A model generated the notes under the pieces. That model was not told the DNA's origin. It was given only the letters and a program-made list of their open reading frames with translations, and did not search any database. The translations under genes and the position numbers were made by a program. A DNA stretch of 64,000 bases, taken from the NCBI GenBank assembly GCA_963715895.1, contig OY970284.1, positions 4,899,892 to 4,963,891 on the forward strand, read 5' to 3'. The number at the start of each line of letters is the position of its first letter. Position 1 is the first letter of the stretch. Origin of the DNA: Thermoanaerobaculia bacterium. GTDB lineage: Bacteria > Acidobacteriota > Thermoanaerobaculia > Gp7-AA8. Shown piece by piece: positions 1-64,000 of the stretch.

Positions 1-2765
1 GTGGCCAGCTGGTCAGCGTTCGGCGGGGGTCCGATGAAGTTGTTGAGGCAGCCGTAGCTCGTCCAGTTGAAGGCGTTGTAGACACCGCCGATGACACCGA
101 CCGAGGTGCGGCCGAAGGTGGCGAAATCTTTCTCGGCCTTGAGGTCGACGTTCCGGTCTGCGAAGCCGCCGCTCTTCGGCGGCGTGATCGATTTCGAGAA
201 CGGATGCGTCGCTTCGCGGTTGGCAAGGCTGAAGCCCTGCGTGAAGTCGAGGACGTTCGTGTACTGGCCCGATCCGAATGAAGCGATCGTGCTGAGGCGG
301 ATTTGCCACGGCAGGCCGAAGATGCCGGTGGCGGTGATGCGGTCGCGCTCCGAGCCCGGCACGTCATGCTTGCCGTACGCGGCAGCGGTCGGGAAGTCGA
401 GGCTGAAGAGATCGTTGCCGGTCTGCTCCGCCCGTCCGTGCGTCCAGGCGAAGGTGGCGCCCCAATGTGACTGGCTGGTGTACGGCCGGTCGAGCTTGGC
501 CTGAATGGCGTCGTACCAGTAGCGCTTCCCAACCGGATCGGACTTGATGATGTTGCCGAGGCCGGGGATGAGCTGCGCGCAGCAGAGGCCGTCCGGAGCT
601 GCCGACAGCCAGGTGAAGCCATGGTAGCCGCGCACGCCGTCATAGCTGAGCGAGCCATTCCACGTACCGAGCGTCTGACGGACGCCGAGGTTGAACATGT
701 TCGAGTACGGGGCCTTGGTGTTGTTGTTGAGGAGATAGACCTCGGGCTGCGCCTGGCCCGAGGCGATGAGACCATTGAGACCGGCGATCGTAAAGAATGA
801 CGGATCCCATTTGATGGTCGGTCCGCCGTTGCGCGGCGCGCCGGTCGGCGAGAACTGGATGTTGAACACCGGGTACTGCAGCCGATAGCGCTCGTCGAGC
901 GTGGCATTGAGGAAGATCCGGTCGTAGTACTTGCCGAAGCCGCCGAATACGATGGTTTTGTTCTCGCCGGTCACGTCATAAGAGAAGCCCAGACGCGGCT
1001 GGAACTCGTCCTTGGACGGCTTGCGCTGGCTGCCATTGGAGAAATAACTCGGATCGATCTTCCCCGTCAGCCCGGCCACGATGTTCGCCGGCGTGACGTA
1101 GTTATCGTCGAGCATGTGCGACTCGTAGTCCCAACGCAGCCCGAGCGTGAGGGAGAGGTTCTTATTCACGGTCCAACTATCCTGGCCGTAGATCCCGTAT
1201 TCATTGTTGTTCGTCTTGAGGATGGGGTTGCCGAAGCCGAACACGGCCTGGAAGGGCTGCGCGAATGTCAGGCCGTTTGCGGGATCGACATTGAAGTCGA
1301 ACTCCGGGTTGCCGTTCAGGCTCTTGTTGACGCTGTAATGCATCTTGTCGAAGTTGCCGCCGATCTGGAAGGCGTGCTCGCCGTGGAACTGCATCGGCGC
1401 GAAGTTGAAATCGTCACGCAGCTCGATGCGACGCTGATCGAAATCCTGCGTCGTGCTGTTGCCGCCGACGCGGCCCAGACCAAAGTAGTTGAGGCCGACC
1501 AGGTTCGGATTGAGCGGCTTCGGATTCCAGCCGTAGTCCTGCCAGCTGAACGTGGCCTGATTGAGGGCGCTGGCATTGTTCCACTGGTCGCGCACCGTCG
1601 TGCCGTAGACCCAGTTCCTCAGATCGGTGCCCGACTGGAAGGAGGTCGTGCCGCCGAAGTCGCGGATCTCGTGCTCGCGGCGGTAGTTGCCGGAGATGTC
1701 GACCATCTGATTCTTGTCCGGCTGCCAGCTGGCCTTTCCGAAGGCCAGGTTGGACTTGAACGGACTGGCGAACGAACCGCCCGGCTGGGGATCCATTGGA
1801 GTGTTGAGAGGGGTCGTGATGGTCGTGGCGTGCTCGTCGACCCCTTCGTAGGAGAAGAAGAAGTTGAGCTTGTCTTTGATGATCGGCCCGCCGAAGCTGA
1901 TGCCCGGCTGGGAGCGGTGGTACGACGCATTCGTCGACAGGGTCGAGAACTGGAAGCCCTTCGCCGTCGGTGCCACCCACTGTTTCGGCTGGTAGTAGTA
2001 GAAGGCGTTGCCCTCGAACTGGTTTCCGCCCGACTTCGTCACCGCCGTGATGATGGCGCTGGAGGCGTGGTCATACTGGGCGCTGAAGTTCTGCGTGATG
2101 ACGCGGAACTCCTGCACGGCGTTCTGCGGGAACGGATTGCCGCGGCTGGAGTCCTGTCCGACCAATCCTCCCTGCAGCACGTCGTTCTTGAAGCTGACGC
2201 CGTCGATGAAGACATTGGTCTGCTCTGCCGGCTGCGCATCGCCGGCGATGGTCTTCCTCTGCGGATCGGTCGACAGACGAATTCCAGGGGCGAGCTGGGC
2301 GAAGTTGAGGAAGTTGCGGTCGCCCTGCGGCAGGCTCTCCATCTGCTGCGGCGTCACGTTCGTGGAGGCTTCAGAGGTCCGCGTATCGACGAGTTGGTTT
2401 CCGACGACGGTGATGGTCTGGTTCATCGACGCATCAGCAGACATCGTGAAGTTCAGCTCGACGTTCTGTCCGAGCAGGACCTGCACCGTCTCATTGCGCG
2501 GCTGGAAGCCGGGGGCGGCCACGACCAGGTTGTACGTGCCCGGGGTGATGCCGGCCATCGTGTACGACCCGTCCGGCCCCGACATCACCGTCTTCACGAA
2601 GCCGCTGGCGGCGTTGACGGCGTCGACCTCCGCGGCAGGCAAGGCCGTGCCGTTCTGATTCGCCACCTTCCCGTGAATCGTGGCCGTCGTCAACTGGGCG
2701 GCAGCCGGCACTGCGATCGACGCGATCAACAATGTCATTGCTACAAAAACAGATATTCTTCTCAT
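1..2765 (-). CDS. TonB-dependent receptor with N-terminal carboxypeptidase-regulatory-like domain (3' end runs off window start)
   Basis: My own minus-strand translation from the ATG at 2765-2763 gives MRRISVFVAMTLLIASIAVPAAAQLTTATIHGKVANQNGTALPAAEVDAVNAASGFVKTVMSGPDGSYTMAGITPGTYNLVVAAPGFQP..., i.e. a signal peptide, a CarbopepD_reg-like fold and then a plug-like region (QTITVVGNQLVDTRTSEASTNVTPQQMESLP). The frame stays open to position 1. A GGAGAG RBS lies 7 nt upstream. This gene is absent from the ORF track because it is edge-truncated, and it is shadowed by the spurious + ORF 1116..3008. Confidence 0.8.
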   Translation of the reverse strand, partial: MRRISVFVAMTLLIASIAVPAAAQLTTATIHGKVANQNGTALPAAEVDAVNAASGFVKTVMSGPDGSYTMAGITPGTYNLVVAAPGFQPRNETVQVLLGQNVELNFTMSADASMNQTITVVGNQLVDTRTSEASTNVTPQQMESLPQGDRNFLNFAQLAPGIRLSTDPQRKTIAGDAQPAEQTNVFIDGVSFKNDVLQGGLVGQDSSRGNPFPQNAVQEFRVITQNFSAQYDHASSAIITAVTKSGGNQFEGNAFYYYQPKQWVAPTAKGFQFSTLSTNASYHRSQPGISFGGPIIKDKLNFFFSYEGVDEHATTITTPLNTPMDPQPGGSFASPFKSNLAFGKASWQPDKNQMVDISGNYRREHEIRDFGGTTSFQSGTDLRNWVYGTTVRDQWNNASALNQATFSWQDYGWNPKPLNPNLVGLNYFGLGRVGGNSTTQDFDQRRIELRDDFNFAPMQFHGEHAFQIGGNFDKMHYSVNKSLNGNPEFDFNVDPANGLTFAQPFQAVFGFGNPILKTNNNEYGIYGQDSWTVNKNLSLTLGLRWDYESHMLDDNYVTPANIVAGLTGKIDPSYFSNGSQRKPSKDEFQPRLGFSYDVTGENKTIVFGGFGKYYDRIFLNATLDERYRLQYPVFNIQFSPTGAPRNGGPTIKWDPSFFTIAGLNGLIASGQAQPEVYLLNNNTKAPYSNMFNLGVRQTLGTWNGSLSYDGVRGYHGFTWLSAAPDGLCCAQLIPGLGNIIKSDPVGKRYWYDAIQAKLDRPYTSQSHWGATFAWTHGRAEQTGNDLFSLDFPTAAAYGKHDVPGSERDRITATGIFGLPWQIRLSTIASFGSGQYTNVLDFTQGFSLANREATHPFSKSITPPKSGGFADRNVDLKAEKDFATFGRTSVGVIGGVYNAFNWTSYGCLNNFIGPPPNADQLA

Positions 2766-3880
2766 GAAACCTCTCCTTTGTTAAGGCTGCTACTCCGGCC
2801 ACGCGCCGCCCGATGCGGTTGCGTGCTCACTTTGGTTGCGTTGATGGGGGCCATGCAGGAACCGCGCACGACGAGGGCGGTCCCCACCCGTTCATGCCTG
2901 TACGCGTGCGCCGCCGGATCGTTGATGGCATCGAGCAGCAGCGCGAAGGCGCGCCGCCCGAGCTCCGCGATGTCGACACGCATCGTCGTCAGCGGCGGCG
3001 CAACGTAGCGCGCGATGGGAATGTCGTCGAATCCGACCACACTCATCCCCTCGGGAACTTTGATTCCGGCCGCGGCAAGCGACGCCAGCACCCCCACGGC
3101 CATCGAGTCGTTGGCGGAAAACACCGCCGTCGGCCGCGACGCCTGCGCGGCGATCCTGCTGCCCGCCGCGAACCCCGACTCCTCGGTGAAGTCACCGCTC
3201 CATTCGAGCGCGCGCAGCGACTTGGCCGCCATCCCGCGCATGGCGTGGCGATAGCCGCGAAGCCGTTCGCGTGCGTCGGCGTTGTGCTGCGGCCCGCAGA
3301 CGAAGGCGATGCGTGTGTGCCCGAGCTCGTGCAGGTACAGCATCATCGCCCGCGCGCCTCCGTAGTTGTCGATGGTGATGGCGTCACCGTTAACACCCGA
3401 TGAATTCAGGAGCACGACCGGCATCTTCGGCAGCTCCTCGAGCGGCGCGAGCGTGACGTCCGGCGCCATGACCACGAGCCCGTCGACGCGCCCGCGCATG
3501 GTCTCGACGACTTCGAGCATCTGACCCGGGTCGCTGTGCGAGCCCGATACGAGGATGTGGTACCCCTCGGCGCGCGCGGCGAGATCGATGCCGCGGATGA
3601 CCTCGGAGAAGAATTCGCCATGCACGTCCGGTAGCACGATGCCAATGGTCTGGCTGCGCCGGATACTGAGCGACCGCGCGGCGACGTTGGGAACGTAGCG
3701 CAGCGACTTGGCTGCCGCGCGAACCTGACGCGAGGTTTCCTCGCGCACCAGTTCCTTGCCGTTGAGCACGCGCGAGACCGTGGCCACCGAGACGCCCGCC
3801 CGCGCGGCGACGTCGTGAATCGTCGCTACCGCCGCGATCTTGGGGCGTCGGGCCTTTCGAGCAAGTGGTCGAGTCGGCAT
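2762..3880 (-). CDS. LacI family transcriptional regulator
   Basis: N-terminal HTH ATIHDVAARAGVSVATVSRVLNG followed by a periplasmic-binding-like sugar-binding core (SANDSMAVGVL, GFDDIPIA). The stop codon overlaps the TonB receptor ATG (ATGA overlap at 2762-2765), so regulator and receptor are translationally coupled. Confidence 0.85.
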   Translation of the reverse strand: MPTRPLARKARRPKIAAVATIHDVAARAGVSVATVSRVLNGKELVREETSRQVRAAAKSLRYVPNVAARSLSIRRSQTIGIVLPDVHGEFFSEVIRGIDLAARAEGYHILVSGSHSDPGQMLEVVETMRGRVDGLVVMAPDVTLAPLEELPKMPVVLLNSSGVNGDAITIDNYGGARAMMLYLHELGHTRIAFVCGPQHNADARERLRGYRHAMRGMAAKSLRALEWSGDFTEESGFAAGSRIAAQASRPTAVFSANDSMAVGVLASLAAAGIKVPEGMSVVGFDDIPIARYVAPPLTTMRVDIAELGRRAFALLLDAINDPAAHAYRHERVGTALVVRGSCMAPINATKVSTQPHRAARGRSSSLNKGEVS

Positions 3881-3987
3881 AAAGAGTGATTAGTGGGTTA
3901 GTCGATTCCGTGGATTAGTGACTTCGGCTCTGACGAGTATTTTTTGCTTCTGATCCACTGATCTACTAACCGCTAATCTACTTCCCA

Positions 3988-4001
3988 TGTAAACGGTTAC
4001 A
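3988..4001. promoter_or_regulatory. candidate LacI-family operator (near-palindrome TGTAAACGGTTACA) in the lacI / GH1 divergent intergenic region
   Basis: The sequence fits the generic TGnAAnCGnTTnCA LacI/CcpA-type operator pattern. It lies ~55 nt upstream of the GH1 start. The same spacer contains GATTAGTG-like direct and inverted repeats (3890-3980). Confidence 0.4.
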
Positions 4002-4054
4002 TTTTGCGGTACGCTACTCACAATTCGATTGCCTGTCAATGAGGAGATGAAACG

Positions 4055-5401
4055 ATGACCGATGTCCGCTTCCCCGACGGCTTCGTCTGGGGCTCCGCAA
4101 CCGCGGCCTACCAGATCGAGGGAGCACCGCTCGCCGATGGCGCCGGCCCGAGCATCTGGCATCGCTTCAGCCACACCCCCGGACGCATGACCAACGGCGA
4201 CACCGGAGACGTCGCCTGCGATCACTATCATCTTTATAAGGACGATGTCGGCATCATGCGCGATCTCGGCCTGCAGGCGTATCGCTTCAGCATTTCCTGG
4301 AGCCGCATCCTCCCCGAGGGGACCGGACGCGTAAATCAGAAGGGACTCGATTTCTATCGCAGACTCGTCGACGCCCTGCGCGAAGCCGGTATCCTCCCGA
4401 TGGCGACGCTCTATCACTGGGACCTTCCCGGTGCCCTCGACGACCGCGGCGGCTGGCTTAACCGCGACGTCGCCGAGTGGTTCGCCGACTACGCGGCGAT
4501 TGCGTTTCAAGCCCTCGACGACAGCGTCGAGTGGTGGGCCACGCTCAACGAGCCGTGGGTGGTGACGGACGGCGGCTACCTCCACGGCGCGCTCGCTCCC
4601 GGCCATCGCAATCTCTTCGAGACGCCCATCGCCTCGCACAACCTCCTGCGCGCCCACGGCCGCGCCGTGGAGGTCTACCGCTCGATGGGAAAGCACGCCA
4701 TCGGCATCGTGGTGAACATCGAGCCGAAGTACCCAGGCTCACAAAGCGAGGAAGACCTCGCCGCCACCCGCCGCGCCGACGCCTACATGAATCGCCAGTA
4801 TCTCGACCCGATTTTTCGCGGCCGATACCCCGAGGAGATGGCCGACCTGTACGGCGAAGCGTGGCCGGACTTCCCCGCCGCCGATTTCGATCTGATCAAA
4901 CAGCCGCTCGATTTCGTCGGCATCAACTACTACCTGCGCGCGGTGACGAAGAACGATCCCGCCCAGATCATCGAGCGCGCCGCCCGCGTGCGCCAGCCGG
5001 GGTCGATCTACACGGAAACGGGATGGGAGGTGCACGCCCCCGCTCTGACCGACGTCCTCCTCTGGTTCCGCGACCGCTACGGCCCGACTCCGATTTACGT
5101 CACCGAAAACGGCGCCGCCTTCTACGACCCCCCGGTTGCCATCGACGGCACCGTCAACGACCCGCTCCGTATCCACTACCTGCGCGAGCACATCCTGGCC
5201 GTCCATCGCGCCATCGAACAAGGCGCCGACGTTCGCGGCTACTTCGTCTGGTCCCTCCTCGACAACCTGGAATGGTCCCTCGGCTACACCAAACGCTTCG
5301 GCATCGTGCACGTCGATTTCGCCACGCTGAAACGAACGCTGAAGGAGAGCGCGAAGTTCTACGCCGAGGTTGTGAGGACGGGCGGGAGGGCAGTGGGGTG
5401 A
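4055..5401 (+). CDS. GH1 family beta-glucosidase
   Basis: 448 aa with the GH1 hallmarks: TLNEPW (acid/base Glu) and YVTENG (nucleophile Glu). The N-terminus FVWGSATAAYQIEGA is typical. A GAGGAG RBS lies upstream. Confidence 0.93.
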   Translation: MTDVRFPDGFVWGSATAAYQIEGAPLADGAGPSIWHRFSHTPGRMTNGDTGDVACDHYHLYKDDVGIMRDLGLQAYRFSISWSRILPEGTGRVNQKGLDFYRRLVDALREAGILPMATLYHWDLPGALDDRGGWLNRDVAEWFADYAAIAFQALDDSVEWWATLNEPWVVTDGGYLHGALAPGHRNLFETPIASHNLLRAHGRAVEVYRSMGKHAIGIVVNIEPKYPGSQSEEDLAATRRADAYMNRQYLDPIFRGRYPEEMADLYGEAWPDFPAADFDLIKQPLDFVGINYYLRAVTKNDPAQIIERAARVRQPGSIYTETGWEVHAPALTDVLLWFRDRYGPTPIYVTENGAAFYDPPVAIDGTVNDPLRIHYLREHILAVHRAIEQGADVRGYFVWSLLDNLEWSLGYTKRFGIVHVDFATLKRTLKESAKFYAEVVRTGGRAVG

Positions 5402-5410
5402 GGCGCGACC

Positions 5411-5833
5411 CTACAAGATCGGCAACAAGCAGACGACGTCATCTCCACCCGCGGTTGCCAACGCACGATCGAAGGTAACGACCCGCCCTCCGTTTCGTCT
5501 TGCCAGGCCGAGCAGGTAGCGATCAGTCACGTGCTTCGCGGTCCCCGCGGATCGAAACTCCGGCAATACAGCCGGTGACACCGTGTCCGGCCACCAAACA
5601 TATCCACGTTTGGAGATCGTCAACATGAGCAATTCATCCGCCGTCGCTTCCGGAGTCCACCTTCCCCCTGGGAGCTGCGCGCAGACTCGAATCACACCCA
5701 ACTCTGTCACTATGCACGTCGCCCATCCCCCGGTGGCCGCCTCACTCGAAAACCAGTTCAGGGCCAGAGTGTGATGTTGATGCTCGGCGAGGAGCAGCGC
5801 CACCAGTACGTTGACATCTAGAAGCGCGACCAC
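5411..5833 (-). CDS. vapC: PIN-domain toxin (VapC-like)
   Basis: 140 aa. Acidic PIN positions are present: LLDVNVLV (Asp), IVTELG (Glu), HVTDRYL (Asp), TFDRAL. The gene sits 9 nt downstream of a small antitoxin gene. Confidence 0.8.
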   Translation of the reverse strand: MVALLDVNVLVALLLAEHQHHTLALNWFSSEAATGGWATCIVTELGVIRVCAQLPGGRWTPEATADELLMLTISKRGYVWWPDTVSPAVLPEFRSAGTAKHVTDRYLLGLARRNGGRVVTFDRALATAGGDDVVCLLPIL

Positions 5834-5841
5834 GCGACCAG

Positions 5842-6069
5842 CTACTCCGCGTCGCCATTCGCCAAACGATCAACATCCTCGACCGTGAGCACGGGAGCGC
5901 CAGGTCGCGGCGGAAATACGGGGACACCCCGCTCGAAACGGATGTCAGCCTCAGCCACGCGCCGGAGCAAGGCTTCAACGAAGTCGTCGACCGGTTGTCC
6001 CATCTGATTTGCCAGATTCGCGAGACGAGCCTTAAGAGCCTCATCTAGGGTGATGGTGGCGGTCGGCAT
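5842..6069 (-). CDS. vapB: antitoxin (VapB-like, RHH-type) paired with the PIN toxin
   Basis: 75 aa, MPTATITLDEALKARLANLA... with a beta-strand plus helices N-terminus. A strong AGGAGG RBS lies 7 nt upstream. The gene is immediately 5' of vapC in the same orientation. Confidence 0.65.
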   Translation of the reverse strand: MPTATITLDEALKARLANLANQMGQPVDDFVEALLRRVAEADIRFERGVPVFPPRPGAPVLTVEDVDRLANGDAE

Positions 6070-6548
6070 TACTCAAATCCTCCTGCTCGTCGCCCATCGT
6101 CGCACAAAGAACAGCAAATCGAACGGCGTGACTTGCTCCAGAATGCCTCCCCGCGCTTGACTCAAGGCGTGTACCACACCATCCTACCGTGCTGATGAAG
6201 TCCACCGTTTCCTCGAGGGTCAAATCGTCCTATCCGCACTCCGGGAGATGGACCACGTCGAACCTGGGGAGGAACTTAACGTCGAGCAACTCGACCCCCA
6301 GCGATAACTGGCTCGTGTGGCGGACCGCCCTGCCGAATGAGGGCGTCGTTGATTGGCTCCTCGCCTGCCCCGAGAAGGGATTCTTCGTCCCCATTGAATC
6401 CGAGTCGATCGACGTACCGCGAGACATCTGATCCTGCCAACGTCCTGGCCCGCAAAACCGGCCCCGCATCCGAGTGACCGCCGCCTCTGGGAAGCCAGGA
6501 GTTGTTGACCTCATAACCATCTTGACCAATCATGACGGCGAGGGGACC

Positions 6549-6852
6549 GTGGGAAGGGCACGCCAAGAAACGATCACCGTCGCTGAAACCAAAAAGTGGA
6601 TCTCGAGCCTGCTGAGACGTGTCGCTTTCGGCAAGGAAACGATTCTGATCACGAGGCCGAGGCCGCCCGATGGCCAAACTCATTCCTCCTGACGCTGAAC
6701 CTGTCGAGCCGGGTCTCGGGACCGTGCGGGGCTGGCTCCTCGCCGATGATCCTTTTCTGGCGGCCGTGGATGAGATTGTCACCGCGCGCGCCAGACACCG
6801 TTCGCGCGGAGCGTTGCCCAGGCCGCGCACCGAGCCGTCGGCGGTGAGGTAG
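6549..6852 (+). pseudogene. Phd/YefM-family antitoxin gene interrupted by a +1 frameshift
   Basis: Frame 1 encodes (GTG)GRARQETITVAETKKWISSLLRRVAFGKETILITR. After a 1-nt slip near 6657 the next frame continues RGRPMAKLIPPDAEPVEP.... Joined, this reproduces the Phd/YefM core ...vvITRRGkPvAvLvP. A 7-bp duplication GAGGCCGAGGCCG sits at the shift site. Confidence 0.55.
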
Positions 6853-7040
6853 CTGCTCGATACCGCGTCCTGTACGAGGTGATTCGGAAGGATCCGAACC
6901 GGGGGCTTATGCAACGGCTGGGCGAGATTGCGCCACGCGACGCGGTAACGTTGGTAATCTGCGTCGCGAAGCTCGCAACGGAATGGCTCGTGTTGTCCAC
7001 GGTGCGTGTCTCTAGGAACGAATTTCCCGCCAGATTCTGA
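6773..7040 (+). pseudogene. RelE/ParE-like toxin remnant (no start, N-terminal part out of frame)
   Basis: The frame contains ...HRAVGGEVAARYRVLYEVIRKDPNRG..., which resembles the RelE/ParE core (elRiGdyRviYrvdde). No start codon or N-terminal half exists in this frame. It lies directly after the broken Phd gene. Confidence 0.3.
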
Positions 7041-7081
7041 GTCACTCGAAATTCCTCCGCCCGGGAAGGAAAACGTTTGGA

Positions 7082-7999
7082 TTGTCCGTGAAGGGGTTCT
7101 ACTCGCAACACTCAAAGCTCAAATGCGAGCCGATCGGCGCGTCTGCCATGGTGGAGTTGACGAGCGACCTTCGCGATAGACCCAACGAAAGCACACATCG
7201 AAGAATTCAGGGATCCATCCTCTACCCTGGTTTTCAAAGTCCGCCGGAGTATGATACGTTTACAGCCTTCCGGTATATTTCCGCCAAGGGAACTAGAATG
7301 CTCGTCCAATCGTTCAGGAATGTCATGGAGTCGGCCGCCGCCGACCATTCGTTTCACAAAGCGTCCGGTTACATCGCTGATACAGATGCGTTGTTTTCCA
7401 GTGAGGCGATCGCTCAGTTGGAAAATGCCCATCACGGCTGCTTTGCATTTCTTGCGTTCGACGGGAAGGCCGATCCCATCGTAGCCCAATACGTCGCCGG
7501 TGGAACGCTGGCGGCGGATTCCGGATCGCGAGTCATGGTCTTGTTCACGGCGCAGGCATCTGTGTCTACGCCTCGGAAGCTGTCGCTGGGGATGCTGAAC
7601 GGCGCCGTCGTCATCGACGATGGCAAACATCCTGCCTATGACTGCGTCCGCAAACTTCTTCCCACAATTCCCGTACCGCCGTTACCGGCGGTTGTGGTGT
7701 TCGACCGCTTCACAGGAGGCGTTGAGCCGGTCGTCATTGGCATCGGCGACGCGACAACAACGGTCGAGTTGCGCACAAGGCTGCAGAAAGTATTCGGCGA
7801 TGCGGCGTCCCAGGTACGAGAGAGGGCTAGTGACACCAGCCGTGATTTTGCTACTCGGTTGAGCGCGGCTTTGGCGCGCGACGGCATCGAATACGAACGG
7901 AGCGGTGCGACATCGGTCCGGGAATGGCTGACGAACCTTTGGCAATGGGCGCGCCAGAATGTCAGCACTGTCGTCTCGATCGTGAAGCTTTTTGCGTGA
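7082..7999 (+). CDS. hypothetical protein (305 aa) in lower-GC islet
   Basis: Long ORF with no motif I recognise. GC is visibly lower than the flanks. It is the first gene of a two-gene overlapping operon. Confidence 0.5.
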   Translation: MSVKGFYSQHSKLKCEPIGASAMVELTSDLRDRPNESTHRRIQGSILYPGFQSPPEYDTFTAFRYISAKGTRMLVQSFRNVMESAAADHSFHKASGYIADTDALFSSEAIAQLENAHHGCFAFLAFDGKADPIVAQYVAGGTLAADSGSRVMVLFTAQASVSTPRKLSLGMLNGAVVIDDGKHPAYDCVRKLLPTIPVPPLPAVVVFDRFTGGVEPVVIGIGDATTTVELRTRLQKVFGDAASQVRERASDTSRDFATRLSAALARDGIEYERSGATSVREWLTNLWQWARQNVSTVVSIVKLFA

Positions 8000-9713
8000 G
8001 TGCGAATTGCGAAGCTCATCAAAAGCAGGCAAAGTACTCCGCCCGCTGGCCGAGCGGCTCTTCGCACAACTGCGAACCATGGGACAAGTGGCTGACCGGA
8101 AGTCAGCCGGCCCCGAGGACAACGCAATGCTCATCCAGAGGCTAAGCGCCGTCTTGAGCTTTCTCTACATTTTGGAAGCCCAAGCTGATTTGACATTCGA
8201 GGATGGCGAGGCGCCGATCCTCTACAACACGAAGGGATGGCCTGCCGGCTCTCCACCCGCGGGCTGGACGTCGATGAGCGCCGGCGTTCTGCCGTCACAA
8301 CTCGTGACATCCTGGCTCGCATTCTGGACGGGGAGCGCGTTTGAGGAAGAAAAACGGCCGTCTGTTCGCCGCCTCGTCAAAGCCGCCGGCTGGCTTCTGA
8401 TGACAACGGATCTGGCCACGGCGATCAGATACCTTTTCGATCTCCTGCGGAGTGGAGTCGTGATCGACGAAGATGACGTTGCACAATCCGCCGACGCGCT
8501 AATCAGGGCATATCGTGCTGCGGCCGATGACGACGACGTACCGCACCTGATCTTCGGTCAGGCATTGCCGCTCGCGCCGGCCATGCTAATCGACGCGGAC
8601 CCATCCTACGTCGGCAATCGGCAGCTCAGGCGGCCGTTGCCACCCGACATCGGCGAAATCCTGATTCAGACGGCAATCGATGAAATCGACCACACACGCG
8701 AGACAACTAGCTACGATACGTGGTTCGTTCAGCAGATCGTCCTCGGGAAAGTATTAGGGGCCGTAGGATCATTGCTGACGGAACATGCCCCCCCCACCCC
8801 GGGCCTGACCGCTCTTCTCGATCAATTCGAGGAGATGACGGCTGACGGTTTCGGCATACGTCTCGTGACCGCAGCCTATGGAATGGTCGAGCAGATTACG
8901 ACCTTTTCTCATTCGTTCTCGCTGATTTTTAAGGGCTCCGGTGATCCCGATTGGCGTGATAGATTCCTAACCGAGCGGGCGCTCGTCCCGAATTCAATCT
9001 CCGGCCTGCTCCTCGACGCGCCAGCGGCACTCCCACCGGAATGGCAGGGCATTTCTTCCGAGCTTGCTCCAGCCGTTGCCACGGTCGTACTCCGCGGCGG
9101 CGATCATTTCAGCCTATCTCGTCAAGTACCGTTTACCCCTGCAGAGCTGATCGCTTCAGAGAGAGTGAGAAAAATTCTCGCAGAAATCAGCATCGTCGAT
9201 GATTCAACAGCGCTCGCTGCTGTCTGCGACCTCCTCGATACGGCAAGACCAGAGCCTGCACAGAAAGCGAACGTGGACCTGGATCAACTGCTCGGTTCTG
9301 ATGTGACAACGTCGTCATCGACAGAAGAAGACGCGCGCGGCGCTAAACGCGAAGCTCGCGATGATTTCAAAGCCAGGTTGCTGCTTGCTGCGGCGATCGA
9401 CGAAGCGAATCCTCAGATCAAACACTCGATGAACGCACTCTATGCTGATCGCATACGCCAACTTGAAGGATTGGCCGGACTTTATCCCTGGCACGCCTCG
9501 ATTCAGTTAGAGCTTGCCATCGCCCTCGACGAAAATGGTGAGCACGGACGCGCTCTCAATCACATTGAAAAAGCGCTCATGCTCGAGCCTATGGAATCGC
9601 TGCACTGGCACTCGTTCAGCGTCATTTTGTTACACGAGTCCCTGCCTGACGAAGCCCGGATCGCCTTCATGATGAAAGAATGGCTCGCTTCGCGCGCTGA
9701 CCGCGCCGAGTAG
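7992..9713 (+). CDS. hypothetical protein (573 aa) with helical/TPR-like C-terminus
   Basis: The start overlaps the upstream gene by 8 nt. The C-terminal ~120 aa look like TPR-like helical repeats (ALYADRIRQLEGLAGLYPWHASIQLELAIALDENGEHGRALNHIEKALMLEP). Confidence 0.55.
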   Translation: MRECELRSSSKAGKVLRPLAERLFAQLRTMGQVADRKSAGPEDNAMLIQRLSAVLSFLYILEAQADLTFEDGEAPILYNTKGWPAGSPPAGWTSMSAGVLPSQLVTSWLAFWTGSAFEEEKRPSVRRLVKAAGWLLMTTDLATAIRYLFDLLRSGVVIDEDDVAQSADALIRAYRAAADDDDVPHLIFGQALPLAPAMLIDADPSYVGNRQLRRPLPPDIGEILIQTAIDEIDHTRETTSYDTWFVQQIVLGKVLGAVGSLLTEHAPPTPGLTALLDQFEEMTADGFGIRLVTAAYGMVEQITTFSHSFSLIFKGSGDPDWRDRFLTERALVPNSISGLLLDAPAALPPEWQGISSELAPAVATVVLRGGDHFSLSRQVPFTPAELIASERVRKILAEISIVDDSTALAAVCDLLDTARPEPAQKANVDLDQLLGSDVTTSSSTEEDARGAKREARDDFKARLLLAAAIDEANPQIKHSMNALYADRIRQLEGLAGLYPWHASIQLELAIALDENGEHGRALNHIEKALMLEPMESLHWHSFSVILLHESLPDEARIAFMMKEWLASRADRAE

Positions 9714-9865
9714 TTGGGGGCACAGAAACATATGTTTGATCTGGACTGCTGACGCCCATGTACGCCGCCGCTCCCAACCAAAGAGGACCACGCTGAACTA
9801 CTCTGTTTGACCGAACCCATCGCTCGGAGGAATGGTTCACCCATTGCAAACGAAGGAGGACCAAC

Positions 9866-10339
9866 ATGGCCACGAAGAAGACAACCAAGGCAAAGTCACC
9901 CGCGAAGAAGGCGACGAAACGGCCGGCCCCGAAGAAGGCGAAAGCGGACAACACGCTTCGTCTCACCTCGGCCAGCCCCAGCTTCACCGTCAACGACATC
10001 GAGAAGAGCCTGGCCTGGTATCGAGACGTCCTCGGTTTGACTGTCAGTGAGCGGTGGGAGGACGGCGGCAAGCTGCTGGGCGTCGAGATGGCCGCCGGCG
10101 ATGTGTCGTTCATGATCGGGCAGGACGACTGGAAGAAGGGGCGCGATCGGGTCAAGGGCGTCGGCGTGCGACTGTACTGCATGACCGATCAGGACATCGA
10201 TACGCTCGCGGCGCGGATCAAGGCGAACGGCGGAACGCTGGAGGGACCGATGGACACGCAGTGGGGCACCCGTGAGTTGGCGGTCGACGATCCGGACGGA
10301 TACAAGATCACCATCGCGAAAGAGACCAGGAAGCGGTAG
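9866..10339 (+). CDS. VOC (glyoxalase/bleomycin-resistance fold) protein with Lys/Ala/Pro-rich histone-H1-like N-terminal tail
   Basis: A GAAGGAGG RBS precedes the gene. The N-terminus MATKKTTKAKSPAKKATKRPAPKKAKA is followed by a VOC-like core (FTVNDIEKSLAWYRDVLGLTV ... GVRLYCMTDQDID ... LAVDDPDGYKITI). Confidence 0.7.
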   Translation: MATKKTTKAKSPAKKATKRPAPKKAKADNTLRLTSASPSFTVNDIEKSLAWYRDVLGLTVSERWEDGGKLLGVEMAAGDVSFMIGQDDWKKGRDRVKGVGVRLYCMTDQDIDTLAARIKANGGTLEGPMDTQWGTRELAVDDPDGYKITIAKETRKR

Positions 10340-10371
10340 CCGCGAATCCCGTTCACCGCAACGTTAGCTTC

Positions 10372-11418
10372 GTGGCGATACAAGGGCTGAGCATGCATAA
10401 TGTCAGTCGCGCACTCCTCATCCTTGTCTGCACGATCGGTCTAACCGCAAGTGCCGCGGACCTCGCCTACACCATTCACATGCAAGCGCTGCCAGGCGCC
10501 AGTGCTGACGGGATCGGGATGGACTACATCAGCTTCGATCCCGGCACGCACACGGTCTGGGTTCCGGCGGGGAACACCGGCGCGGTCGACGTCGTCGATC
10601 CTGCGAACGGCAAGGTGCGGCAGATCACCGGCTTCCCGACGGCGGAGATGGGGAGCGGCGACCGGAAGCGCGTCGTCGGTCCCAGCTCCGTCACCATTGG
10701 CAGCGGAACGATCTATATCGGCAACCGCGGCGACTCCACCGTATGCGCCGTGAACCCGAAGACGCTCGTGCGCGGCACCTGTCACAAGGTCGACTCGATG
10801 CCCGACGGCCTCGCCTACGTTGCGTCGACGAAGGAAGTGTGGGTGACGACGCCACGCGACAAATCGATCCGCATCCTCGATGCGGTCACGCTGAACGAAA
10901 AGGCCAAGCTCACCTTCGACGGCAATCCCGAGGGCTTCGCTGTCGATGGGAAGCGCGGCCGCTTTTATACCAACATGGAAGACAAAGACCTGACGCTGGC
11001 CATCGATCTGAAGTCGCACAAGACGGTGGCCACCTGGAAGCCGGCCTGCGGGGAGGACGGTCCGCACGGATTGCGCGTCGACGAGAAAGCGGGCCAGCTC
11101 TTCATCGCCTGCAGTGCGCGCGCCGAGGTAATGGACGTGGCCCACGACGGCGCGGTGCTCTCGTCGATCGATACCGGCGACGGTGTTGACGACATCGACT
11201 ACAGCGATGCCACACATCTGCTGTATGTCGGCGCGGCCAAGGCCGGCCTGCTCACAGTTGCCCGCGCCGACGCCAACGGCAAGCTGGTCATCGTGGCCAA
11301 GGTACCGACGCACACCGGCGCCCGGAACCCCGCGGTCACGAGTGACGGAACGGTCTACCTGGCACACTCAGGGCTCGGTAAGCTTAGCGATCTGGTCGTA
11401 GCAACGCCGAGGAAGTAG
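10372..11418 (+). CDS. secreted YVTN-family beta-propeller repeat protein
   Basis: A signal-peptide-like N-terminus (the true start may be the internal ATG at 10393, MHNVSRALLILVCTIGLTASA) is followed by repeated short beta-blade segments (GAVDVVDPANGKV, DGLAYVASTKEVWV, GFAVDGKRGRFY). Confidence 0.65.
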   Translation: MAIQGLSMHNVSRALLILVCTIGLTASAADLAYTIHMQALPGASADGIGMDYISFDPGTHTVWVPAGNTGAVDVVDPANGKVRQITGFPTAEMGSGDRKRVVGPSSVTIGSGTIYIGNRGDSTVCAVNPKTLVRGTCHKVDSMPDGLAYVASTKEVWVTTPRDKSIRILDAVTLNEKAKLTFDGNPEGFAVDGKRGRFYTNMEDKDLTLAIDLKSHKTVATWKPACGEDGPHGLRVDEKAGQLFIACSARAEVMDVAHDGAVLSSIDTGDGVDDIDYSDATHLLYVGAAKAGLLTVARADANGKLVIVAKVPTHTGARNPAVTSDGTVYLAHSGLGKLSDLVVATPRK

Positions 11419-11491
11419 CAATCGATCTCACGCGAAGGCGCGAAGGCGCGAAGAGAACCGACAACCGATAACCGACAACGCGGCGACGCCG

Positions 11492-12469
11492 CTACTTCAT
11501 CATCTCCCGCTCCGTCGACTGCTTGCGTTGCACGTCGGTGGCGAGGTTGAAGGTGAGGATGATCTTGCCGAGCCGGACGAGATCGCCGTCGGCGAGCAGG
11601 CGTTTTTCGGTGAGCTTCTCGCTGTTGACGAAGGTCCCGTTCCGGCTGCCGACGTCCTCGATCACGAAGCCCTCGGCGGTGCGGACGACTTGCGCGTGCT
11701 TTGCAGAAACGCTCACGTCGCGCAGAGCGATCGTGTTCGCCGGCGTGCGGCCGACCGTCGACGTTTCTTCGAGCAGCGGATGCATCGTCCCATCGTCAGC
11801 AGTCAGCGTGGCCACCAGCTCGTGCTCTGTGGTGGGCGGCGGGGGCGGAGGTGGAGGTGCTGGCTCCGGCTCGGGCTCGGGCGGCGGAGGGGGAACTGGA
11901 GCGGGCTCCACTTTCCGCTCGCGTGCGGTGGCATCCGCGTCGATCATCGGCTCGATCAGACCCGTCATCTGCAGACGTTTGATGATCGGGTAGAGATCGA
12001 CAGCAGCGCGTCCGCTATCGGCGCGCAGTTGCGCAAGCGATTTGCCGCTGCCGACCTGGAAAAGGATCTGGAACTCCTCGGCGGTGATGTTGATCTCGCC
12101 CGGCGGCCGGTTGACGACGCGGAATTTGAGGCTGTCGTCAGGATAAAGATCGTTGACACGCCGCGCCTCGTCGTTGCGCTCCTCGGCCTCGGCGATGACC
12201 GAGGCGATGGCCACCGGTAAGGCTCCCTCGGGCAAAACGACGTCATCGAGAAAGGTGAAGGTGCCGTCGCTCCATCCGAGGAGTTTCGCCACGACGCCGG
12301 CGGCATCGCCATCTCCCTCGGCCGCGACGATCCGGCCGTCGCCAATCGCCAGCCGCAGTCGCTGACCGCCCGATTCCGCATCGAACGTGCCGTTGTGGGA
12401 GTTGCCGAGAAACGTAAGCAACTCCTTCACCGTGAAGTATTGAAGGCTTCCCTGCAGAACGACGCGCAT
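11492..12469 (-). CDS. DUF4388 (PatA-like) N-terminal domain plus C-terminal FHA domain protein with proline-rich linker
   Basis: The N-terminus GSLQYFTVKELLTFLGNSHNGTF is DUF4388-like. The linker is PAPVPPPPPEPEPEPAPPPPPPPP. The C-terminus TVGRTPANTIALRDVSVSAKHAQVV...SRNGTFVN...GDLVRLG is an FHA domain. Confidence 0.75.
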   Translation of the reverse strand: MRVVLQGSLQYFTVKELLTFLGNSHNGTFDAESGGQRLRLAIGDGRIVAAEGDGDAAGVVAKLLGWSDGTFTFLDDVVLPEGALPVAIASVIAEAEERNDEARRVNDLYPDDSLKFRVVNRPPGEINITAEEFQILFQVGSGKSLAQLRADSGRAAVDLYPIIKRLQMTGLIEPMIDADATARERKVEPAPVPPPPPEPEPEPAPPPPPPPPTTEHELVATLTADDGTMHPLLEETSTVGRTPANTIALRDVSVSAKHAQVVRTAEGFVIEDVGSRNGTFVNSEKLTEKRLLADGDLVRLGKIILTFNLATDVQRKQSTEREMMK

Positions 12470-12486
12470 GCCCGGAGTTTATCAGC

Positions 12487-12528
12487 GCAAAACAACGAGG
12501 ACCGCGCAGAACGCGCGGTCCTCGTTTT
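12487..12528 (-). terminator. rho-independent terminator (13-bp perfect GC-rich stem, 5-nt loop, flanking T-tract) downstream of the DUF11 gene
   Basis: ACGAGGACCGCGC-agaac-GCGCGGTCCTCGT spans 12495-12525. On the minus strand it is followed by TTGTTTTG. It lies 7 nt downstream of the minus-strand stop at 12535, and has T-runs on both strands. Confidence 0.65.
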
Positions 12529-12534
12529 CAATCC

Positions 12535-14025
12535 TCAGTGATTCGGCCCGCGACCGGGCACGACGTGGATGGATACGGTGCTGCTGTTGTTTCCGGGAAC
12601 AGGATCGGACGTGGCGGACGAAACCGTCGCCGTGTTTGAGACCGTCTCGGACTTTGTCACCGGCGGGGCGGTGATCACCAGGGTGATCGGGGGGGCTGGA
12701 CCGAGGGCGAGCGTCGGTGCGGTGCAGGTGACGGTGCCGGCGGAGAAGCCGCAACTCCATCCGGATCCTGTGGCGCTCACGAAACCGGAACCGGCCGGGA
12801 GCACGTCGGTGACCGAGACCGACGACGCGGACGTGGGGCCGTTGTTCGTCACGGCCAGGGTGTAGGTGACCGGGGCGCGGGCGAAGGCCGGCTGGTCGCC
12901 GAGGTTGGCGGTCTTGGTGATGGTCAGATCGGCGCTGCCGGCGGTCATGAAATTCGTGACCTCCGACAGCTCGGTCGACGACATGCATTGCTGGGCGTTG
13001 GCCCCGAACGCTGCCAGGTTTGCTGCCTGCGCCGCGGCCGCGGCCTTCGTTCCCAGGCCCGTCGCGTAGTTCACGATGATCTTTGTCTGGCCGGGGTTGA
13101 GCGTGATCGCGTACGACCAGAAGGGATTGTCGTCACCGCTGACGAAGTTGATGTTCGACACTGGCGTCGTGGCGCCGGTTCCCTGGAAGACATGCCCGAT
13201 CCGTGGATCGCTCGATGTGGTGCCGGAGAAATTCTGGAAAGAGGTGGCCCAGAGGTCGCCCGGGGTGACGATGGCATCACCGCTCGACGTCGTCACCACG
13301 ATGGTATTGCTGTCCGAGCCGAGGTTGTTCGACGTGATCATGGTGAACGTGATGGGAGCGGCGGAGGTGTTGGTGAAGAGGTTCATCCAGCGGATGTACC
13401 GGTCATTCGTCGGGACGTAGACCTTTCGTTGCACGCTCAAACCGCCGATGGTCTGCGGGGGCAGGACGACCTGCCGGTTGACGCACTCGGGAACCGCCGG
13501 CACGCCCGAGTCGAACGTAGCCGGACCGTTCTTGTTGTACATGACGAAGTTCGGGTTGCCGGTGCTGCAGGGCCCGATACTGTTCGTCAAGCTCACGCAG
13601 AGGGCGTTGTACCCGTCGAACATGTCGTTCAGCGTCGACGTCGTCGTGCCGCCGGCGACGGTGCTGGCGACGACCGGAATCGTATAGGACGCTTCCGAAG
13701 CGGCGCCCGAGGCCGAAGAGCTGGTGCTGAAGGTGATGTTCGTATTGATGAAGTACTTCAGGCCGGCGGCATCGATGAGACCGATGGAGCCGGTGGCGGT
13801 GGCCCTGGGATGGAACGACTGGCCGACCGGCGTCAGCCCTGAGTAGGTGTGGCGTGCACGCTTGGCGGCGTGCTTTGCGGCGTTCGCCGCGGCGGTACTG
13901 GCCCGGTCGGCCTGCTGCGGTTTGAGGTTACGAAGCGTCGACCCCTTGTCGGTCAAGGCGATGTCGGCGAGTGCGGCGTGAGCGAAAAGCAAAAAGGCAA
14001 AGACAAACCCGTATCGTTTCTTCAC
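12535..14025 (-). CDS. secreted adhesin-like protein with C-terminal DUF11 (conserved repeat) domain
   Basis: The signal peptide is MKKRYGFVFAFLLFAHAALA. The protein is Thr/Ser-rich. The C-terminus TYTLAVTNNGPTSASSVSVTDVLPAGSGFVSATGSGWSC matches the DUF11 repeat. Confidence 0.75.
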   Translation of the reverse strand: MKKRYGFVFAFLLFAHAALADIALTDKGSTLRNLKPQQADRASTAAANAAKHAAKRARHTYSGLTPVGQSFHPRATATGSIGLIDAAGLKYFINTNITFSTSSSASGAASEASYTIPVVASTVAGGTTTSTLNDMFDGYNALCVSLTNSIGPCSTGNPNFVMYNKNGPATFDSGVPAVPECVNRQVVLPPQTIGGLSVQRKVYVPTNDRYIRWMNLFTNTSAAPITFTMITSNNLGSDSNTIVVTTSSGDAIVTPGDLWATSFQNFSGTTSSDPRIGHVFQGTGATTPVSNINFVSGDDNPFWSYAITLNPGQTKIIVNYATGLGTKAAAAAQAANLAAFGANAQQCMSSTELSEVTNFMTAGSADLTITKTANLGDQPAFARAPVTYTLAVTNNGPTSASSVSVTDVLPAGSGFVSATGSGWSCGFSAGTVTCTAPTLALGPAPPITLVITAPPVTKSETVSNTATVSSATSDPVPGNNSSTVSIHVVPGRGPNH

Positions 14026-14345
14026 GATGTCTCCTCTCTCTAAGACAATTTTTCCGGGGGCCTGCGTACGGACTTCAATCTATGGCTGAATTCGGCAAAG
14101 TGCCAGCGGAAGACGTGAAAGAAATGTAAGAAGTGCGGCATGGCCACGTTGTCTGCGGCTTCGGCACGTTGTCGGTTGTCTCCGCGCTGCGGCGCGCGTG
14201 GCCGTTCCAGGCGAGAGCGCGGCGACGGCACAGACAACCGAGAACCAACAATGTGTCGAAGCTGCAGACCACCCGTATCCGGACGCTTCGCGCGCGACAT
14301 TCTCACCTCGGCGGCCCTGGCAGCGGCGGCCGCCTTCGCGATGAA

Positions 14346-14726
14346 CTACGTCATTCGCGTCGATGCCTGACCCAGCACGTACCGCCAGCCGGCCGGCGTC
14401 CGGACGTAGGTGTCGCTGAACCACAGCGTGTAGTCGAACGGCTGACCGTCCTCCGTCCCTTTCGCCTCCAGGAGCGCGGTGATCACGGCCGTGTCGCCCC
14501 AGAGGCGAACCGTCTGCTCGCGGTCGCGCTGGTACTCGTAGACGACGTTCCCTCTCCGCGCCTCGGCCAACAGGTCTTCCTTCGTGTAGACCTTCCCCTT
14601 GCCGCCGATCAGGACGAAGTCGTCGGCCAGGATGCGGTCCATCGCCGCGGCGTCGTTTCGCTCGACCGCGGCCTGGTATTCGGTATCGAGTGCGGCGACG
14701 GCCGCCGCGTCATCGTGGTTGCTCAT
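14346..14726 (-). CDS. NTF2-like (SnoaL/DUF4440-type) small protein
   Basis: MSNHDDAAAVAALDTEYQAAVERNDAAAMDRILADDFVLIGGKGKVYTKEDLL... matches the NTF2-fold DUF4440 pattern. The start is taken at the internal Met with upstream GGAGGAGA. Confidence 0.6.
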   Translation of the reverse strand: MSNHDDAAAVAALDTEYQAAVERNDAAAMDRILADDFVLIGGKGKVYTKEDLLAEARRGNVVYEYQRDREQTVRLWGDTAVITALLEAKGTEDGQPFDYTLWFSDTYVRTPAGWRYVLGQASTRMT

Positions 14727-14935
14727 GGTCTCCTCCGTTTCGAATGAAAACACGGCCCGTCGCCCTTCCGTTCGCGGCAATTTCCGTGATTTTGGGGGCC
14801 AGATGCCGCAAAATGCTACTTTCTAAAAACAACCGGGTAGGGAAATACCTCTCTGGAGTCTCTCCCATGAAGAGAATCCAAAGTAACCCGGTGTCCCGGG
14901 GGTTCGGGGGGCCGGGGAAAAGGGCGAGTAGAGAG

Positions 14936-15511
14936 ATGGCGGAGAGAGCGTCACTCATGGAGGAGAGGATTCTGCTTCGAAGTCTCAGCGGAGGCGACCG
15001 CGAGGCTTTCTGGCCGCTGTGGCTGGAGCACCGTCTCCACCTGTACAGCGTCTGTCTGCGGCAGATGCGGGGGTCGAAGGCCGATGCCCTCGACGCCGTC
15101 AGCCGCTCCATGCTGCTGGCCTTCCGCAAGCTGCCGGCGCATGCCACGAAAATCGAGAACCTGCAGGCCTGGTTGACGCGGCTCACGCGCAACGTCTGCG
15201 CCGACATCCGTCGCGAGCAGTTGCGGCTAAGCGCGGGCGGAGCGGGCGTCGACATCGACGAGATCGTCGCCGAAGAGATCGCCGCCGCCGATCCCAGCCC
15301 GTCTCCCGAGGAGGTCGCGCTGTCGAATGAAACGCGGATTCGGCTCCAACGCGCCATCGACAGCCTCCCCCCGCTTTTGCGCGGCGTGGCCCAGATGCGG
15401 TTTCTCCACGAAGCCTCGTACGAGGCGATCGCCAGCACGTTTTCGATCACGGAACCGACTGCGCGGAAGCGCGTGCAGCAGGCGCGGACGGTACTACGGT
15501 CATGCTGCTGA
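14936..15511 (+). CDS. ECF-type RNA polymerase sigma-70 family factor
   Basis: Region 2 (EAFWPLWLEHRLHLYSVCLRQM...AVSRSMLLAFRKL) and region 4 HTH (LLRGVAQMRFLHEASYEAIASTFSITEPTARKRVQQAR) are present. The upstream part of the listed ORF (from 14690) is probably not coding. Confidence 0.8.
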   Translation: MAERASLMEERILLRSLSGGDREAFWPLWLEHRLHLYSVCLRQMRGSKADALDAVSRSMLLAFRKLPAHATKIENLQAWLTRLTRNVCADIRREQLRLSAGGAGVDIDEIVAEEIAAADPSPSPEEVALSNETRIRLQRAIDSLPPLLRGVAQMRFLHEASYEAIASTFSITEPTARKRVQQARTVLRSCC

Positions 15512-17043
15512 CTTCACAAGGTTCACCCGGCGGCCGTCTTCCTTCCGACAACCAGACTGCCATGGACGCGTCGCTTGTAGTGACGGTCGGGCGCAGGCCG
15601 GAAGGCTTCGCCTTTCTCACGCCCGCTCCGGACTGGATCGAGCTGCGCGCCGACTTGGCTTGCGACATCGAGGCCGCGCACCTTCGCGCTCTGGCGCCGG
15701 CCACCTTGCTCTACACGTTACGTGGCGTGACAGGCGAGCGCCGGGAGCGCCTGCTGCGCGCGGCATCCTCCTTCGATCTGATCGATCTTGAGTCCACAGA
15801 TCTCGACGACACGATGCTTCTCCAACGCATCCGGCCGGAACGGCGGGTCATCACCTGGCGCGGCCGGGCGCGGACGATGGACGATCTCGAGGCCGCCCTT
15901 CGCGCGGTCCAGCGCGTCCCGGCGCGGCTGTACCGGCTCGAGGTGGAGGCGCCGCGCTGCAGCGAAACCCTGCTGCCGATGGCGCTTCTGAAGCGCGAGC
16001 AGCGACCCGATCTCACCGCCTACGCCGTCGGCGCGCTCGGACTCTGGACGCGCATCCTGGCCCCCCGCCTCGGCGCGCGGATCGTCTTCGGCGGCGACGA
16101 CGATCCGGTCGACGGCATGCTCTCGATGGAGCAGCTCATCGTCGACTACGGCTTCCCGCGCCTGGAGCCGGTCGACGAGCTCTTCGGCATCGTCGGCGAT
16201 CCGGTGCTCCGCTCGCTCTCCCCCCGCCTGCACAACGCCGGCTTCCGCGCTCTCGGCCGCCGCGCGCTCTACCTCCCCTTCCATGCTCCGGACTTCGCCG
16301 ACTTCTGGACGGCGCTGATCAACGATCGCGGCCTGGAGTCGCTCGGCGCCTCCGTCGGCGCGCTCTGCGTGGTCTCGCCGCACAAAGAGATCGCCGTCAG
16401 CGCCGCACCGGCCCGCACGCCGATGGTCTCCCGCACCTGCTCGACCAACTTCTTCGTCAACGAAGGGGGCCTCTGGACGGCCGACACCACCGACCCCGAG
16501 GGGGTGCTGCTGACGCTGCGGGAACGACGGGTGAAGCCGCGCGGCCAGCGCGTCGCCGTCGTCGGCTGCGGCGGCTCAGGACGCGCCATCGCCGCGGCGT
16601 TGCAACAGGCCGGCGCCGACGTCACCCTCGTCAACCGCGGGTTCGACCGCGCCTCACTGGCCATCCGGCTCCTGCAACTTCCGTTCGTGCCGCTGGCCAG
16701 CTTCTCGCCACGCGGCTACGACATCGTCGTCAACGCCACGCCGGTCGGCTATCGCGCCGGAGAGGTCCCCTTCGATCCGTCCGATCTCGGCGACGACGCC
16801 GTGGTGATCGATCTCGTCTACGGCCAGGAGCCGACCTCACTCGTCGCCGCCACCCGCGCCCGCGGCCAGGTCACGATCGACGGCCGCGACGTGCTGCGCA
16901 CGCAGGCCATGAGCCAGTTCCACCTCATGACCGGCGAACGGATGCCGGCCGAGGTCCCCGGCCGGATTCTCGGCTGGTATGCCGATGACGATGAACCGGT
17001 GGTCGCCGCGGGAGGAGAATCACACCCCACCCTACCGACATGA
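15502..17043 (+). CDS. bifunctional type-I dehydroquinase-like / shikimate dehydrogenase fusion
   Basis: The C-terminal half carries SDH motifs: GIVGDPVLRSLSPRLHNAGF, CVVSPHK (catalytic Lys), GCGGSGRAIAAAL, NATPVG. The N-terminal ~220 aa resemble type-I DHQase, but the Schiff-base Lys position appears to be Arg (LYRLEVEA). The start overlaps the sigma-factor stop; the true start may be the MDASLVV Met at ~15562. Confidence 0.7.
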   Translation: MLLTSQGSPGGRLPSDNQTAMDASLVVTVGRRPEGFAFLTPAPDWIELRADLACDIEAAHLRALAPATLLYTLRGVTGERRERLLRAASSFDLIDLESTDLDDTMLLQRIRPERRVITWRGRARTMDDLEAALRAVQRVPARLYRLEVEAPRCSETLLPMALLKREQRPDLTAYAVGALGLWTRILAPRLGARIVFGGDDDPVDGMLSMEQLIVDYGFPRLEPVDELFGIVGDPVLRSLSPRLHNAGFRALGRRALYLPFHAPDFADFWTALINDRGLESLGASVGALCVVSPHKEIAVSAAPARTPMVSRTCSTNFFVNEGGLWTADTTDPEGVLLTLRERRVKPRGQRVAVVGCGGSGRAIAAALQQAGADVTLVNRGFDRASLAIRLLQLPFVPLASFSPRGYDIVVNATPVGYRAGEVPFDPSDLGDDAVVIDLVYGQEPTSLVAATRARGQVTIDGRDVLRTQAMSQFHLMTGERMPAEVPGRILGWYADDDEPVVAAGGESHPTLPT

Positions 17044-17591
17044 GACCCCGCATGCTTCCGATCCTCCAAAGAACGCTCTTCATCGCGGTCATGCTGTTTG
17101 CGAACGGCGCGTGGGCCGCTCCGCTCAAGATCCCCGACGTGCCGGTCACGGATCAGGACGGAAAGCGGGCTCACTTCTACTCCGGTCTCGTGCACGGTCA
17201 CACGGTGGTGGTGAATTTCATCTTTACGCGTTGTACGACCATCTGCGGGACGATGGGAGCGAATTTCGGCAGACTCCAGCGGATCGTCGGCCACGACGTC
17301 GCGCTCATCTCCATCAGCGTCGATCCGATGGATACGCCGCCGATGCTGAAGGCATGGGGCGGGCTATGGGACCGCGGACCTCGATGGACGCTGGTCACCG
17401 GCGCGCGGGCCGACATCGACGCGCTGCGGCGGGCCTTCGGCGTATACAGTGCCGACTTCATCAATCACAGTGCCGTAACGTTCATCGGCAATGACACGAC
17501 GGGAGAATGGACACGCGTTGACGGCCTTGCGCCGGCGACGAGGATCGCATCGACAGTGAACAAGCTGGCGGAGAAGGAGAAGCCCCGATGA
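17040..17591 (+). CDS. SCO1/SenC family copper chaperone (thioredoxin-like)
   Basis: A signal/TM N-terminus is followed by the CxxxC motif FTRCTTICG and SISVDPMDTPP. Confidence 0.8.
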   Translation: MRPRMLPILQRTLFIAVMLFANGAWAAPLKIPDVPVTDQDGKRAHFYSGLVHGHTVVVNFIFTRCTTICGTMGANFGRLQRIVGHDVALISISVDPMDTPPMLKAWGGLWDRGPRWTLVTGARADIDALRRAFGVYSADFINHSAVTFIGNDTTGEWTRVDGLAPATRIASTVNKLAEKEKPR

Positions 17592-18151
17592 AGAGGCATT
17601 GCATCGCGCTGTTGCTGATGCTGGCAGCGTTCACGGCAACGGCAGGCGACGCTCCGTCACGGCCGGCTCCCGACGCCGCCGCGCACTATTTCGCCGGGCT
17701 GGCCCTGGTCGATCAACACGGCAGCAAGGTCGACTTGTACGAGGACCTGATGCGCGGCAAGGTGGTCATCATCAATAGTTTCTTTGCCACCTGTCACGGA
17801 AGCTGCCCGGTGATGATCTCCACGTTTAAGAAGATCGAGGATGCCTTCAAGGATGACGACCACATCTCTCTCATCTCGATCACGGTCGATCCCGCCAACG
17901 ACACGCCGGCCAAACTGGATGAGTACGCGAAAAACGTGAATGCCCGGAAGGAGTGGCACTTCCTCACCGGCACGCCGCAGCAGGTACAGACCGCGCTCGC
18001 AAAGTTCGGACTGGCCGTCGACATCCGCGACAATCACTCCAATGTCGTGATGGTCGGCAATCTCAACACCGGCCTCTGGAAGAAGGTCCTCGGCGTCGCG
18101 GAAAGCGCCAAAGTCATCGACGCTGTCCGGAGTGTCGTCGAAGATAAGTGA
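17588..18151 (+). CDS. SCO1/SenC family copper chaperone, second tandem paralog
   Basis: FATCHGSCP CxxxC motif and SITVDPANDTPAKL. ATGA overlap with the upstream gene. Confidence 0.8.
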   Translation: MKRHCIALLLMLAAFTATAGDAPSRPAPDAAAHYFAGLALVDQHGSKVDLYEDLMRGKVVIINSFFATCHGSCPVMISTFKKIEDAFKDDDHISLISITVDPANDTPAKLDEYAKNVNARKEWHFLTGTPQQVQTALAKFGLAVDIRDNHSNVVMVGNLNTGLWKKVLGVAESAKVIDAVRSVVEDK

Positions 18152-19395
18152 TCCTTCTCCCCCTCCTCGCAGCCGCGGCGCTCTCCGCGTCCGAAGCGCG
18201 CGGACGCGAGATCTACCTCCACGGCCGGAGTGGCCGGGGGACGCCGATCACGGCCGTGGTTAGCGATGGCGGCGCGGAGGTTCCAGCGTCGGTGATGCCG
18301 TGCGGGAGCTGCCATGGCCCAAACGGCCGCGGCAAACCCGAAGGGGGAGTCGTTCCCGCGCGCATCGATTGGGAAACGCTGACGCGGCCACTGGACGGTG
18401 AAGGGCGAAAGCGGCCGCCCTACACCGAGGCGCTGGTCCGGCGCGCCATCACCATAGGAATCGATTCCGGCGCGAAGGAGCTGCAGAGCGTCATGCCGCG
18501 CTATCGCTTCCGGCGTGACGACATCGACGATCTCGTGGCCTATCTCAGGAAGCTCGGCAGCATCGCACCGCCCGGTGTTCACGACGACGTCGTGCGCATC
18601 GGTGTGGCGTCGCGCGACCTTGCGGCGCTGCAAACGTATGGCGGCACGCTGCGCATCTACGACCGCCGCGTCGCCTTCGAACCGGCCGAGCGCGTCGATG
18701 ATGCGGATGACTTCTTTGCGTATATCGACGTGCTCGATTCCGCCGGCGACATCCCGCAGATCCTGGCCACACCGGGAGGCGTCTCACTTCCCCAACTTGG
18801 CAGCGGGCAGTTCGCTCTGTTCGCAGGCGTGGCACAGCAAGCGGCGGCGCTCGTCCGCACGGGTGCCAAACGTTTGCCGGAGAGTCAGCGCACGCTGGCC
18901 ATCGTCTATCGCGATGCCGGCTGGCGCGACACCGCGGAAGAGTTGCGAGCCCTCGCGCTCGCGAATGGCTGGAAATCCACGATTGCCGGTCCTTCGGCCG
19001 GTGATGCACGCGCCGTTCTCCTCCTCGAGCACGCTGTCCCGCCGGAAGGCCGCCTGGTCATGTTGCCCGCATCGCTCGCGGACGCTACGGTGTTCGATGA
19101 ACAAGGACAGCCTCGCCCCAACGTGGTCCTAGCCTTTCCGGCCGCAGCGATCGGGAACGAAGCAGCGACGTTCAGCGAACGGAGCACGCGCATCGCTCTC
19201 GCGCTCGTCGCAGAAGCGCTCACGCGCAGCGGCCGCGACCTGACCCGGGAGGCCTTCATCACCGCCATCGAGTCGATCCACGACTTCAGCGAAGCGAATG
19301 TGTCGTTCTCACGCGCGCATCACACGGGGGCGGCAGACGTCGTGGTGGTTTCGCGCGGAGAGAAGGGCGTCGAGACGAATCGCGTGACGCCGTAA
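18148..19395 (+). CDS. c-type cytochrome domain fused to periplasmic-binding-protein-like domain
   Basis: The N-terminus has a signal peptide plus the heme-binding CGSCHGPNGRG (CxxCH). The remaining ~300 aa look like a type-I PBP / Leu-Ile-Val-binding-like fold. Confidence 0.65.
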   Translation: MILLPLLAAAALSASEARGREIYLHGRSGRGTPITAVVSDGGAEVPASVMPCGSCHGPNGRGKPEGGVVPARIDWETLTRPLDGEGRKRPPYTEALVRRAITIGIDSGAKELQSVMPRYRFRRDDIDDLVAYLRKLGSIAPPGVHDDVVRIGVASRDLAALQTYGGTLRIYDRRVAFEPAERVDDADDFFAYIDVLDSAGDIPQILATPGGVSLPQLGSGQFALFAGVAQQAAALVRTGAKRLPESQRTLAIVYRDAGWRDTAEELRALALANGWKSTIAGPSAGDARAVLLLEHAVPPEGRLVMLPASLADATVFDEQGQPRPNVVLAFPAAAIGNEAATFSERSTRIALALVAEALTRSGRDLTREAFITAIESIHDFSEANVSFSRAHHTGAADVVVVSRGEKGVETNRVTP

Positions 19396-19402
19396 TTGAG
19401 TC

Positions 19403-20056
19403 TCAACCGCCGAGATCCGGGAGAGCTCTCAGCACGCCTTCGCGGGTCTTCCTCACGCACCACGTGGGATAGTGGGCATAGTCGACATCCGGCTCCGTGG
19501 CCGTCATAAGCATCAGCTCTTCGCATGATTGCCGCACGAACGCATCGACCGCCTCGCGGTGGAGCGGCCGGTCGGGGTGATAATCGCCACCCGCGATCAA
19601 TCCACCGGGCTTAACCTTCGCGTACCAGGAGAGAATCGTTTTGAAGCCCTGCTCGACATTCTGCGTATATCCGTCGTAATAGACGAAATCGAAGTACTGA
19701 TCCTCGAACAGGCCGAGAGCCTGATTAAAGCCGATCCTCAACAGTTTGTAATTTGAGGCGAATCCCATCCGTCGCATTACTGCTTGGTACTCCTGCCTGT
19801 CGTGAGCGGAATCGGAGTAGGAATCGACGCCGATGTACAGGCGGAATCGGCGGGACTGAATCATTCGCTCGGAGAAGGTGCCCGCGGCTACTCCGAGCTC
19901 CACGCCGACGTTGTCATCTCCGTGAAGCAGGCGGACGACGTCGTACCGATTAAAGCCAGTCAGGAGTTTCGGTTGCACGGTCGCGGCCGTGACTGTCGCC
20001 CCCGGAGTACCGTCGCCCTCTGGCATTTCGCTGACAAACCGTGCAGGCTCCGGCAC
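19403..20056 (-). CDS. class I SAM-dependent methyltransferase
   Basis: Motif I GVELGVAAGTFS and an acidic motif II (IGVDSY). Confidence 0.6.
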   Translation of the reverse strand: MPEPARFVSEMPEGDGTPGATVTAATVQPKLLTGFNRYDVVRLLHGDDNVGVELGVAAGTFSERMIQSRRFRLYIGVDSYSDSAHDRQEYQAVMRRMGFASNYKLLRIGFNQALGLFEDQYFDFVYYDGYTQNVEQGFKTILSWYAKVKPGGLIAGGDYHPDRPLHREAVDAFVRQSCEELMLMTATEPDVDYAHYPTWCVRKTREGVLRALPDLGG

Positions 20057-20089
20057 ATCCGTGCCGGAGCCTGCTGCATAGAAACGTGT

Positions 20090-23000
20090 CTACTGCTTCT
20101 TGTTGTCGTCGTTCGACGGCGGCGCCGGGAGGTTGCCATCCACCGTCTTCTCCTTGGGCGCTTCGATCGTGGCGCTCGGGCGTAGCGGGTCTTTGAAGCG
20201 CGTATCGGTACTGGTCGTGATCTTCCGCGATACCTTCGTCGGTGCGGTGACCTTCTCGATCGATACGGCGGCGTATCCGCCGTTCGGGGAGACGGCCACG
20301 ATGCGCGTGATCGCGGGCATCGCGGTCTTGTTCGCGGGGATCGACCAGCGTCCGCCGGTACCGACGGTGGCTGTGCCGATCTTGGTGCCCGGCTCGTCCG
20401 AATCGTTGCTCTTTGCGTAATAGACGTCGACGGTCGAGGCCAGCGTACCGTTCTTCGCGTCGCTCCCTTCGCCGAGGTAGACGCCAGTCGTGCCGTGGAT
20501 GTAGAGCGCTCCGTTGTAATACCTCGGCGAACAACTCACCGTGTCCTTACCAGGATCGCCGACGCGGACCAATCCCCAGAGGCCGCTCGTGAACATGAAG
20601 CTGCCCGGAATCGTCCGGTAGATGTAATCGCCGGTCACCTTCGTCTTGCCACCGGCACTGGCCTGCACGATGTCGTACGAACTGTTCACCCCGTAGGCAT
20701 CACGGGAGCCGATGTGCTGCGACATCGGGTTCTCGGCAGAGGTGTCGCCGACGATCGACGTCGAGTCGTGGGAATACGGCTCCTCCTGCCAGACGTGGCC
20801 ATGCAGCGTCAGAATCTGCTGATCGCCGCTGCCGCGCGGGTGCGTGAGCCGCATCCGGAACGGCTTGCCGGCCGCGGCGAAGAAGACCGGCGTCTGCGGA
20901 TCGCCGCCGACCTGGCTGTTGGAGAGCACGCGGAAATTGTCGAAGTCGACCGGATTGATGGTGTTGTTCAACCGGTAGCCGACCGGCTCCGCCTTGTAGT
21001 TGAGCATGACCTGGGCGGTGCGGTCGTCAGAACCGCCGCCGGTGGAGTTGTTCGTCTTGCAGGGATTGGATGTACACGGCGGCCAGACCACGCCGATATC
21101 GTCCTGCGTGACGAGCACGAACTCGCGGAAGAGGAAGGGGCCAGGATTCTTGCAGTCTCCGCCGCCGTAGACATTCGCCGAGGCGTAGGTGTGCGTGGCG
21201 TACGGACCACTGCCCGGGTTCATGACGTCGGGACAGGCCACCGCGTTCTTCGGCTCGATGACGAGACCGCCGACCAGACCGTGGTTGTCCTGCTCGAGCG
21301 GGTCGGCGGGAATGAGGTTGGCGGAGCCGAATTCCACCGGCTCGCCGGAGATCTTTCCGTTCTCGTCGATCGACGTCCTACCGGCGTACCACCAGTAGGT
21401 ACGCGAGGCGCCGGCGCTGATGGTCTGGGAGGGATTGAAGCCGACGTTGATGCCGGCGTTCTTCATGGCGTCGAAGGCCAGGAGCGTCGGCGTGAGACTG
21501 GCCTGCGTCGACGCTGTCAGAGTGATCTGCGGCTGGAACAGCGGCTTCGATGAGGCACCGGCGGAGTTGAAGACGTTCGCCGTCGTCTTGAAGTTGTTGT
21601 ACAGCGTCACGCCGACACACTCGCCGGCGTTGGCGCGAAGAATCAGAGGTTCGGTCGCGTAGGGATTGTCCTTCATCACGTACTGCAGCGGGAACTTGTT
21701 GACGATCGGATTGGCGTCGCCGGTCATGCCGGAGCCACGCGAATTGATCACGATCTGCGTGGGGCTGGTGGCATTGACGTAGTACCTGCGCTCCGGTGCG
21801 TTGGGTGGGCAGCTATAACCCTTCTCGGCGTTCGCCGGTGGCGGCACCGGCTTGATGACCGGATTGGTTGCCGTCGTTACGAGGTCTGCGCGGTTGCCTT
21901 TGTAGGCGCGCATGATGCCCCACATCCCGTCGATGATCCCGTGCGCCGCGTTCGCGTAGTCGGGTGTGTAGAGGTAGTCGGTAGCGTTATGCGCATAGTC
22001 GGTGGACGGGCTGGCACGAGGAACCCGGAAAAGGAACTCGTAGTGCTCGGAGATGCCGATGGCCTGGTTGTTCCGGAAGCCGGAGCTGCCGTGATCGTCT
22101 CCGTTGGCCGGCTCGAAGAGCCAGTTCGTACCGAAGATGGCGAAGTCGTGCGGCAGCATGTGCGCGCCGGCGATGAGGCGTACCTGGACGTTGTCTCCCT
22201 CGTACGCGCGCAACAGCGGCGTAAAGGGGTCGCCCGGCTGCATGTCGGCCGTGAGCGGCTTCTTGGGGAAGATGAATCCCTGCGTGTGATTCGGACAGAT
22301 CAGCGAGCCGGGAGTGGGCTGTTGATTGATGGCCGGATCAGCGCGCGTAATGTTCGAAAGGAAGACGTGGGCCGGGTCTTTGGCCCCGGAGCCCGGCGCG
22401 ATGAATGGCGCCGTACCGCACTGCGCATCGTTGGTATAGAGGTTGGCGTTCGTCTGGCCGACCAGGCGGAACGGCAGCGGTTCGTTGCGGTAGTTGAAGG
22501 AGAGCGTCCCGTTCGTCGGGCCGGCGCTGATGAGCTGCGGCATGCCGAACGACGGCTGCTCGATCACGTTCGGATCGGTCCATCCTGAATTCTGGGAATT
22601 GGGGTTGTACGGCGGCGAGCTGGCCGTGGTGCGCGAGCCGGCGGCATAGGCGAGCTGGAAATCCTGCAGCCCGATGGCGAACTCACGGAAGTTCCACTGC
22701 GGCGTATCGGGCTTGCCCTTTGTGCTGATGACCGCGTTCCAACTGGTGGGCCCGCCGTCCGTGCGGGTATGCATCGGGGCGCCGGTCTCCCCCTGTCTCC
22801 AGGTGGAGTGCTCGGGCTCGACGAGAAGGGCGGCATAGAGGCCGGCCTGTTGATGCGTCGAGGGGCTGAAGTGATCGTGCGTGAAAACGCTGCGGATGGT
22901 ACGGTCGTCACCCTTATTGTCGATGAGCGGGTCGGCGAACCAGCGCTGCACGGTCGTCTGCGCGCCTGTCCAATCCGGCTGGCAGTTGGAGCCGGTGCAA

Positions 23001-25759
23001 ATTTCCGCAGGCGGCGGTTCGGCCGTCAGCGTCAGCCGCGCCGGGCCGCCGGAATTGCACTTGTTGATCGTGGACCCATCGGCGGCAAGGCCTCCGCACT
23101 TGTTGATTCCGTTGATGCGGCTCACAACTTCCTCGGGGCTGAACGTGCCGTCTTCGTAGTTCCATCCGTTGCCGGCGCCATCCGATGAGGTTACGTCGAA
23201 CTTCACCAGATGAATGTGCTGTCCGATGACGTCGGTCGGCGTGCGCACCTGGAAGTTGTCGAGGTTGTAGATCTTCGGCACGAGGTTGGTGTGCCAGTAC
23301 TCCACTCCCTGCCCGGAGTTGGCGCGGAAGAAGAACGGCTCGGGCGGACGGTCGCCGCTGACTGTCGGCACCACGTCCTGCCAGAGCGTCAGCAGACGTG
23401 ACTGCGGGTAGTGCCACCCCTTCTTGTTGAAGACGAAGTCGGTCTGAACAACCGCCGCCTTGTAACGGATCCAGTCCTTCGGATCGATCGGCTGGCATTG
23501 GTCCGCGGGAGGAGGAGGATTGTCGGGATTCCAGGGAACCAGACCGGGGTCGGCGTACGGTGCGCCCGAGGCGGGCGGAAGCCCGTTCGTCCTGTAGCCT
23601 GGCTTGGCCGGGGCGCCGTCAGGGAAGAACGACGGGTGGAAACAGACCGAGTGGTACTTCATGGCCACCTTCTCGGACGGCGTCCCATCCTCCGGCAGCC
23701 GGTAGGCGTTGATGAAGTCCATCTCCTTGGTGAAGTCGAAGGCGGTGTGATGCTCCGTTACCTTGGCGTTGAGGATGATGTGCCGGAACAGACCGCCGTT
23801 GAGCTCTTTCCCCCCTTCGTTGGCGAAATCGAGCGGCGGATGCGGCGAGCGCGCGCCGGCCACCCCGGGGATGAAGAACGGGTAGCCGGGATTGACGTTC
23901 GGATCGGAATCGGCGCGGTAGCCGATGGGAGACGATCCGCCGTTCGGATCGGGGACGGCCACGATCTTGACCCAGCCGGGCATCGGCGGCATGGCAATCG
24001 CCGGCATCGGGATGAGCCCCGGAATCGGTGACCCCTCCGGGATCTCCGGATCGGGAAGTGCACGCGCTCCCGCCACGGGGATCCCGTTCCCATCGAGCTC
24101 CGTCCCTGCCTCGTAGACGTCATGCGTGCGCCAGAGGCTCCACATGCCGGCCGCGAAGTGCGGATAGAAATGACAGTGGAAGATCGAGTCGCCGACGGTC
24201 TTGTTGCGGTTGCCGCCGCCGTTGTAGTCGATCTCCAGCGTGTAGGCGCTGCCCGGGCTGATCAACTGGCTGTCGAGGTAGGTGCTGGTGTCGTTGTTCG
24301 GCGAGTGGATCCACTGGTGGGCGTGCTGATGATGCACGTGCGAAACGCCGGTGCCGGCGTGAATGATGCGGAACTTGACCCGGTCGTTGATGTAGCTGTG
24401 GTAGACGTTCGAGGGGTCGTCGGGATAGAGCGTCTTGTGTGCCTTGCGGTAGGGCGTGACGCCGGCAGGCGCATTACCGACCACTCCCACGACGCATGGG
24501 ACGGGAGCGAGCGTCTGGTTGTTGAGGCTCGACTTGCCCGCCGTTACATCACCCTGGTTCGTGACGCCGGCGCAAGGCACGTTGGCCGGCACGTCGACAA
24601 CCATGGCCGGATCGCCGACGGTCCAGGCGCTGAGGAAGAACTCTTCGAAGGCGCAGTCGGCGCAGCTTCCCATCGGACCGACGCCGAGGCGGTTTCCGAG
24701 AATCTCGGCGCCGATGGCGCCCGTGCCGTAGTTGATGGCAAAGGCATCGCCGCCGGCCTGCAGCGTCCGCGAGCCGAGGGTCGACTTCGGCTGCCCTGAC
24801 TTAACGTTCTTGCCGAAGATCGGAAAGGCCTGCACGGCGTCGGAGAGCTCGTGGTATTCGATGGTGAACTCACGGTAGGGCTGGAGGCGGTCCGGCTCGG
24901 CCGGGTTCTTGAAGAACTGCGGTTGCCCGTCGTCTTTGAAGAGATAGCCGTTTTTCGGATCGCCGGTGATGATGGCGGTCAGGTCGGTATAGATGATCTC
25001 GTTGTTGTCATCGAGCATCCGAAGGACCGGCACGCCGCCCGACTTCGCTTCGTAGTCGATCTTCGGCTGGTTGAGCGGTGTAACGCCCGGCGAGGCCGCG
25101 GACAGCTCCTTGGCCGTGACCTGGCTGCGGTACCAGAACGAGCCCCTCGGCTGCACGTTCACGGCGCCGAAAAGGCCGGCGGTCTGCTGCGCGCCATCGT
25201 CGGGAAGGTTCTCGCCGGCCGTGACCGCGCCCATGGTGTTGGCGAGGTATGGCCCTTCCTTCGTGGCGCGGATCACATACGTCTTCGTGTTGCCGGGGGC
25301 GACGGCCGGAGCGAGGGCGTTTGGGTTCGCACCGACGAACGAGCCGTCGTCGTTGATCGACCCCACCAACTCCATGCCGGCGGCATGGAATGAGGCCTGC
25401 CGGGTGGCTGGCTGGGTCGTCCCCGGCACCGGCGTGTTCAGCAGAAGGTTGGTGAACGTGATGGCCAGGCAGTCGCCGACATTGGCGCGCAGCACCATCG
25501 GCCGCGGGCGTTTGTCGGGCCGAAGCACGGCGTTGCCCGGGCCGAGCGGCTTGGTCGTGTCGGACGGGACAACGTCACGCTTGAGCGCGAACATCATCCC
25601 CTCAGCCATGGCCGCCCCGAGGCGGTTGATGAAGTAAGGCTGATCGATCGCCACCACGTCCGCTTTGATGACGCGGTCACAACCGGAGTACTGCGCTTCC
25701 GCCGAAACGGCTGCGAAGATCGACAGGGCGATGAGCACGAACAGGATTGGACGCCGCAT
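20090..25759 (-). CDS. giant secreted multicopper oxidase (1889 aa, multiple cupredoxin domains)
   Basis: The signal peptide is MRRPILFVLIALSIFAAVSAEAQ. Cu-ligand motifs include HCHFYPHFAAGMW (HCHxxxHxxxxM), HVHHQHAHQW, HDHFSPSTHQQAGLY and HIHLVKFD. The ORF is uninterrupted for 5.7 kb. Confidence 0.8.
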   Translation of the reverse strand: MRRPILFVLIALSIFAAVSAEAQYSGCDRVIKADVVAIDQPYFINRLGAAMAEGMMFALKRDVVPSDTTKPLGPGNAVLRPDKRPRPMVLRANVGDCLAITFTNLLLNTPVPGTTQPATRQASFHAAGMELVGSINDDGSFVGANPNALAPAVAPGNTKTYVIRATKEGPYLANTMGAVTAGENLPDDGAQQTAGLFGAVNVQPRGSFWYRSQVTAKELSAASPGVTPLNQPKIDYEAKSGGVPVLRMLDDNNEIIYTDLTAIITGDPKNGYLFKDDGQPQFFKNPAEPDRLQPYREFTIEYHELSDAVQAFPIFGKNVKSGQPKSTLGSRTLQAGGDAFAINYGTGAIGAEILGNRLGVGPMGSCADCAFEEFFLSAWTVGDPAMVVDVPANVPCAGVTNQGDVTAGKSSLNNQTLAPVPCVVGVVGNAPAGVTPYRKAHKTLYPDDPSNVYHSYINDRVKFRIIHAGTGVSHVHHQHAHQWIHSPNNDTSTYLDSQLISPGSAYTLEIDYNGGGNRNKTVGDSIFHCHFYPHFAAGMWSLWRTHDVYEAGTELDGNGIPVAGARALPDPEIPEGSPIPGLIPMPAIAMPPMPGWVKIVAVPDPNGGSSPIGYRADSDPNVNPGYPFFIPGVAGARSPHPPLDFANEGGKELNGGLFRHIILNAKVTEHHTAFDFTKEMDFINAYRLPEDGTPSEKVAMKYHSVCFHPSFFPDGAPAKPGYRTNGLPPASGAPYADPGLVPWNPDNPPPPADQCQPIDPKDWIRYKAAVVQTDFVFNKKGWHYPQSRLLTLWQDVVPTVSGDRPPEPFFFRANSGQGVEYWHTNLVPKIYNLDNFQVRTPTDVIGQHIHLVKFDVTSSDGAGNGWNYEDGTFSPEEVVSRINGINKCGGLAADGSTINKCNSGGPARLTLTAEPPPAEICTGSNCQPDWTGAQTTVQRWFADPLIDNKGDDRTIRSVFTHDHFSPSTHQQAGLYAALLVEPEHSTWRQGETGAPMHTRTDGGPTSWNAVISTKGKPDTPQWNFREFAIGLQDFQLAYAAGSRTTASSPPYNPNSQNSGWTDPNVIEQPSFGMPQLISAGPTNGTLSFNYRNEPLPFRLVGQTNANLYTNDAQCGTAPFIAPGSGAKDPAHVFLSNITRADPAINQQPTPGSLICPNHTQGFIFPKKPLTADMQPGDPFTPLLRAYEGDNVQVRLIAGAHMLPHDFAIFGTNWLFEPANGDDHGSSGFRNNQAIGISEHYEFLFRVPRASPSTDYAHNATDYLYTPDYANAAHGIIDGMWGIMRAYKGNRADLVTTATNPVIKPVPPPANAEKGYSCPPNAPERRYYVNATSPTQIVINSRGSGMTGDANPIVNKFPLQYVMKDNPYATEPLILRANAGECVGVTLYNNFKTTANVFNSAGASSKPLFQPQITLTASTQASLTPTLLAFDAMKNAGINVGFNPSQTISAGASRTYWWYAGRTSIDENGKISGEPVEFGSANLIPADPLEQDNHGLVGGLVIEPKNAVACPDVMNPGSGPYATHTYASANVYGGGDCKNPGPFLFREFVLVTQDDIGVVWPPCTSNPCKTNNSTGGGSDDRTAQVMLNYKAEPVGYRLNNTINPVDFDNFRVLSNSQVGGDPQTPVFFAAAGKPFRMRLTHPRGSGDQQILTLHGHVWQEEPYSHDSTSIVGDTSAENPMSQHIGSRDAYGVNSSYDIVQASAGGKTKVTGDYIYRTIPGSFMFTSGLWGLVRVGDPGKDTVSCSPRYYNGALYIHGTTGVYLGEGSDAKNGTLASTVDVYYAKSNDSDEPGTKIGTATVGTGGRWSIPANKTAMPAITRIVAVSPNGGYAAVSIEKVTAPTKVSRKITTSTDTRFKDPLRPSATIEAPKEKTVDGNLPAPPSNDDNKKQ

Positions 25760-25913
25760 GGAACCTCCTCATCTGCCAGATGACAGTGGAACTCTCATGA
25801 CATCAGTGAACGAATCTCGGATATAAGTCAGATATAAGAAAGACGCCCGGCCAGGCCTGGTTGTGAACAAACCTTCACAAGTGGCTCCCCCCGGGCGTCT
25901 ACCGAGGCGGCTG

Positions 25914-26687
25914 ATGTTTCATGTCATCGTCAATTGCGGCTTCTGCGAGAGGGAGATCGCCCGCTGCATCGACTCCCTGAAAATGCAGACCCACCGCGAA
26001 TGGAAAGCCTGGGTGAACGTCGACCGCAACGGCGACGACACCTGCCGCAATGCCGTGACCGCGGCGGCGGGCGATCCCCGCTTCGACATTTCCCGCAACG
26101 AACGCCGGCTCTATCCGATGGAGAACATCCTGCGCACCATCGCCCGCAGCGGCGCCGGCCCCGAGGACGTGATCGTCATCGTCGACGGAGACGACTGGCT
26201 GATCACCGAGCGCGCCTTCGCTGTCATCGCCGAGACCTACGTGCGTTCGGACTGCTGGCTCACCTACGGAAGCTGGATCAGCGACGATCCCCGCTCCCCC
26301 GGACGCTGGCCGGCCTACGAAGAGGGAACCACCGACTTCCGTTCAGCCCCCTGGCTGGGAACGGCCGTCCGAACCTGGAAGCGCTGGCTGTTCGACCGGA
26401 TCGACGACGCCGACTTCCGCGATGAGCGCGGCCGCTATCTGCGCCTGACCGAGGATGTCGGCTGCATGTTTCCGATGCTGGAGATGGCCACCACCGCCCG
26501 CGCACGGCACATCGCCGAGCCGCTCCTTTTCTACAACCGTTCCAGCGATCACGATTCCGGGCGTTCCCTCGCCGACGAGGGACGCCGCAATACGGTCTAC
26601 CTCCGGGGGCGTCTGCCATACGCGCCGCTCGCGGAGAAGCCGCCTTTCCGTTCACAGACGGCCCTCCACAGCCGTCTTTCCACATAG
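25914..26687 (+). CDS. GT-A fold glycosyltransferase-like protein
   Basis: N-terminus MFHVIVNCGFCEREIARCIDSLKMQTHREWKAWVNVDRNGDDT (Rossmann-like, GT2-style) and a DxD-like VIVIVDGDDWL. The start is the internal Met, since the ORF's first 17 aa lack an RBS. Confidence 0.55.
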   Translation: MFHVIVNCGFCEREIARCIDSLKMQTHREWKAWVNVDRNGDDTCRNAVTAAAGDPRFDISRNERRLYPMENILRTIARSGAGPEDVIVIVDGDDWLITERAFAVIAETYVRSDCWLTYGSWISDDPRSPGRWPAYEEGTTDFRSAPWLGTAVRTWKRWLFDRIDDADFRDERGRYLRLTEDVGCMFPMLEMATTARARHIAEPLLFYNRSSDHDSGRSLADEGRRNTVYLRGRLPYAPLAEKPPFRSQTALHSRLST

Positions 26688-26719
26688 GGGTGTGCCGCGA
26701 CGCACGCCGGAGGTCTGCT

Positions 26720-27046
26720 ATGGACAAATGGAACATTGGTTATGAGGGCGACAACATCCACATCGTCATTCCGCGCCAGCACGCTTCCGATCTTCTCTAT
26801 GCGCTGACGCTCGGCCTTGGAGGCAACACGCTCGCGCCGGTCAAGCCCGGGAACGGAAACGGCGGGAACGGCGGAGGCGCCGCCACGCCCGCCTCCGGCG
26901 CGTCGCCCGCAACCGGCAAGGCCGGCGGCAAAGAGGGGACGAAGGGCGGAAGCAAGAGCGGTGGAAAGAGCGGCGGCAAAGGTGGCGGAAAGACCGGCGC
27001 CAAGACCGCGGCCAAGACCGCCAAGCTACCCGTAGTCAAGAAGTGA
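26720..27046 (+). CDS. small protein with ~40-aa folded N-terminus and Gly/Lys/Ser-rich disordered C-terminal tail
   Basis: MDKWNIGYEGDNIHIVIPRQHASDLLYALTLGLGGNT followed by GNGNGGNGGGAATPASG...GGKSGGKGGGKTGAKTAAKTAK. It sits between the GT-like gene and the 695-aa gene with short gaps. Confidence 0.45.
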   Translation: MDKWNIGYEGDNIHIVIPRQHASDLLYALTLGLGGNTLAPVKPGNGNGGNGGGAATPASGASPATGKAGGKEGTKGGSKSGGKSGGKGGGKTGAKTAAKTAKLPVVKK

Positions 27047-27055
27047 TCTCTGCCG

Positions 27056-29143
27056 ATGGAGCGCCTGGCGAAAGCACCGCTCCTCGGCGAGCCGCTCGCT
27101 GCCGTCGTTCGCCGCTGGCTCGGCGATAGCCCCTGGTCGCTGGCGCTGGCCGACGAGTTCCTCGGCACGAGCGGCTACAGCCGGCCGTTTGCGCAGTCGC
27201 TGGCGGCGCTCTCGCGCAATCGCGCCGAGAGCTGGCCGATGCGGAGAGCCGCCGCGCTGATGCTCGAGCACCAATTGCTCCGCATCGACGAACGCGCGAA
27301 CCGCGAACAGCTCTTCTGGCTCGATGAGTTGCACGTTCCCTCGGGTGACGAGCTGCGCGTCGAGGGTTACCGCTCGACATCACGCCGCGATGTGGCTGGC
27401 GAGCTGCGGATGCGGCTGGGGCGGCTGGCGCGCGTTCACGATGGCATTCGCGGTCATGACACAACGCCGGAAGCGCTCGGCGACTTTCTCAGCGTCGCCG
27501 CCCGCGACTGCCGCATCATCGCCGGCCGCTATCTATGGAATCCCGATGACGTCGTGGCCGAGATCGAGCGTCAGATCCGCCGCTCGCGCGGGATCCCCGC
27601 CGATGCGAAATACGTTCACCCCGACACCGACAAGGAGATTCTTCACCAGATCGAGCGCCTGCCGCTCATGGAGCGCGAGATCGTTCTCCGACTGATGCAA
27701 GGCTCCATGATCCGCTGGGTCGACGCCGCCACGCCCAGCGAGATCAATTCGCTCGTCGAATATCCACTCGGCTCAGTGGTGCTGGTCATCAAACCGCCCG
27801 GCAGCGACCTCGAGATCGAGATCAAGCGCGCCGGCGTCCGCGGCCCCCGCCCGTTCGACATCAAGATCTGGCGCGATGGCAAGCGCGTGCCGCGATCACA
27901 CCACCTGCAGGGCGGCTCGATGACGCATCTCCTGTCGTGGGAGTCATGCCAGTCGGGGTTCTTCTCCCGCTTCTACCGGCTGGTCCACGGCCAGGAGGCG
28001 TCGATGTCGCGGACCCTGCAGATCGCCAATGTCTTCGGCATCCCGTCGCGGGTTGGCGAGCTGACGACGGTGGAGTACTTCACGCGGCCGGATGTCTTCG
28101 ATCGGGAGTATCGAAAAGTCCACGCCGACCTTCATTTCATCAGCGACATCCTTTCGATGAAGGATCCGCGTGCGCCGGTCAAGCGCACCTCCGTACCGAA
28201 GAACGCCGTGGAGACGGCCGTCCGGCTACTCGGCGTGACCCGTCCCGCCCAGGCCGTGCAGGTCGGCAACTCGGCGTTCCGCCTCGACAAGCTCGCCCAC
28301 TACCTCGACGCCGGAGGTCCCGCGGAGTACTTCGGCGGCCTGGGGCGCGACTACACGCCGGACGATGCCCGCCGTTTCGCCGACGAACTGCTCGATGAAG
28401 TGCTCTGCGTCTATCAACCGCCGGACGCCCCCTATCGCACGCAACGGCAATACGTCGCTGCGGCGCTGCGCGTGCCGGCCAACCGCCAGCGCGCGCGGCA
28501 GAACTTCCTCGCCGTCGCCGGGCAGATCGGCCGCTTCTGGGGAACGCTCTACGCCGCCGGCGGTCACACGGACGGCGAGTCCTTCGTCGGCCGCAACACC
28601 GGCCTGCGCACGGTATGGGAGAACGGCGCCTGGCGCATCCGCATCACCTTCATGGACCACGACGGGATGACGCTCATCGGCCAGAATCTGGCCTGGTTCC
28701 ATCCCCGCGGCACCCTGGCCGATCAACGCGGCGATCACCACTTCATCTTCGGCCGCAACACCCGCGCCGTGCGGATGAAGGGAGCGCTCGGCTTCCTCCA
28801 GATGATCTACCGAACCGGCGAAGCCGGCCGGAAAGAGGGAGTGGTCACCCTCAAACGAGCGATGAAAGAGGCCTTCGACCGGACGCGCGAGTCCCTTCGC
28901 ACCGACCCCGAGGTACGCGAGCGATTCAACACATCATTCATCGACAGGCTCGAGTTCTGGCACGAGATGGTGAGCGGGTACCTTCAGACGAATAAGTCCC
29001 GCGCTGCCCGCGCGCGCTGGCGGCGTAAGACCGAGGAGACGATGCGCGCCCTCGCCTACCCGGACGATCTGTGGCAGGAGCACTTCTCGACGTTGCGGCG
29101 GAGATCACGGCTATTGAACAGCCTGGGGTTTTTGTACAGGTGA
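27056..29143 (+). CDS. large hypothetical protein (695 aa), possibly kinase-like
   Basis: Uninterrupted ORF 10 nt after the preceding gene. It contains an HxDLH-type segment (VHADLHFISDIL) reminiscent of APH/kinase catalytic loops. There is no confident family assignment. Confidence 0.5.
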   Translation: MERLAKAPLLGEPLAAVVRRWLGDSPWSLALADEFLGTSGYSRPFAQSLAALSRNRAESWPMRRAAALMLEHQLLRIDERANREQLFWLDELHVPSGDELRVEGYRSTSRRDVAGELRMRLGRLARVHDGIRGHDTTPEALGDFLSVAARDCRIIAGRYLWNPDDVVAEIERQIRRSRGIPADAKYVHPDTDKEILHQIERLPLMEREIVLRLMQGSMIRWVDAATPSEINSLVEYPLGSVVLVIKPPGSDLEIEIKRAGVRGPRPFDIKIWRDGKRVPRSHHLQGGSMTHLLSWESCQSGFFSRFYRLVHGQEASMSRTLQIANVFGIPSRVGELTTVEYFTRPDVFDREYRKVHADLHFISDILSMKDPRAPVKRTSVPKNAVETAVRLLGVTRPAQAVQVGNSAFRLDKLAHYLDAGGPAEYFGGLGRDYTPDDARRFADELLDEVLCVYQPPDAPYRTQRQYVAAALRVPANRQRARQNFLAVAGQIGRFWGTLYAAGGHTDGESFVGRNTGLRTVWENGAWRIRITFMDHDGMTLIGQNLAWFHPRGTLADQRGDHHFIFGRNTRAVRMKGALGFLQMIYRTGEAGRKEGVVTLKRAMKEAFDRTRESLRTDPEVRERFNTSFIDRLEFWHEMVSGYLQTNKSRAARARWRRKTEETMRALAYPDDLWQEHFSTLRRRSRLLNSLGFLYR

Positions 29144-29292
29144 CAAGATGGTCAGTCTCCTCAAGAAGTACACGAATCCAGATCGTCTCGCAGGCCAGAT
29201 GCATCTGCTGCGCGTCAGCAGCGAGCTCGACGCATTGCCGCGCCAAGAACGCGCTGTGTGCATCGACGACGGCAATGTCCAAAGACCGGAGA

Positions 29293-31791
29293 TCATGCCG
29301 CTGCGTGGGCGGAAGACGGGGACGTTTGAGCCTGGACCTCGTCGTCAGCATCGATGAGCGTTGTCTTCGCGATCCAGTCGGGAACTGTGCGGCCAGTGGA
29401 ACGGATCAGGAGGGCGCCGAGCAGCCAGGGAATCACAGCAACCATCGTCACGAGGGTCCAACCGAGAAGAGTGATTTCACGAACGACGAACCTGGATGGC
29501 AGCACGCGAAAGCCGGCGGAACGCATTCCCGGTGAGCTCTGCAGCTTTCGTGAAATGGCGAAACGAATGATCAGGACCGCCAAGAGAGCGACTTCAGATC
29601 CAAACAGGGTCATTCGGTAGTACCGCAGCGCCACGCCTGCCAATGAGCACCACCCGACGATGAGCAACGGCACCGTCGCCGGAAGATACGTCGCGAAATC
29701 GATCAACTCGCCCCACATGATCTGGAGCACGCGATGCCATGGATTCTCCTCGGACAGCAGTGATGCTTCGGCACGCACAAACAGGTTGAAAATGATCACA
29801 AAGATTCCGAGAAGGAAGTAGCCGACCCATGCGCCACGGAGCTGCTGGCGGGTGATTTCTTGTACCGCCATTTCGACTTGTGGTAATCGAACGTCTAAGT
29901 CGTTCCGCAGTTGAAAAACCGCCGCAGCGGCTCCCGTCGACGAAGAGGAAGCGGTGAGCGTGGATTGCATGCGCTGGATCGCTTGCCCGATATCGCTGCG
30001 CGGGCTCATCGTTGGGCTCACGTACCGCGCCACATCGGTTGACAGCCGTTTCGTGGTCGCAGCGATCGCCTGCTCGATATCGCTGAGCCAAATCAGTCCG
30101 ACGACACCGGCCACAATGGCGATGCCGGACATGATGATCGACAGGCGGTGCCGCGCAATCACTCCCGCCACACCGAGCGCGGCAAACGAAAGGAACATCA
30201 GCAGGCCGGGATGCAACTGTGCGGGGTTGAGTGCAACAAGGTCGGTGAGCGTCAGGCTGATCGCCGACCAGAGCAGACCGACAAGACCGACGATCGGCGC
30301 AAGCTGCATGATCACTGTCGTCGTTTCGTTCCTCTTCTCCAGGCTTTCCAGCCGCTGTTCCTTGCGCTCCTGCTCAGCGGCAAGGCGTCCTACCCTACCA
30401 GCCCTGGCGTGATCGAGCTCGCGCCATCGCTTGACCACGGCACGCACGAGGAAATCGTGGGCGAGCTCGTACTCGACATCGCCGCGCACTTCGGTGCTGC
30501 GTACAAGGTCTCGCGACTCGAGCGCCGCGAGGGCCTTCCGAAGGTCCTCCACCGTTGCGTCCGATTTGTAGAGCGTCGCCGGACGGTGCATCTTGACCTC
30601 TCGAACGAGCCCCGTGAGCGACGACGCGCAACGATGGCGCTCATGGTCGGTCAGCTCGTAGAGTGCGTCGATCTGAAGATCGCGCACATCCGCCTTAGCA
30701 TCGAGCTCATCGTCCAGATACGTATCGAGAACATGTGCGGCCGGGGAATCAAAGCCTGACGAACCGAGTGCACGATAGTGATCGAGCGAGAACGGGCGCG
30801 CGTTTGACGTCTCACGCGTTTCCCACATCTTCCGAGCGACGAGTAGAAGGGCCGGTAATTCGACGAACTTCGTACTCCCCGTTGCCTGATCGGCCTCGAC
30901 GTGACCGAGAATACGCGACTCGAGCTTGTCGTATGCCTCTGCGAGGTCATTGATCACTTGCCGTACCGCGGCTGGTGCGAATTCGTAACGCGACTTCTTC
31001 AGAGGATCGGCAAGGATTTCTCTGGCCGCCCTGGCCGTGACGGGCTGCAGGCGGTAATAGTCGCGGAACATGTCGGGAATCGTTCGCCGGAGCGCGATCA
31101 TGCTCCCCACCCAGTCCTCACGCATTGAGAAAAGCAGCCGCACCTTGAGATTCGTGTCCGACCAGATGCGGCCGAGATCGTCGATGAACTCGTTCAGATT
31201 CGGCTCGTTCGCGTAATGGACGAACAGCTCCTCGAACTGATCGCAGACGATGAGAAACGGCAGATCGGGTGCCATTGCCGTCGCGGCGCACACAGCGTCG
31301 TAGGCGGATGTTCCGCTTGCGCGGAGGCGCTGCTCAAAATCGCGCTCGAGCTCTGGATCCTCTGGCAGCGCGTCGATGAAGGCGCGGAACCGGCCCGCCA
31401 GCCGGCGAAGCTCCTCGCGGTCGGAGACGGCGCTCTCGAGTTCAGCGAACATTTTCAGATCGAACCGCTGGCGCAACTCGTTCGGGAGTTGCCGGGCCAA
31501 GCAGCCACGAAAAGCGTCGTGCGGATTGGTACGCGCCCACGGCGGCCGTGGCCGCGTAAAAATGACAACATAGCCGAGGCGGCGGAAGGCCGGCGCGATG
31601 CCGGCGTGGAGCACGGAAGTCTTCCCGTTGCCCGACATCGCGTAGAGCAGCGATACACGCGACGCAGCCACCATATTGTTGATGGCGTGCAACTCGTCGC
31701 GTCGGGTCAGTTCGAGAAGCTGCCGGTGGTCGCTACGCTCGCCATCGAGGGGGCGGAGACCCGGCCACGGAGTGTCGTCGGTGGATGTCAT
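29293..31791 (-). CDS. STAND-class P-loop NTPase (nSTAND-like) with C-terminal multi-pass transmembrane domain
   Basis: The start is taken at MTSTDD (the ATG overlaps the SIR2 stop as ATGA). The N-terminus has PWPGLRPLDGERSDH. Walker A is LLYAMSGNGKTSVLHAG. Walker B is LPFLIVCDQFEELF (the DQFEELF signature). A coiled-coil (RELDHARAGRVGRLAAEQERKEQRLESLEKR) is followed by ~8 predicted TM helices. Confidence 0.75.
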   Translation of the reverse strand: MTSTDDTPWPGLRPLDGERSDHRQLLELTRRDELHAINNMVAASRVSLLYAMSGNGKTSVLHAGIAPAFRRLGYVVIFTRPRPPWARTNPHDAFRGCLARQLPNELRQRFDLKMFAELESAVSDREELRRLAGRFRAFIDALPEDPELERDFEQRLRASGTSAYDAVCAATAMAPDLPFLIVCDQFEELFVHYANEPNLNEFIDDLGRIWSDTNLKVRLLFSMREDWVGSMIALRRTIPDMFRDYYRLQPVTARAAREILADPLKKSRYEFAPAAVRQVINDLAEAYDKLESRILGHVEADQATGSTKFVELPALLLVARKMWETRETSNARPFSLDHYRALGSSGFDSPAAHVLDTYLDDELDAKADVRDLQIDALYELTDHERHRCASSLTGLVREVKMHRPATLYKSDATVEDLRKALAALESRDLVRSTEVRGDVEYELAHDFLVRAVVKRWRELDHARAGRVGRLAAEQERKEQRLESLEKRNETTTVIMQLAPIVGLVGLLWSAISLTLTDLVALNPAQLHPGLLMFLSFAALGVAGVIARHRLSIIMSGIAIVAGVVGLIWLSDIEQAIAATTKRLSTDVARYVSPTMSPRSDIGQAIQRMQSTLTASSSSTGAAAAVFQLRNDLDVRLPQVEMAVQEITRQQLRGAWVGYFLLGIFVIIFNLFVRAEASLLSEENPWHRVLQIMWGELIDFATYLPATVPLLIVGWCSLAGVALRYYRMTLFGSEVALLAVLIIRFAISRKLQSSPGMRSAGFRVLPSRFVVREITLLGWTLVTMVAVIPWLLGALLIRSTGRTVPDWIAKTTLIDADDEVQAQTSPSSAHAAA

Positions 31792-32810
31792 CGTTGTTGC
31801 CGCTCTTTCACCGCGTCGATCAGAAGCCTGAGAAAGCCGGCGGCATCGTGATCGATGATCGTCACCTCTTTCCTGGCCCAGAACCCGACCATCTTTTCCC
31901 ACCGCTCACGTTTCCTGTCATTGGTGACGCGATCGCTCTCCGGAACGAACTTCTGAATCGCGTACGACATGTTCGTTTTTGTCCGATCAGCAAGCGCTTT
32001 TTCCGCCGTCGCCTTGAAGATCACGCGGAAGTTCCAGTCGGTGAGGCTGTATCCAAGGAAGAGGATCGTATGTTTGGTGATGCGCGATACCACCTCGCGC
32101 AGCAGCCGCTTTGAAGGATCGGCGGCAATGGCATTTGTGAGGAAATTGATGTAGTCCTCTTCGGTGATGACCATGCCTTGCGGACGCGAGATGCAGCCGT
32201 GCATTTTGTAAAGATAGGTTTTGGCCTGTACCGGCTGCCAGTGCTCCTGAGGCCCTTTGATGGCGCCCCAGTTCAGCACCGTTTTCGGGTCATGATCGTT
32301 CGGGTCGGTACGGCCATCGTAGCCGATCACCCTGAGTTGCTGCTTCGGATCAGCCGTCTTGGCGTTGTACTCATTCTCGAGCGACTGGTCATAGTTCGTC
32401 GTGACGATGAAGAGTTGTTTTTGCGCGGCCTCAAGCAAATGCGCCAGTTCGGCGACTTGTTGGATCGTGGCGCTGGCCGGAAACTTGCCAATCTCATCCT
32501 TCAAAAAATTTTCCAACCCGTCCCGTGAATAGAACGACTCGTAATAGAACGCAGTCGTCGATAGCGGGATGTACTCCGGCGACGCCATGCCACATTTTTC
32601 CGCGAGGCTTGCCGACAACTCGGATCCGAGGGGCAGTCGATTCTCGCGAGGCAGCTTCGGATCGGTCGCGGCCCCCGCGCCGAGAAAGAGCACGCAATTG
32701 TCCTCGGCTCCTTCGTCGTCCGGCCGGCTCGTGAGTGCTCGCGCGAGCGTATCGATCGCACCGCGAACGGTGTACGAAATGCTCTCCTCTTGGCGGTCGG
32801 AATCGGCCAT
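31788..32810 (-). CDS. SIR2-like (SIR2_2 / DHS-like NAD-binding) protein
   Basis: CVLFLGAGAAT (GAG NAD loop), LFIVTTNYDQSLE, YKMHGCISRPQGMVITEEDY (catalytic His) and ILFLGYSLTDWNFRVIF. The start is at MADSDRQ with a GAGGGG RBS 4 nt upstream. Confidence 0.8.
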   Translation of the reverse strand: MADSDRQEESISYTVRGAIDTLARALTSRPDDEGAEDNCVLFLGAGAATDPKLPRENRLPLGSELSASLAEKCGMASPEYIPLSTTAFYYESFYSRDGLENFLKDEIGKFPASATIQQVAELAHLLEAAQKQLFIVTTNYDQSLENEYNAKTADPKQQLRVIGYDGRTDPNDHDPKTVLNWGAIKGPQEHWQPVQAKTYLYKMHGCISRPQGMVITEEDYINFLTNAIAADPSKRLLREVVSRITKHTILFLGYSLTDWNFRVIFKATAEKALADRTKTNMSYAIQKFVPESDRVTNDRKRERWEKMVGFWARKEVTIIDHDAAGFLRLLIDAVKERQQR

Positions 32811-32907
32811 CGCACCCCTCGCTGCTGAAGCGGCGTGTCTGACTATGATACTTGAAATAATTCCGGCGCGCTTTCTTACACACACGGCAGGGCTGGGGAT
32901 GAAGAGG

Positions 32908-34281
32908 CTACGGAGTGCTGACGGCGCTGAGTATCGCCGCGGCCACTTCGGCTTTGGCGATGTCGCTGTGCCCTGTGATTACGCTGTCCGCACGCATGTT
33001 GTAAATCCTGGCCGCCTGGAATTGGAATAACTGCTGGCCCGCGGCGAGCGGAACGGAGGTGTCGGCGTTGGACTTCTGCGCGCCGTTCGAGCCCATCCCG
33101 CCGTGCGGATCGTTCGCGTCGCCGAGGCCACTCGCGATATCGCCGTTCAGCCTCGACGCGAGCGGGTACGCAATGCCTACCGCACGGTCGTTGCGGGTGT
33201 GACTGATCACGATCGGGCCGCGCACCTTCTCGTTTGCCACAACTCCGTTGAAGAAGCCTTTTGTCCCTTTCGTGTCGAAGTTCGGCGAGAGACCGTTGTG
33301 GGAGTACGCAGCCTGCAGCAGCGCCATCGTCTGTATCGGACCGGGCGCGACGCTGCCGCCCTGTTTCTTTACGGCATCGGCGGAGGCGGTAACGAGCCGT
33401 CCGCCGAAACTGTGCCCGATCAGATGAAGCTTGAGCTCCTGCTTTCTCGCCAGGAGCTCGTCGAGCATTTGCGCCACGCCGTTCTTGCCGATTGCGCCGG
33501 CGCGTTCCTTCATCGTGAAGTAAGTGAAGAGGTTCAGAAGGTTTCGCGCTCCATTCTTGAACGAGGTGATTGGGTTCTGAAGACTTGCCGCTCCTCCGCC
33601 TGGCGTCCACGGCCGGAAGCCGGATGGGTTGAACGATGCTGCTACGCTTCCGCTCGGCGGCGCCTCGTCCCAAAAATCATCGTCACCGTCGGCCAGGCGT
33701 TTCAGCAGATCGTCGGGTGAGGCGGTAAAGAGCCGATTGGAGGCGTCATCATTCTGGTCAGCCGGAGCCTCTCCGGCGAAGGCGGACCGGATGGCGTTGA
33801 CGAATGCCGCACGCGCATCTGCGCTGCCATCGAGATTCGGGATGTGCTGAATGGCGGCATCGAGCTTCACCGCTGCGCTCTGCGCATTGGGGTCTTCGGA
33901 ACTTCCTGATGGCTTCGCCGCGATTGCTTCCTTGAGGCGCGTCACCTTCGACAGCAGCACTGCGTCCTGAGACGCCGAGGCCGCACCGCCGGGAATCAAC
34001 TCTTCATCGGCGAAGCGCTTCGATGGCCAGAAGATTGCCAGAATCGCGAAGGTTCGCCCGGGCAGCGGAAACCGCGGGAGGGCGTCGGCGATCTGCTTCG
34101 AAAGGCGCTCATAAAGGTTCCGTGCTTCCGCCTCGTCGTTGTTCCAGCCGTGAGACATGACGAAGAGATCGGTATAGGTTGCGATCGCGCCGAGGAGCTG
34201 GTCGAGTTGCGACCGGTCGACGATCGCGCCGTCTTTGTTGAATGGGACTTCAAAATAGTCGAAGCCATTGAGTTTGTTCAC
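32908..34281 (-). CDS. alpha/beta-hydrolase (lipase/esterase-like, GHSFGG nucleophile elbow)
   Basis: VMSHGWNND near the N-terminus and the GxSxG motif LIGHSFGGRLV. No signal peptide is evident. Confidence 0.65.
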   Translation of the reverse strand: MNKLNGFDYFEVPFNKDGAIVDRSQLDQLLGAIATYTDLFVMSHGWNNDEAEARNLYERLSKQIADALPRFPLPGRTFAILAIFWPSKRFADEELIPGGAASASQDAVLLSKVTRLKEAIAAKPSGSSEDPNAQSAAVKLDAAIQHIPNLDGSADARAAFVNAIRSAFAGEAPADQNDDASNRLFTASPDDLLKRLADGDDDFWDEAPPSGSVAASFNPSGFRPWTPGGGAASLQNPITSFKNGARNLLNLFTYFTMKERAGAIGKNGVAQMLDELLARKQELKLHLIGHSFGGRLVTASADAVKKQGGSVAPGPIQTMALLQAAYSHNGLSPNFDTKGTKGFFNGVVANEKVRGPIVISHTRNDRAVGIAYPLASRLNGDIASGLGDANDPHGGMGSNGAQKSNADTSVPLAAGQQLFQFQAARIYNMRADSVITGHSDIAKAEVAAAILSAVSTP

Positions 34282-34293
34282 GGTACTGTCCTT

Positions 34294-36024
34294 TCACACC
34301 GATTGAATGGCACGCATGAGGTCGACGAGGCCGCTTCCCTGGAAATATCGCTCGCGTTTCAAGTCGGTCGCAGAGTTGGTGAAGATCGACTTCACTTCGT
34401 CTGGGCGCCCGATGAACTCCTGCCGGATCGAAAGGAACGCGGCGATGGCGCCGGAGACGTGCGGCGCGGCCATGCTCGTTCCGCTGTCCTGGACGTACCA
34501 GGCCGTATCGGTGTTAGCACCCGGCGGATTCGGATCGACAGCGGTCACCTTCGACGGAGCGGCGGAAGAGAGGATCTTCTCGCCGGGCGCGACCAGGTCG
34601 GGCTTAAGTCGCCCGTCGCCCGTCGGTCCCTTCGAAGAAAAATATGAGACGCCGTAGACGTGCGGCATGTCGCGGTGCGTCGACCCGACGGTGATGGCGA
34701 AATCGGCATTGCCCGGATCGTTGATGGTAAGGGGCGCGCCCGCCGAAACGACGCCCCGCGCGAGCGTCTTCGTGAAAACGTAGCCGGTATTGCCCGCTGC
34801 TACCACGACGATCACTCCTGAGCGGACAAGGCGGTTCACCTCGACACACAGCGGACTTTGACCGCACGCGAACCACTCGGGGTCGAAGTCGTAGCCCAGG
34901 GACATATTCACGCCATGAACGAGCAACTTCCGGCCGTAGCCGTTGATCTGCTGGATATACGCCGTGGCTGCGATCAGATTCGACACTTCTCCGTTGCCAC
35001 TGTCATCGAGCACCTTCAGGCTCAACAGCTTGCATCGCGGAGCAACGCCGGCGATGGCGTCGAGCGGCGCGACCCGCTGCTGAATGTTGTTGCCGTCGTC
35101 GCGATAGGCACTCTGCGTGCGAATGGCTGTTCCACGGTGAGTGACCTTATCTCCATCCTGTATCGGAGGCGCGGCGGTGACTGCACCGGCAATGATTCCG
35201 GCGACGTGCGTGCCGTGACCAAAGCCATCGTGTTTGGCATTCCCGTTTCCGTTCAGGGCCGTGAAATCGCGATGGACGAGCGGAAGGTCGACGTCGAGAG
35301 TTCCGTATGTCTTGAAATGGGGGTGATCGCCCTCGATGCCGGAATCCAAGACAGCCCAGACCACTCCATCGCCGAGGGCGGAGAAAGCGCGGTGCGCGGC
35401 GTCAGCCTTAACCGTCGTGAGGGAGCGCGAGATTAGCGGCCGAAGCGGAAAATCGAGCCAGATGTGGTAGATCGCGCGCTGTTTGGCGTGTTCTCCGAAT
35501 TCCGCACGCTCACGGTCGAGCTCCAGCAACTCCGCCATCGCATGCGGGTCCGCCTCAGCGGTCGTCTCGCTAAGATCGCTCTCCGTGATCAGCAGCCGTG
35601 AATCGAGGTCTACGAGCCGCGCGATGCTCTCTGCGGAGAGCCGGGCAAAGATGTGCTGCTCCGACATCTTGCTCTTGGAGTTATTGATGCCCTCGGGCGG
35701 CACGGGCTCTCGCCCGCCGAAAACCTGGTTGAGGAGACGCCGGACCTTGTTCTCCGCGGCCTGCGTTCCGCCGCGCGCCTCGACATTGAGGTCGATGATG
35801 ACGGGATACGGAGAGGTCACCTTCCTCAGTTGGGGATTATTACGCCGGACACGCTCTGTCGTTCCGTCCCGACGTTCCTCCTCGATGAAATCCGATAGCG
35901 GAGGGGCGATGACCGCGGAGTGCATCTGTTCGGGCCTGAATTCGTTGAGGTCGTCGAGACCGTCCGGCGGCGTTTCGTTTTCGCCCATGTCAACTCTCCC
36001 ACTCAATATGGAGTGACGCGGCAA
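34294..36024 (-). CDS. S8 family (subtilisin-like) serine peptidase with ~200-aa N-terminal extension, apparently cytoplasmic
   Basis: Catalytic triad motifs AVLDSGI (Asp), HGTHVAGII (His) and GTSMAAPHVSG (Ser). No signal peptide. The stop is 12 nt upstream of the hydrolase start. Confidence 0.85.
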   Translation of the reverse strand: MPRHSILSGRVDMGENETPPDGLDDLNEFRPEQMHSAVIAPPLSDFIEEERRDGTTERVRRNNPQLRKVTSPYPVIIDLNVEARGGTQAAENKVRRLLNQVFGGREPVPPEGINNSKSKMSEQHIFARLSAESIARLVDLDSRLLITESDLSETTAEADPHAMAELLELDRERAEFGEHAKQRAIYHIWLDFPLRPLISRSLTTVKADAAHRAFSALGDGVVWAVLDSGIEGDHPHFKTYGTLDVDLPLVHRDFTALNGNGNAKHDGFGHGTHVAGIIAGAVTAAPPIQDGDKVTHRGTAIRTQSAYRDDGNNIQQRVAPLDAIAGVAPRCKLLSLKVLDDSGNGEVSNLIAATAYIQQINGYGRKLLVHGVNMSLGYDFDPEWFACGQSPLCVEVNRLVRSGVIVVVAAGNTGYVFTKTLARGVVSAGAPLTINDPGNADFAITVGSTHRDMPHVYGVSYFSSKGPTGDGRLKPDLVAPGEKILSSAAPSKVTAVDPNPPGANTDTAWYVQDSGTSMAAPHVSGAIAAFLSIRQEFIGRPDEVKSIFTNSATDLKRERYFQGSGLVDLMRAIQSV

Positions 36025-36181
36025 GGGATTTCCCTACCCGGCGTAGCGCTGCGGCATCCGCACCATCGCCGCCAGCTCACCCATGCACCCGCAGCCCGGT
36101 CGCCTCTCGTCAAACTTCGCGGAACCGAGTCTCAAAGTCCCCGATGTGGGCGCGGCTATTTAGCGCCGCGCCCACATTTTC

Positions 36182-37660
36182 TCATTTCGAGCTGATGAGC
36201 TTCGTCAGATCGGGTAACCGGTAACTCAGTCCGACGTGAGCGCCGATTCGGTTTTTCACGTCGCCGATGAACTCCGCTTTGTTGGCCCAGGTGATCGACA
36301 CCGGGATCGTCATCATGTCGCCAAATGGGACCGAGAGCGTGATCGTACCGACCCAACGGTTGTTGCTCCGCACGTTGCCTTTTTGATTGAAGCCGCCTTC
36401 GATTGACAGATCGGCGTGCAGCGGCTTGCCGGTGATGTCGGTACCGAGTTGCCGCCCACCTTGTGCTTTGACTTTCAGCACGTCACTCTGCGGATTGTTG
36501 ATGGCCATGAAACCCTCCACCGGCGGATCAAGTCCGAGGGATGCGAGAGAGTAGTGCTGCGCGCGGTCGTACGACGCCGTGAAGACGAGCTTGTCGGTCG
36601 ACATCCCGTTCGTCGCGTATTCGTTGAGCTGAGTGCGAAAACAGGAGCCGATAGCAATGTCTGTGCGCTCGTCCCGACACGCGTTACGGAGAGTGTTCAT
36701 GTTTACGCGGCCAAAGTGCAGTTCGACGGAAGCCGCCTGCGAGCGCGGTCCGCCGAAAAGCGCCGGATGATGCACCGTGATCGTTCCGGTAGCCTGCGGC
36801 TGGTTGTCAATCATCGTCGCGATCAAGTCGAGGTGATTGGCGTCGTAGATCGCTTTCGCGGTCTTGGCACGCGCGGCATCAACCGCTATCTCCTCCTTAA
36901 TGATCGCGATCACCTCATTCGGGTGATCCGCCTTGCCCACAATTCGTTTGTTGTCTTCGCCAGCTTCATGGTACTCATCACTCAGCCTTTTTGCCAACAA
37001 AGCAGACGCACCATTGCTCTGCACGAACGCCTCAAGGAGCAGCGATACCAGCGGCCGGTATGCGGCCGGCGTACGCCCCCAGCATCTGTCACCTGCTGGA
37101 CGATCAGGCCCGCATCGAACTGTCGCCGCGGAGTAGGATGCGGAAAACGTAAGATCGTTCTGGCTCCCGATCCGTTTTTCCAATGCCGTGACAGTCTTAT
37201 CGCGAATACCATCGGGGATGGCGTTCTTCACAACGTCGGCAACAGCCGGTTGCGTCACGGTCAACGTTGTACCGATGAGCGTGCTGCCTTGACGCAATGG
37301 ATTGAAACGGACGATGAGCGCCTGCCCGTTATCCGACTCGTCCACCTTGTTGATGGCAAAGCTGAAGAGATTCAGGAAGTCTTCGTACGAGTTGTGAATG
37401 CGCGCCGCGAAGGTAGGTGGCGCAACAGTTGGACGATTCGCCGTAACGACGTCGTTCTCTTGTTTGGCTTGCGCCGTCGCGACTGCGTTTTTCCCGGCGG
37501 CGAGTTGGGCCTGCGGTGTCGCCATCTGAGCCAGGTAGAAGGCTTTTGCCCCTTCGAAGGTGCAATGTTCCTTGTCGACAGTGGGATCGCACGGTGTCAC
37601 CACCTCACCAAACACGCTGGTGGCGACGAACATAAAGAATGGAATCAGAAGTCGTTTCAT
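36182..37660 (-). CDS. secreted hypothetical protein (~492 aa)
   Basis: The start is taken at MKRLLIPFFMFVATSVFG (signal peptide; AAGGAG RBS upstream) rather than the upstream extension of the listed ORF. No known motif. Confidence 0.55.
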   Translation of the reverse strand: MKRLLIPFFMFVATSVFGEVVTPCDPTVDKEHCTFEGAKAFYLAQMATPQAQLAAGKNAVATAQAKQENDVVTANRPTVAPPTFAARIHNSYEDFLNLFSFAINKVDESDNGQALIVRFNPLRQGSTLIGTTLTVTQPAVADVVKNAIPDGIRDKTVTALEKRIGSQNDLTFSASYSAATVRCGPDRPAGDRCWGRTPAAYRPLVSLLLEAFVQSNGASALLAKRLSDEYHEAGEDNKRIVGKADHPNEVIAIIKEEIAVDAARAKTAKAIYDANHLDLIATMIDNQPQATGTITVHHPALFGGPRSQAASVELHFGRVNMNTLRNACRDERTDIAIGSCFRTQLNEYATNGMSTDKLVFTASYDRAQHYSLASLGLDPPVEGFMAINNPQSDVLKVKAQGGRQLGTDITGKPLHADLSIEGGFNQKGNVRSNNRWVGTITLSVPFGDMMTIPVSITWANKAEFIGDVKNRIGAHVGLSYRLPDLTKLISSK

Positions 37661-37670
37661 GGTCTGCTCC

Positions 37671-38033
37671 TTACAGCGGGCTGAATTCCCATGTCGGCTC
37701 ATTGAGCGTATCGGGATCGAGGTCCACCACATGATGCGAGGGGTCGATCGCCGTCTCAAACGTCACCGTCGTATCGAGCGTTGTGGCACTACTCGCTGTC
37801 GCCGCGATTGCGATTTGATAGTGCTGATTCCCAGCGGCGTCGAAATCGAATGACACTCCGTGCTCGAGGTCGTCCGAGGTCCACGTCTCTCTGAGAGTGA
37901 CAGGAGCATCCGGATCGGTGACGTCCTGGTAGAAGAAGAGCTTCCCGGCATAACCGGTAACGTTGTCTCCAGGTGTCGTCGTAAAACTGACCTTGTTGGG
38001 TGCCGGAACAGTGTAGCGGCCAATAGCGGGCAT
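37671..38033 (-). CDS. hypothetical small protein (120 aa), co-oriented 10 nt upstream of the secreted protein gene
   Basis: A GGAGG RBS precedes the ATG. The protein is acidic and Thr-rich with no known motif. Confidence 0.45.
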   Translation of the reverse strand: MPAIGRYTVPAPNKVSFTTTPGDNVTGYAGKLFFYQDVTDPDAPVTLRETWTSDDLEHGVSFDFDAAGNQHYQIAIAATASSATTLDTTVTFETAIDPSHHVVDLDPDTLNEPTWEFSPL

Positions 38034-38227
38034 AGTTAAACCTCCTGCCCTCTAGAGACGGCCAAGCCATGAAGTTTCCGGCCCGAGTGGTTGAAAGAAC
38101 CGTTCGCCCTCGGCTACAACGGTAAGCAGCGAATCAGGGCAGCATGTCGTCGGACACACGCCAGCCTTCCGGCGCTTGCAACTGTTCCCGACTTGTACTT
38201 GTCAGATCCGCACCGGCGGTGTCGTGT

Positions 38228-38944
38228 TCAATCCAGAAACTGATGCCGTTTCAACCCCTCATACAGCGACGTATCGGGATACGAAGCATCCTTATCCCTC
38301 CCCTCCCTCCTCCACCGTTCGTTCCACAGATGAACGCCGAGGGAATCGGGAGGGAGTGGGGGGCGGCGGGGGGAGATGATCGTTAACCAGTCCGCCTCGC
38401 CGATGGGGCAGAAGATCCGGGAGGGGCGGACGTAGCGCTCCCGGGCGAAGCGGCGCACGGTTTCGGCGACGAGACGTGGGCCGACTTCGCCCCATTTCAG
38501 GGCCGACGGGTCCTTGGAGGCACACACATCCCACGCGTACTGCATCGCCTCACACCCGCGCGGCGCTTTGATCGCGCCGGCGCAGATGACGTCCACTCCA
38601 TGCTTCCCCGGCTCGCTGGCGAAGACGTAGGGATCGTCGGTGGTGAACGGCTGGAGGCAGACCTGGTCGGTGTCGACCCACCAGCCGCCGCGGTCGAGGA
38701 GGAGTTTGTAGCGGAAGAAGTTCGAGAAGCCGGAGTAGGAGTTGTGGTCGCGGTAGACGAAGATCGATGAGCTCGGAAGGATCTCGTTTCCGTCGCGGAC
38801 GATGGTGCCCTCGGGGATCCGGGCCACATCGCCGTAGACGTAGAGATGAAACTCGTGGCCGTGGTGGAGAAACGACTGGATGGTCAGCCGTTCCATTGAT
38901 GATAGAGACGGTCCGATCCAGAGGCTCTGGATCACATCGGCCAC
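38228..38944 (-). CDS. glycosyltransferase with DXD sugar-binding region (Gly_transf_sug / GT32-like)
   Basis: MADVIQSLWIGPSLSSMERLTIQSFLHHGHEFHLYVY and the DxD motif WWVDTD. Confidence 0.65.
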   Translation of the reverse strand: MADVIQSLWIGPSLSSMERLTIQSFLHHGHEFHLYVYGDVARIPEGTIVRDGNEILPSSSIFVYRDHNSYSGFSNFFRYKLLLDRGGWWVDTDQVCLQPFTTDDPYVFASEPGKHGVDVICAGAIKAPRGCEAMQYAWDVCASKDPSALKWGEVGPRLVAETVRRFARERYVRPSRIFCPIGEADWLTIISPRRPPLPPDSLGVHLWNERWRREGRDKDASYPDTSLYEGLKRHQFLD

Positions 38945-40077
38945 TGCAGCATTTCCTCCCAGCGCCCCATTACTTCGTCCACGCTGAACCGCTGCACAAC
39001 CTCGGGGGCACGCGCGCCGAGGCGCGAGCGCTCCGCTTCATCGCGCATCAGGCCGCCGAGCGCGCGGGCCATCGCGCCGACTTCGTCCTTCGGCACCAGC
39101 ACACCGTCGACGCCGTGGCGGACAATCATCCGGACGCCGGGAGAGCAGTCGAAGGCGATGACCGGAAGACCGGAGGCCATCGCTTCGCAGAGAGCGTTCG
39201 GAAATCCCTCCCGGCGCGATGGCTGCACGTAGAGATCGGCGCGCGCCAGCACATCGTCGTTGTCCGAGGTGAAACCGCCCAGAGTGATGCGGTCAGCGAC
39301 CCCGAGCTTCGCGATGTAGGCCTCGAGTTTCTCGCGATCGCTGCCACGGCCCCATATCTCCAGTCTCCATTGTGGATGTTCGGCGGCGATCCGCGCGAAT
39401 GACTTGATCAGCAGGTCGTAGCCCTTCTCCCACGACAACCGGCCGAGCGATGCCAGCACGCGCGTGCCGTTGCGGTCGTCCCGACGTGGCACGTCGCGCG
39501 GGAAGACAGCATTCGGAATCCATGCGCCGCGCCGAACCCCTTGCCGGACGTAGTAGGCGAGGTCGCCCGCGGTCAGCGCGACCACCGCCGTCGCCAGCCG
39601 ATAGGCCTCGGTGCGCAGTTTCTCGTTCGCGTAGGGCCTGGCGATGCCGCGCTCGGAGACGAACACGCGGACGCCGAGCCCGCGCGTGGCGGCGATGGTG
39701 CGGATGTTCGTCGAGTTGATCATCGAGATGATGGCCTGCGGCCGCGTATCGATGATGGTCTTCCGGAGCGTGGCCAGGAGCGGGTGAAGTGGCCGAAAGT
39801 ACTCGCGCGATTTGGGAGTGAAGATCGCCAGCGCAGCATCGATCTGCCGCATCATTTCCGCCGGCGGCTCGGGCCGCTCCCGGAACGGGACTTCCCAGTT
39901 GAGGTCGTGGTGTACGACCCGCTCATCGAGCACGTAAGCCACCGGTTCTTTCGTCCCCTGGTACATCGTGACGATGGAAGGAGTCCACCCGCGCGCCGCC
40001 CAGTAGTTGGCCATGTTGACCGTGGCGCGCTCGGAGCCTCCTCCGCGAAGCGATGCGATGACGAACGTGATGCGCAT
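38932..40077 (-). CDS. glycosyltransferase family 4
   Basis: The GT4 C-terminal signature EGFPNALCEAMASGLPVIAFD and a Rossmann N-terminus MRITFVIASLRGGGSE. Confidence 0.85.
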   Translation of the reverse strand: MRITFVIASLRGGGSERATVNMANYWAARGWTPSIVTMYQGTKEPVAYVLDERVVHHDLNWEVPFRERPEPPAEMMRQIDAALAIFTPKSREYFRPLHPLLATLRKTIIDTRPQAIISMINSTNIRTIAATRGLGVRVFVSERGIARPYANEKLRTEAYRLATAVVALTAGDLAYYVRQGVRRGAWIPNAVFPRDVPRRDDRNGTRVLASLGRLSWEKGYDLLIKSFARIAAEHPQWRLEIWGRGSDREKLEAYIAKLGVADRITLGGFTSDNDDVLARADLYVQPSRREGFPNALCEAMASGLPVIAFDCSPGVRMIVRHGVDGVLVPKDEVGAMARALGGLMRDEAERSRLGARAPEVVQRFSVDEVMGRWEEMLQWPM

Positions 40078-40080
40078 GGG

Positions 40081-40818
40081 TCAACGCGCCCGATACGCGG
40101 CCACGGAGGATTCGAAGTCGGCGGGCGGCGGCATCGACACCAGCGGCACGTGCGTGGCGTCACCGCGGCCGTGGGCGACGAGGAGCGGCGCGCGCGACCG
40201 GAGGATCGCCGGCGTGGTGTAGCGGACGATGAAGCCGGTACGCGGCGCGGAGGAATGGTTCGCGTTCGAGCCATGGACGATGTCGACGTGATGCAACGAC
40301 ATCTCGCCGGGGCGAAGCACGACGTCGACGGCATCGTCGTCGTCGACCTCCGCGGCGATCTCCTGGCCGTGGCTGAGTAAATTTAGAGGCTCTGCTGTGA
40401 CGGCGTGCGCCAGCTTCACTTTGTGCGATCCCGGAACCACGCGCATGCAACCGCTGGCGACCGTGCTGGGGGTGAGCGCGATCCAGGCCGAGAGCGCGGG
40501 AGCGTCGCCGAGAAAGTCTGCGTAATGGCCATCCTGATGCCAGGCCACGAACGACTCATCATGCGGAGGCTTCGAGAGCATCAGCGAGCCCCAGGCCAGA
40601 ACATCGTCGCCCAGGATCTCCCGTACGGTGTCGACGATCACGTGGTGCGTGGCGATCTCCCTGGCCCATTGGAAGAAGAGATGGAGCTGGTCGAGACGCC
40701 GGTCGCTCCCGCACTCGATCATCGTGCGGCTGATGTCGGCTCCGTAACGTTCCACCTCCGCGTCCGTCAAGACGCGCAGAGGAAAGAGGATGCCGTCGCG
40801 CGCGAATTTCTCTTTCAC
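40081..40818 (-). CDS. phytanoyl-CoA dioxygenase (PhyH) family Fe(II)/2OG oxygenase
   Basis: WHQDGHY (HxD) and a distal His in SLHHVDIVHGS. Confidence 0.7.
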   Translation of the reverse strand: MKEKFARDGILFPLRVLTDAEVERYGADISRTMIECGSDRRLDQLHLFFQWAREIATHHVIVDTVREILGDDVLAWGSLMLSKPPHDESFVAWHQDGHYADFLGDAPALSAWIALTPSTVASGCMRVVPGSHKVKLAHAVTAEPLNLLSHGQEIAAEVDDDDAVDVVLRPGEMSLHHVDIVHGSNANHSSAPRTGFIVRYTTPAILRSRAPLLVAHGRGDATHVPLVSMPPPADFESSVAAYRAR

Positions 40819-42065
40819 GGCTGGAACACCTTCTCGAACGCCCGCACGATGTCGTCCATGTCTTCGACGGTGTTGGGCGAGTTGATGCAGGTGAACCAGA
40901 TCAGCTCGCGGTTGAGTGCCTCCGAGCGCGGCAACGTGCCGGCTCCGTAACGAACGTCCGGACGAAGGGCGAAGGGATGGCCGGCCGTTCCGTAGGCGAT
41001 GCGGCGCGCAAAAAGCGGATGCTCGTGCAGCAGCCTCTCGTACCCGCCGACCGCGGGAACACCTTCACGCTGCAACCGCGCCACCACCTCGTCACGCGGC
41101 GGCATCCCGTCGCGACGTACATAGCGGAAGGTCGTGGCGTACGGCGCCTCCTCGACATGCGGATCGATTCGCTGCGGGACGAGGAACAGAAATCCGCGGA
41201 GACCATCGACGAGACGCGACTGGTTGGCGCGCCGGGCGCGGTTCCGTTCGTCGAGCTGTTCCATCTGCGCCACGGCTACCGCGGCCTGCAACTCCGTCAG
41301 ACGGAGGTTGAAGCCGATCACGTTCACCAACTCGGCGTCGCTCCAGTCGACACCGGCCAACCCTTCACCGTGATTGCGGATGAGGCGCAGCTTCAAGGCG
41401 ATGCGCGGATCGTTGGTGACGACGACCCCTCCTTCGCCACAGGTGACGGTCTTGGTCTCCGTCAGCGAGAAGATGCTGGCGTCTCCGAACGCGCCAACCT
41501 CGCGGCCGCGGTACCGCGCCCCGGGAGCCTGCGCACAATCTTCGATGACGCGCAATCCGCGGCGGTGGGCCATCTCCGTCAGAGCATCGACGTCGGCACA
41601 GTTTCCGCCGAGGTGAACGGCAGCGATGGCGCGGGTCCGTTCCGTGATCCTCAACTCGGCGTCGGCGACGTCGATACAGAGCGTTTCGGGATCGACCTCG
41701 ACGAAGACCGGCACGGCGTCGAACGCCAGGATGGCCGTGGCGGTGGCGTGGAACGACATGCAGGGAACGAGCACCTCGTCGCCCGGCTCGAGGTCGATCG
41801 CGCCGAATGCGGCCACCAGTCCCGACGTCGCCGAGTTGACGGCGACGCCGAACGTCGCGCCGCAGCGTTCGGCGAACATCGCTTCGAGCCGGCGCACCAT
41901 CGGCCCGCCGAGAAAGCGCAGCTCGGACGGCGCGAGTTGCAGCGCCGCGGCCGACGACAACGTGCCCGCTTCACGGATGTCGGCGCCGCCTGCGCCGGCG
42001 CGGAAGCCCGACCAGCATCCGCTCCGGAGCACCTCCAGCAGCAGCTCCTCCTCGCGGCCGGCCAT
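40815..42065 (-). CDS. DegT/DnrJ/EryC1/StrS family PLP-dependent sugar aminotransferase
   Basis: VNSATSGL, DEVLVPCMSFHATA, FSLTETKTVTCGEGGVVVTND (PLP Lys). The start is at the internal Met (MAGREEELLL); the listed 553-aa ORF has a non-coding-looking 137-aa Arg/Gly-rich extension. Confidence 0.8.
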   Translation of the reverse strand: MAGREEELLLEVLRSGCWSGFRAGAGGADIREAGTLSSAAALQLAPSELRFLGGPMVRRLEAMFAERCGATFGVAVNSATSGLVAAFGAIDLEPGDEVLVPCMSFHATATAILAFDAVPVFVEVDPETLCIDVADAELRITERTRAIAAVHLGGNCADVDALTEMAHRRGLRVIEDCAQAPGARYRGREVGAFGDASIFSLTETKTVTCGEGGVVVTNDPRIALKLRLIRNHGEGLAGVDWSDAELVNVIGFNLRLTELQAAVAVAQMEQLDERNRARRANQSRLVDGLRGFLFLVPQRIDPHVEEAPYATTFRYVRRDGMPPRDEVVARLQREGVPAVGGYERLLHEHPLFARRIAYGTAGHPFALRPDVRYGAGTLPRSEALNRELIWFTCINSPNTVEDMDDIVRAFEKVFQP

Positions 42066-42127
42066 CTGGCAGGGGGGAGCAAACGGGCGCGTGCGCACCG
42101 GCGTGTGCCGTTCGGGCAGTGTTGCCG

Positions 42128-42904
42128 TCACGCGCTGGCCTCCCGTTGCAGCAGACAATCGTCCGCCAGGACGGAGATCGGCGTGAGATCGACGCTGCAG
42201 TGAAACGGCTCGCGCAGCGGAAGGATCTGGCGGTTCGAGACCGCGTTGTAGTTCAGGTAGAAGATGCGGCGCGGCCACGGCGAGATGTTCGCCGCCGATC
42301 CGTGGACCGAAAGCGCGTCGAAGAAGACCACCGTTCCCGGCGGTCCCATCACCGGCTCGATCCCCTCCTCGGCCGCCAGCGTGGCGATGATGCCGTCGTC
42401 GATGTCCATGGCGTCCGGATTGTGGAAGTGGCCGCGTTTGTGGGAGCCGGGAATGATGAGCAGCGGTCCGTTGCACGGATTGACATCATCGAGATAAATC
42501 CCGACCACTACCGTCTGCGGCCGCGACATCCCGTCCTGCCGGTGCCACTGGTTGAAGTCCTGATGCCACGCCCATCCGGTTCCGTGGAAGCTCGACTTGG
42601 CGTTGAGCCGCGATTGGTAAACATGCACGCGGTCGCGGACGATCTGCTCGCTCGGCGTGACCAGGCGGGGATGGCGTGACAGCCGCCGGATGACGTCGTT
42701 GTGAAAATGAGCGCCGAACACCATCCGCACGGCGCGTGTCTCGTTCTCTTCGCGTACTACGTCCGGACCCTCGCGGCCGAGGAGGTCCGGCATCGCCCCC
42801 TCGATCACATCGAGCTCGGGCGGCGCCAGAAGACCGCGAAAAACGAGAAAGCCCTGATCGTCATATTGCGCGATCTGCTCTTCGGTCAATCGCATGATCG
42901 TCAT
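42128..42904 (-). CDS. phytanoyl-CoA dioxygenase (PhyH) family oxygenase, second copy
   Basis: WHQDFNQW, LIIPGSHKRGHF, SVHGSAAN. Confidence 0.7.
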   Translation of the reverse strand: MTIMRLTEEQIAQYDDQGFLVFRGLLAPPELDVIEGAMPDLLGREGPDVVREENETRAVRMVFGAHFHNDVIRRLSRHPRLVTPSEQIVRDRVHVYQSRLNAKSSFHGTGWAWHQDFNQWHRQDGMSRPQTVVVGIYLDDVNPCNGPLLIIPGSHKRGHFHNPDAMDIDDGIIATLAAEEGIEPVMGPPGTVVFFDALSVHGSAANISPWPRRIFYLNYNAVSNRQILPLREPFHCSVDLTPISVLADDCLLQREASA

Positions 42905-42907
42905 TCC

Positions 42908-43867
42908 TCAATCGTGAAGAACAGGCCGCAACGGAAGGAACTCGCCGAGCCAGCCGACGACCGGGCTGTCGCGTTGGAGCGGCGGCCGGACGGAGCGAAG
43001 AAACCCGGGGACGTTGAAGTAGCGATTGTAATGGACATGCACGAGCTCCTCGAGCTGCGCGCCGCGCAACGGCTGCGGAAGCAGCGGGCGTCCGATGAGC
43101 GGATAGTTGTAGCGGCCGTCGAGGATCTCCACCCGCTCCCAGACGCGCGCCAGCACGACCGCGAGCGAGAGTTGATCGAGATAGTGCCGATCGCCGCCCA
43201 GCGGAAGATGACCCGATTCAATCAGCCGGAGAAAGTCGCGCTTCCACTGCGCGAACAGACCCGCCGTACGCCGTGCCACCACAAGCCCTGAGTTGAAATA
43301 CGCACGGACCCGCTTGCGATCGCCGACCGTCTCCACCCACGGCCGGTTCGTCACGCCGCACAACTCGTACATCCGTTCCCAGTAAGGGTCGATCGGATCG
43401 CCCGGGCCCGCGGAGGCCACGCGGCGGTGGCGCGTCTTCCAGTGCTCGTGATCGGGATCGTCGAGTGGCTCCTTGCCGTGGCGCCAGTAGTCGACCGGCC
43501 GCGCCGCGGCGTCGATCCCCTCGGCGAGCGCAAACGCGGACGGTTCCGAAGTGAGAATCGTGTCGCTATCGAGAAAGGCCACGAACTCGGTCGTGGCCAT
43601 TTCCTCTCCCCTAGCCGAAGCGAAGACCTTGTTGCCGATCGCATAATCGGCCAGATCGACATTGAGCCGCTCGGTGACATGGGTCGCGCCGAGGGACTCC
43701 AGGCCGCGCAGCGTCTCGTCGCTCACCTCCGTGCCGAGGCGCGGCTGGAAGGTCAGGATCGGTGACTCCGCAAAGCGGCCGCCGTAGCGGCGGATCGAAC
43801 GGCAGAGAAGGAGCGTCTTCTCCTCCAGCTCTCCGCGCTCGACGCAGGCGATGAAAGTGATCGTCAC
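42908..43867 (-). CDS. nucleotide-diphospho-sugar transferase-like protein (GT-A fold, DxD FLDSDT)
   Basis: A GTG start is preceded by GGAGAGAAGAGG. VTITFIACVERGELEEKTLLLCRSI and FVAFLDSDTIL. The N-terminal 180 aa of the listed 500-aa ORF look like out-of-frame read-through. Confidence 0.5.
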   Translation of the reverse strand: MTITFIACVERGELEEKTLLLCRSIRRYGGRFAESPILTFQPRLGTEVSDETLRGLESLGATHVTERLNVDLADYAIGNKVFASARGEEMATTEFVAFLDSDTILTSEPSAFALAEGIDAAARPVDYWRHGKEPLDDPDHEHWKTRHRRVASAGPGDPIDPYWERMYELCGVTNRPWVETVGDRKRVRAYFNSGLVVARRTAGLFAQWKRDFLRLIESGHLPLGGDRHYLDQLSLAVVLARVWERVEILDGRYNYPLIGRPLLPQPLRGAQLEELVHVHYNRYFNVPGFLRSVRPPLQRDSPVVGWLGEFLPLRPVLHD

Positions 43868-43869
43868 GT

Positions 43870-44631
43870 TCAGCCTCTTCTCTCCGCGCCGGCGAGACTC
43901 ATCACATAGTCGGAAAGGAGCCACGACACCGGCACCATGGCGCGCGGCATCTGCTGCAAGCCTGTGCCCGGCGTGAGATTGACGCACTCCACGCCGCGTC
44001 TCCGGGCCTGCTCGCAGAACCGCCCCCATCCTTTCGCAACTTTTCGGAAGTGTCCCAGCGACGAGGCAAAGCCGCTGGTGTGCGTCCCGGCGCCGTTGGC
44101 GTGGCGGCCATCGCCTGCGACCATGTCCAGTCCGATGAAGGCCAGCCGTTTGAAACCGCGCCGCGGAATCCGTTTGCCGCGCTCCGCCGCGATGCGCTCG
44201 CGCTCTTCGCGCGCGACGGGATCGTCGGGCCACGGATTGGCCAGCCAGTTGCCGACGATCATGGCGCTGCTGCCGCCTTTGTAACCGGCGTCGTGATCGT
44301 CGCTCCATCCGCGCACGCCATCGAGCTCGTCGAGCTCGCGGACATAGGTCTCCGCGGTCATGTCCGAGGCATCCGCCGAGGTGATGCGCCACGACGACGT
44401 CTCCGCCCACACGCGCGGCAACGCCGGCACGCTGCGGGCCAGGCCGAGTTTGAGATCCATCGCCGCCATGCAGGTGAAACGGACTTCATGACGAAGCACG
44501 CCCGCCGCCGTCGCTCCGCCATTGATCGAGACCACTTCACCCGCACGCTGGACGTCGGCCCACGCGGCCGAGGAGAAGAGGTCGAGCGAAGGCCCGGCGC
44601 AGACGACCACGGCGACGCTCTCGTCAATCAT
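43870..44631 (-). CDS. DUF115 (Maf / MptE-like) protein
   Basis: MIDESVAVVVCAGPSLD contains the hallmark VVxCAGPSL. A GGGAGAGG RBS lies upstream, and the ATG overlaps the preceding stop (TAATG). Confidence 0.65.
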   Translation of the reverse strand: MIDESVAVVVCAGPSLDLFSSAAWADVQRAGEVVSINGGATAAGVLRHEVRFTCMAAMDLKLGLARSVPALPRVWAETSSWRITSADASDMTAETYVRELDELDGVRGWSDDHDAGYKGGSSAMIVGNWLANPWPDDPVAREERERIAAERGKRIPRRGFKRLAFIGLDMVAGDGRHANGAGTHTSGFASSLGHFRKVAKGWGRFCEQARRRGVECVNLTPGTGLQQMPRAMVPVSWLLSDYVMSLAGAERRG

Positions 44632-45413
44632 TACGCTGCCTCTCCCCGCGCGTCTTGCGGCAGGACGAAGATCTTCTCGCGCGCCTCGGCGATGAAATTG
44701 ACGTGCAGCCGCGGAAGCGGCGTCGGCGATCGCTGCGTCACGCCGTGGATGGAGTCGGGCGAATGGATGAAGAAGACAAGCCGGTTTGCGGCATAGCCGA
44801 TCCGCTTGACCGTCTCGACGCGGCGTAGGTCGACGGATCGATCGCCGTTGTAGCGACGCTGCCCGGGCCGGAAGCGATAGAGCTCCAGGTCGCCGCCATC
44901 GGCTTGATCGTCGGGCGGACGCATGTAGAGCATCCCCGCGTACAACGCCACCTCGCGGTCGACATGACACGGCGCCGAGCTGGAGCGGCGGCGCACCGGA
45001 GACGTCCAGGTAATCTGGCAATCCATGGCGAAATCGGCCATCGGCTCGGCGTAACGAACATTCGTCGCCGCATCGTCGAGCCGCTTGCCGATGCCCGATT
45101 CGAGCGCGGGATGCAACGAGCGGATGGCGTCGCCGAAAACCGCCGTAACCTCGCGAAAGAACTCGTTCGAGGTGTGGTGCGCCGACAGCTCCCGCCATAC
45201 GTTCGCGTAGCCCGTACTGCGGATCAGATCCTGCCCCGGAATGCGGTAGTTGCAGTTGTTCTGGATGGCCCCGTTTCCGATGAACGACTGCTCCTCCGGA
45301 AACGACGCAACCAGCGCGCGGTACAACTCCGGCTCGAGCGCGTCATCGATCACGACGTGCGGAAACGGCTCGCTGACGACGGATGCGGCCGTGGCTTTGT
45401 GCAGGATCGACTT
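44631..45413 (-). CDS. hypothetical protein (260 aa)
   Basis: MKSILHKATAASVVSEPFPHVVIDDALEPELYRALVASFP.... The start overlaps the upstream LLM gene stop. No confident family assignment. Confidence 0.5.
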   Translation of the reverse strand, partial: KSILHKATAASVVSEPFPHVVIDDALEPELYRALVASFPEEQSFIGNGAIQNNCNYRIPGQDLIRSTGYANVWRELSAHHTSNEFFREVTAVFGDAIRSLHPALESGIGKRLDDAATNVRYAEPMADFAMDCQITWTSPVRRRSSSAPCHVDREVALYAGMLYMRPPDDQADGGDLELYRFRPGQRRYNGDRSVDLRRVETVKRIGYAANRLVFFIHSPDSIHGVTQRSPTPLPRLHVNFIAEAREKIFVLPQDARGEAA

Positions 45414-46498
45414 CATAGTGCTGCTGCGACCGTCCTCGGCTGCCGGATCAGCGGCAACACTTCCTCTCCGAAAAACTCCATCGACTCCAGTTTCGGCCAG
45501 CCGGCAAGGATGAACTGCGTCACGCCGGCGTCGACGAACTCCTCCACTCCTTCGGCGATCTCGCGCGGCGATCCGACGATGGCAATGCACGGAGCGCCGT
45601 GCGTGCGGACTGCTCCCGTCCACAGCCACGGCGTGAGCCACTCCGACTCCCCCGCCCGCGCGTACGTCGTCCGGACGTTGACCGAGTCGCTCTTGCGCAT
45701 GAACTCGCGCTCCTTGGCCCCGTCGTCGAAGCCATCGCGCGTCTGCGATACCAGCGCGTACGCCTGCTCCAGCGCCGCGCCGCGCGTGGCACCGCCGATG
45801 ATCGAGCAGCGCACGCCCAGCTCCTTGCCGGCGGCGAGCACGTCCGCTCCCCGCGCGCGCATCGTCTCCGGCGTGTCGGGAATCTGCATCCAGATCGTCC
45901 CCTGACTGATGGCCAGATCGTGCGCCTGCTGCGAATTGCCGGCGATGAAGAGCTCCGGGAAGGTCCGGTCGGGGGCGGTGAACGGCGTGTTGATCTTTCC
46001 CCCTTCGACCTTGTAGTACTTCCCCTCGAAGTTCACCGGCCCTTCGCGGCGCCACAGCGCCCGGCAGACCGCCAGGAACTCCTCGGTGCGCGCATAGCGC
46101 TCGTCGTGCGGCAGCCAGTCGCCGTAGTAGTGCTGCTCTTCCGGCGTGTCTCCGGCGATCACGTTGATGGAGAAGCGGCCGTCGATGATCGTGGAGAGGG
46201 TGTTGAGCTGCTGCACGAACGACGTCGGACAGATCAACCCCGAACGATAGGCGACGATGAACTTGATCGTCTCGGTCTGCAGACCGATGGCCGCGGCGAG
46301 GAACATCGGATCGGGTTTCGACCATCCGAAGTCGGTCAGCAGCGAGTCGATCCCCAGCTCCTCGGCACGCTTGCAGAAGCGAATGCGCTGCCCGAGGTCC
46401 GGCAACCCGGTCTCGCCGAGGCTTGCCTGATGTCCGCGCGAGGCGCCGTGGCGCTCGCCTCCCTGAGTCAGCCGCCAGTGGAACTTCAGCTCATTCAT
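45413..46498 (-). CDS. LLM-class (luciferase-like) flavin-dependent oxidoreductase
   Basis: TIM-barrel LLM pattern (FGWSKPDPMFLAAAIGLQTETIKF, VIAGDTPEEQ, GNSQQAHDLA). Confidence 0.7.
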   Translation of the reverse strand: MNELKFHWRLTQGGERHGASRGHQASLGETGLPDLGQRIRFCKRAEELGIDSLLTDFGWSKPDPMFLAAAIGLQTETIKFIVAYRSGLICPTSFVQQLNTLSTIIDGRFSINVIAGDTPEEQHYYGDWLPHDERYARTEEFLAVCRALWRREGPVNFEGKYYKVEGGKINTPFTAPDRTFPELFIAGNSQQAHDLAISQGTIWMQIPDTPETMRARGADVLAAGKELGVRCSIIGGATRGAALEQAYALVSQTRDGFDDGAKEREFMRKSDSVNVRTTYARAGESEWLTPWLWTGAVRTHGAPCIAIVGSPREIAEGVEEFVDAGVTQFILAGWPKLESMEFFGEEVLPLIRQPRTVAAAL

Positions 46499-47580
46499 GA
46501 TGCCGCCACCTCCACTCGCCTCGCTTCCGCCTCTTCGCGCGCGCGCACCGCCGGCAGAACCAGCCGGCGGAAGCGCTCCATCTCTTCCAGATCGGGCCAG
46601 CCCATGAAGAGGAACTGCGTCACACCCGCGTCGCGATAGGTGAAGAGCGCTTCCGTCACTTCATCAGCCGAGCCGACGATGGCCACCGAAGGCGCTCCCA
46701 TGTACGGCACCGCGCCGGTCCAGAGATACGGCGCCGGCCAGTCGTCCGCGTTTGCCAGCTTGTACGTCGAGGTGAAGGCCACCGAATCCGACTTGCGTGC
46801 AAACTCCTCATGCGTCCGCCGCGGAGCGCCGTCGAAGCGCGCCAGGAGGCGCTCCGTCGCCTCGATTGCCTCTTCATGCGTCTCGCGTACGAGAAGCGAA
46901 ACAAGGATGCCCACCTCGATCCCGCCATCGAGGAGCGGCTTGACGCGGTCGCGCATTGCCTCCGCCGGCTGGGGGAGGCGCCACATGCAGTCCGCGTGTT
47001 TCGCCGCCAGCCTCTCGCCGGGAGCGGAGTTGCCGCCGAGGAAAATCTCCGGAGAGGTCCTGTCGGGAGCAACGAATGGCGTGCTCAACTTCCCCTTCTC
47101 CACCGTGTAGTACTTGCCGGCGAAGTTTACTTCGCCCGAGCCTTTCCAGAAGGCGTTGCAGACGGTCAGGAACTCGTCGGTCCGCTCATACCGCTCGTCA
47201 TGCGCGAGAAAATCGCCGTAGTACTTCTGCTCCTCGGGCGTATGTCCGGCGACGACGTTCAGACAGATGCGGCCGCCGGTGACCGCGGCCACGCTGTTGA
47301 CCTGCTGCGCGAAGAGCGTCGGCGAACAGACGCCGGAACGAACGGCCACCATGAACTTGATGCGGGTGGTCAGCATGCCCAGGGCAGCGGCGAGAACGAT
47401 CGGATCGGCGCGATGAAAACCGAACGCCGTCAGCAGCGACTCCATCCCGCACTCCTCGGCCTGCCTGCAGAAACGGACGTGAGCATCGAGGTTCGGGATT
47501 CCTGAAACCGCCCCGCGCGCCTTGGCTCCTTTCAGCTCCTCGCCGGCCGACGACATGCTCCAGTGGAATCGCAGCGCCAT
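46495..47580 (-). CDS. LLM-class flavin-dependent oxidoreductase, tandem paralog
   Basis: Collinear with its neighbour over the whole length. ATGA overlap. Confidence 0.7.
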   Translation of the reverse strand: MALRFHWSMSSAGEELKGAKARGAVSGIPNLDAHVRFCRQAEECGMESLLTAFGFHRADPIVLAAALGMLTTRIKFMVAVRSGVCSPTLFAQQVNSVAAVTGGRICLNVVAGHTPEEQKYYGDFLAHDERYERTDEFLTVCNAFWKGSGEVNFAGKYYTVEKGKLSTPFVAPDRTSPEIFLGGNSAPGERLAAKHADCMWRLPQPAEAMRDRVKPLLDGGIEVGILVSLLVRETHEEAIEATERLLARFDGAPRRTHEEFARKSDSVAFTSTYKLANADDWPAPYLWTGAVPYMGAPSVAIVGSADEVTEALFTYRDAGVTQFLFMGWPDLEEMERFRRLVLPAVRAREEAEARRVEVAAS

Positions 47581-47584
47581 CGCT

Positions 47585-49117
47585 TCAGCCCCTCATCTCA
47601 GCGACGATTCCCATCTCGTCGAAGCGCATGCGCACCAGACTCTGGATACGGCGCGCCACCTCGGCGTAGACGTCGTATCCATGCCCGATCGGGTCGGGGA
47701 TGTCGCCGCCAGGATCGAGACACTGCGCCTTCACCGCAGCCTCCGGGTATTGCTGCACGAGCATCGCCCGCTGCGACTCCGTCATGCAATAGATAACGTC
47801 CGCCGCGACGATCAGCGCCGCCGTCAGCGGCCGCGCTTCATGCCGTGAAGGAACGATCGCCAGATCCCGCAGCGCATCGTGCGACTCGCTGGTCATCGGC
47901 GCGCCGGTGCGCGGCGACAGTCCGCCGCTCTCCGCACGAACGCGTGCAGCCGGCGACATGCCCAGCCGCGTGGCCACCTCGGCGTTGGAGATCGCCGCCG
48001 CCATCGGCGAACGGCAGGTGTTGCCACTGCAGACGAAGAGGATCAGCCGCTCCCGCACCGTCACCAGCGTCGCACCGCGGAGGCGGTCGCCTGTCACGAA
48101 CGCCCAGGCGTCTTCGATCCGGTGATGGAACGGCGAGAGCAGCAGCAGAGCGGAGAGAATCATCCCCGCGGAAACGAGCTGCGATGCCGGCGGAGCCGGA
48201 AAGCCAAACAGTTTCGATAGCACAAAGACCGCGCTGAAGCCGGCCAGGAAGCTGGCGCCGCAGAAGAGCGGCACGCAGAACGTGTTCTCCCGTCCGTCGA
48301 GATAGATCAACGTTCCGAAGATGTTGTGGCTGGCGTAGAAGATCCCGATCAAAACGACCGGCACGATCGCCGCCGGGTGCAAGGTCCAGAAGGTGGTGAA
48401 GCCGCGGCGAAGCGCCAGCGAGGTGGGGCTGTTGCCGAACAACGCCATCATCGCCGGAATGGCCGGCAGGAGGATGATCGTGACCAGCACCTCCTGCACG
48501 AAGTACGTTCGCGTGACCTCGGGATCGTGCACTTTGGCCAGCTTGGTCATGCACGGCGTTCGGAGCATGTAGCCCGTCAGGTACACAGCTAGATTCAGCG
48601 CCGCCAGCAACGGGAGCGAGTAGTCATTCGCCGCGGCGAACGAAACGGCCAACGCGGCGAAGCTGATCACCAGCGCCGCCCACGAGAACCAGCGCACGCG
48701 CCGGTTGTACGCCACATCGATGACCGGGGCCATGATCAGCAGGCCGCCGCGCATCATGATCAACGCCAGGACGATCGAGATCCCCTTGAATGTGAATGCC
48801 ACCGTCGTGCTGCCGATGATCAGCGCCAGCCCCAGGCCGGAGAGCGCGATGGCCGGCGTCGTCACCGGCACGGGGATGCCAAGGAACCGGCGGAATCGCG
48901 CGTACTTCCACCACCCGACGAGCGTGATGATCAGAGGGACCATGAAGACCGTGCCGAGGATCGCCGCCGGCAGAATCTCCAGTCCGAGAAGGCCCTTCGG
49001 TACGCCGGGCACCAATCCCGAGGTGACCGCCTTCGACAGCCCGGCGTAGGGTGTGTAAAACACCACCAGCCCCAGCGCAAACGCCCAGACGATCCGTTTC
49101 GGCATGGTCAGCGTCAT
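47585..49117 (-). CDS. fusion of ~10-TM membrane domain with C-terminal low-molecular-weight protein-tyrosine-phosphatase / ArsC-like domain
   Basis: The N-terminal 350 aa are highly hydrophobic. The C-terminus has the CX5R P-loop VCSGNTCRSPMAAA and DPIGHGYD. Confidence 0.7.
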   Translation of the reverse strand: MTLTMPKRIVWAFALGLVVFYTPYAGLSKAVTSGLVPGVPKGLLGLEILPAAILGTVFMVPLIITLVGWWKYARFRRFLGIPVPVTTPAIALSGLGLALIIGSTTVAFTFKGISIVLALIMMRGGLLIMAPVIDVAYNRRVRWFSWAALVISFAALAVSFAAANDYSLPLLAALNLAVYLTGYMLRTPCMTKLAKVHDPEVTRTYFVQEVLVTIILLPAIPAMMALFGNSPTSLALRRGFTTFWTLHPAAIVPVVLIGIFYASHNIFGTLIYLDGRENTFCVPLFCGASFLAGFSAVFVLSKLFGFPAPPASQLVSAGMILSALLLLSPFHHRIEDAWAFVTGDRLRGATLVTVRERLILFVCSGNTCRSPMAAAISNAEVATRLGMSPAARVRAESGGLSPRTGAPMTSESHDALRDLAIVPSRHEARPLTAALIVAADVIYCMTESQRAMLVQQYPEAAVKAQCLDPGGDIPDPIGHGYDVYAEVARRIQSLVRMRFDEMGIVAEMRG

Positions 49118-49126
49118 GTCGGTTCC

Positions 49127-50377
49127 TCACGGCTTGAAAAAGGACGAATCGAACGTCTTGCCCAGAACCGACTTGCCGATCGTGGCAAGCACCTGGTCAT
49201 CGTTGTCGTGACGGACGTACATCGACAGATCGCGCACGATTCGCTCGACGGGACTGGGCCGGTTGAGGGCACGCGCGCCGCAGGCGCGCACAGCGTGGTC
49301 GACGGTCTCCAGCGCCAGATGCTCGACGAGATGCCGTGCCCGGCTCCCCGCTACCTGCGCCTCGGCATACGCGCCGCTCTCCCACAGCGTAGCCACGTGG
49401 CGCAGCCAGAGATGCGCGGTCTCCACCGCCACCGCCATTTTGGCCACGTGATGCTGGACGTACGGATCGTCGGTCTTGTGCTGGCAGCGGATGTAATCGA
49501 TCGCGTAGTCGTAGGCCGCTTCCGCCGCGCCGAGAAACGACGATGCGTAGTGCGGCACGAAGCAGGTCTGCCAACCCTCGCGAAGATACTGGCCCGGCGT
49601 ACCGATGATGTTCTCGTCGGGGATGTGCGTGTTCTCGAACTCGACCACATGGCTGACCGTGGCGCGCATGCCGAGGGGATCCCACCAACGGGGATCGACA
49701 CGAACCGACGGGTCGCGAAGATCGCAAGCCGCGAGCAGCACGGTGTCGGCCGCCGCGCCGGTGGCGTGCCGCGCGCCGCCCGGTCCGGCCGTGCTGACCA
49801 GGAGCAGAGCCCACGTGGCGCCCCCCGCGCTGGTGCAGAACGCTTTCTTGCCGTTGAGCCGGTAGCCGCCGCTCACACGCTCGAGGGTCGTACCGAAGCG
49901 CGACGTGTCGCCGGGGGCGCGCGCTTGCGGCTCGCCGCTCCAGGCCACCCAGGTCTCGCCGCGCTCCACCACGCCGGGGAACCACCGCCGCTTCTGGGCC
50001 TCATCGGCCATGCCGTCGAGCAGCACCAGCGAATTGGCGTGCCCTTCCCAGCAGCGGGCCAGCGAGAGATCGGCGCGGGCGATCTCCTTCGTCATCATCC
50101 AGAGGGTGAAGACGTCGCCGCGGTACGGACCGAGCCCGAGCCCGCCGTAACTCTCAGGAATCGTAGGCGCCGTCAGCGACGCGGCGAAGAGGTCGTCGAA
50201 GTCTTCCTTCGGAAACACGGCCTCGGCGTCGTATTGCGCCGCACGTGCCGCGAACTGCTCGCGCGCCAGCCGCGCCACCTGCTCGACCAGGGCCCGGCCG
50301 CGATCGGAGAGATAGATCCCCGCGATCGGGCGGGGCTCGCTCGCCGTCTGCCGGATCGGTGTCACGTCCGCGGTCAT
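49127..50377 (-). CDS. acyl-CoA dehydrogenase family protein
   Basis: Start at MTADVTPIRQ. The ACAD-like N-terminal helical domain, middle beta-domain and C-terminal helical domain are present (GGYRLNGKKAFCTSA). Confidence 0.6.
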   Translation of the reverse strand: MTADVTPIRQTASEPRPIAGIYLSDRGRALVEQVARLAREQFAARAAQYDAEAVFPKEDFDDLFAASLTAPTIPESYGGLGLGPYRGDVFTLWMMTKEIARADLSLARCWEGHANSLVLLDGMADEAQKRRWFPGVVERGETWVAWSGEPQARAPGDTSRFGTTLERVSGGYRLNGKKAFCTSAGGATWALLLVSTAGPGGARHATGAAADTVLLAACDLRDPSVRVDPRWWDPLGMRATVSHVVEFENTHIPDENIIGTPGQYLREGWQTCFVPHYASSFLGAAEAAYDYAIDYIRCQHKTDDPYVQHHVAKMAVAVETAHLWLRHVATLWESGAYAEAQVAGSRARHLVEHLALETVDHAVRACGARALNRPSPVERIVRDLSMYVRHDNDDQVLATIGKSVLGKTFDSSFFKP

Positions 50378-50757
50378 CGCTTCACCTGATGAAAAAACTC
50401 GCGATCGAAGAAATGCGAGCGCCCGCTGCCGTCGAGGAAGGTGATGAGCTCCACCACCACCAGCACGCCCAGTTTCACATTGGCCTGCAGATCGACCCGC
50501 GCCTCGCCGAGCTCGAAGCGCGCGCTGAACGCCCCAGCCGCCCGCTCCTCGAACGTGAATGCGTAGAGGGATGCCGGAACGCTTCCCCAATCCGCCGGCG
50601 TGCCGGCGTAGCGTCCGTAAGCGCGTACGTCGATCGATCCGCCGTCATTCGCCGTGCAGACGATTCGGGCGATCGATCCCTCGGCGTTGGTATTGCGCCA
50701 GTCGCCAACCAGCACGGCGGGATCGAGTCCTCTCACAGCCGGTGCGGTAACGGTCAT
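50374..50757 (-). CDS. small hypothetical protein (127 aa), possibly lipocalin-like beta-barrel
   Basis: LVGDWRNTNAEGSIARIV...VDLQANVKLGVLVVVELITFLDGSGRSHFFDREFF. Paralogous to the next gene. Confidence 0.5.
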   Translation of the reverse strand: MTVTAPAVRGLDPAVLVGDWRNTNAEGSIARIVCTANDGGSIDVRAYGRYAGTPADWGSVPASLYAFTFEERAAGAFSARFELGEARVDLQANVKLGVLVVVELITFLDGSGRSHFFDREFFHQVKR

Positions 50758-51185
50758 GACCGGTCACCATCGATGGCCCGGTAGAAGAACTCGCGGGTGA
50801 AGCGGTCGGAGATCGGACCGGAATGACGGAAGGTTACGAACGTCGCCACCACCAGAAGGCCGAGGTTCAGATTGGCCTGGACCTCGACGTCCAAATCATC
50901 GAAACGGTAATGCGCGGTGAACGCACCGGCGCGCGTGTCTCCGGTGCCGATGCCGCCGGAGTAGAGCACCTCGGCGCGGACGCGCCCCCACGAAGGAGGC
51001 GATGGCGGAGCGCTGCCGAAGATCGTGACGTAGAGACCATCTCCTTCGGTATCGACGATCAGCGAATCGATCCACTGCTGCTTGTCGTTCGTCTTCTGCC
51101 ACGAGCCGGCAAGCGTCTCGACGACGATTCGAGGCCGTGGCGGTGTCAGATCGGGCCGGGTCCATCGCTCTGTCGATGCCGTCAT
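50754..51185 (-). CDS. small hypothetical protein (~143 aa), paralog of the preceding
   Basis: Start at MTASTERW with a GAGGAGG RBS. LAGSWQKTNDKQQWIDSLIV...VEVQANLNLGLLVVATFVTFRHSGPISDRFTREFF. Confidence 0.5.
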   Translation of the reverse strand: MTASTERWTRPDLTPPRPRIVVETLAGSWQKTNDKQQWIDSLIVDTEGDGLYVTIFGSAPPSPPSWGRVRAEVLYSGGIGTGDTRAGAFTAHYRFDDLDVEVQANLNLGLLVVATFVTFRHSGPISDRFTREFFYRAIDGDRS

Positions 51186-51406
51186 CCCATCCTCCTCAAC
51201 ATCGCTCCAACATGGCTCCAACATGGCTCACCCTTTTCGGGAAAGCGATCCAGAATCGCCACGAGCCAAGCGTGCGTCATCGAGATTCCTCGGGGGTCGC
51301 AGAGAGTGTAGTCCTCAGGTAGACGGCTTTGGCAAGCGCCGTGTGAAAATGGCGGGCGGACGGCGACATTCACATCCCGCGGCAGAGGATCGTCTTATCA
51401 TCCGAC

Positions 51407-53263
51407 GTGTCCATTCGTCTCCTCGCATCGGCCGCCGCCGCTCTACTCTCCCTGTCTGTCGCGCTTGCCGCGCCGATGCACTCCCGGCACACCGACAAGG
51501 GGATCGTCGTCGATCTCAACGTCACGCCCCTCGCCGGCGCCGATCTCCGCGAGGGAGCGCCTGTGCGCATCACCCTGAAATTCACCGACGCCACCACCGG
51601 CGCGAAGATGCGCGGCATCAACCCCGCGGCCTGGTTCGCCGCCCGCGAGGACGCTGCTCCTCCCTCCGGCCGCACGGCCTGCGAAGCCAGGATCGCCGCC
51701 TTCCTCGGCGGCAACCTCTTCTCCGAGCCGGCGCTCGACCTCAACGTCTACGACGTGGTCACGCTCAACGAAGACCCAACCCTCTCCGTCGTCGATCCGC
51801 GCTTCAGCTTCGGCGGCTCGCGCCTGCTCGCCCTCGTCGAGTTGCGCAGCCGCGGCCACGACTGGGCGCTCAGCGGCGCCAACCGCCTCTTCGTGACCAT
51901 GCCCGACGCCAACGCGGTGGCCGCCGTCGACACCGCCACATGGAAAGTGACCGCCAACCTCGACGTCGGCACGAAGCCGAAGCGCATCGCCGCCCAGCCG
52001 GGAAGCGAAGCGGTGTGGGTCACCAGTGATACGGCGGTTGCCCGGATCGCGTCGAACGATCTCACCGTCGGGACCCGTATCCCCGTTCCGGCCGGTGATC
52101 ACGACCTCGCCTTCAGCGACGACGGCCGTTACCTGGTCGTGACCAGCGGCGAAGGGAAGGTGGCCACGATGATCGAGACCGGCAGCCCGCGCAAGCCGGT
52201 CGCAGTCGCTCTTTCCTCTTCCCCGGAGGCAGTGGCCTTCTCGTCCGCCAGCGGCATGGCCTACGTCCTCGGGAAGGACGGGAAGATCGCCGTCATCGAT
52301 CCGAAGACACGAAAGGTTCGCGACACCATTCAGGCCGAGGCCGGTGCGACACGAATCCGCTTCGCGCCCGGCGGCCGCTATGGGTTCATCGTCAATACAC
52401 CGAAGGATCTCGTCCAGATTCTCGATGCCTCCTCGGGGCGGATCGAGCAACGCGGCAAGTTCGAGGGCGGGCCCTTCGAGGTCACCTTCACCCAGAACCT
52501 CGCCTACGTCCGCCACCTCCGGAGCGACGTCGTACTGATGGTGCCGCTGGCAGATTTGAGGGAAGGGAAAGCCATCTCCGTGGTCGACTTCCCCGCCGGC
52601 CAGAAATCGTTCGGCGACGCCGGCTCCCCCACGCCGGCCGACGGCATCGTCGAATCGCCCGAGCCCGGCTCCGTGCTCGTGGCCCACCCCGCCGACCAAT
52701 CGATCTACTACTACAAGGAAGGGATGGCCGCGCCGATGGGAACGTTCTCGAACTACGGCCGCGCGCCGCGCGCCGTCATCGTGATCGACCGCACGCTGCG
52801 CGAACAGAGTCCCGGCGTCTTTACGACGGTGACGCACCTCCCTGACCCCGGCTCCTACGACGCCGCCGTCTTCGTCGACTCCCCCCGCGTCGTAACCTGC
52901 TTCGACGTCGCCGTCCACGAGGACCCCAAACGCGCCGCCGAACGAATCGCCGGCGTCACCGTCGAGCCCCAGCTTGACACCCGCACCTTCGCCTCAGGCA
53001 CCCCCGTCCACCTGACCTTCCGCCTCACCGACCGCGCCACCGGCAAGCCGCTGAACAACGTGAAAGACGCCCGCCTCCTCGCCTTCCGCGCCGCCGGCGG
53101 CTGGACCCGCCGCGAACCCCTCACCCCCCTCGGCGACGGCCGTTACGAAACCACCATCACCCCGACACAGGCGGGGATCTACTACGTCTATGTCGAGAGC
53201 GCGCAGATGGACCTGCGACCGAACAGCGGGCAGTTTCTGGCAATTGAGGTTACGGGGAAGTAG
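51407..53263 (+). CDS. secreted beta-propeller (YVTN/NHL-like) repeat protein with C-terminal Ig-like region
   Basis: The signal peptide is MSIRLLASAAAALLSLSVALAAP. Repeated blade-like segments (ANAVAAVDTATWKV, PGSEAVWVTSD, GRYLVVTSGEGKV, SGMAYVLGKDGKIAVIDP). Confidence 0.6.
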   Translation: MSIRLLASAAAALLSLSVALAAPMHSRHTDKGIVVDLNVTPLAGADLREGAPVRITLKFTDATTGAKMRGINPAAWFAAREDAAPPSGRTACEARIAAFLGGNLFSEPALDLNVYDVVTLNEDPTLSVVDPRFSFGGSRLLALVELRSRGHDWALSGANRLFVTMPDANAVAAVDTATWKVTANLDVGTKPKRIAAQPGSEAVWVTSDTAVARIASNDLTVGTRIPVPAGDHDLAFSDDGRYLVVTSGEGKVATMIETGSPRKPVAVALSSSPEAVAFSSASGMAYVLGKDGKIAVIDPKTRKVRDTIQAEAGATRIRFAPGGRYGFIVNTPKDLVQILDASSGRIEQRGKFEGGPFEVTFTQNLAYVRHLRSDVVLMVPLADLREGKAISVVDFPAGQKSFGDAGSPTPADGIVESPEPGSVLVAHPADQSIYYYKEGMAAPMGTFSNYGRAPRAVIVIDRTLREQSPGVFTTVTHLPDPGSYDAAVFVDSPRVVTCFDVAVHEDPKRAAERIAGVTVEPQLDTRTFASGTPVHLTFRLTDRATGKPLNNVKDARLLAFRAAGGWTRREPLTPLGDGRYETTITPTQAGIYYVYVESAQMDLRPNSGQFLAIEVTGK

Positions 53264-53284
53264 TTGTGTGCGTTAGAAGCCCTA

Positions 53285-53340
53285 TCCGCAGATGACGCAG
53301 ATGAACGCAGATAAGACCGACTTTGATCTGCGCATCTGCG
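53285..53340. repeat. REP-like palindromic element, copy A (arms built from tandem CGCAGATGA units)
   Basis: ATCCGCAGATGACGCAGATGAACGCAGATAAG ... GATCTGCGCATCTGCG. The same arm recurs at 53717-53770, 57301-57384 and 63486-63555. Confidence 0.7.
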
Positions 53341-53443
53341 TTCCTGCTTTTCGGGCCGCGTCGTTGGCGCCCAAAGTTTGCACGACGCCTCCAAACCCGC
53401 AAGATACTTGCGTACCGGATTGACTGTCATTCACGCCTTCCTA

Positions 53444-53655
53444 AAACCGGCGAAGCCGGTTCTAGACCGTAGCCCCCGGCTTCAGTCGGGGGAACGACGT
53501 CGCTCCGTTTCTTCGAGCCCGCTTAAGCGGGCGACAGACATCCGGCTGCGGAGAACTCTTCCTGTCGCCCGCTAAGCGGGCTGCCAACTTGGGGGGATGC
53601 CTGTTCTCCCCCGACTAAAGCCGGGGGCTACGGATCTCAAGCCGGCTCCCGCCGG
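53444..53655. repeat. ~210-bp MITE-like nested palindrome (50-bp terminal inverted repeats enclosing inner inverted repeats)
   Basis: The outer IR is CCGGCGAAGCCGGTTCTAGACCGTAGCCCCCGGCTTCAGTCGGGGGAAC versus the reverse complement of GTTCTCCCCCGACTAAAGCCGGGGGCTACGGATCTCAAGCCGGCTCCCGCCGG. The inner IR is GAGCCCGCTTAAGCGGGCGACAG versus CTGTCGCCCGCTAAGCGGGCTG, and each inner arm is itself palindromic (CCCGCTTAAGCGGG). Confidence 0.7.
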
Positions 53656-53716
53656 CAGTAGGCGCTGATCGAGTTCACCAACGCCTTGGATCGGCGGAAC
53701 GGTCGAAGGACAATAC

Positions 53717-53770
53717 GCAATGAAACGCGGATGGGCCCGTCTTTATCTGCGTCCCATCTGCGTCATCTGC
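53717..53770. repeat. REP-like palindromic element, copy B (right arm TTATCTGCGTCCCATCTGCGTCATCTGCGGAT)
   Basis: Direct match to the right arms of copies C and D. Confidence 0.65.
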
Positions 53771-53801
53771 GGATGGCTTCGTTCCTGCACTTTGAACGGT
53801 A

Positions 53802-54791
53802 TTGACCTCACGAGCCCTCCCTCTCCTCCTTCTCGCTCTCGCCACCACCGCCCAGGCGCGCGTCAGGCACGTCGTACCGCCGGCGTACAACGTCGCGGCG
53901 GCGAATGATGCGGCGAAGAGACCGGTGCTGACGGCGAAAAGCCGGTCCGGGTCGTACGTCCTCCGGGCGCAGATACTTCTCGATCGGGCGCATTGCTCGC
54001 CGGGGGAGATCGATGGACGGTATGGCGGCAACACGCGGCTGGCGGTCACCGAGTTCAATCTGTCACGACGGATCAAGGGTGGATCGAACGTCAGCGCCGG
54101 AACGTGGGATGCGCTGAACAAAGATACGGCTCCGGTCATCGTCCCCTACACGATCACGGCTGAAGACGTCGCCGGTCCGTTCGTACCCATCCCGACGGAG
54201 ATGGAGGACAAGGCCAAGCTTCCGGCCCTCGGGTATCAATCGGTCGCCGAGGAGCTTGGGGAGCGGTTTCACATCAGTCCGGCGCTGCTGCAGACGATCA
54301 ATCGCGGTGTCGCGCTCGACAAGGTGGGAACGGTCATTCAGGTTCCCAATGTCACGCGCCCTCCGTTGTCGAAGACGGCCGGGATGAGCATCCGCGTCAG
54401 CAAGCGGCGGTCGACGGTCGAAGCGATCGACGCGAAGGGCGACATTCTGGCCAGCTATCCGGCCACGATGGGCAGCGTTCATGATCCCCTTCCGATCGGG
54501 AAGTGGAAGATCAACGGGGTGGAGCGGAATCCGACCTTCCATTACAACCCTGACCTCTTCTGGGACGCCGAGCCCGGCGACAAGAAGGCCAAGCTTCCTG
54601 CCGGACCGAACAACCCGGTCGGCGTGGTCTGGATCGATCTGTCGAAGCCGCACTACGGCATTCACGGCACACCCGAGCCGTCGACCATCGGCAAGACCAC
54701 CTCGCACGGCTGCATCCGGCTGACGAACTGGGATGCCAGCGAGCTGGCGGCGATGGTGACACCGGGAATGCCGGCAGTCCTCGAGAAATGA
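53802..54791 (+). CDS. L,D-transpeptidase (YkuD domain)
   Basis: A signal peptide, and a C-terminal YkuD active site HYGIHGTPEPSTIGKTTSHGCIRL. Confidence 0.85.
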   Translation: MTSRALPLLLLALATTAQARVRHVVPPAYNVAAANDAAKRPVLTAKSRSGSYVLRAQILLDRAHCSPGEIDGRYGGNTRLAVTEFNLSRRIKGGSNVSAGTWDALNKDTAPVIVPYTITAEDVAGPFVPIPTEMEDKAKLPALGYQSVAEELGERFHISPALLQTINRGVALDKVGTVIQVPNVTRPPLSKTAGMSIRVSKRRSTVEAIDAKGDILASYPATMGSVHDPLPIGKWKINGVERNPTFHYNPDLFWDAEPGDKKAKLPAGPNNPVGVVWIDLSKPHYGIHGTPEPSTIGKTTSHGCIRLTNWDASELAAMVTPGMPAVLEK

Positions 54792-55399
54792 GACCCGTCA
54801 AGAGAATGTCGTTCGCTCTGGCCGCACTCTGTGTGGTGGGACTGGCGTGGGTGGCCGCCGGGACGACGCCGGACAGGAACGCCCCGCAGTCGCCGCCCCA
54901 CCCTTCGACGAAGACCTACACCATCCCCGCGCCGATTCTGACCACTCCGTCCGGCGATGCTCCCCGTCCTCTCTCCATGCCGGTGGCGGGCATCGATCCC
55001 AGCACGATCCATGACAATTTCAACGAGATGCGCGGCGGCGATACGCGCCGTCACGACGCGCTCGACATCCTGGCCCCACGCGGAACGAACGTCGTGGCCA
55101 CGGACGACGGGACGGTGAAGAAGCTCTTCACCAGCGTACCCGGCGGACTGACCGTCTATGAGTTCGATCCCGATCAGCGCTACTGCTACTACTACGCCCA
55201 TCTCGACGCCTACGCGCCGGGCCTGCACGAGGGACAGATCCTCCGCCGCGGCGATCTGATCGGCTACGTCGGCACGACCGGCAACGCTCCAAAGGACACC
55301 CCGCATCTGCACTTCGCCGTGATCCGTCTCGATCCCGACAGGCGTTGGTGGACCGGTACGGCCATCGATCCCTATCCACTGCTTTACAGGCGGCGGTAA
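54788..55399 (+). CDS. M23 family (LytM-type) metallopeptidase
   Basis: HDALDI (HxxxD) and GNAPKDTPHLHFAV (HxH). A signal/TM N-terminus. ATGA overlap with the L,D-transpeptidase. Confidence 0.85.
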   Translation: MRPVKRMSFALAALCVVGLAWVAAGTTPDRNAPQSPPHPSTKTYTIPAPILTTPSGDAPRPLSMPVAGIDPSTIHDNFNEMRGGDTRRHDALDILAPRGTNVVATDDGTVKKLFTSVPGGLTVYEFDPDQRYCYYYAHLDAYAPGLHEGQILRRGDLIGYVGTTGNAPKDTPHLHFAVIRLDPDRRWWTGTAIDPYPLLYRRR

Positions 55400-55444
55400 C
55401 GGCCCGAGGGAGATGTTTCACGCGTCAAAACGTCCCCCTGAAAC

Positions 55445-55564
55445 TCAGTGCACCCCGTGCATCCGCAGCAACATCTGCCACAGCGCGTGGCCTCCTCCGA
55501 AGAAAAGCACCGCGCCGATGACCACGACGACCAGGATCACGATCCATGACCATCTCTTACTCAT
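55445..55564 (-). CDS. unannotated 39-aa single-TM small protein overlapping the 3' end of the permease gene
   Basis: ATGAGTAAG... encodes [45 protein letters not shown] lies 9 nt upstream. It overlaps the last 8 nt of the permease CDS and is below the 60-aa ORF-track cut-off. Confidence 0.35.
   Translation of the reverse strand: MSKRWSWIVILVVVVIGAVLFFGGGHALWQMLLRMHGVH

Positions 55565-64000: not shown

What the first reader, a model, noticed from the sequence alone, without database searches (positions are those of the whole stretch)
7082..9713. Lower-GC two-gene operon of unknown function embedded among toxin-antitoxin loci
A 305-aa and a 573-aa protein (8-nt overlap) have no recognisable motifs, apart from TPR-like helices at the C-terminus of the second. 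The pair lies in a block whose GC content is clearly below the neighbourhood. It sits immediately beside an intact VapBC pair and a decayed Phd/ParE pair. TA modules and defence genes cluster in islands, so this pair is a plausible uncharacterised accessory or defence module.
Basis: partly seen in the sequence, partly recalled or inferred. Interest (0 to 1): 0.55.

Follow-up and report, generated by a model that had tools for sequence, protein, structure and literature searches.

The report
Mobile two-gene cassette, unknown families
A real, horizontally acquired pair of genes that always travel together in soil bacteria: a cysteine-less thioredoxin-like protein, and a larger protein with a helical domain matching no solved or viral-predicted structure plus three TPR repeats. 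Neither belongs to any described family, and their function is not established.

Summary
Both ORFs are real and conserved. Homologues move the starts: gene A is most likely 7298-7999 (233 aa, not 305), and gene B 8007 or 7992 to 9713 (568 or 573 aa).

The A-then-B order holds in all 14 independent loci examined, from Acidobacteriota and Actinomycetota. The two genes overlap or lie at most 22 nt apart, and no third gene is conserved beside them.

Neither protein matches Pfam, NCBIfam, PHROGs or PDB sequences. PADLOC gave only weak hits for a few B relatives. AlphaFold2 models are confident:
- A (pLDDT 85.5) has a thioredoxin-like core without CxxC, plus a helical extension.
- B (pLDDT 94) has a non-repetitive all-alpha N-domain of about 440 aa that matched nothing in PDB or BFVD, plus three TPRs.

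The low GC is real. The region is 57.6% against 63.5% for the window, and GC3 is 0.63-0.67 against a mean of 0.78.

A close relative has bgl, a MazE/AbrB-type VapB with a PIN VapC, then the glyoxalase gene, and no pair. So the cassette entered a toxin-antitoxin hotspot. The decayed neighbour is Phd plus a PIN-like fragment, not ParE, and there is also a decayed AbrB-type vapB.

"Accessory and horizontally acquired" is supported. "Defence" is untested and has no recognisable effector. My best guess is a cytoplasmic A-B complex with a conflict or stress role.

The parts
7298..7999 (+). Gene A: a 233-aa, cysteine-motif-free protein with a thioredoxin-like fold and a C-terminal helical extension. 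The maximal ORF runs from TTG 7082.
   Evidence: The start is set by homologues. The family has 21 proteins. AF2 gives pLDDT 85.5 and pTM 0.86. The Foldseek top list is dominated by thioredoxin-fold proteins, but the best E-value is only 0.66. There is no Pfam, NCBIfam, PHROGs, PADLOC or PDB-sequence match.
8007..9713 (+). Gene B: 568 aa from TTG 8007, or 573 aa if it starts at TTG 7992. The public annotation starts at ATG 8079, which is too short.
   Evidence: The N-terminus aligns with homologues. The family has 191 representative clusters at E<=1e-10. AF2 gives pLDDT 94.1 and pTM 0.93.
7992..9311 (+). N-terminal domain of B, about 440 aa, all-alpha and non-repetitive, with one small beta-hairpin. 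Conserved motifs are YNTxxWP...PPAGY, YDxW, QxEEIxAD and ERxLVP.
   Evidence: Foldseek found no structural match outside the TPR part in PDB or BFVD; global TM was about 0.16. The profile had no PDB sequence hit at E<=10 and no Pfam hit in 17 members. hhalign found no internal repeat and no TPR likeness.
9441..9710 (+). C-terminal module of B with three TPR repeats (residues about 484-572).
   Evidence: The family profile hits consensus TPR proteins in PDB at E 6e-31 to 1e-8. Foldseek gives TM 0.8-0.87 to CTPR3-type proteins. Pfam TPR models hit 15 of 60 family members. The window protein alone is below the Pfam cut-off.
7251..7279 (+). Sigma-70-like promoter candidate 19 nt upstream of ATG 7298.
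   Evidence: One site was found against 1.2 expected by chance, so this is only suggestive. AAGGGA at 7286-7291 is a possible ribosome-binding site, read.
6470..9860 (.). Segment that replaces the body of a vapC gene relative to a close relative. It carries the decayed Phd/PIN-like remnant and the A-B cassette, and it has low GC.
   Evidence: blastn against L018 aligns window 6156-6470 to L018 3758-4079 and window 9962-10342 to L018 4661-5047, with nothing in between.
6549..6852 (+). Decayed Phd/YefM antitoxin gene, frameshifted near 6650.
   Evidence: Pfam PhdYeFM E 3.5e-4 on frame 6474-6692. A hand-joined peptide scores 28.7 bits on TIGR01552, above its cut-off of 20.8. The join was approximated by hand.
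6853..7040 (+). Truncated, frameshifted toxin fragment that looks like a PIN (VapC) N-terminus, not ParE.
   Evidence: BLASTP to the L018 VapC N-terminus gives 38% identity over 26 aa, E 1e-4 for a single comparison. There is no Pfam or NCBIfam hit. The evidence is weak.
6156..6470 (+). Decayed MazE/AbrB-type vapB, plus the first codons of its vapC.
   Evidence: 69.5% nucleotide identity to the intact L018 gene. The L018 proteins are PF04014 and PIN. Frameshifts and a stop were read.
5411..6069 (-). Intact VapBC pair (RHH antitoxin and PIN toxin). It is a neighbour, not part of the cassette.
   Evidence: A VapB orthologue with 81% aa identity sits at the same place in relative L017.

Best explanation
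Shown: genes A and B form a self-contained, tightly coupled two-gene cassette. Both protein families are absent from every curated library searched. The cassette is strictly co-inherited in the order A then B, and this acidobacterial genome acquired it horizontally. It landed in a variable, toxin-antitoxin-rich spot between a conserved beta-glucosidase gene and a glyoxalase gene.

Inferred: the two soluble, acidic cytoplasmic proteins form a heteromeric complex. B would act as the scaffold or sensor. Its three TPRs are a peptide-binding module, and the conserved face of its N-domain (E281, D285, R329 and several invariant Trp and Gly residues) would be the functional site. A is a thioredoxin-fold protein that cannot do thiol chemistry. 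Its invariant D59 and the PPLP loop appear, from the order of secondary-structure elements, to occupy the positions of the CxxC motif and the cis-proline loop of thioredoxins. Coordinates were not inspected. A would use that pocket to bind B or a ligand.

The most likely biological role is an accessory conflict or stress function, such as phage defence or another response to foreign elements, rather than housekeeping. I put about 0.9 on the 'shown' part. I put about 0.35 on the complex-plus-conflict mechanism.
For: - Adjacency in the order A then B in 14 of 14 independent loci, with gaps from -4 to +22 nt.
- No conserved third gene in those neighbourhoods (same calls).
- The closest A pairs are also the closest B pairs: window/L001/L004, L016/L097 and L009/L098. 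Pearson r is 0.80, driven by a few close pairs; rank correlation is weak.
- Confident AF2 models.
- TPR module confirmed.
- Thioredoxin-fold proteins make up about half of A's top 50 Foldseek hits.
- There is no conserved cysteine, and two members have none at all.
- Invariant D59, Y65, D74, G76 and PPLP in A.
- Invariant G91, G155, E281, D285 and R329 in B.
- Both proteins are mostly acidic.
- Horizontal acquisition is supported by low GC and GC3, by absence from close relatives L017 and L018 at the same locus, and by pair GC 6-9 points below the flanks in 6 of 10 genomes.
- Mobile-element neighbours occur in some loci: a transposase, a serine recombinase and a PIN_4 protein in L097, an FtsK/SpoIIIE cluster in L009, and a tRNA 3' fragment upstream in L004 and L005.
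Against: - No nuclease, NTPase, TIR, SIR2, protease, pore or other effector-like domain was recognised in either protein.
- PADLOC has no match for the window proteins. Six of 60 B relatives hit the candidate PDC-M71B weakly (best E 3.9e-4), probably through the TPR part.
- Most other neighbourhoods are ordinary accessory or metabolic genes with no defence genes.
- The pair is absent from sequenced plasmids, phages and IMG/VR contigs.
- The thioredoxin-fold assignment rests on topology and on enrichment in the hit list. No single hit is significant (best E 0.66, TM 0.3/0.5).
- Formation of an A-B complex was not tested.
Confidence: 0.4

Rival explanations
1. Addiction (toxin-antitoxin-like) cassette. 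One protein is growth-inhibitory and the other neutralises it by direct binding. This would stabilise the cassette wherever it lands.
For: It is a compact, translationally coupled two-gene unit. In the window it sits in a toxin-antitoxin hotspot and apparently replaced a vapC gene. Its distribution is patchy and horizontal.
Against: Both proteins are far larger than typical type II partners. A has no recognised DNA-binding fold (RHH, HTH, AbrB or Phd) by Pfam, NCBIfam or Foldseek, and B has no known toxin fold. Outside this window the neighbours are not toxin-antitoxin genes. In 2 of 14 loci B is split into two frames while A is intact; both are draft assemblies, so these may be errors.
Confidence: 0.15
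2. Split proteostasis factor analogous to CnoX/YbbN. A redox-inactive thioredoxin-fold protein and a TPR protein would cooperate as a holdase or co-chaperone, or as an assembly factor for a client protein.
For: CnoX/YbbN proteins combine a thioredoxin domain with a TPR domain (PMC10998233, PMC8129009, found). A has a thioredoxin-like core lacking CxxC, and B ends in TPRs. The top Foldseek hit of A is the non-catalytic, substrate-binding b' domain of a PDI-like protein.
Against: A does not match the Pfam Thioredoxin models in any of 20 members. About 440 of B's residues form an unrelated domain with no known counterpart. The distribution is sporadic and horizontal, not that of a housekeeping chaperone. 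No client gene is syntenic.
Confidence: 0.15
3. Niche enzyme system. The N-domain of B would be an all-alpha enzyme of unrecognised type, with the invariant acidic and basic residues (QxEEIxAD, ERxLVP, YDxW) as its catalytic or metal-binding site. A would be its regulatory or substrate-presenting subunit, for example in small-molecule modification or resistance.
For: E281, D285 and R329 are strictly invariant across 60 sequences that share only 22-41% identity with the window protein. The N-domain is compact, confidently modelled and non-repetitive. One locus lies next to a PKS/NRPS cluster, and others lie near efflux or regulator genes.
Against: There is no structural similarity to any known all-alpha enzyme in the PDB. 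No metabolic neighbour recurs. The invariant charged residues could equally form a structural salt bridge or a protein-binding site.
Confidence: 0.15
4. Not a functional unit: chance ORFs or decaying genes inside a junk region.
For: The surroundings hold three decayed toxin-antitoxin genes. Both start codons are uncertain.
Against: Both proteins are conserved over their full length at 22-58% identity across two phyla. The AF2 models have high pLDDT. The GC1/GC2/GC3 pattern is that of coding sequence. There are no internal stops.
Confidence: 0.02

Closest known systems
CnoX/YbbN chaperedoxins (thioredoxin domain fused to a TPR domain; PMC10998233, PMC8129009)
   Same: Both combine a thioredoxin-type fold lacking the canonical CxxC with a short TPR module. 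Both are cytoplasmic, soluble and acidic.
   Different: CnoX is one polypeptide of about 280 aa that standard thioredoxin and TPR models recognise. Here there are two genes. A matches no thioredoxin HMM. B carries a 440-aa N-domain with no counterpart in CnoX. The distribution is sporadic and horizontal.
Redox-inactive thioredoxin-fold domains, such as the b' domain of the PDI-like protein PDILT (PDB 4nwy)
   Same: This is the best Foldseek hit of A. The beta-alpha-beta-alpha-beta-beta-alpha order is the same, there is no catalytic cysteine, and a conserved proline-rich loop sits where the cis-proline loop lies.
   Different: The match is not significant (E 0.66, TM 0.30/0.49, 12% identity). 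A has extra N- and C-terminal elements, including three helices and a terminal strand.
Two-gene defence operons made of a small partner plus a TPR protein, such as BcTir/BcTpr (bioRxiv 10.1101/2023.05.26.542521)
   Same: Both are two-gene operons with a small protein and a larger TPR-bearing protein. Both have an accessory distribution.
   Different: There is no TIR or other effector domain here. The TPR part is only three repeats at the C-terminus. No anti-phage activity has been tested.
Type II toxin-antitoxin modules (VapBC, Phd-VapC) that flank it
   Same: Both are compact, coupled two-gene cassettes. They share the same insertion hotspot and are horizontally mobile.
   Different: The protein sizes differ (233 and about 570 aa), and the folds differ. 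There is no DNA-binding antitoxin domain and no PIN, ParE, Doc or RelE toxin fold.
PADLOC candidate system protein PDC-M71B
   Same: Six of 60 B-family members give weak hits (best E 3.9e-4).
   Different: The window protein does not hit it. The A family has no hit at all. The similarity is most likely confined to the TPR part, though the hit positions were not shown.

Membership tests
Thioredoxin-fold superfamily (gene A) | Central beta-sheet with beta-alpha-beta-alpha-beta-beta-alpha topology and a cis-proline loop before the third core strand | tested here: inconclusive
   The DSSP order in the AF2 model is E48-53, H60-75, E79-85, H112-120, the PPLP loop, E131-135, E145-148, H155-176. About half of the top 50 Foldseek hits are thioredoxin-fold proteins, but the best E-value is 0.66 and TM is 0.3/0.5.
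Thioredoxin-fold superfamily (gene A) | Redox-active CxxC (or CxxS/SxxC) motif at the N-terminus of the first core helix | tested here: not met
   That position reads DGKADP, with D59 invariant. No cysteine is conserved, and two family members have none.
Thioredoxin-fold superfamily (gene A) | Match to a curated thioredoxin-like sequence model | tested here: not met
   No Pfam hit in 20 of 20 members at E<=5. No NCBIfam hit. No PDB sequence hit.
TPR repeat proteins (C-terminus of gene B) | Tandem 34-residue helix-turn-helix repeats matching TPR models | tested here: met
   The family profile against PDB consensus TPR proteins gives E 6e-31 to 1e-8. Foldseek gives TM 0.8-0.87 and rmsd 1.5-1.8 A to CTPR3-type proteins. 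Pfam TPR models hit up to 15 of 60 members. The window protein alone scores 15.3 bits, below the cut-off of 27.
CnoX/YbbN chaperedoxin | Thioredoxin domain and TPR domain in one polypeptide, both recognisable by sequence models | tested here: not met
   The two parts are on separate genes. A has no thioredoxin model match. Most of B is an unrelated domain.
Type II toxin-antitoxin system | Small antitoxin with a DNA-binding fold plus a toxin of a known fold | tested here: not met
   There are no such domains in A or B. The flanking VapB, VapC and Phd genes are readily recognised by the same tools.
Type II toxin-antitoxin system | Toxicity of one partner that is neutralised by the other | not testable with these tools
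   This needs expression experiments.
Known or candidate anti-phage defence systems (PADLOC-DB v2.0.0) | HMM match of the component proteins | tested here: not met
   The window proteins have no match at E<=1. The A family has 0 of 20. The B family has only weak hits, 6 of 60 to PDC-M71B. Systems described after 2023 are not covered.
Known or candidate anti-phage defence systems | Recurrent location in defence islands | tested here: inconclusive
   The window locus is a toxin-antitoxin hotspot. L097 has a PIN_4 protein, a transposase and a recombinase. L016 has an nSTAND NTPase 6 kb away. Six other neighbourhoods show no defence genes. The sample is too small for statistics.
Known or candidate anti-phage defence systems | Protection against phage | not testable with these tools
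   This needs phage challenge experiments.

The most novel reading that the evidence does not exclude
The cassette is a previously undescribed two-protein conflict system, either anti-phage or anti-mobile-element defence or a new addiction module. Its sensor or effector would be built on a helical fold that matched nothing in PDB or BFVD, partnered with a cysteine-less thioredoxin-fold subunit. It would be shared horizontally between Acidobacteriota and Actinomycetota.
Probability: 0.25. Interest if true: 0.75.

Novelty: categorically new. Interest (0 to 1): 0.45.

Why it matters
If the pair has a defined activity, it would add two protein families to the map. One of them has a confidently modelled 440-residue domain with no counterpart in the PDB or BFVD. 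It would also add a new two-component module that moves between soil phyla.

It is also a clean example of an insertion hotspot. The same slot between a beta-glucosidase gene and a glyoxalase gene holds different toxin-antitoxin modules in close relatives, and here it holds this cassette.

The limits are real. No function is shown, and conserved 'hypothetical' operons are common. The 'categorically new' rating describes distance from described families, not a demonstrated new mechanism.

Tried and rejected
Searches and tests that led nowhere:
- Pfam, NCBIfam, PHROGs and PADLOC scans of the window proteins and of whole family alignments gave nothing beyond TPR.
- PDB sequence-profile searches with four alignments gave only TPR hits.
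- Foldseek against PDB for A and B, and against BFVD for B, gave only TPR hits and weak thioredoxin-like hits.
- I looked for extra domains in the ten longest B relatives and found none.
- In L014, an upstream 275-aa plus 592-aa gene pair was tested as a possible paralogue and is unrelated.
- The N-domain of B has no internal repeats and no cryptic TPRs.
- No direct or inverted repeats flank the cassette beyond chance matches.
- The window has no tRNA genes, and Rfam matched nothing at 5300-10400.
- The upstream regions of the four closest loci share no conserved motif.
- tblastn against plasmids and phages, and an IMG/VR scan, found no relatives.
- A literature search for a described thioredoxin-like plus TPR anti-phage pair found nothing.
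- The genome-contig scan needed a narrow alignment and returned only three loci.
- A look-up of ten B relatives returned unnamed metagenomic clusters of one or two members, so their taxonomy remains unknown.

Rejected readings:
- ParE as the identity of the decayed toxin.
- 305 aa as the length of gene A.
- Chance ORFs.
Full report
**Observation.** The two maximal ORFs exist as described, at 7082-7999 and 7992-9713. Homologues redefine both starts.
- Every relative of the first protein begins MLVQSF/MLVxS, which corresponds to ATG 7298 and gives 233 aa.
- The 72 codons upstream of 7298 are not conserved. The public annotation (224 aa) starts 9 codons too late.
- For the second protein the annotated start (ATG 8079, 544 aa) cuts off a conserved N-terminus (VLRPLAE..F.Q...G).
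- TTG 8007 yields MRSSSKAGKVLRPLAE, which is collinear with MRTSAKGEAVLRPLAE in relatives.

**Composition.** The region is 57.6% GC against 63.5% for the window. That puts it in the lowest 1% of same-size windows. GC3 is 0.63-0.67 against 0.778 +/- 0.059 for 40 coding-like ORFs of the window. Only the adjacent vapC is as low.

**Neighbours.** VapBC at 5411-6069 is intact, with a PIN and an RHH domain. Three decayed toxin-antitoxin genes lie between it and the pair:
- A MazE/AbrB-type vapB at 6156-6470. It has 69.5% nucleotide identity to an intact gene in a relative, and it carries frameshifts and a stop.
- A frameshifted Phd at about 6549-6852.
- A truncated fragment at 6853-7040. Its LLDT...EVIRKDPN sequence resembles a PIN N-terminus rather than ParE, though the evidence is weak.

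**Origin of the locus.** The flanking beta-glucosidase and LacI genes belong to 90%-identity clusters named after Acidobacteriota or Thermoanaerobaculia MAGs. I fetched 80 metagenomic loci around bgl relatives.
- The two closest loci have 86-87% aa identity in bgl, and both lack the pair.
- L018 reads LacI, bgl, two small ORFs, MazE-type VapB, PIN VapC, glyoxalase.
- L017 reads bgl, then an RHH VapB with 81% identity, then unrelated genes.
- At the DNA level the window matches L018 up to about 6470, inside the 5' end of vapC. The match resumes at 9962, inside the glyoxalase gene.

About 3.4 kb has therefore replaced the body of vapC in a slot that holds different toxin-antitoxin modules in relatives. 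That 3.4 kb carries the Phd/PIN remnant and the A-B cassette. No flanking repeats or tRNA genes mark the event.

**Distribution and linkage.** Word-seeded searches found only two or three relatives of each protein. A profile of A reached 21 proteins, including Pseudofrankia, Kocuria, Nonomuraea and Streptomyces. An exhaustive HMMER profile search with B found 402 representative clusters at E<=1e-3 and 191 at E<=1e-10 among 1.84 billion. Those I looked up were unnamed metagenomic clusters of one or two members.

In all 14 independent loci for which DNA was obtained, A lies immediately upstream of B on the same strand. Spacing runs from a 4-nt overlap to 22 nt.

No third gene recurs. Neighbours range from seryl-tRNA synthetase to giant surface proteins, efflux pumps, a PKS/NRPS cluster and regulators. 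Some loci touch mobile DNA:
- L097 has a transposase directly upstream, with a serine recombinase and a PIN_4 protein nearby.
- L009 has an FtsK/SpoIIIE gene cluster.
- L004 and L005 have a tRNA 3'-end-like fragment about 260 bp upstream, with no intact tRNA.

The pair is 6-9 GC points below its flanks in 6 of 10 genomes. It was not found on sequenced plasmids, phages or IMG/VR contigs.

**What the proteins are.** Neither matches Pfam, NCBIfam, PHROGs or PADLOC, as single sequences or across their families. The exceptions are TPR models at B's C-terminus and weak hits of six B relatives to the PADLOC candidate PDC-M71B.

- **Protein A.**
  - AlphaFold2 with a 20-sequence alignment gives pLDDT 85.5 and pTM 0.86.
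  - The secondary-structure order is that of a thioredoxin fold, followed by three helices and a terminal strand that appears placed to pair with the N-terminal strand.
  - Foldseek finds no significant PDB match (best E 0.66). About half of the top 50 hits are thioredoxin-fold proteins: PDILT b', GPX8, plasmoredoxin, peroxiredoxins, Tpx and thioredoxin.
  - There is no CxxC. By the order of secondary-structure elements, invariant D59 sits at that position, and the invariant PPLP sits where the cis-proline loop would be.
  - Two members contain no cysteine at all.
- **Protein B.**
  - AlphaFold2 with 60 sequences gives pLDDT 94.1 and pTM 0.93.
  - The last 90 residues or so are three TPRs, with TM 0.8-0.87 to CTPR3 and profile E 6e-31 against consensus TPR proteins.
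  - The first 440 residues or so are a compact all-alpha domain with one beta-hairpin.
  - That domain has no structural match in PDB or BFVD and no PDB sequence match.
  - It also has no internal repeats and no likeness to TPR.
  - G91, G155, E281, D285 and R329 are invariant across 60 sequences, within the motifs PPAGY, QxEEIxAD and ERxLVP.

Both proteins are mostly acidic, and I saw no signal peptide or membrane segment by eye (not tested with a predictor).

**How it most likely works.** Strict co-occurrence, fixed order and tight spacing argue for co-translation and a physical A-B complex. This is an inference and was not tested. TPR modules bind peptides, so B is best read as a scaffold or sensor. 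A would be a non-redox thioredoxin-fold partner that uses the conserved pocket at the former active-site position.

The population-level behaviour fits an accessory conflict or stress module better than housekeeping. The pair is horizontally acquired, patchy across two phyla, compositionally foreign in most hosts, and sits in variable or mobile regions. Against a defence role, there is no recognisable effector, no convincing PADLOC match, and no recurrent defence neighbourhood.

Three rivals remain open and are scored separately: a toxin-antitoxin-like addiction module, a split CnoX-like proteostasis factor, and an enzyme of unrecognised type with a regulatory subunit. The 'chance ORF' reading is excluded by conservation and by the quality of the models.

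**Comparison with known systems.** The nearest analogy in domain logic is CnoX/YbbN, which joins a thioredoxin domain to a TPR domain (PMC10998233, PMC8129009). The pair fails that family's defining features. It is two genes, A has no thioredoxin model match, and B has a large unrelated domain. It also fails the defining features of type II toxin-antitoxin systems and of all PADLOC v2 systems. At fold level, the TPR part is a member of a known class, A is probably a divergent thioredoxin fold, and B's N-domain is unplaced.

**Verdict.** The 'defence' half is open. The families are undescribed in every library searched, hence the novelty rating. With no function shown, interest is moderate.

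Noticed in passing
window 6156-6470: A decayed MazE/AbrB-type vapB with frameshifts and a stop. The intact counterpart, with its PIN partner, sits at the same position in relative L018 (3795-4432).
   Followed up: yes
window 6549-7040: The decayed module next to the pair is a frameshifted Phd antitoxin followed by a truncated fragment that resembles a PIN (VapC) N-terminus, not ParE. The toxin assignment is weak.
   Followed up: partly
window 7298 and 8007/7992 versus the public annotation: The public gene calls for both proteins (224 aa and 544 aa) start downstream of N-terminal residues that are conserved across the families. They appear to be mis-called.
   Followed up: yes
L004 9719-9743; L005 5-29: A tRNA 3'-end-like fragment (GGTTCAAATCCCGTATGCGCTACCA) lies about 260 bp upstream of the homologous pair. 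ARAGORN and Rfam call no intact tRNA. It may be an att-site remnant of an integrated element.
   Followed up: partly
L012 5193-6664; L013 9767-11202: In two loci, a MAG and a Streptomyces draft assembly labelled 'barcode24', the B homologue is split into two overlapping frames while A is intact. This could be assembly error or pseudogenisation.
   Followed up: no
L097 7142-9393 and 16524-17840: The homologous pair is bracketed by a Transposase_29 gene and a large serine recombinase, with a PIN_4 protein nearby. This suggests carriage on a mobile element in that genome.
   Followed up: no
window about 36000-38000 and 60400-63000: Two more low-GC blocks (about 58% and 57-59%) are as deviant as the one studied. 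ORFs there (36185-37762, 61486-61962) also have low GC3 (0.69).
   Followed up: no
L018 3205-3706 (minus strand): Two small adjacent ORFs (89 and 75 aa) with no Pfam match sit between bgl and the VapBC pair in the relative. They may be another small toxin-antitoxin-like pair in the same hotspot.
   Followed up: partly
B-family members (alignment A6): Six of 60 B relatives give weak hits (best E 3.9e-4) to the PADLOC candidate-system protein PDC-M71B. The region responsible was not shown; it is probably the TPR part.
   Followed up: no

Follow-up and report, generated by a model that had tools for sequence, protein, structure and literature searches.

The four open reading frames at 29293-36024 of the window (the whole 64,000-nt stretch of DNA analysed) were found to lie co-oriented on the minus strand, as an earlier note on this DNA had reported. 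They probably represent two separate conserved gene pairs lying side by side rather than a four-gene system, and the explanation that we favour is an island carrying two independent two-gene conflict modules, probably anti-phage and of the abortive-infection type. This reading draws on domain identities, catalytic motifs, conservation of the pairs, a SIR2-nSTAND1 fusion, patchy distribution and variable neighbourhoods.

The SIR2 and NTPase genes

The gene at 31788..32810 (minus strand) encodes a SIR2_2-type protein of 340 aa (Pfam SIR2_2 PF13289, E=4.3e-24) with the motifs G44-A-G46, T137-T-N-Y-D141 and M203-H204-G205. The GAG, TTNYD, YKMHG and GYSLxDWNFRVIFKATAE sequences are kept across the partner SIR2 proteins, which bears out the original assignment to a SIR2_2 type with GAG, TTNYD and a catalytic MHG. 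Partial matches were obtained with the PADLOC models for PDC-S25, ThsA, Dsr1 and LmuA, and the nearest solved structures are ThsA 7uxt, 9v0g, DSR2 and KomC. On these matches the protein is closest to defence NADases (ThsA, DSR2, KomC, PDC-S25) and not to sirtuin deacetylases, and it is the putative NADase effector of cassette 1. Direct reading of the sequence (...CGATGACA...) confirmed that its stop overlaps the start of the NTPase gene in an ATGA.

This second gene (29293..31791, minus strand; 832 aa from ATG) encodes a STAND NTPase of the nSTAND1 family that ends in a 7-TM module; the protein matches Pfam nSTAND1 PF20703 at E=3.4e-26 and 93 bits (cut-off 27) and has about 70 family members. 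Conserved columns, secondary structure and fold matches delimit a cytoplasmic NOD (aa 1-446; 30454..31791, minus strand) with a P-loop, a helical domain and a winged helix, and Foldseek matches to the N-terminal ~460 aa were Orc1/Cdc6, NB-ARC (NRC1), Apaf-1 and Avs3. Across 33 relatives, the PWPGLRP motif in the N-terminus of the NOD is conserved (P8, L12 and L15 nearly invariant), the Walker A motif (aa 52-59, SGNGKTS; 31615..31638, minus strand) has an invariant G54 with S53, G56, K57 and S59 nearly so, and every residue of the Walker B motif (aa 184-188, DQFEE; 31228..31242, minus strand), namely D184, Q185, F186, E187 and E188, is invariant. The nSTAND-type identity first suggested by DQFEELF is upheld by PF20703; the Walker motifs, whose absence had been named as evidence against the proposed conflict system, are present in this protein and in its relatives. 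We propose this protein as a membrane-embedded sensor/switch of cassette 1.

A SIR2_2 gene was observed directly upstream of the NTPase at every related locus inspected, either overlapping it or within ~40 nt (L001-L008, L010 and L018) or as a partial copy (L009 and L011), and the genes flanking the pair are unrelated between loci. For at least 42 of the 70 NTPase relatives, a contig of equal length carries one of the 120 closest SIR2 homologues of the stand-alone kind, which places both partners on a shared contig. In a single protein, P0095, an nSTAND1 NTPase is fused to a SIR2 of the type seen in the window (29% identity over 313 aa), and amongst distant nSTAND1 loci a SIR2 homologue lies immediately upstream in about 29 of 69. 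Conservation of the pair at every inspected locus, together with the fused relatives, supports a functional link between the SIR2 protein and the membrane-anchored STAND NTPase, so the coupling suggested in the earlier note stands. The pair is rare: a search of 185,579 species representatives gave only four close matches, in MAGs of Acidobacteriota, and none was found on plasmids or phages. The genes beside the homologues are for the most part housekeeping genes and not known defence genes, so that no "defence-island" score could be demonstrated.

The NTPase has no name in PADLOC, NCBIfam or the literature searched. Neither the NTPase nor the hydrolase is matched by a PADLOC model, and three of the four proteins of the block have no NCBIfam model; within these sources the combination indeed maps to no named system.

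The predicted membrane module of the NTPase

In the AlphaFold2 model (pLDDT 85.5), residues 447-514 form one unbroken helix that enters the membrane part, and hydropathy together with the AF2 helices places seven TM helices after it (29296..30453, minus strand). Seven segments were also counted by hydropathy in most of the 33 relatives; the C-terminal membrane anchor proposed earlier is thus retained, with seven helices and not about eight. The topology given here is that predicted from hydropathy and AlphaFold2, and the TM5-TM6 loop is short and carries two arginines yet is placed outside by the model. The variable TM3-TM4 loop (aa ~573-650), which ranges from ~30 to ~200 aa across the 33 relatives, is probably extracytoplasmic. 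Amongst 1.84 billion representatives, the full module was found only in the family of this NTPase.

An RDD-like domain made up of the last four TM helices (aa ~650-800; 29392..29844, minus strand) was recognised through the Pfam RDD matches of relatives and a profile search, with D698, G755, R771, W778 and D805 nearly invariant. Pfam RDD PF06271 is matched by 13 of 33 family members (best 5e-10), the window NTPase itself falling short of the Pfam threshold, and the RDD part of the profile also picks up numerous stand-alone RDD proteins of 130-220 aa. A weak, sub-threshold MotA/ExbB-like similarity was also seen in TM1-3 of five of the 33 members. According to PMC12419801, the RDD domain has a conserved intramembrane binding site, and its fusion to kinases and to VanZ lipid-modifying domains is frequent. 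An RDD protein has been reported to act as a Na+(Li+,K+)/H+ antiporter (PMC5996927).

The S8 peptidase and alpha/beta hydrolase genes

The gene at 34294..36024 (minus strand) encodes a subtilisin-like (S8) peptidase of the cytoplasm. Its longest reading frame gives 576 aa, with an alternative start possible at M13, and it matches Pfam Peptidase_S8 PF00082 (E=3.5e-44) and the PADLOC model 'subtilase' PDLC03014 (8e-51). The sequence shows no signal peptide, and no family matched its ~215-aa N-terminal extension, in agreement with its first description as a cytoplasmic subtilase with a long N-terminal extension. Twelve nucleotides away, a gap verified by direct reading, lies an alpha/beta hydrolase of 457 aa (32908..34281, minus strand), described earlier as lipase-like, with a Ser/Asp/His catalytic set (HGW; GHSFG, S291; D365; H438). 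A helical insert at aa ~103-200 is bordered on either side by a disordered linker with conserved PGGAA/GGAA motifs.

Homologues of the hydrolase number more than 2,200. Out of 80 metagenome loci, 71 were informative, and the S8 gene adjoins the hydrolase in 70 of these, being upstream in 69, while SIR2/nSTAND1 is present in just one; the two are also adjacent in L088, L090, L091 and L092. The pair was found without SIR2/NTPase in four phyla, for example in Methylomonas, Burkholderia and Rhodococcus. Judged by gene neighbourhood, S8 and hydrolase are an obligate, very widespread and uncharacterised pair, in which we propose the hydrolase as the effector of cassette 2.

Composition and genomic setting

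The GC content of the block is 60.7% compared with 63.5% for the whole window, and a value this low is found in just 9% of segments of the same size. GC3 is the clearer compositional signal: it is 0.72-0.75 in the four genes and 0.75-0.85 in flanking genes (0.81-0.85 in the majority), the DegT gene being the sole flanking gene at 0.75. The low composition described earlier was recovered on both measures, but the low-GC3 island extends to the ORF at 36182-37759 (GC3 0.69). The region is probably a small, horizontally acquired island. The earlier claim that cell-wall and metabolic neighbours are absent was wrong, as the window contains a GT4/PhyH/DegT/PhyH sugar-modification cluster (38.9-42.9 kb) as well as a GT2 and an MnxG-like oxidase (20-26.7 kb). 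These neighbours are not conserved beside homologues, with the exception of a similar sugar-modification cluster near the pair in L001.

A terminator scan located a 14-bp GC-rich palindromic hairpin (36143..36178, no strand assigned) between the S8 gene and the ORF at 36182-37759. Transcription of the gene upstream of S8 probably ends there, in which case S8 would open a new transcription unit. The 97-nt spacer between the two cassettes (32811..32907, minus strand) is relatively AT-rich, with a Shine-Dalgarno-like GAGGGG preceding the SIR2 ATG, and the same scan detected no terminator-like hairpin in it.

Alternative explanations

Given the common strand, the gene gaps of 12 nt, 97 nt and -4 nt, the absence of a terminator-like hairpin between hydrolase and SIR2 with a strong one just upstream of S8, and the low GC3 common to all four genes, the block might be one integrated system, in which a membrane STAND senses infection and controls two effector arms, a SIR2 NADase and a protease-activated lipase-like hydrolase. 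The order S8 / hydrolase / SIR2 / nSTAND1 does recur in L095, flanked by transposases, with an nSTAND1 of a different subfamily that carries WD40 repeats and has 24% identity to the window NTPase. In three further loci (L067, L072 and L073) the arrangement is CHAT-SIR2 / nSTAND1-WD40 / C25 peptidase / hydrolase homologue. The C25 gene of L072 has its start in an overlap with the stop of the nSTAND1 gene, and the hydrolase gene lies 12 nt beyond it; hydrolase / C25 / CHAT proteins are also encoded on a Nostoc plasmid. Against this, neither S8 nor hydrolase was found at the other nSTAND1-7TM loci inspected that had flanking sequence, among the roughly 23 S8-hydrolase loci that extend 3 kb or more downstream L095 alone has SIR2-nSTAND1, and S8-hydrolase pairs occur alone in four phyla. 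Each pair is self-contained, in unrelated neighbourhoods, and since the pairs are apart in nearly all genomes each would function without the other there. A single integrated system is accordingly regarded as unlikely. The co-occurrence of homologues named as a check in the earlier note is found within each pair and only rarely between pairs, and the four-gene system that it described is not supported in that form. Adjacency of both pairs is rare but recurrent. The gene order of L095, an independent recurrence, and the C25/hydrolase pairs inside CHAT-SIR2/nSTAND1-WD40 operons argue that the two modules are not always independent, and facultative coupling is possible.

A role outside immunity appears somewhat less likely still. 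SIR2/nSTAND1-7TM would then act in signalling or regulation at the membrane, for instance by coupling envelope or lipid-precursor sensing to protein deacylation or ADP-ribosylation, and S8-hydrolase an intracellular processing or lipid-turnover pair. RDD domains are indeed widespread amongst non-defence membrane proteins, with the antiporter and the VanZ and kinase fusions cited above, transcription regulators exist amongst STAND NTPases, and homologue loci have mostly housekeeping neighbours. The sugar-modification cluster shared by the window and L001 points the same way but is missing at other loci, while the very patchy distribution (four close matches), the variable neighbourhoods, a GC3 foreign to the surrounding genome, the affinity of the SIR2_2 type to defence NADases and the definition of the nSTAND1 clade in conflict systems (PMC8195603) all speak for conflict. 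It is very improbable that the TM module is itself the effector, with NOD activation oligomerising the seven-TM/RDD part into a membrane-permeabilising assembly and SIR2 acting as co-effector or sensing partner. Bacterial immunity often employs TM domains as effectors, a STAND survey counts them among effector types, and both the MotA/ExbB-like similarity and the reported ion transport by an RDD protein would suit such a role. STAND proteins, however, carry the sensor C-terminally and effectors N-terminally, and the N-terminal side is already held by SIR2, fused in P0095 and as the immediately upstream gene in the window NTPase family; the TM3-TM4 loop is moreover hypervariable in length and content, as expected of a recognition surface.

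Proposed function and relation to known systems

Under the preferred explanation of two independent conflict modules, module 1 would be a SIR2-STAND (NLR-like) immune architecture divided between two genes and anchored in the membrane. The NTPase would sit in the inner membrane, its NOD on the cytoplasmic side and connected by one long helix to the seven TM helices. The TM module, with its RDD-like four-helix domain and variable TM3-TM4 loop, would replace the C-terminal soluble repeat sensors of other STANDs and may sense an infection cue associated with the membrane or envelope. Nucleotide-dependent oligomerisation of the NOD would then recruit or activate the translationally coupled SIR2, which would hydrolyse NAD+ so that the infected cell stops growing. 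Module 2 would be a separate, widespread, obligate pair of cytoplasmic enzymes, in which S8 may control the hydrolase, possibly by cutting the conserved GGAA linkers around the helical insert.

The GAG, TTNYD and catalytic-His motifs are shared with Thoeris ThsA, DSR1/DSR2, SIR2-HerA and Kongming KomC, but the window SIR2 lacks the SLOG domain and TIR partner of Thoeris and the large C-terminal sensor of DSR, and it is paired with a STAND NTPase in place of a HerA/FtsK-type hexameric ATPase. Tmn and PifA are reportedly membrane-associated KAP P-loop NTPases of phage defence or exclusion, said to have TM helices inside the NTPase domain and no SIR2 partner; the window NTPase is likewise a P-loop NTPase tied to the membrane, but has a SIR2 partner and TM helices outside the NTPase domain. 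The S8 protein resembles IetAS (S8 peptidase IetS with ATPase IetA) as a possible intracellular S8 defence component, although its partner is an alpha/beta hydrolase and not an ATPase. It matches the PADLOC IetS models weakly (2e-11), and scores 23 bits against a cut-off of 900 with NCBIfam IteS_antiphage.

The coupling of SIR2 to STAND has already been described in Avs5 and in nSTAND1 conflict systems (Kaur et al., 2021; PMC8195603). In Avs5 (AVAST type 5; EfAvs5, PMC11897194) a SIR2 NADase-type effector is likewise coupled to a STAND NTPase, and the same logic of sensing, NTPase-driven oligomerisation and SIR2 activation would be expected. Avs5, however, is one polypeptide with a soluble C-terminal sensor, whereas in the window SIR2 is a separate, translationally coupled gene and the NTPase, to which no PADLOC Avs model matches, is of the nSTAND1 clade with a C-terminal 7-TM/RDD membrane module. 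There is also a parallel with the nSTAND1 systems of Kaur, Burroughs, Iyer and Aravind (eLife 2021), as the window NTPase is a clear PF20703 member and its relatives have N-terminal effectors, including SIR2, that are fused or encoded upstream; the C-termini of the relatives observed, by contrast, are WD40, TPR, FGE-sulfatase or HEAT sensors, and a 7-TM/RDD C-terminus on nSTAND1 was not found described in the literature searched. The claim of novelty therefore needs narrowing: SIR2 with STAND is a known theme, and the novelty lies in the combination of the 7-TM/RDD module at the C-terminus with the split-gene layout.

The SIR2 and nSTAND1 pair

The gene at 29293-31791 (minus strand) encodes an NTPase of 832 aa, counted from an ATG that overlaps the stop codon of the SIR2 gene; the ATGA overlap described in the earlier note can be read directly as ...CGATGACA... 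The protein matches Pfam PF20703, nSTAND1 (93.2 bits, gathering score 27.1, residues 28-466), as do all 33 of its aligned relatives. Little or no variation occurs across the alignment of these relatives in either Walker A, SGNGKTS (GxGKTS, aa 52-59), or Walker B, DQFEE (aa 184-188), so that the Walker motifs and nSTAND assignment first proposed from the sequence have been borne out by the HMM score as well as by conservation. The N-terminal PWPGLRP motif, to which attention had also been drawn, is kept among the relatives as PW...L..L. An AlphaFold2 model built from the same alignment has a mean pLDDT of 85.5, and its first ~460 residues gave Foldseek matches to Orc1/Cdc6, the NB-ARC of NRC1, Apaf-1 and Avs3 (~450-500 columns, E 2e-7 to 5e-4). 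As modelled, this N-terminal part has the P-loop, helical and winged-helix domains that make up the NOD of STAND proteins, which places the NTPase in the STAND superfamily. A profile search of solved structures returned no relative, NCBIfam offered no name and PADLOC gave no match at E<=0.01.

By sequence, then, the NTPase belongs to nSTAND1 and its partner, a 340-aa protein encoded at 31788-32810 (minus strand), to SIR2_2 (PF13289, 85.6 bits, cut-off 24.5). The GAG loop, TTNYD and MHG recognised earlier are present as G44-A-G46, T137-T-N-Y-D141 and the catalytic H204 in YKMHG; GAG, N139 and D141 (both within TTNYD) and H204 align with ThsA and are conserved throughout all partner proteins. 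The nearest solved or modelled relatives of the SIR2 protein are the defence NADases ThsA, DSR2, KomC and PADLOC PDC-S25, the likeness covering the catalytic core only. NCBIfam has no name for it and its PADLOC matches are partial.

A search of 5.8 billion proteins recovered about 70 relatives of the NTPase with the same overall build, nSTAND1 followed by a hydrophobic C-terminus, nearly all of them metagenomic and sometimes annotated as RDD. The SIR2 search yielded at least 120 stand-alone proteins (~320-340 aa, 33-52% identity), and at least 42 of the 70 NTPase relatives lie on a contig equal in length to that of one or another of these proteins. The earlier note had allowed that homologues of these genes might never occur together; for the SIR2 and NTPase they do, since a SIR2_2 gene of ~320 aa lies directly upstream in all six relatives whose loci were fetched for this comparison (P0004, P0006, P0007, P0012, P0023 and P0028), either overlapping the NTPase gene or within ~40 nt of it, while the genes beyond differ from locus to locus. 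By tblastn over the fetched homologue loci, SIR2 was found upstream of nSTAND1-7TM in L001-L011 and L018. This gene order shows SIR2 and nSTAND1-7TM to be a two-gene unit that has been conserved.

Only four close matches to the NTPase were found among 185,579 species-representative genomes (Thermoanaerobaculia, one Acidobacteriota MAG and two Bryobacterales MAGs), indicating that the nSTAND1-7TM family is rare and centred on Acidobacteriota. There were no tblastn matches on 72,556 plasmids, and viral contigs gave one distant relative of the NTPase and nothing else. Further away, at ~25% identity and with C-termini of WD40 or other kinds, about 29 of 69 nSTAND1 loci have a SIR2 homologue just upstream; judged by these neighbourhoods, SIR2 with nSTAND1 is a broader theme than the 7TM family. 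In some proteins, P0095 among them, a SIR2 of the window type (29% identity over 313 aa, GYSLxDWNFRV included) is fused to an nSTAND1 NTPase. It is mainly this 'Rosetta-stone' fusion, together with translational coupling, that points to SIR2 as the output of the NTPase.

The membrane module

The C-terminal 340 aa of the NTPase consist of seven TM helices and loops, and in the AlphaFold2 model an unbroken helix (447-514) runs from the NOD into this membrane part. The C-terminal TM helices of the earlier note are therefore present, but number seven by hydropathy and not about eight: three, a loop of ~75 aa and then four. Most of the 33 relatives have the same layout, with a loop of ~30 to ~200 aa. 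When the C-terminal ~350 aa were run as a profile against 1.84 billion representatives, the entire module was found only in the nSTAND1-7TM family (38 matches at E<=1e-10). Proteins named RDD by Pfam also match the last four TM helices, among them many stand-alone ones of 130-220 aa and, at their C-termini, others of ~550 aa. Thirteen of the 33 family members match Pfam RDD (PF06271) directly, the best at 5e-10, although the window NTPase does not at E<=0.01. Membership of RDD calls for a score above the gathering threshold together with one conserved Arg and two Asp among the TM helices; D698, R771 and D805 are nearly invariant in the RDD-like part of the 33-relative alignment. For RDD, one paper reports cation/proton antiport (PMC5996927), and Burroughs et al. 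describe a conserved binding site that lies within the membrane and faces the cytoplasm (PMC12419801).

If the N-terminus is cytoplasmic, the predicted topology would turn the variable TM3-TM4 loop outward. In some distant members (P0021, P0023, P0024, P0026, P0034 and P0059) this loop swells to 150-200 aa and apparently resembles a beta-rich extracytoplasmic domain (e.g. GQLNPGDTDVYAFAV...YYLLLDQGFGGDYTVNVS), in which no Pfam domain was recognised. A weak, sub-threshold likeness to the MotA/TolQ/ExbB proton channels was also seen in the connecting helix and TM1-TM2 (30166-30366, aa 476-542), with E=0.006 for the window and a best value of 0.0012 among the five of 33 relatives that share it, and may be due to chance.

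The S8 peptidase and hydrolase pair

The S8 peptidase (34294-36024, minus strand) matches Peptidase_S8 with 151.7 bits and carries the triad motifs DSGI, HGTHVAG and GTSMAAPHVSG; its translation has no signal peptide and begins with an extension of ~215 aa without a family match. The alpha/beta hydrolase gene (32908-34281, minus strand) lies 12 nt away. Both this spacing and the long N-terminal extension, as noted before, agree with the direct reading and with Pfam. The PADLOC 'subtilase' profile PDLC03014, to which the S8 matches strongly, could not be connected with a named system, and no mention of it was found in the literature searched. The hydrolase itself has only sub-threshold Pfam matches and no name in PADLOC or NCBIfam; it is nevertheless an alpha/beta hydrolase by fold and by its nucleophile elbow GxSxG with Asp and His, the invariant residues being HGW, GHSFG (S291), D365 and H438.

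More than 2,214 homologues of the hydrolase were found. A family-alignment search provided 80 metagenome loci, 71 of them with enough flank to show the neighbouring gene, and in these the S8 gene lies directly upstream in 69, downstream in one (L107) and was not detected in one (L127). The S8/hydrolase pair is obligate and abundant in soil bacteria. The pair stands alone on a forest-soil contig (70-78% identity), in Methylomonas, and on Burkholderia and Rhodococcus plasmids. The 85 ORFs beside such pairs, in which a third gene or a defence context was sought, were heterogeneous and mostly housekeeping; the few defence matches among them (Shedu SduA, SIR2-APAZ/pAgo and PDC-S15) are insufficient for enrichment. 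Phage records gave no match to the hydrolase. At L088, a 989-aa WD40-repeat protein (2186-5155, minus strand) is encoded back-to-back with the closest S8/hydrolase pair (70-78% identity); its N-terminal ~500 aa have no assigned domain, and a tblastn with nSTAND1 as query gave no match to it.

In the hydrolase model a helical insert (aa ~103-200) is held between two low-confidence linkers (89-102 and 201-236), both of which carry conserved PGGAA/GGAA motifs despite their low confidence. In hydrolases whose partner is a C25 peptidase, the insert is missing and the linkers differ. The conserved linker motifs beside the insert, together with the C25-paired forms, invite the speculation that the S8 peptidase may process the hydrolase at its linkers, with predicted cuts near residues 95-102 and 229-233.

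Relationship between the two pairs

Judged from their neighbourhoods, the two pairs usually do not appear to be linked. One exception is the fetched locus L095 (6168-14051), where S8, hydrolase, SIR2 (301 aa) and nSTAND1-WD40 (1237 aa) follow one another in the order and orientation of the window; upstream of them lie a TnsA-like gene and a transposase gene of the IS5 family, and the downstream gene is of HTH (transposase-like) type. At 24-27% identity, the SIR2 and NTPase of this locus are of another subfamily, which makes their juxtaposition with S8 and hydrolase an independent event. The loci L067, L072 (Lysobacter, 3794-12488) and L073 (3462-12664), with which L093 (7971-15724) is grouped, carry CHAT-SIR2, nSTAND1-WD40, a C25-like peptidase and a hydrolase homologue; such four-gene operons occur in Lysobacter and Casimicrobiaceae-type betaproteobacteria, and those of L072 show gene overlaps or tight spacing. 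A Nostoc plasmid encodes the hydrolase, a C25 peptidase and two CHAT proteins. By these pairings the hydrolase family swaps its peptidase partner between S8 and C25, and 'peptidase plus this hydrolase' behaves like a portable module, at times joining STAND/CHAT systems. Its occasional insertion into CHAT/STAND operons makes the pair a candidate effector module.

Genomic context

The block has a GC content of 60.7% against 63.5% for the window, and a GC3 of 0.72-0.75 in its four genes against 0.75-0.85 (mostly 0.81-0.85) in the flanking genes. The lower-GC island of the earlier note therefore holds for GC3, while the dip in GC is modest, and the stretch extends to an ORF at 36182-37759 (minus strand) whose GC3 is the lowest (0.69) and which accordingly belongs to it. 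This ORF encodes 525 aa with an internal signal-peptide-like start (MKRLLIPFFMFVATSVFG); it has no match in Pfam, PADLOC or NCBIfam and is absent beside homologues of either pair.

The claim that cell-wall or metabolic neighbours are lacking does not hold, as GT4, PhyH, DegT and PhyH genes lie at 38.9-42.9 kb and a GT2 gene at 25.9-26.7 kb. The former are part of a sugar-modification cluster (38228-42904, minus strand) of PhyH, DegT aminotransferase, PhyH, GT4 glycosyltransferase and a 238-aa ORF, in which the GT4 also matches Pfam GT4-conflict at 1e-10. The same PhyH/DegT/PhyH/GT4 order was found at L001 (17518-21480), ~5 kb from the SIR2/nSTAND1-7TM pair and on its opposite side, which suggests a related organism with the cassette elsewhere. 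The cluster was considered as a functional partner and rejected, being found near the pair only in the window and L001, and on opposite sides.

A perfect 20-nt inverted repeat (CATCCGCACCATCGCCGCCA / TGGCGGCGATGGTGCGGATG) has its arms 3.6 kb apart, at 36055-36074 (spacer upstream of S8) and 39687-39706 (within the GT4 gene); related copies of 18-22 nt lie at 26133, 27508 and 39844. In 15 kb, chance is unlikely to produce an exact match of 20 nt. No tRNA genes were found, nor flanking direct repeats delimiting a mobile element. The promoter scan, which found none, assumes an E. coli-type sigma-70 and is uninformative for this host. Further out, a 1889-aa ORF (20090-25759, minus strand) matches NCBIfam MnxG, a manganese-oxidising multicopper oxidase, with 1094 bits in total over five stretches (equivalog cut-off 3100). 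A 695-aa ORF (27056-29143, plus strand, GC3 0.84) is convergent with the NTPase gene and has no Pfam, PADLOC or NCBIfam match.

Comparison with known systems

The defining features of Avs5, Thoeris, DSR, SIR2-HerA and IetAS were each tested and are not found here, so the block is none of these. Avs proteins unite effector, NTPase and sensor in a single polypeptide and end in a soluble repeat sensor that binds a phage protein, whereas the window SIR2 is a separate ORF overlapping the NTPase start and the C-terminus of the NTPase is membranous; the Avs profiles of PADLOC-DB are likewise unmatched at E<=0.01. Thoeris requires a ThsA with a SLOG/STALD domain and an adjacent TIR protein, ThsB; the block contains no TIR gene, and of the SIR2 core the ThsA models match residues ~195-299 alone. 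DSR1 and DSR2 run to ~1,000-1,200 aa, beginning with SIR2 and ending in a large sensor, against 340 aa here, of which the Dsr1 model matched just 66. IetAS combines an IetA ATPase with an IetS-type S8 above the NCBIfam cut-off; the window S8 scores 23 bits against 900 and neighbours a hydrolase instead. Neither cassette was described in the literature searched (nSTAND1 with SIR2; STAND with SIR2, RDD and transmembrane; subtilase with hydrolase), the coverage of which is incomplete and makes this weak evidence. By analogy, the SIR2/nSTAND1-7TM system probably acts like Avs5.

Interpretation

With moderate confidence, we read the block as a small acquired island with two conflict modules that are independent of each other, the SIR2/nSTAND1-7TM pair being a split, membrane-anchored variant of SIR2-STAND immunity. 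That all four genes form a single integrated system, as the earlier note had it, seems improbable. Their shared strand and GC3, the hairpin-free spacer of 97 nt between hydrolase and SIR2 and the hairpin upstream of S8 fit co-transcription or mere co-residence; tblastn found neither S8 nor hydrolase in L001-L011 and L018, and the S8/hydrolase pair stands alone elsewhere. A role in non-immune signalling is rated slightly lower again; the genes around S8/hydrolase pairs are mostly housekeeping, and the SIR2 core is closest to defence NADases. It is very unlikely that the TM module is an effector and not a sensor: a predicted output already exists in the SIR2, and the STAND sensor is the region C-terminal to the NOD, a position which the TM module takes in the window NTPase. 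Under the two-module reading, annotation should score the block as two systems, not one.

A more detailed picture is possible, though we regard it as doubtful in its entirety. The nSTAND1-7TM protein would be a transmembrane NLR-like receptor sensing infection at or in the cytoplasmic membrane, where one or both of two features would detect the cue: the pocket that RDD has within the membrane, and the hypervariable TM3-TM4 loop outside the cytoplasm. The signal would pass over the membrane to the cytoplasmic NOD and turn on the separate putative SIR2 NADase. The S8/hydrolase pair (>2,200 homologues) would in addition be a protease-activated lipase module pluggable into STAND systems. If true, this would be STAND sensing from outside the cytoplasm, for which no prokaryotic precedent was found in the literature and libraries searched.

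The bacterial STAND/NLR-like immune proteins of the surveyed literature have C-terminal repeat-type sensors of phage proteins and are taken to be cytoplasmic. What is new here is a conserved seven-helix membrane module, combining an RDD-like part with a variable, predicted outward-facing loop, in the sensor position, the classic SIR2 output being encoded by a gene of its own. The S8/hydrolase pair, unnamed and widespread and with no function assigned, is a candidate effector module. If the SIR2/nSTAND1-7TM pair works as inferred, STAND immunity would reach cell-envelope cues, the enigmatic RDD domain would have a role that can be tested, and a compact two-gene system would be at hand for the study of signal transfer across the membrane to a switch of NLR type.

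Follow-up and report, generated by a model that had tools for sequence, protein, structure and literature searches.

The minus strand of the window (the whole 64,000-nt stretch of DNA analysed here, from an acidobacterium of the class Thermoanaerobaculia) carries at 51185-38228 one real operon of 14 genes with continuous coding sequence. The operon is one lineage's elaborate form of a conserved acidobacterial module, whose first four genes (g1-g4) form a core conserved across Acidobacteriota; 3' of this core lie sets of glycosyltransferases and oxygenases which change between lineages. We propose, tentatively and with rather less than even confidence, that the genes serve to make, in the cytoplasm, a glycosylated and oxygenated compound which g4 would dephosphorylate and export for use with an MnxG-like oxidase. 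The genes of the operon are as follows.

50754..51185, minus: g1, small cytoplasmic calycin-like barrel, 143 aa, paralog A of a conserved pair, 33% identity to g2
50374..50757, minus: g2, small calycin-like barrel, 127 aa, paralog B (AF2 pLDDT 85.6, eight strands)
49127..50377, minus: g3, ACAD-fold flavoenzyme, 416 aa (four Acyl-CoA_dh Pfam domains)
47585..49117, minus: g4, 10-helix DMT/SLC35-fold permease with C-terminal YwlE-type low-molecular-weight phosphatase, 510 aa (AF2 pLDDT 78.5)
46495..47580, minus: g5, luciferase-like monooxygenase, SsuD/SfnG-like, 361 aa (Bac_luciferase E 7.6e-46)
45413..46498, minus: g6, second luciferase-like monooxygenase, 361 aa (Bac_luciferase E 7.1e-45)
44631..45416, minus: g7, probable Fe/2OG oxygenase, prolyl-hydroxylase-like type, 261 aa (2OG-FeII_Oxy_3 E 4.5e-4, under cut-off)
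43870..44631, minus: g8, remote MptE-like/DUF115 relative of a very narrow family, 253 aa (transitive homology)
42908..43867, minus: g9, protein with DXD motif (FLDSDT), possibly GT-A glycosyltransferase, 319 aa (motif, faint matches)
42128..42904, minus: g10, PhyH-family Fe/2OG dioxygenase, ectoine-hydroxylase-like, 255-258 aa (PhyH E 1.6e-31)
40815..42131, minus: g11, DegT/DnrJ/EryC1-family PLP aminotransferase, 438 aa (PF01041 E 1.1e-87)
40081..40818, minus: g12, second PhyH-family dioxygenase, 245 aa (PhyH E 7.4e-28)
38932..40077, minus: g13, GT4 glycosyltransferase, 381 aa (Glycos_transf_1 E 7.6e-41)
38228..38944, minus: g14, GT32-like glycosyltransferase with DXD motif, last operon gene, 222-238 aa (Gly_transf_sug E 1.2e-4)

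These 14 genes are one tightly coupled unit. The frame-specific GC3 is 0.75-0.95 throughout, and the junctions from g1 to g14 are -4, -4, +9, +4, -4, -4, -1, +2, +3 (or +12), -4, -4, +3 and -13 nt (range -13 to +12 nt), with start-stop overlaps at six of them and one further overlap of 13 nt. The short or overlapping junctions and the single unit described in an earlier, sequence-only reading were thus borne out. Its count of 15 genes was not: the gene model has 14, in accord with genes called independently on a second assembly of this sequence. This call covers the sizes of g1-g12 (143, 127, 416, 510, 361, 361, 261, 253, 319, 255, 438 and 245 aa), which match the model, while its last gene overruns the end of the stretch shown; it places the start of g10 at 42895. 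The g1 gene starts with ATG and has a GAGGAGG ribosome-binding site. Promoter-like and terminator-like sites inside the operon showed no excess over shuffled sequence. Every protein family named in the earlier reading is represented, with refinements for g3, g4, g7, g8 and the small paralogs.

Because all 14 genes are collinear in one related locus (L004, 87-97% amino-acid identity) and g1-g12 in three others (L007, L009 and L016, ~50-77% identity), the grouping is far beyond chance. In 23 of 30 loci with the g3-g4 pair, glycosyltransferase genes lie 3' of it, against only one of nine loci without g3. The proposed combination of glycosyltransferases and tailoring enzymes is real, and the homologous clusters are not the catabolic operons devoid of glycosyltransferases that had been set against it. 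The g7-g12 block was found in only ~6 of ~60 related loci, the core being general; methyl- and sulfotransferases and GT25 also occur in related loci. The composition of a four-gene core plus a lineage-variable tail had escaped the sequence-only reading.

Within the core, the g1/g2 pair was found in 13-14 related loci. No match to g1 was obtained among Pfam, NCBIfam or PDB sequences. The best Foldseek matches of the g2 model were streptavidin and avidin (TM 0.57-0.67, E ~1e-3), followed by FABP and lipocalins, and both small paralogs are avidin-like barrels. A protein identical to g2 has been recorded for a contig of 6.6 Mb. The most conserved core gene is g3 (61-96% identity between loci). It stays under all NCBIfam cut-offs, its top matches being desulfinase, SfnB and DszC (~100 bits). 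Its earlier designation as an acyl-CoA dehydrogenase is correct as to the family domains, but in the alignment the catalytic Glu (YEG) of these enzymes is replaced by Asp within a conserved RHDNDD motif.

The g4 protein (37-90% identity across ~60 loci) had been described as a TM-phosphatase fusion. The fusion is real and occurs in 44 of 63 loci having the membrane domain, but it had been missed that the "TM" part has the DMT/SLC35 permease fold, and the operon therefore encodes a transporter. The membrane part matched SLC35B1 in Foldseek (9i20_A, E 5.9e-6, TMt 0.72, 330 columns), and the phosphatase part, which is arginine-phosphatase-like, matched YwlE and LMW-PTPs (TMt 0.83-0.90). The Pfam LMWPc domain spans residues 359-496, C-terminal to the membrane region, with the P-loop CSGNTCRS and an invariant T367. 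Invariant Arg and Lys in the membrane domain and the SLC35 transporter fold suggest that the cargo is anionic or phosphorylated. In sphingomonads, the genes of permease homologues show an overlap with one of the CapA family. This independent case and the fusion in 44 loci suggest that permease and phosphoesterase act together. The sphingomonad homologues also adjoin TonB-dependent receptors, esterases and tannase, which looks like uptake.

Among the oxygenases, g5 and g6 reached 179 and 162 bits with the SsuD model (cut-off 518), and g10 reached 155 bits with EctD (cut-off 336). The closest families of g3, g5 and g6 are organosulfur monooxygenases, above any biosynthetic enzyme; no flavin reductase for these three was found among the larger annotated ORFs of the window. 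The two PhyH dioxygenases reported earlier are g10 and g12, but g7 had been overlooked. It is a probable third Fe/2OG oxygenase with weak matches: its family profile hits OGFOD1 (4nhx) with E 0.03, and in one protein (P0289) it is joined to a g8-type domain.

The sugar-related genes differ in the strength of their assignment. The g8 family is small (83 clusters, 30 representatives), and its putative DUF115 (MptE-like) membership is remote and transitive only: a g8-profile search led to distant representatives carrying PF01973 (P0309, E 4.8e-29; P0310, E 6e-6; P0313, E 2.9e-6); g8 of the window itself, earlier labelled DUF115/Maf-like, has no direct Pfam match. For g9, no match was found in Pfam, NCBIfam or PDB; one family member has faint GT2 matches, and hhalign against a GT2 family aligned the DXD motifs at 8% probability. 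The evidence that g8 and g9 may be glycosyltransferases is thus weak. The match of g14 to Gly_transf_sug is also weak (23.1 bits, cut-off 23). The best specific model for g11 is PseC (196 bits, cut-off 423). As stated earlier, the larger annotated ORFs of the window include no genes for NDP-sugar synthesis, Wzx/Wzy or flagellin; nor was a NeuB-type synthase, CMP-transferase/CMP-sugar synthetase, initiating phosphoglycosyl transferase or ABC polysaccharide exporter found among them.

The surroundings of the operon comprise the following features.

14891..19395, plus: associated unit outside the operon, with ECF sigma factor, DHQase-like/shikimate-dehydrogenase-like fusion (15562-17043), two SCO1/SenC and cytochrome-c/binding-protein fusion (Pfam, NCBIfam)
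20090..25759, minus: MnxG-like giant multicopper oxidase, 1889 aa, signal peptide (NF041487 copper_ox_MnxG)
25881..29143, plus: GT2 glycosyltransferase (25881-26687), Gly/Lys/Thr-rich repeat protein (26720-27046) and c16 (27056-29143, 695 aa, no known family)
29144..38246, minus: lower-GC island of 9.1 kb inserted between c16 and g14 (GC 0.58-0.61), not part of the system
51407..53263, plus: secreted YVTN-type beta-propeller, divergent from g1 (TIGR02276 repeat, 40 bits, over cut-off)

Among the proteins encoded on the island are an nSTAND1 NTPase and an S8 protease; in two loci with 91-94% nucleotide identity to the window (L089, L096), the flanks are collinear and a different 2.9-kb segment occupies its site. 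Elsewhere, g14 homologues (50-61% identity) adjoin c16 in many loci, as convergent neighbours. The oxidase shows HCHFYPH and HxH copper motifs and scored 1094 bits in 5 stretches with NF041487 (cut-off 3100); its Mn-oxidase activity is putative. The associated unit has 4-nt overlaps at 17040-17043, 17588-17591 and 18148-18151. Its shikimate-dehydrogenase (SDH)-like gene, which in most related loci directly precedes the core, lies here at 15.5 kb, sharing an operon with the two SCO1 genes and the cytochrome-c binding protein; the fusion retains the catalytic Lys and Asp of SDH and has K or R at the position of the DHQase Schiff-base Lys.

The association of the module with MnxG was observed from both anchors, by gene neighbourhood only. 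Of 42 long loci with the g4 permease as anchor, 29 have an mnxG-operon-type gene or other multicopper oxidase within 10 kb. In the reverse test with 80 MnxG-anchored loci, c16 (25 loci) and g12-like genes (17) were found within 10 kb of MnxG, and the loci also carry g14-like genes (12), LLM (11), the barrel pair (10) and the SDH-like gene (7). The propeller occurs in 46 of these 80 loci and in 11 of 61 found by the g4 permease. In one locus (L100), a single strand carries MnxG, propeller, SCO1, SCO1, binding protein, SDH-like, barrel, barrel, g3 and g4. That the operon is embedded among mnxG-operon homologues within the same window had also been missed by the sequence-only reading.

In the pathway proposed, cytoplasmic enzymes would make either a small aglycone or a short glycoconjugate, and the flavin enzymes g3, g5 and g6 and the Fe/2OG enzymes g7, g10 and g12 would oxygenate it. 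Glycosylation would fall to g13, g14 and probably g8 and g9, with g11 supplying an amino sugar as one of the sugars attached. The final intermediate would bear a phosphate, possibly N-linked, which the g4 phosphatase domain would strip during export through the permease domain. Once outside the cytoplasm, the compound may act together with the MnxG-like oxidase set, whether as ligand, as mediator, as substrate or as matrix. No kinase to add the phosphate was found among the larger annotated ORFs of the window. In agreement with the sequence-only reading, the genes do not tell what the product is chemically; product, acceptor and sugar donor cannot be named from them.

The uptake-like neighbours of the sphingomonad permeases, with their TonB receptors and tannase, and the organosulfur affinities of g3, g5 and g6 count against export and biosynthesis. 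They favour scavenging or catabolism, in which g4 would import a compound of the organosulfur, organophosphorus or aromatic type, possibly freed by the oxidase or Mn-oxide chemistry, for breakdown by the phosphatase together with the flavin monooxygenases and the Fe/2OG dioxygenases. The best matches of the three flavin enzymes, SfnB/DszC and SsuD/SfnG, correspond to the trio of the dimethylsulfone-to-sulfite route, which uses SfnG, MsuC and MsuD. However, their scores are far under the family cut-offs, an SsuE-type reductase and an ABC importer are missing, and the three to five glycosyltransferases, the DegT aminotransferase and the methyl- and sulfotransferases of related loci are anabolic; we consider this alternative unlikely. 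Just as unlikely is the modification of a protein, e.g. the small repeat protein or the oxidase, by hydroxylases and glycosyltransferases in a manner resembling collagen or silaffin. The prolyl-hydroxylase-like g7 and its fusion to a g8 domain, from a superfamily with Maf protein glycosyltransferases among its members, would fit, as would the GT25 of related loci (the collagen galactosyltransferase family) and the repeat protein, which has a conserved N-terminal motif and lies beside MnxG, c16 and GT2 in 19 loci. Nevertheless, this protein has no signal peptide and tracks MnxG and c16, not the g1-g4 core, and the three flavin monooxygenases, DegT aminotransferase, PhyH enzymes and DMT permease would be left with no obvious role.

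The rival that follows the sequence-only reading is glycosylation of the surface-glycan or flagellin type, with Maf/DUF115 transferring a nonulosonic-acid-like or other unusual sugar and oxygenases tailoring a sugar or lipid-linked intermediate. The several glycosyltransferases, the remote DUF115 kinship of g8 and PseC as the best model for g11 agree with it, whereas the low PseC score, the restricted g7-g12 block beside a general core and the absence, among the larger annotated ORFs of the window, of flagellin and of the nonulosonic-acid, initiation and polysaccharide-export genes named above make it quite improbable, and the nonulosonic-acid lead was not upheld. It is very improbable that the functions are unrelated, with nothing but transcript and conserved neighbourhood in common, and with neither a joint product nor a link to the oxidase. 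The tail is indeed highly variable and neighbourhood evidence indirect, but the start-stop overlaps and the 13-nt overlap, the association from both anchors and the regrouping of the same families around MnxG in varied orders and orientations in distant lineages speak against it.

The proposed export of a glycosylated, oxygenated compound to an MnxG-like oxidase draws its interest from a known system. Both here and in related loci, the genes lie amid counterparts of the mnxG operon of Pseudomonas, for which the accessory functions remain unexplained. The P. putida mnxG Mn-oxidase operon comprises six genes, the YVTN propeller being the second (PMC11409713). Five of the six have homologues in the window at 15.5-29.1 kb and 51.4-53.3 kb (giant multicopper oxidase, YVTN propeller, two SCO1 and cytochrome-c binding protein); in the window as in other loci, such genes are interleaved with the glycosyltransferase/oxygenase module.

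The operon on the minus strand between 51185 and 38228 is coded without a break: GC3 stays at 0.75-0.95 in successive frames (GC of the window about 64%), and the junctions between its genes, named g1 to g14 in the direction of transcription, measure -4, -4, +9, +4, -4, -4, -1, +2, +3, -4, -4, +3 and -13 nt when starts are picked by ribosome-binding site and overlap with the preceding stop codon. A third-party gene call on an independent assembly of identical sequence yielded proteins of 143, 127, 416, 510, 361, 361, 261, 253, 319, 255, 438 and 245 aa up to the end of its contig and agrees with our gene model except for the start of g10, which lies 9 nt later. The sequence-only reading had proposed a single operon of 15 genes; the unbroken coding and tight junctions support the single operon, and the count is 14. 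In a scan of the stretch, promoter-like and terminator-like sites within the operon were no more frequent than in shuffled sequence, and a tRNA scan was uninformative. A divergent intergenic region of 221 nt lies 5' of g1, and g14 is followed, after about 195 nt, by a lower-GC gene set.

Features of the window
3-5401: TonB-dependent-receptor-like outer-membrane protein, LacI regulator and GH1 beta-glucosidase (E 1e-164)
15562-17043, plus strand: fusion of a DHQase-like and a shikimate-dehydrogenase-like domain (SDH-like fusion), with the DHQase_I-like half at 15562-16176
17040-19395: two SCO1/SenC genes overlapping a cytochrome-c/binding-protein fusion
15562-25759 and 51407-53263: regions holding the homologues of mnxG-operon genes
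26720-27046, plus strand: small conserved ORF
27056-29143, plus strand: c16, a cytoplasmic protein of 695 aa
29144-38246: 9.1-kb lower-GC island with genes for an nSTAND1 NTPase, an alpha/beta-hydrolase-like protein, an S8 protease and two unknowns
51185-38228, minus strand: operon g1-g14
51195-51230, minus strand: short tandem repeat GCCATGTTGGA GCCATGTTGGA GCGATGTTGA, directly before the GAGGAGG site of g1
55557-60512: MacB-type ABC pair (FtsX permease and ATPase; 55.6-58.6 kb) and a two-component system, adjoining the next gene
60529-63321, minus strand: NACHT NTPase of 930 aa with an FGE-sulfatase-like domain

Pfam and NCBIfam searches assigned g3 to the ACAD-fold proteins, g5 and g6 to the luciferase-like monooxygenases (LLM; superfamily Bac_luciferase), g10 and g12 to the PhyH dioxygenases (g10 being ectoine-hydroxylase-like, with 155 of the 336 bits required), g11 to the DegT aminotransferases (best model PseC, 196 bits against a cut-off of 423) and g13 to GT4. 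The matches of g7 to prolyl-hydroxylase-type Fe/2OG oxygenases and of g14 to Gly_transf_sug were weak, and no family was assigned to g1, g2, g8 or g9. None of the operon proteins reached the cut-off of a specific NCBIfam family, and we therefore regard none as orthologous to a characterised enzyme. Since no signal peptide was found in any of the operon enzymes, they are presumed to act in the cytoplasm.

The gene g4 encodes a predicted permease fused to a phosphatase-type domain. Its AF2 model (11 homologues, pLDDT 78.5) has ten membrane helices, and the best structural match of the N-terminal domain found by Foldseek was human SLC35B1 (9i20_A; E 5.9e-6, TMt 0.72, 330 columns), so that the membrane part is predicted to adopt the ten-helix DMT/SLC35-type fold. 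This part matched no PDB sequence and neither EamA/TPT nor any other Pfam or NCBIfam family; one g4 homologue carries the JGI label DMT-like permease. The C-terminal domain matches LMWPc in Pfam (E 1.7e-17) and superposes on YwlE and other LMW-PTPs with TMt 0.83-0.90, YwlE being the best match in both structure and sequence. Its P-loop CSGNTCRS (C363-SGNTC-R369-S370) has the form CX5R(S); for the acidic residue of the DP loop, D472 is invariant and D/E475-P476 are conserved; and T367 at position 5 of the P-loop is invariant in the 11 homologues. In YwlE, this Thr, which is replaced by Ile in most tyrosine phosphatases, confers arginine-phosphatase activity (PMC7772506). By P-loop, DP loop and Thr, the domain would belong to the YwlE (arginine phosphatase) subtype of LMW-PTPs. 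The ten helices and the basic N-terminus suggest that the phosphatase faces the cytoplasm, and the invariant Arg and Lys of the membrane domain would fit an anionic cargo. A DMT permease and a YwlE-type phosphatase in one protein represent a new domain architecture. An Acr3-ArsC-type arsenic protein was considered for g4 and rejected, as there was no Acr3/SBF match and the matches to arsenate reductases were far weaker than that to YwlE. The protein P0087, a permease joined to an LLM enzyme, was not accepted as a true fusion, since the sequence in its phosphatase region is out of frame, which points to an assembly error.

Permeases that are 35-37% identical to the g4 membrane domain and lack the phosphatase domain occur in sphingomonads, where they overlap a gene of the metallophosphoesterase-like CapA family; the pairing of permease and phosphoesterase thus recurs independently. 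On megaplasmids of Novosphingobium and Croceicoccus (loci L086-L088), the CapA-family protein, the permease and an MmgE/PrpD-family protein form a conserved triad, which adjoins TonB-dependent receptors and, in Croceicoccus, also tannase/feruloyl esterase. No description of this triad was found in a literature search.

The ACAD-fold protein g3 carries Asp, within the motif RHDNDD (at least 90% conserved in 31 homologues), at the position of the ACAD catalytic Glu (YEG), and for this reason it is not a canonical acyl-CoA dehydrogenase. The Asp could act as a base; candidate activities are an oxidase or dehydrogenase with an Asp base, or a monooxygenase. The protein scored 96 bits against SfnB (cut-off 431) and 74 bits against DszC (cut-off 850). 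SsuD was the best specific match of g5 (179 bits) and of g6 (162 bits), its cut-off being 518. A flavin reductase is absent from the operon and from the annotated genes of the window.

The two small proteins encoded by g1 and g2 are 33% identical to each other and nearly always paired in related loci, and neither has a signal peptide. The AF2 model of g2 (26 homologues, pLDDT 85.6) is an eight-strand barrel whose best structural neighbours in Foldseek were streptavidin and avidin (TM 0.57-0.67, at an E of only about 1e-3), followed by FABPs and lipocalins. The pair is accordingly modelled as calycins, i.e. avidin/lipocalin-like eight-strand up-and-down barrels; no sequence similarity accompanies the structural matches. 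A profile search of PDB sequences gave only chance-level matches, and Pfam at relaxed thresholds gave nothing.

The SDH-like gene overlaps the first of the two SCO1/SenC genes by 4 nt, and an ECF sigma factor gene adjoins this unit. Family members differ in the DHQase_I-like half: the Schiff-base position has either Lys or Arg (YKL/YRL), and that of the catalytic His either His or Arg (WHG/WRG), a pattern which suggests a pseudo-enzyme or a ligand-binding domain. A housekeeping AroD-AroE enzyme was rejected for the fusion because of the low scores and the non-conserved catalytic Lys and His of DHQase; such a role appears unlikely.

More than 1300 proteins make up the g4 family, and nearly all of them come from Acidobacteriota (Thermoanaerobaculia, Blastocatellia/Pyrinomonadaceae, Terriglobia, Vicinamibacterales and Holophagales). 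Metagenome-assembled genomes supplied nearly all of the related loci. L004 is the closest locus; it is fully collinear, and all 14 proteins are 87-97% identical. ORFs from 50 loci centred on the g4 permease, taken with flanks of at most 10 kb, were clustered, and a core could be told apart from a variable tail. The core comprises, besides g4 itself, the SDH-like fusion (23 loci), the barrel pair (13) and g3 (37); g3 is 61-96% identical across these 37 loci and is better conserved than g4. The tail 3' of the core varies and includes LLM, PhyH, GT4, GT25, GT32-like, GINT1_N, Glyco_trans_1_2, methyltransferase, RidA and sulfotransferase genes. Genes of glycosyltransferase type lie 3' of the g3-g4 pair in 23 of the 30 loci with enough flank. 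The g7-g12 block recurs in L004, L007, L009, L016 and L061, in part in L010, and in the metagenome loci L090, L092, L094 and L125.

The assignment of g8 to DUF115 in the sequence-only reading holds as remote, transitive homology and fails as a direct Pfam match. The window protein did not match PF01973 up to E 10, and one of five family members matched at E 0.18. The g8 profile reached the proteins P0309 (E 2.6e-5, residues 656-711, within its PF01973 domain at 645-787), P0310 and P0313, in which PF01973 was the sole significant Pfam family matched by the three (E 4.8e-29, 6e-6 and 2.9e-6, respectively); a Glyco_trans_1_2 domain is also present in P0309, away from the stretch matched by the profile. 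The family is very small, with 83 clusters among 5.8 billion proteins and 30 representatives among 1.84 billion; these roughly 80 clusters are almost all acidobacterial. The g8 protein has an N-terminal glycine-rich motif CAGPSL, and its profile gave only chance-level matches to PDB sequences. The 489-aa protein P0289 joins a Fe/2OG oxygenase domain of g7 type and a DUF115-like domain of g8 type, which argues that g7 and g8 share one substrate. The g9 protein has a DXD motif and faint GT2 signals. Its profile search of PDB sequences remained at chance level, Pfam at relaxed thresholds gave nothing, and hhalign comparison with two families from these loci gave probabilities of 1% (GT32-like) and 8% (GT2); because of these weak values g9 is not called a glycosyltransferase.

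The surroundings of the operon had been missed in the sequence-only reading. P. putida GB-1 has a putative mnxG operon of six genes (PMC11409713), in which mnxG is accompanied by genes for a YVTN propeller, two SCO1/SenC proteins, a binding protein that includes a cytochrome c domain, and a protein with a SurA domain. Homologues of five of these six genes are present in the window, split in three units around the operon; the SurA-domain gene was not found. The secreted MnxG-like multicopper oxidase (1889 aa) is encoded on the strand opposite to the SCO1 set and matches the MnxG model along its entire length, with 1094 bits in five stretches, about one third of the cut-off of 3100. It is followed by a GT2 gene, the small repeat protein and c16. 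The YVTN beta-propeller gene is divergent from g1 on the other flank of the operon. Of 42 long loci centred on the g4 permease, 29 have an mnxG-type gene or another multicopper oxidase within 10 kb, and in Terriglobia and in L085 g4 versions that lack the phosphatase domain directly follow a multicopper oxidase. In the reverse test, genes within 10 kb were counted in 80 metagenome loci anchored on MnxG homologues: c16 was found in 25, g12-like PhyH in 17, g14-like glycosyltransferase in 12, LLM in 11, the barrel pair in 10, GT2 in 10, GT4 in 9, the SDH-like gene in 7, g3 in 4 and g4 in 3. The locus L100 has on one strand MnxG, propeller, SCO1, SCO1, binding protein, SDH-like gene, both barrels, g3 and g4, and in L090 MnxG is flanked by a g5-g12 block and a g14-c16-GT2 block. 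The gene families thus regroup around the oxidase in differing orders across distant lineages, as is expected of a functional link and not of inherited synteny. A literature search on MnxG in Acidobacteria gave only surveys.

The protein c16 is the commonest neighbour of MnxG homologues and has no relative in Pfam, NCBIfam or PDB (chance level in the profile search of PDB sequences). The small ORF is placed either between GT2 and c16 or immediately following MnxG and is also present in L089, L090, L092, L094, L095, L097, L103, L110, L115, L124, L146 and others. Its product lacks a signal peptide and combines the N-terminal motif (V/I)x(V/I)xLxxxxAxxLLxALxxALG with a Gly/Lys/Thr/Pro-rich repeat tail (GGKSTT, GGKTGNT, GKPK etc.); it could be an accessory subunit of the oxidase or a substrate of modification.

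In other loci g14 and c16 are convergent neighbours, and c16 is the ancestral convergent neighbour of g14; in the window the two are parted by the 9.1-kb island. The metagenome contigs L089 and L096, 91-94% identical to the window in nucleotide sequence, are collinear on both sides and have a different segment of 2.9 kb at exactly this point. The stretch is a variable island slot outside the system, its content being probably mobile conflict or defence cargo. In L048, an ABC pair and a two-component system follow g3-g4, as they occur at 55557-60512 here. The genes at 3-5401, on the left edge, make up a unit for beta-glucoside utilisation, and a relation to the operon is improbable.

We tentatively favour the model in which a glycosylated small molecule or short glycoconjugate is made, dephosphorylated and exported to the compartment of the oxidase. 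The enzymes appear mostly anabolic, with two clear and up to two possible glycosyltransferases, an amino-sugar aminotransferase and six oxygenases. Neither an initiating phosphoglycosyl transferase nor a flippase, ABC polysaccharide exporter or polymerase was detected among the annotated window genes, and as a polyprenol-phosphate initiating enzyme, polymerase and flippase were not found, a small product is favoured over a polysaccharide. The last intermediate would be phosphorylated and lose its phosphate at export, as the permease-phosphatase fusion suggests, and the product would reach the compartment of the MnxG-like oxidase, where a small ligand could, speculatively, find a candidate receptor in the cytochrome-c binding protein that accompanies MnxG. 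The weak points of this model are that genes for a kinase, a flavin reductase and NDP-sugar synthesis are all missing from the annotated window genes. In a broader reading, which is conceivable and rather doubtful, Acidobacteria and some other soil bacteria would host a hitherto unrecognised system of two halves. One would be a cytoplasmic glycoside pathway (SDH-like dehydrogenase, barrel pair, ACAD-fold flavoenzyme, variable glycosyltransferases and oxygenases) with export by g4, the other the oxidase set (MnxG-type multicopper oxidase with propeller, SCO1 and cytochrome-c binding protein). The oxidase would have the exported compound as its physiological partner, be it a ligand of the cytochrome-c binding protein, a chelator of Mn(III), a redox mediator or a mineral template. 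If this is true, the accessory genes of mnxG would for the first time be placed in a functional context.

Other explanations account for parts of the locus. Modification of a protein is suggested by P0289, in which the P4H-like g7 domain is joined to the g8-type domain, and by the conserved small protein with the Gly/Lys/Thr-rich tail beside MnxG and c16; under this reading, which is judged unlikely, the flavin enzymes and the permease have no explanation. A scavenging or catabolic operon would agree with the SsuD/SfnB-like trio and with the sphingomonad context, but the glycosyltransferases do not fit it, and we consider it improbable. The nonulosonic-acid/Maf glycosylation to which the DUF115 lead had pointed is quite improbable: g8 is a remote DUF115 relative, whereas every other defining gene is lacking, since no NeuB/PseI-type synthase, CMP-transferase or flagellin is present among the annotated window genes. 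Mere co-location of these genes, contradicted by translational coupling and by the reciprocal association with MnxG, is very improbable.

All the domains fall into known superfamilies, and operons for sugar tailoring are of a known kind; literature searches gave no description of this gene combination in Acidobacteria. The combination comprises the permease-YwlE fusion, the avidin-like pair together with an Asp-type ACAD enzyme, the pseudo-DHQase/SDH fusion and the systematic embedding of all these in mnxG-type sets. The locus also defines families without Pfam or PDB coverage (barrel pair, g9 and c16) and two more, g8 and the Gly/Lys repeat protein, whose relatives are remote or not recognised. 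It bears on the question why bacteria oxidise manganese and on the role of the mnxG accessory genes, whose homologues are, in a major soil phylum, consistently tied to a conserved, uncharacterised module of putative biosynthesis and export. This module offers concrete genes and a predicted secreted glycoside as leads.

Several known systems resemble parts of the locus. The SDH-like fusion shares its domain order with plant DHQ-SDH (Arabidopsis, PDB 2gpt) and keeps the SDH catalytic Lys, Asp and NAD(P) motif, although its DHQase domain is barely detectable and its SDH half reaches none of the AroE cut-offs. For g3, g5 and g6, the best matches in NCBIfam and PDB are the two-component flavin monooxygenases of sulfur acquisition (SfnB/DszC/MsuC; SsuD/SfnG), in which one ACAD-fold enzyme likewise stands beside two LLM enzymes. 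In contrast to these, the scores reach 20-35% of the cut-offs, a reductase is absent and the context is that of glycosyltransferases; 5z8t, the best PDB match of g3, has an HNP-type motif in place of the conserved Asp (literature searches on the codes 5Z8T and 5GJ7 found nothing). Compared with SLC35/DMT transporters, g4 has conserved motifs of its own, YLDxRENTF and RVRWFSW, and compared with YwlE, its phosphatase domain is joined to a ten-helix permease and its substrate may be a small molecule. The profile and the CAGPSL motif link g8 to Maf/DUF115 proteins (MptE-like, PF01973), whereas neither a nonulosonic-acid pathway nor flagellin was found near g8, unlike in Maf systems. The MacB-type ABC pair of the window is of another type than the exporters of ABC-dependent polysaccharide loci, and no Wzx/Wzy- or ABC-dependent locus was recognised among the annotated window genes. 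The six-gene mnxG operon of P. putida (PMC11409713) contains none of the g1-g14 families, and in L100, where the core genes follow the oxidase set, the genes of that set stand in the same order as in Pseudomonas.
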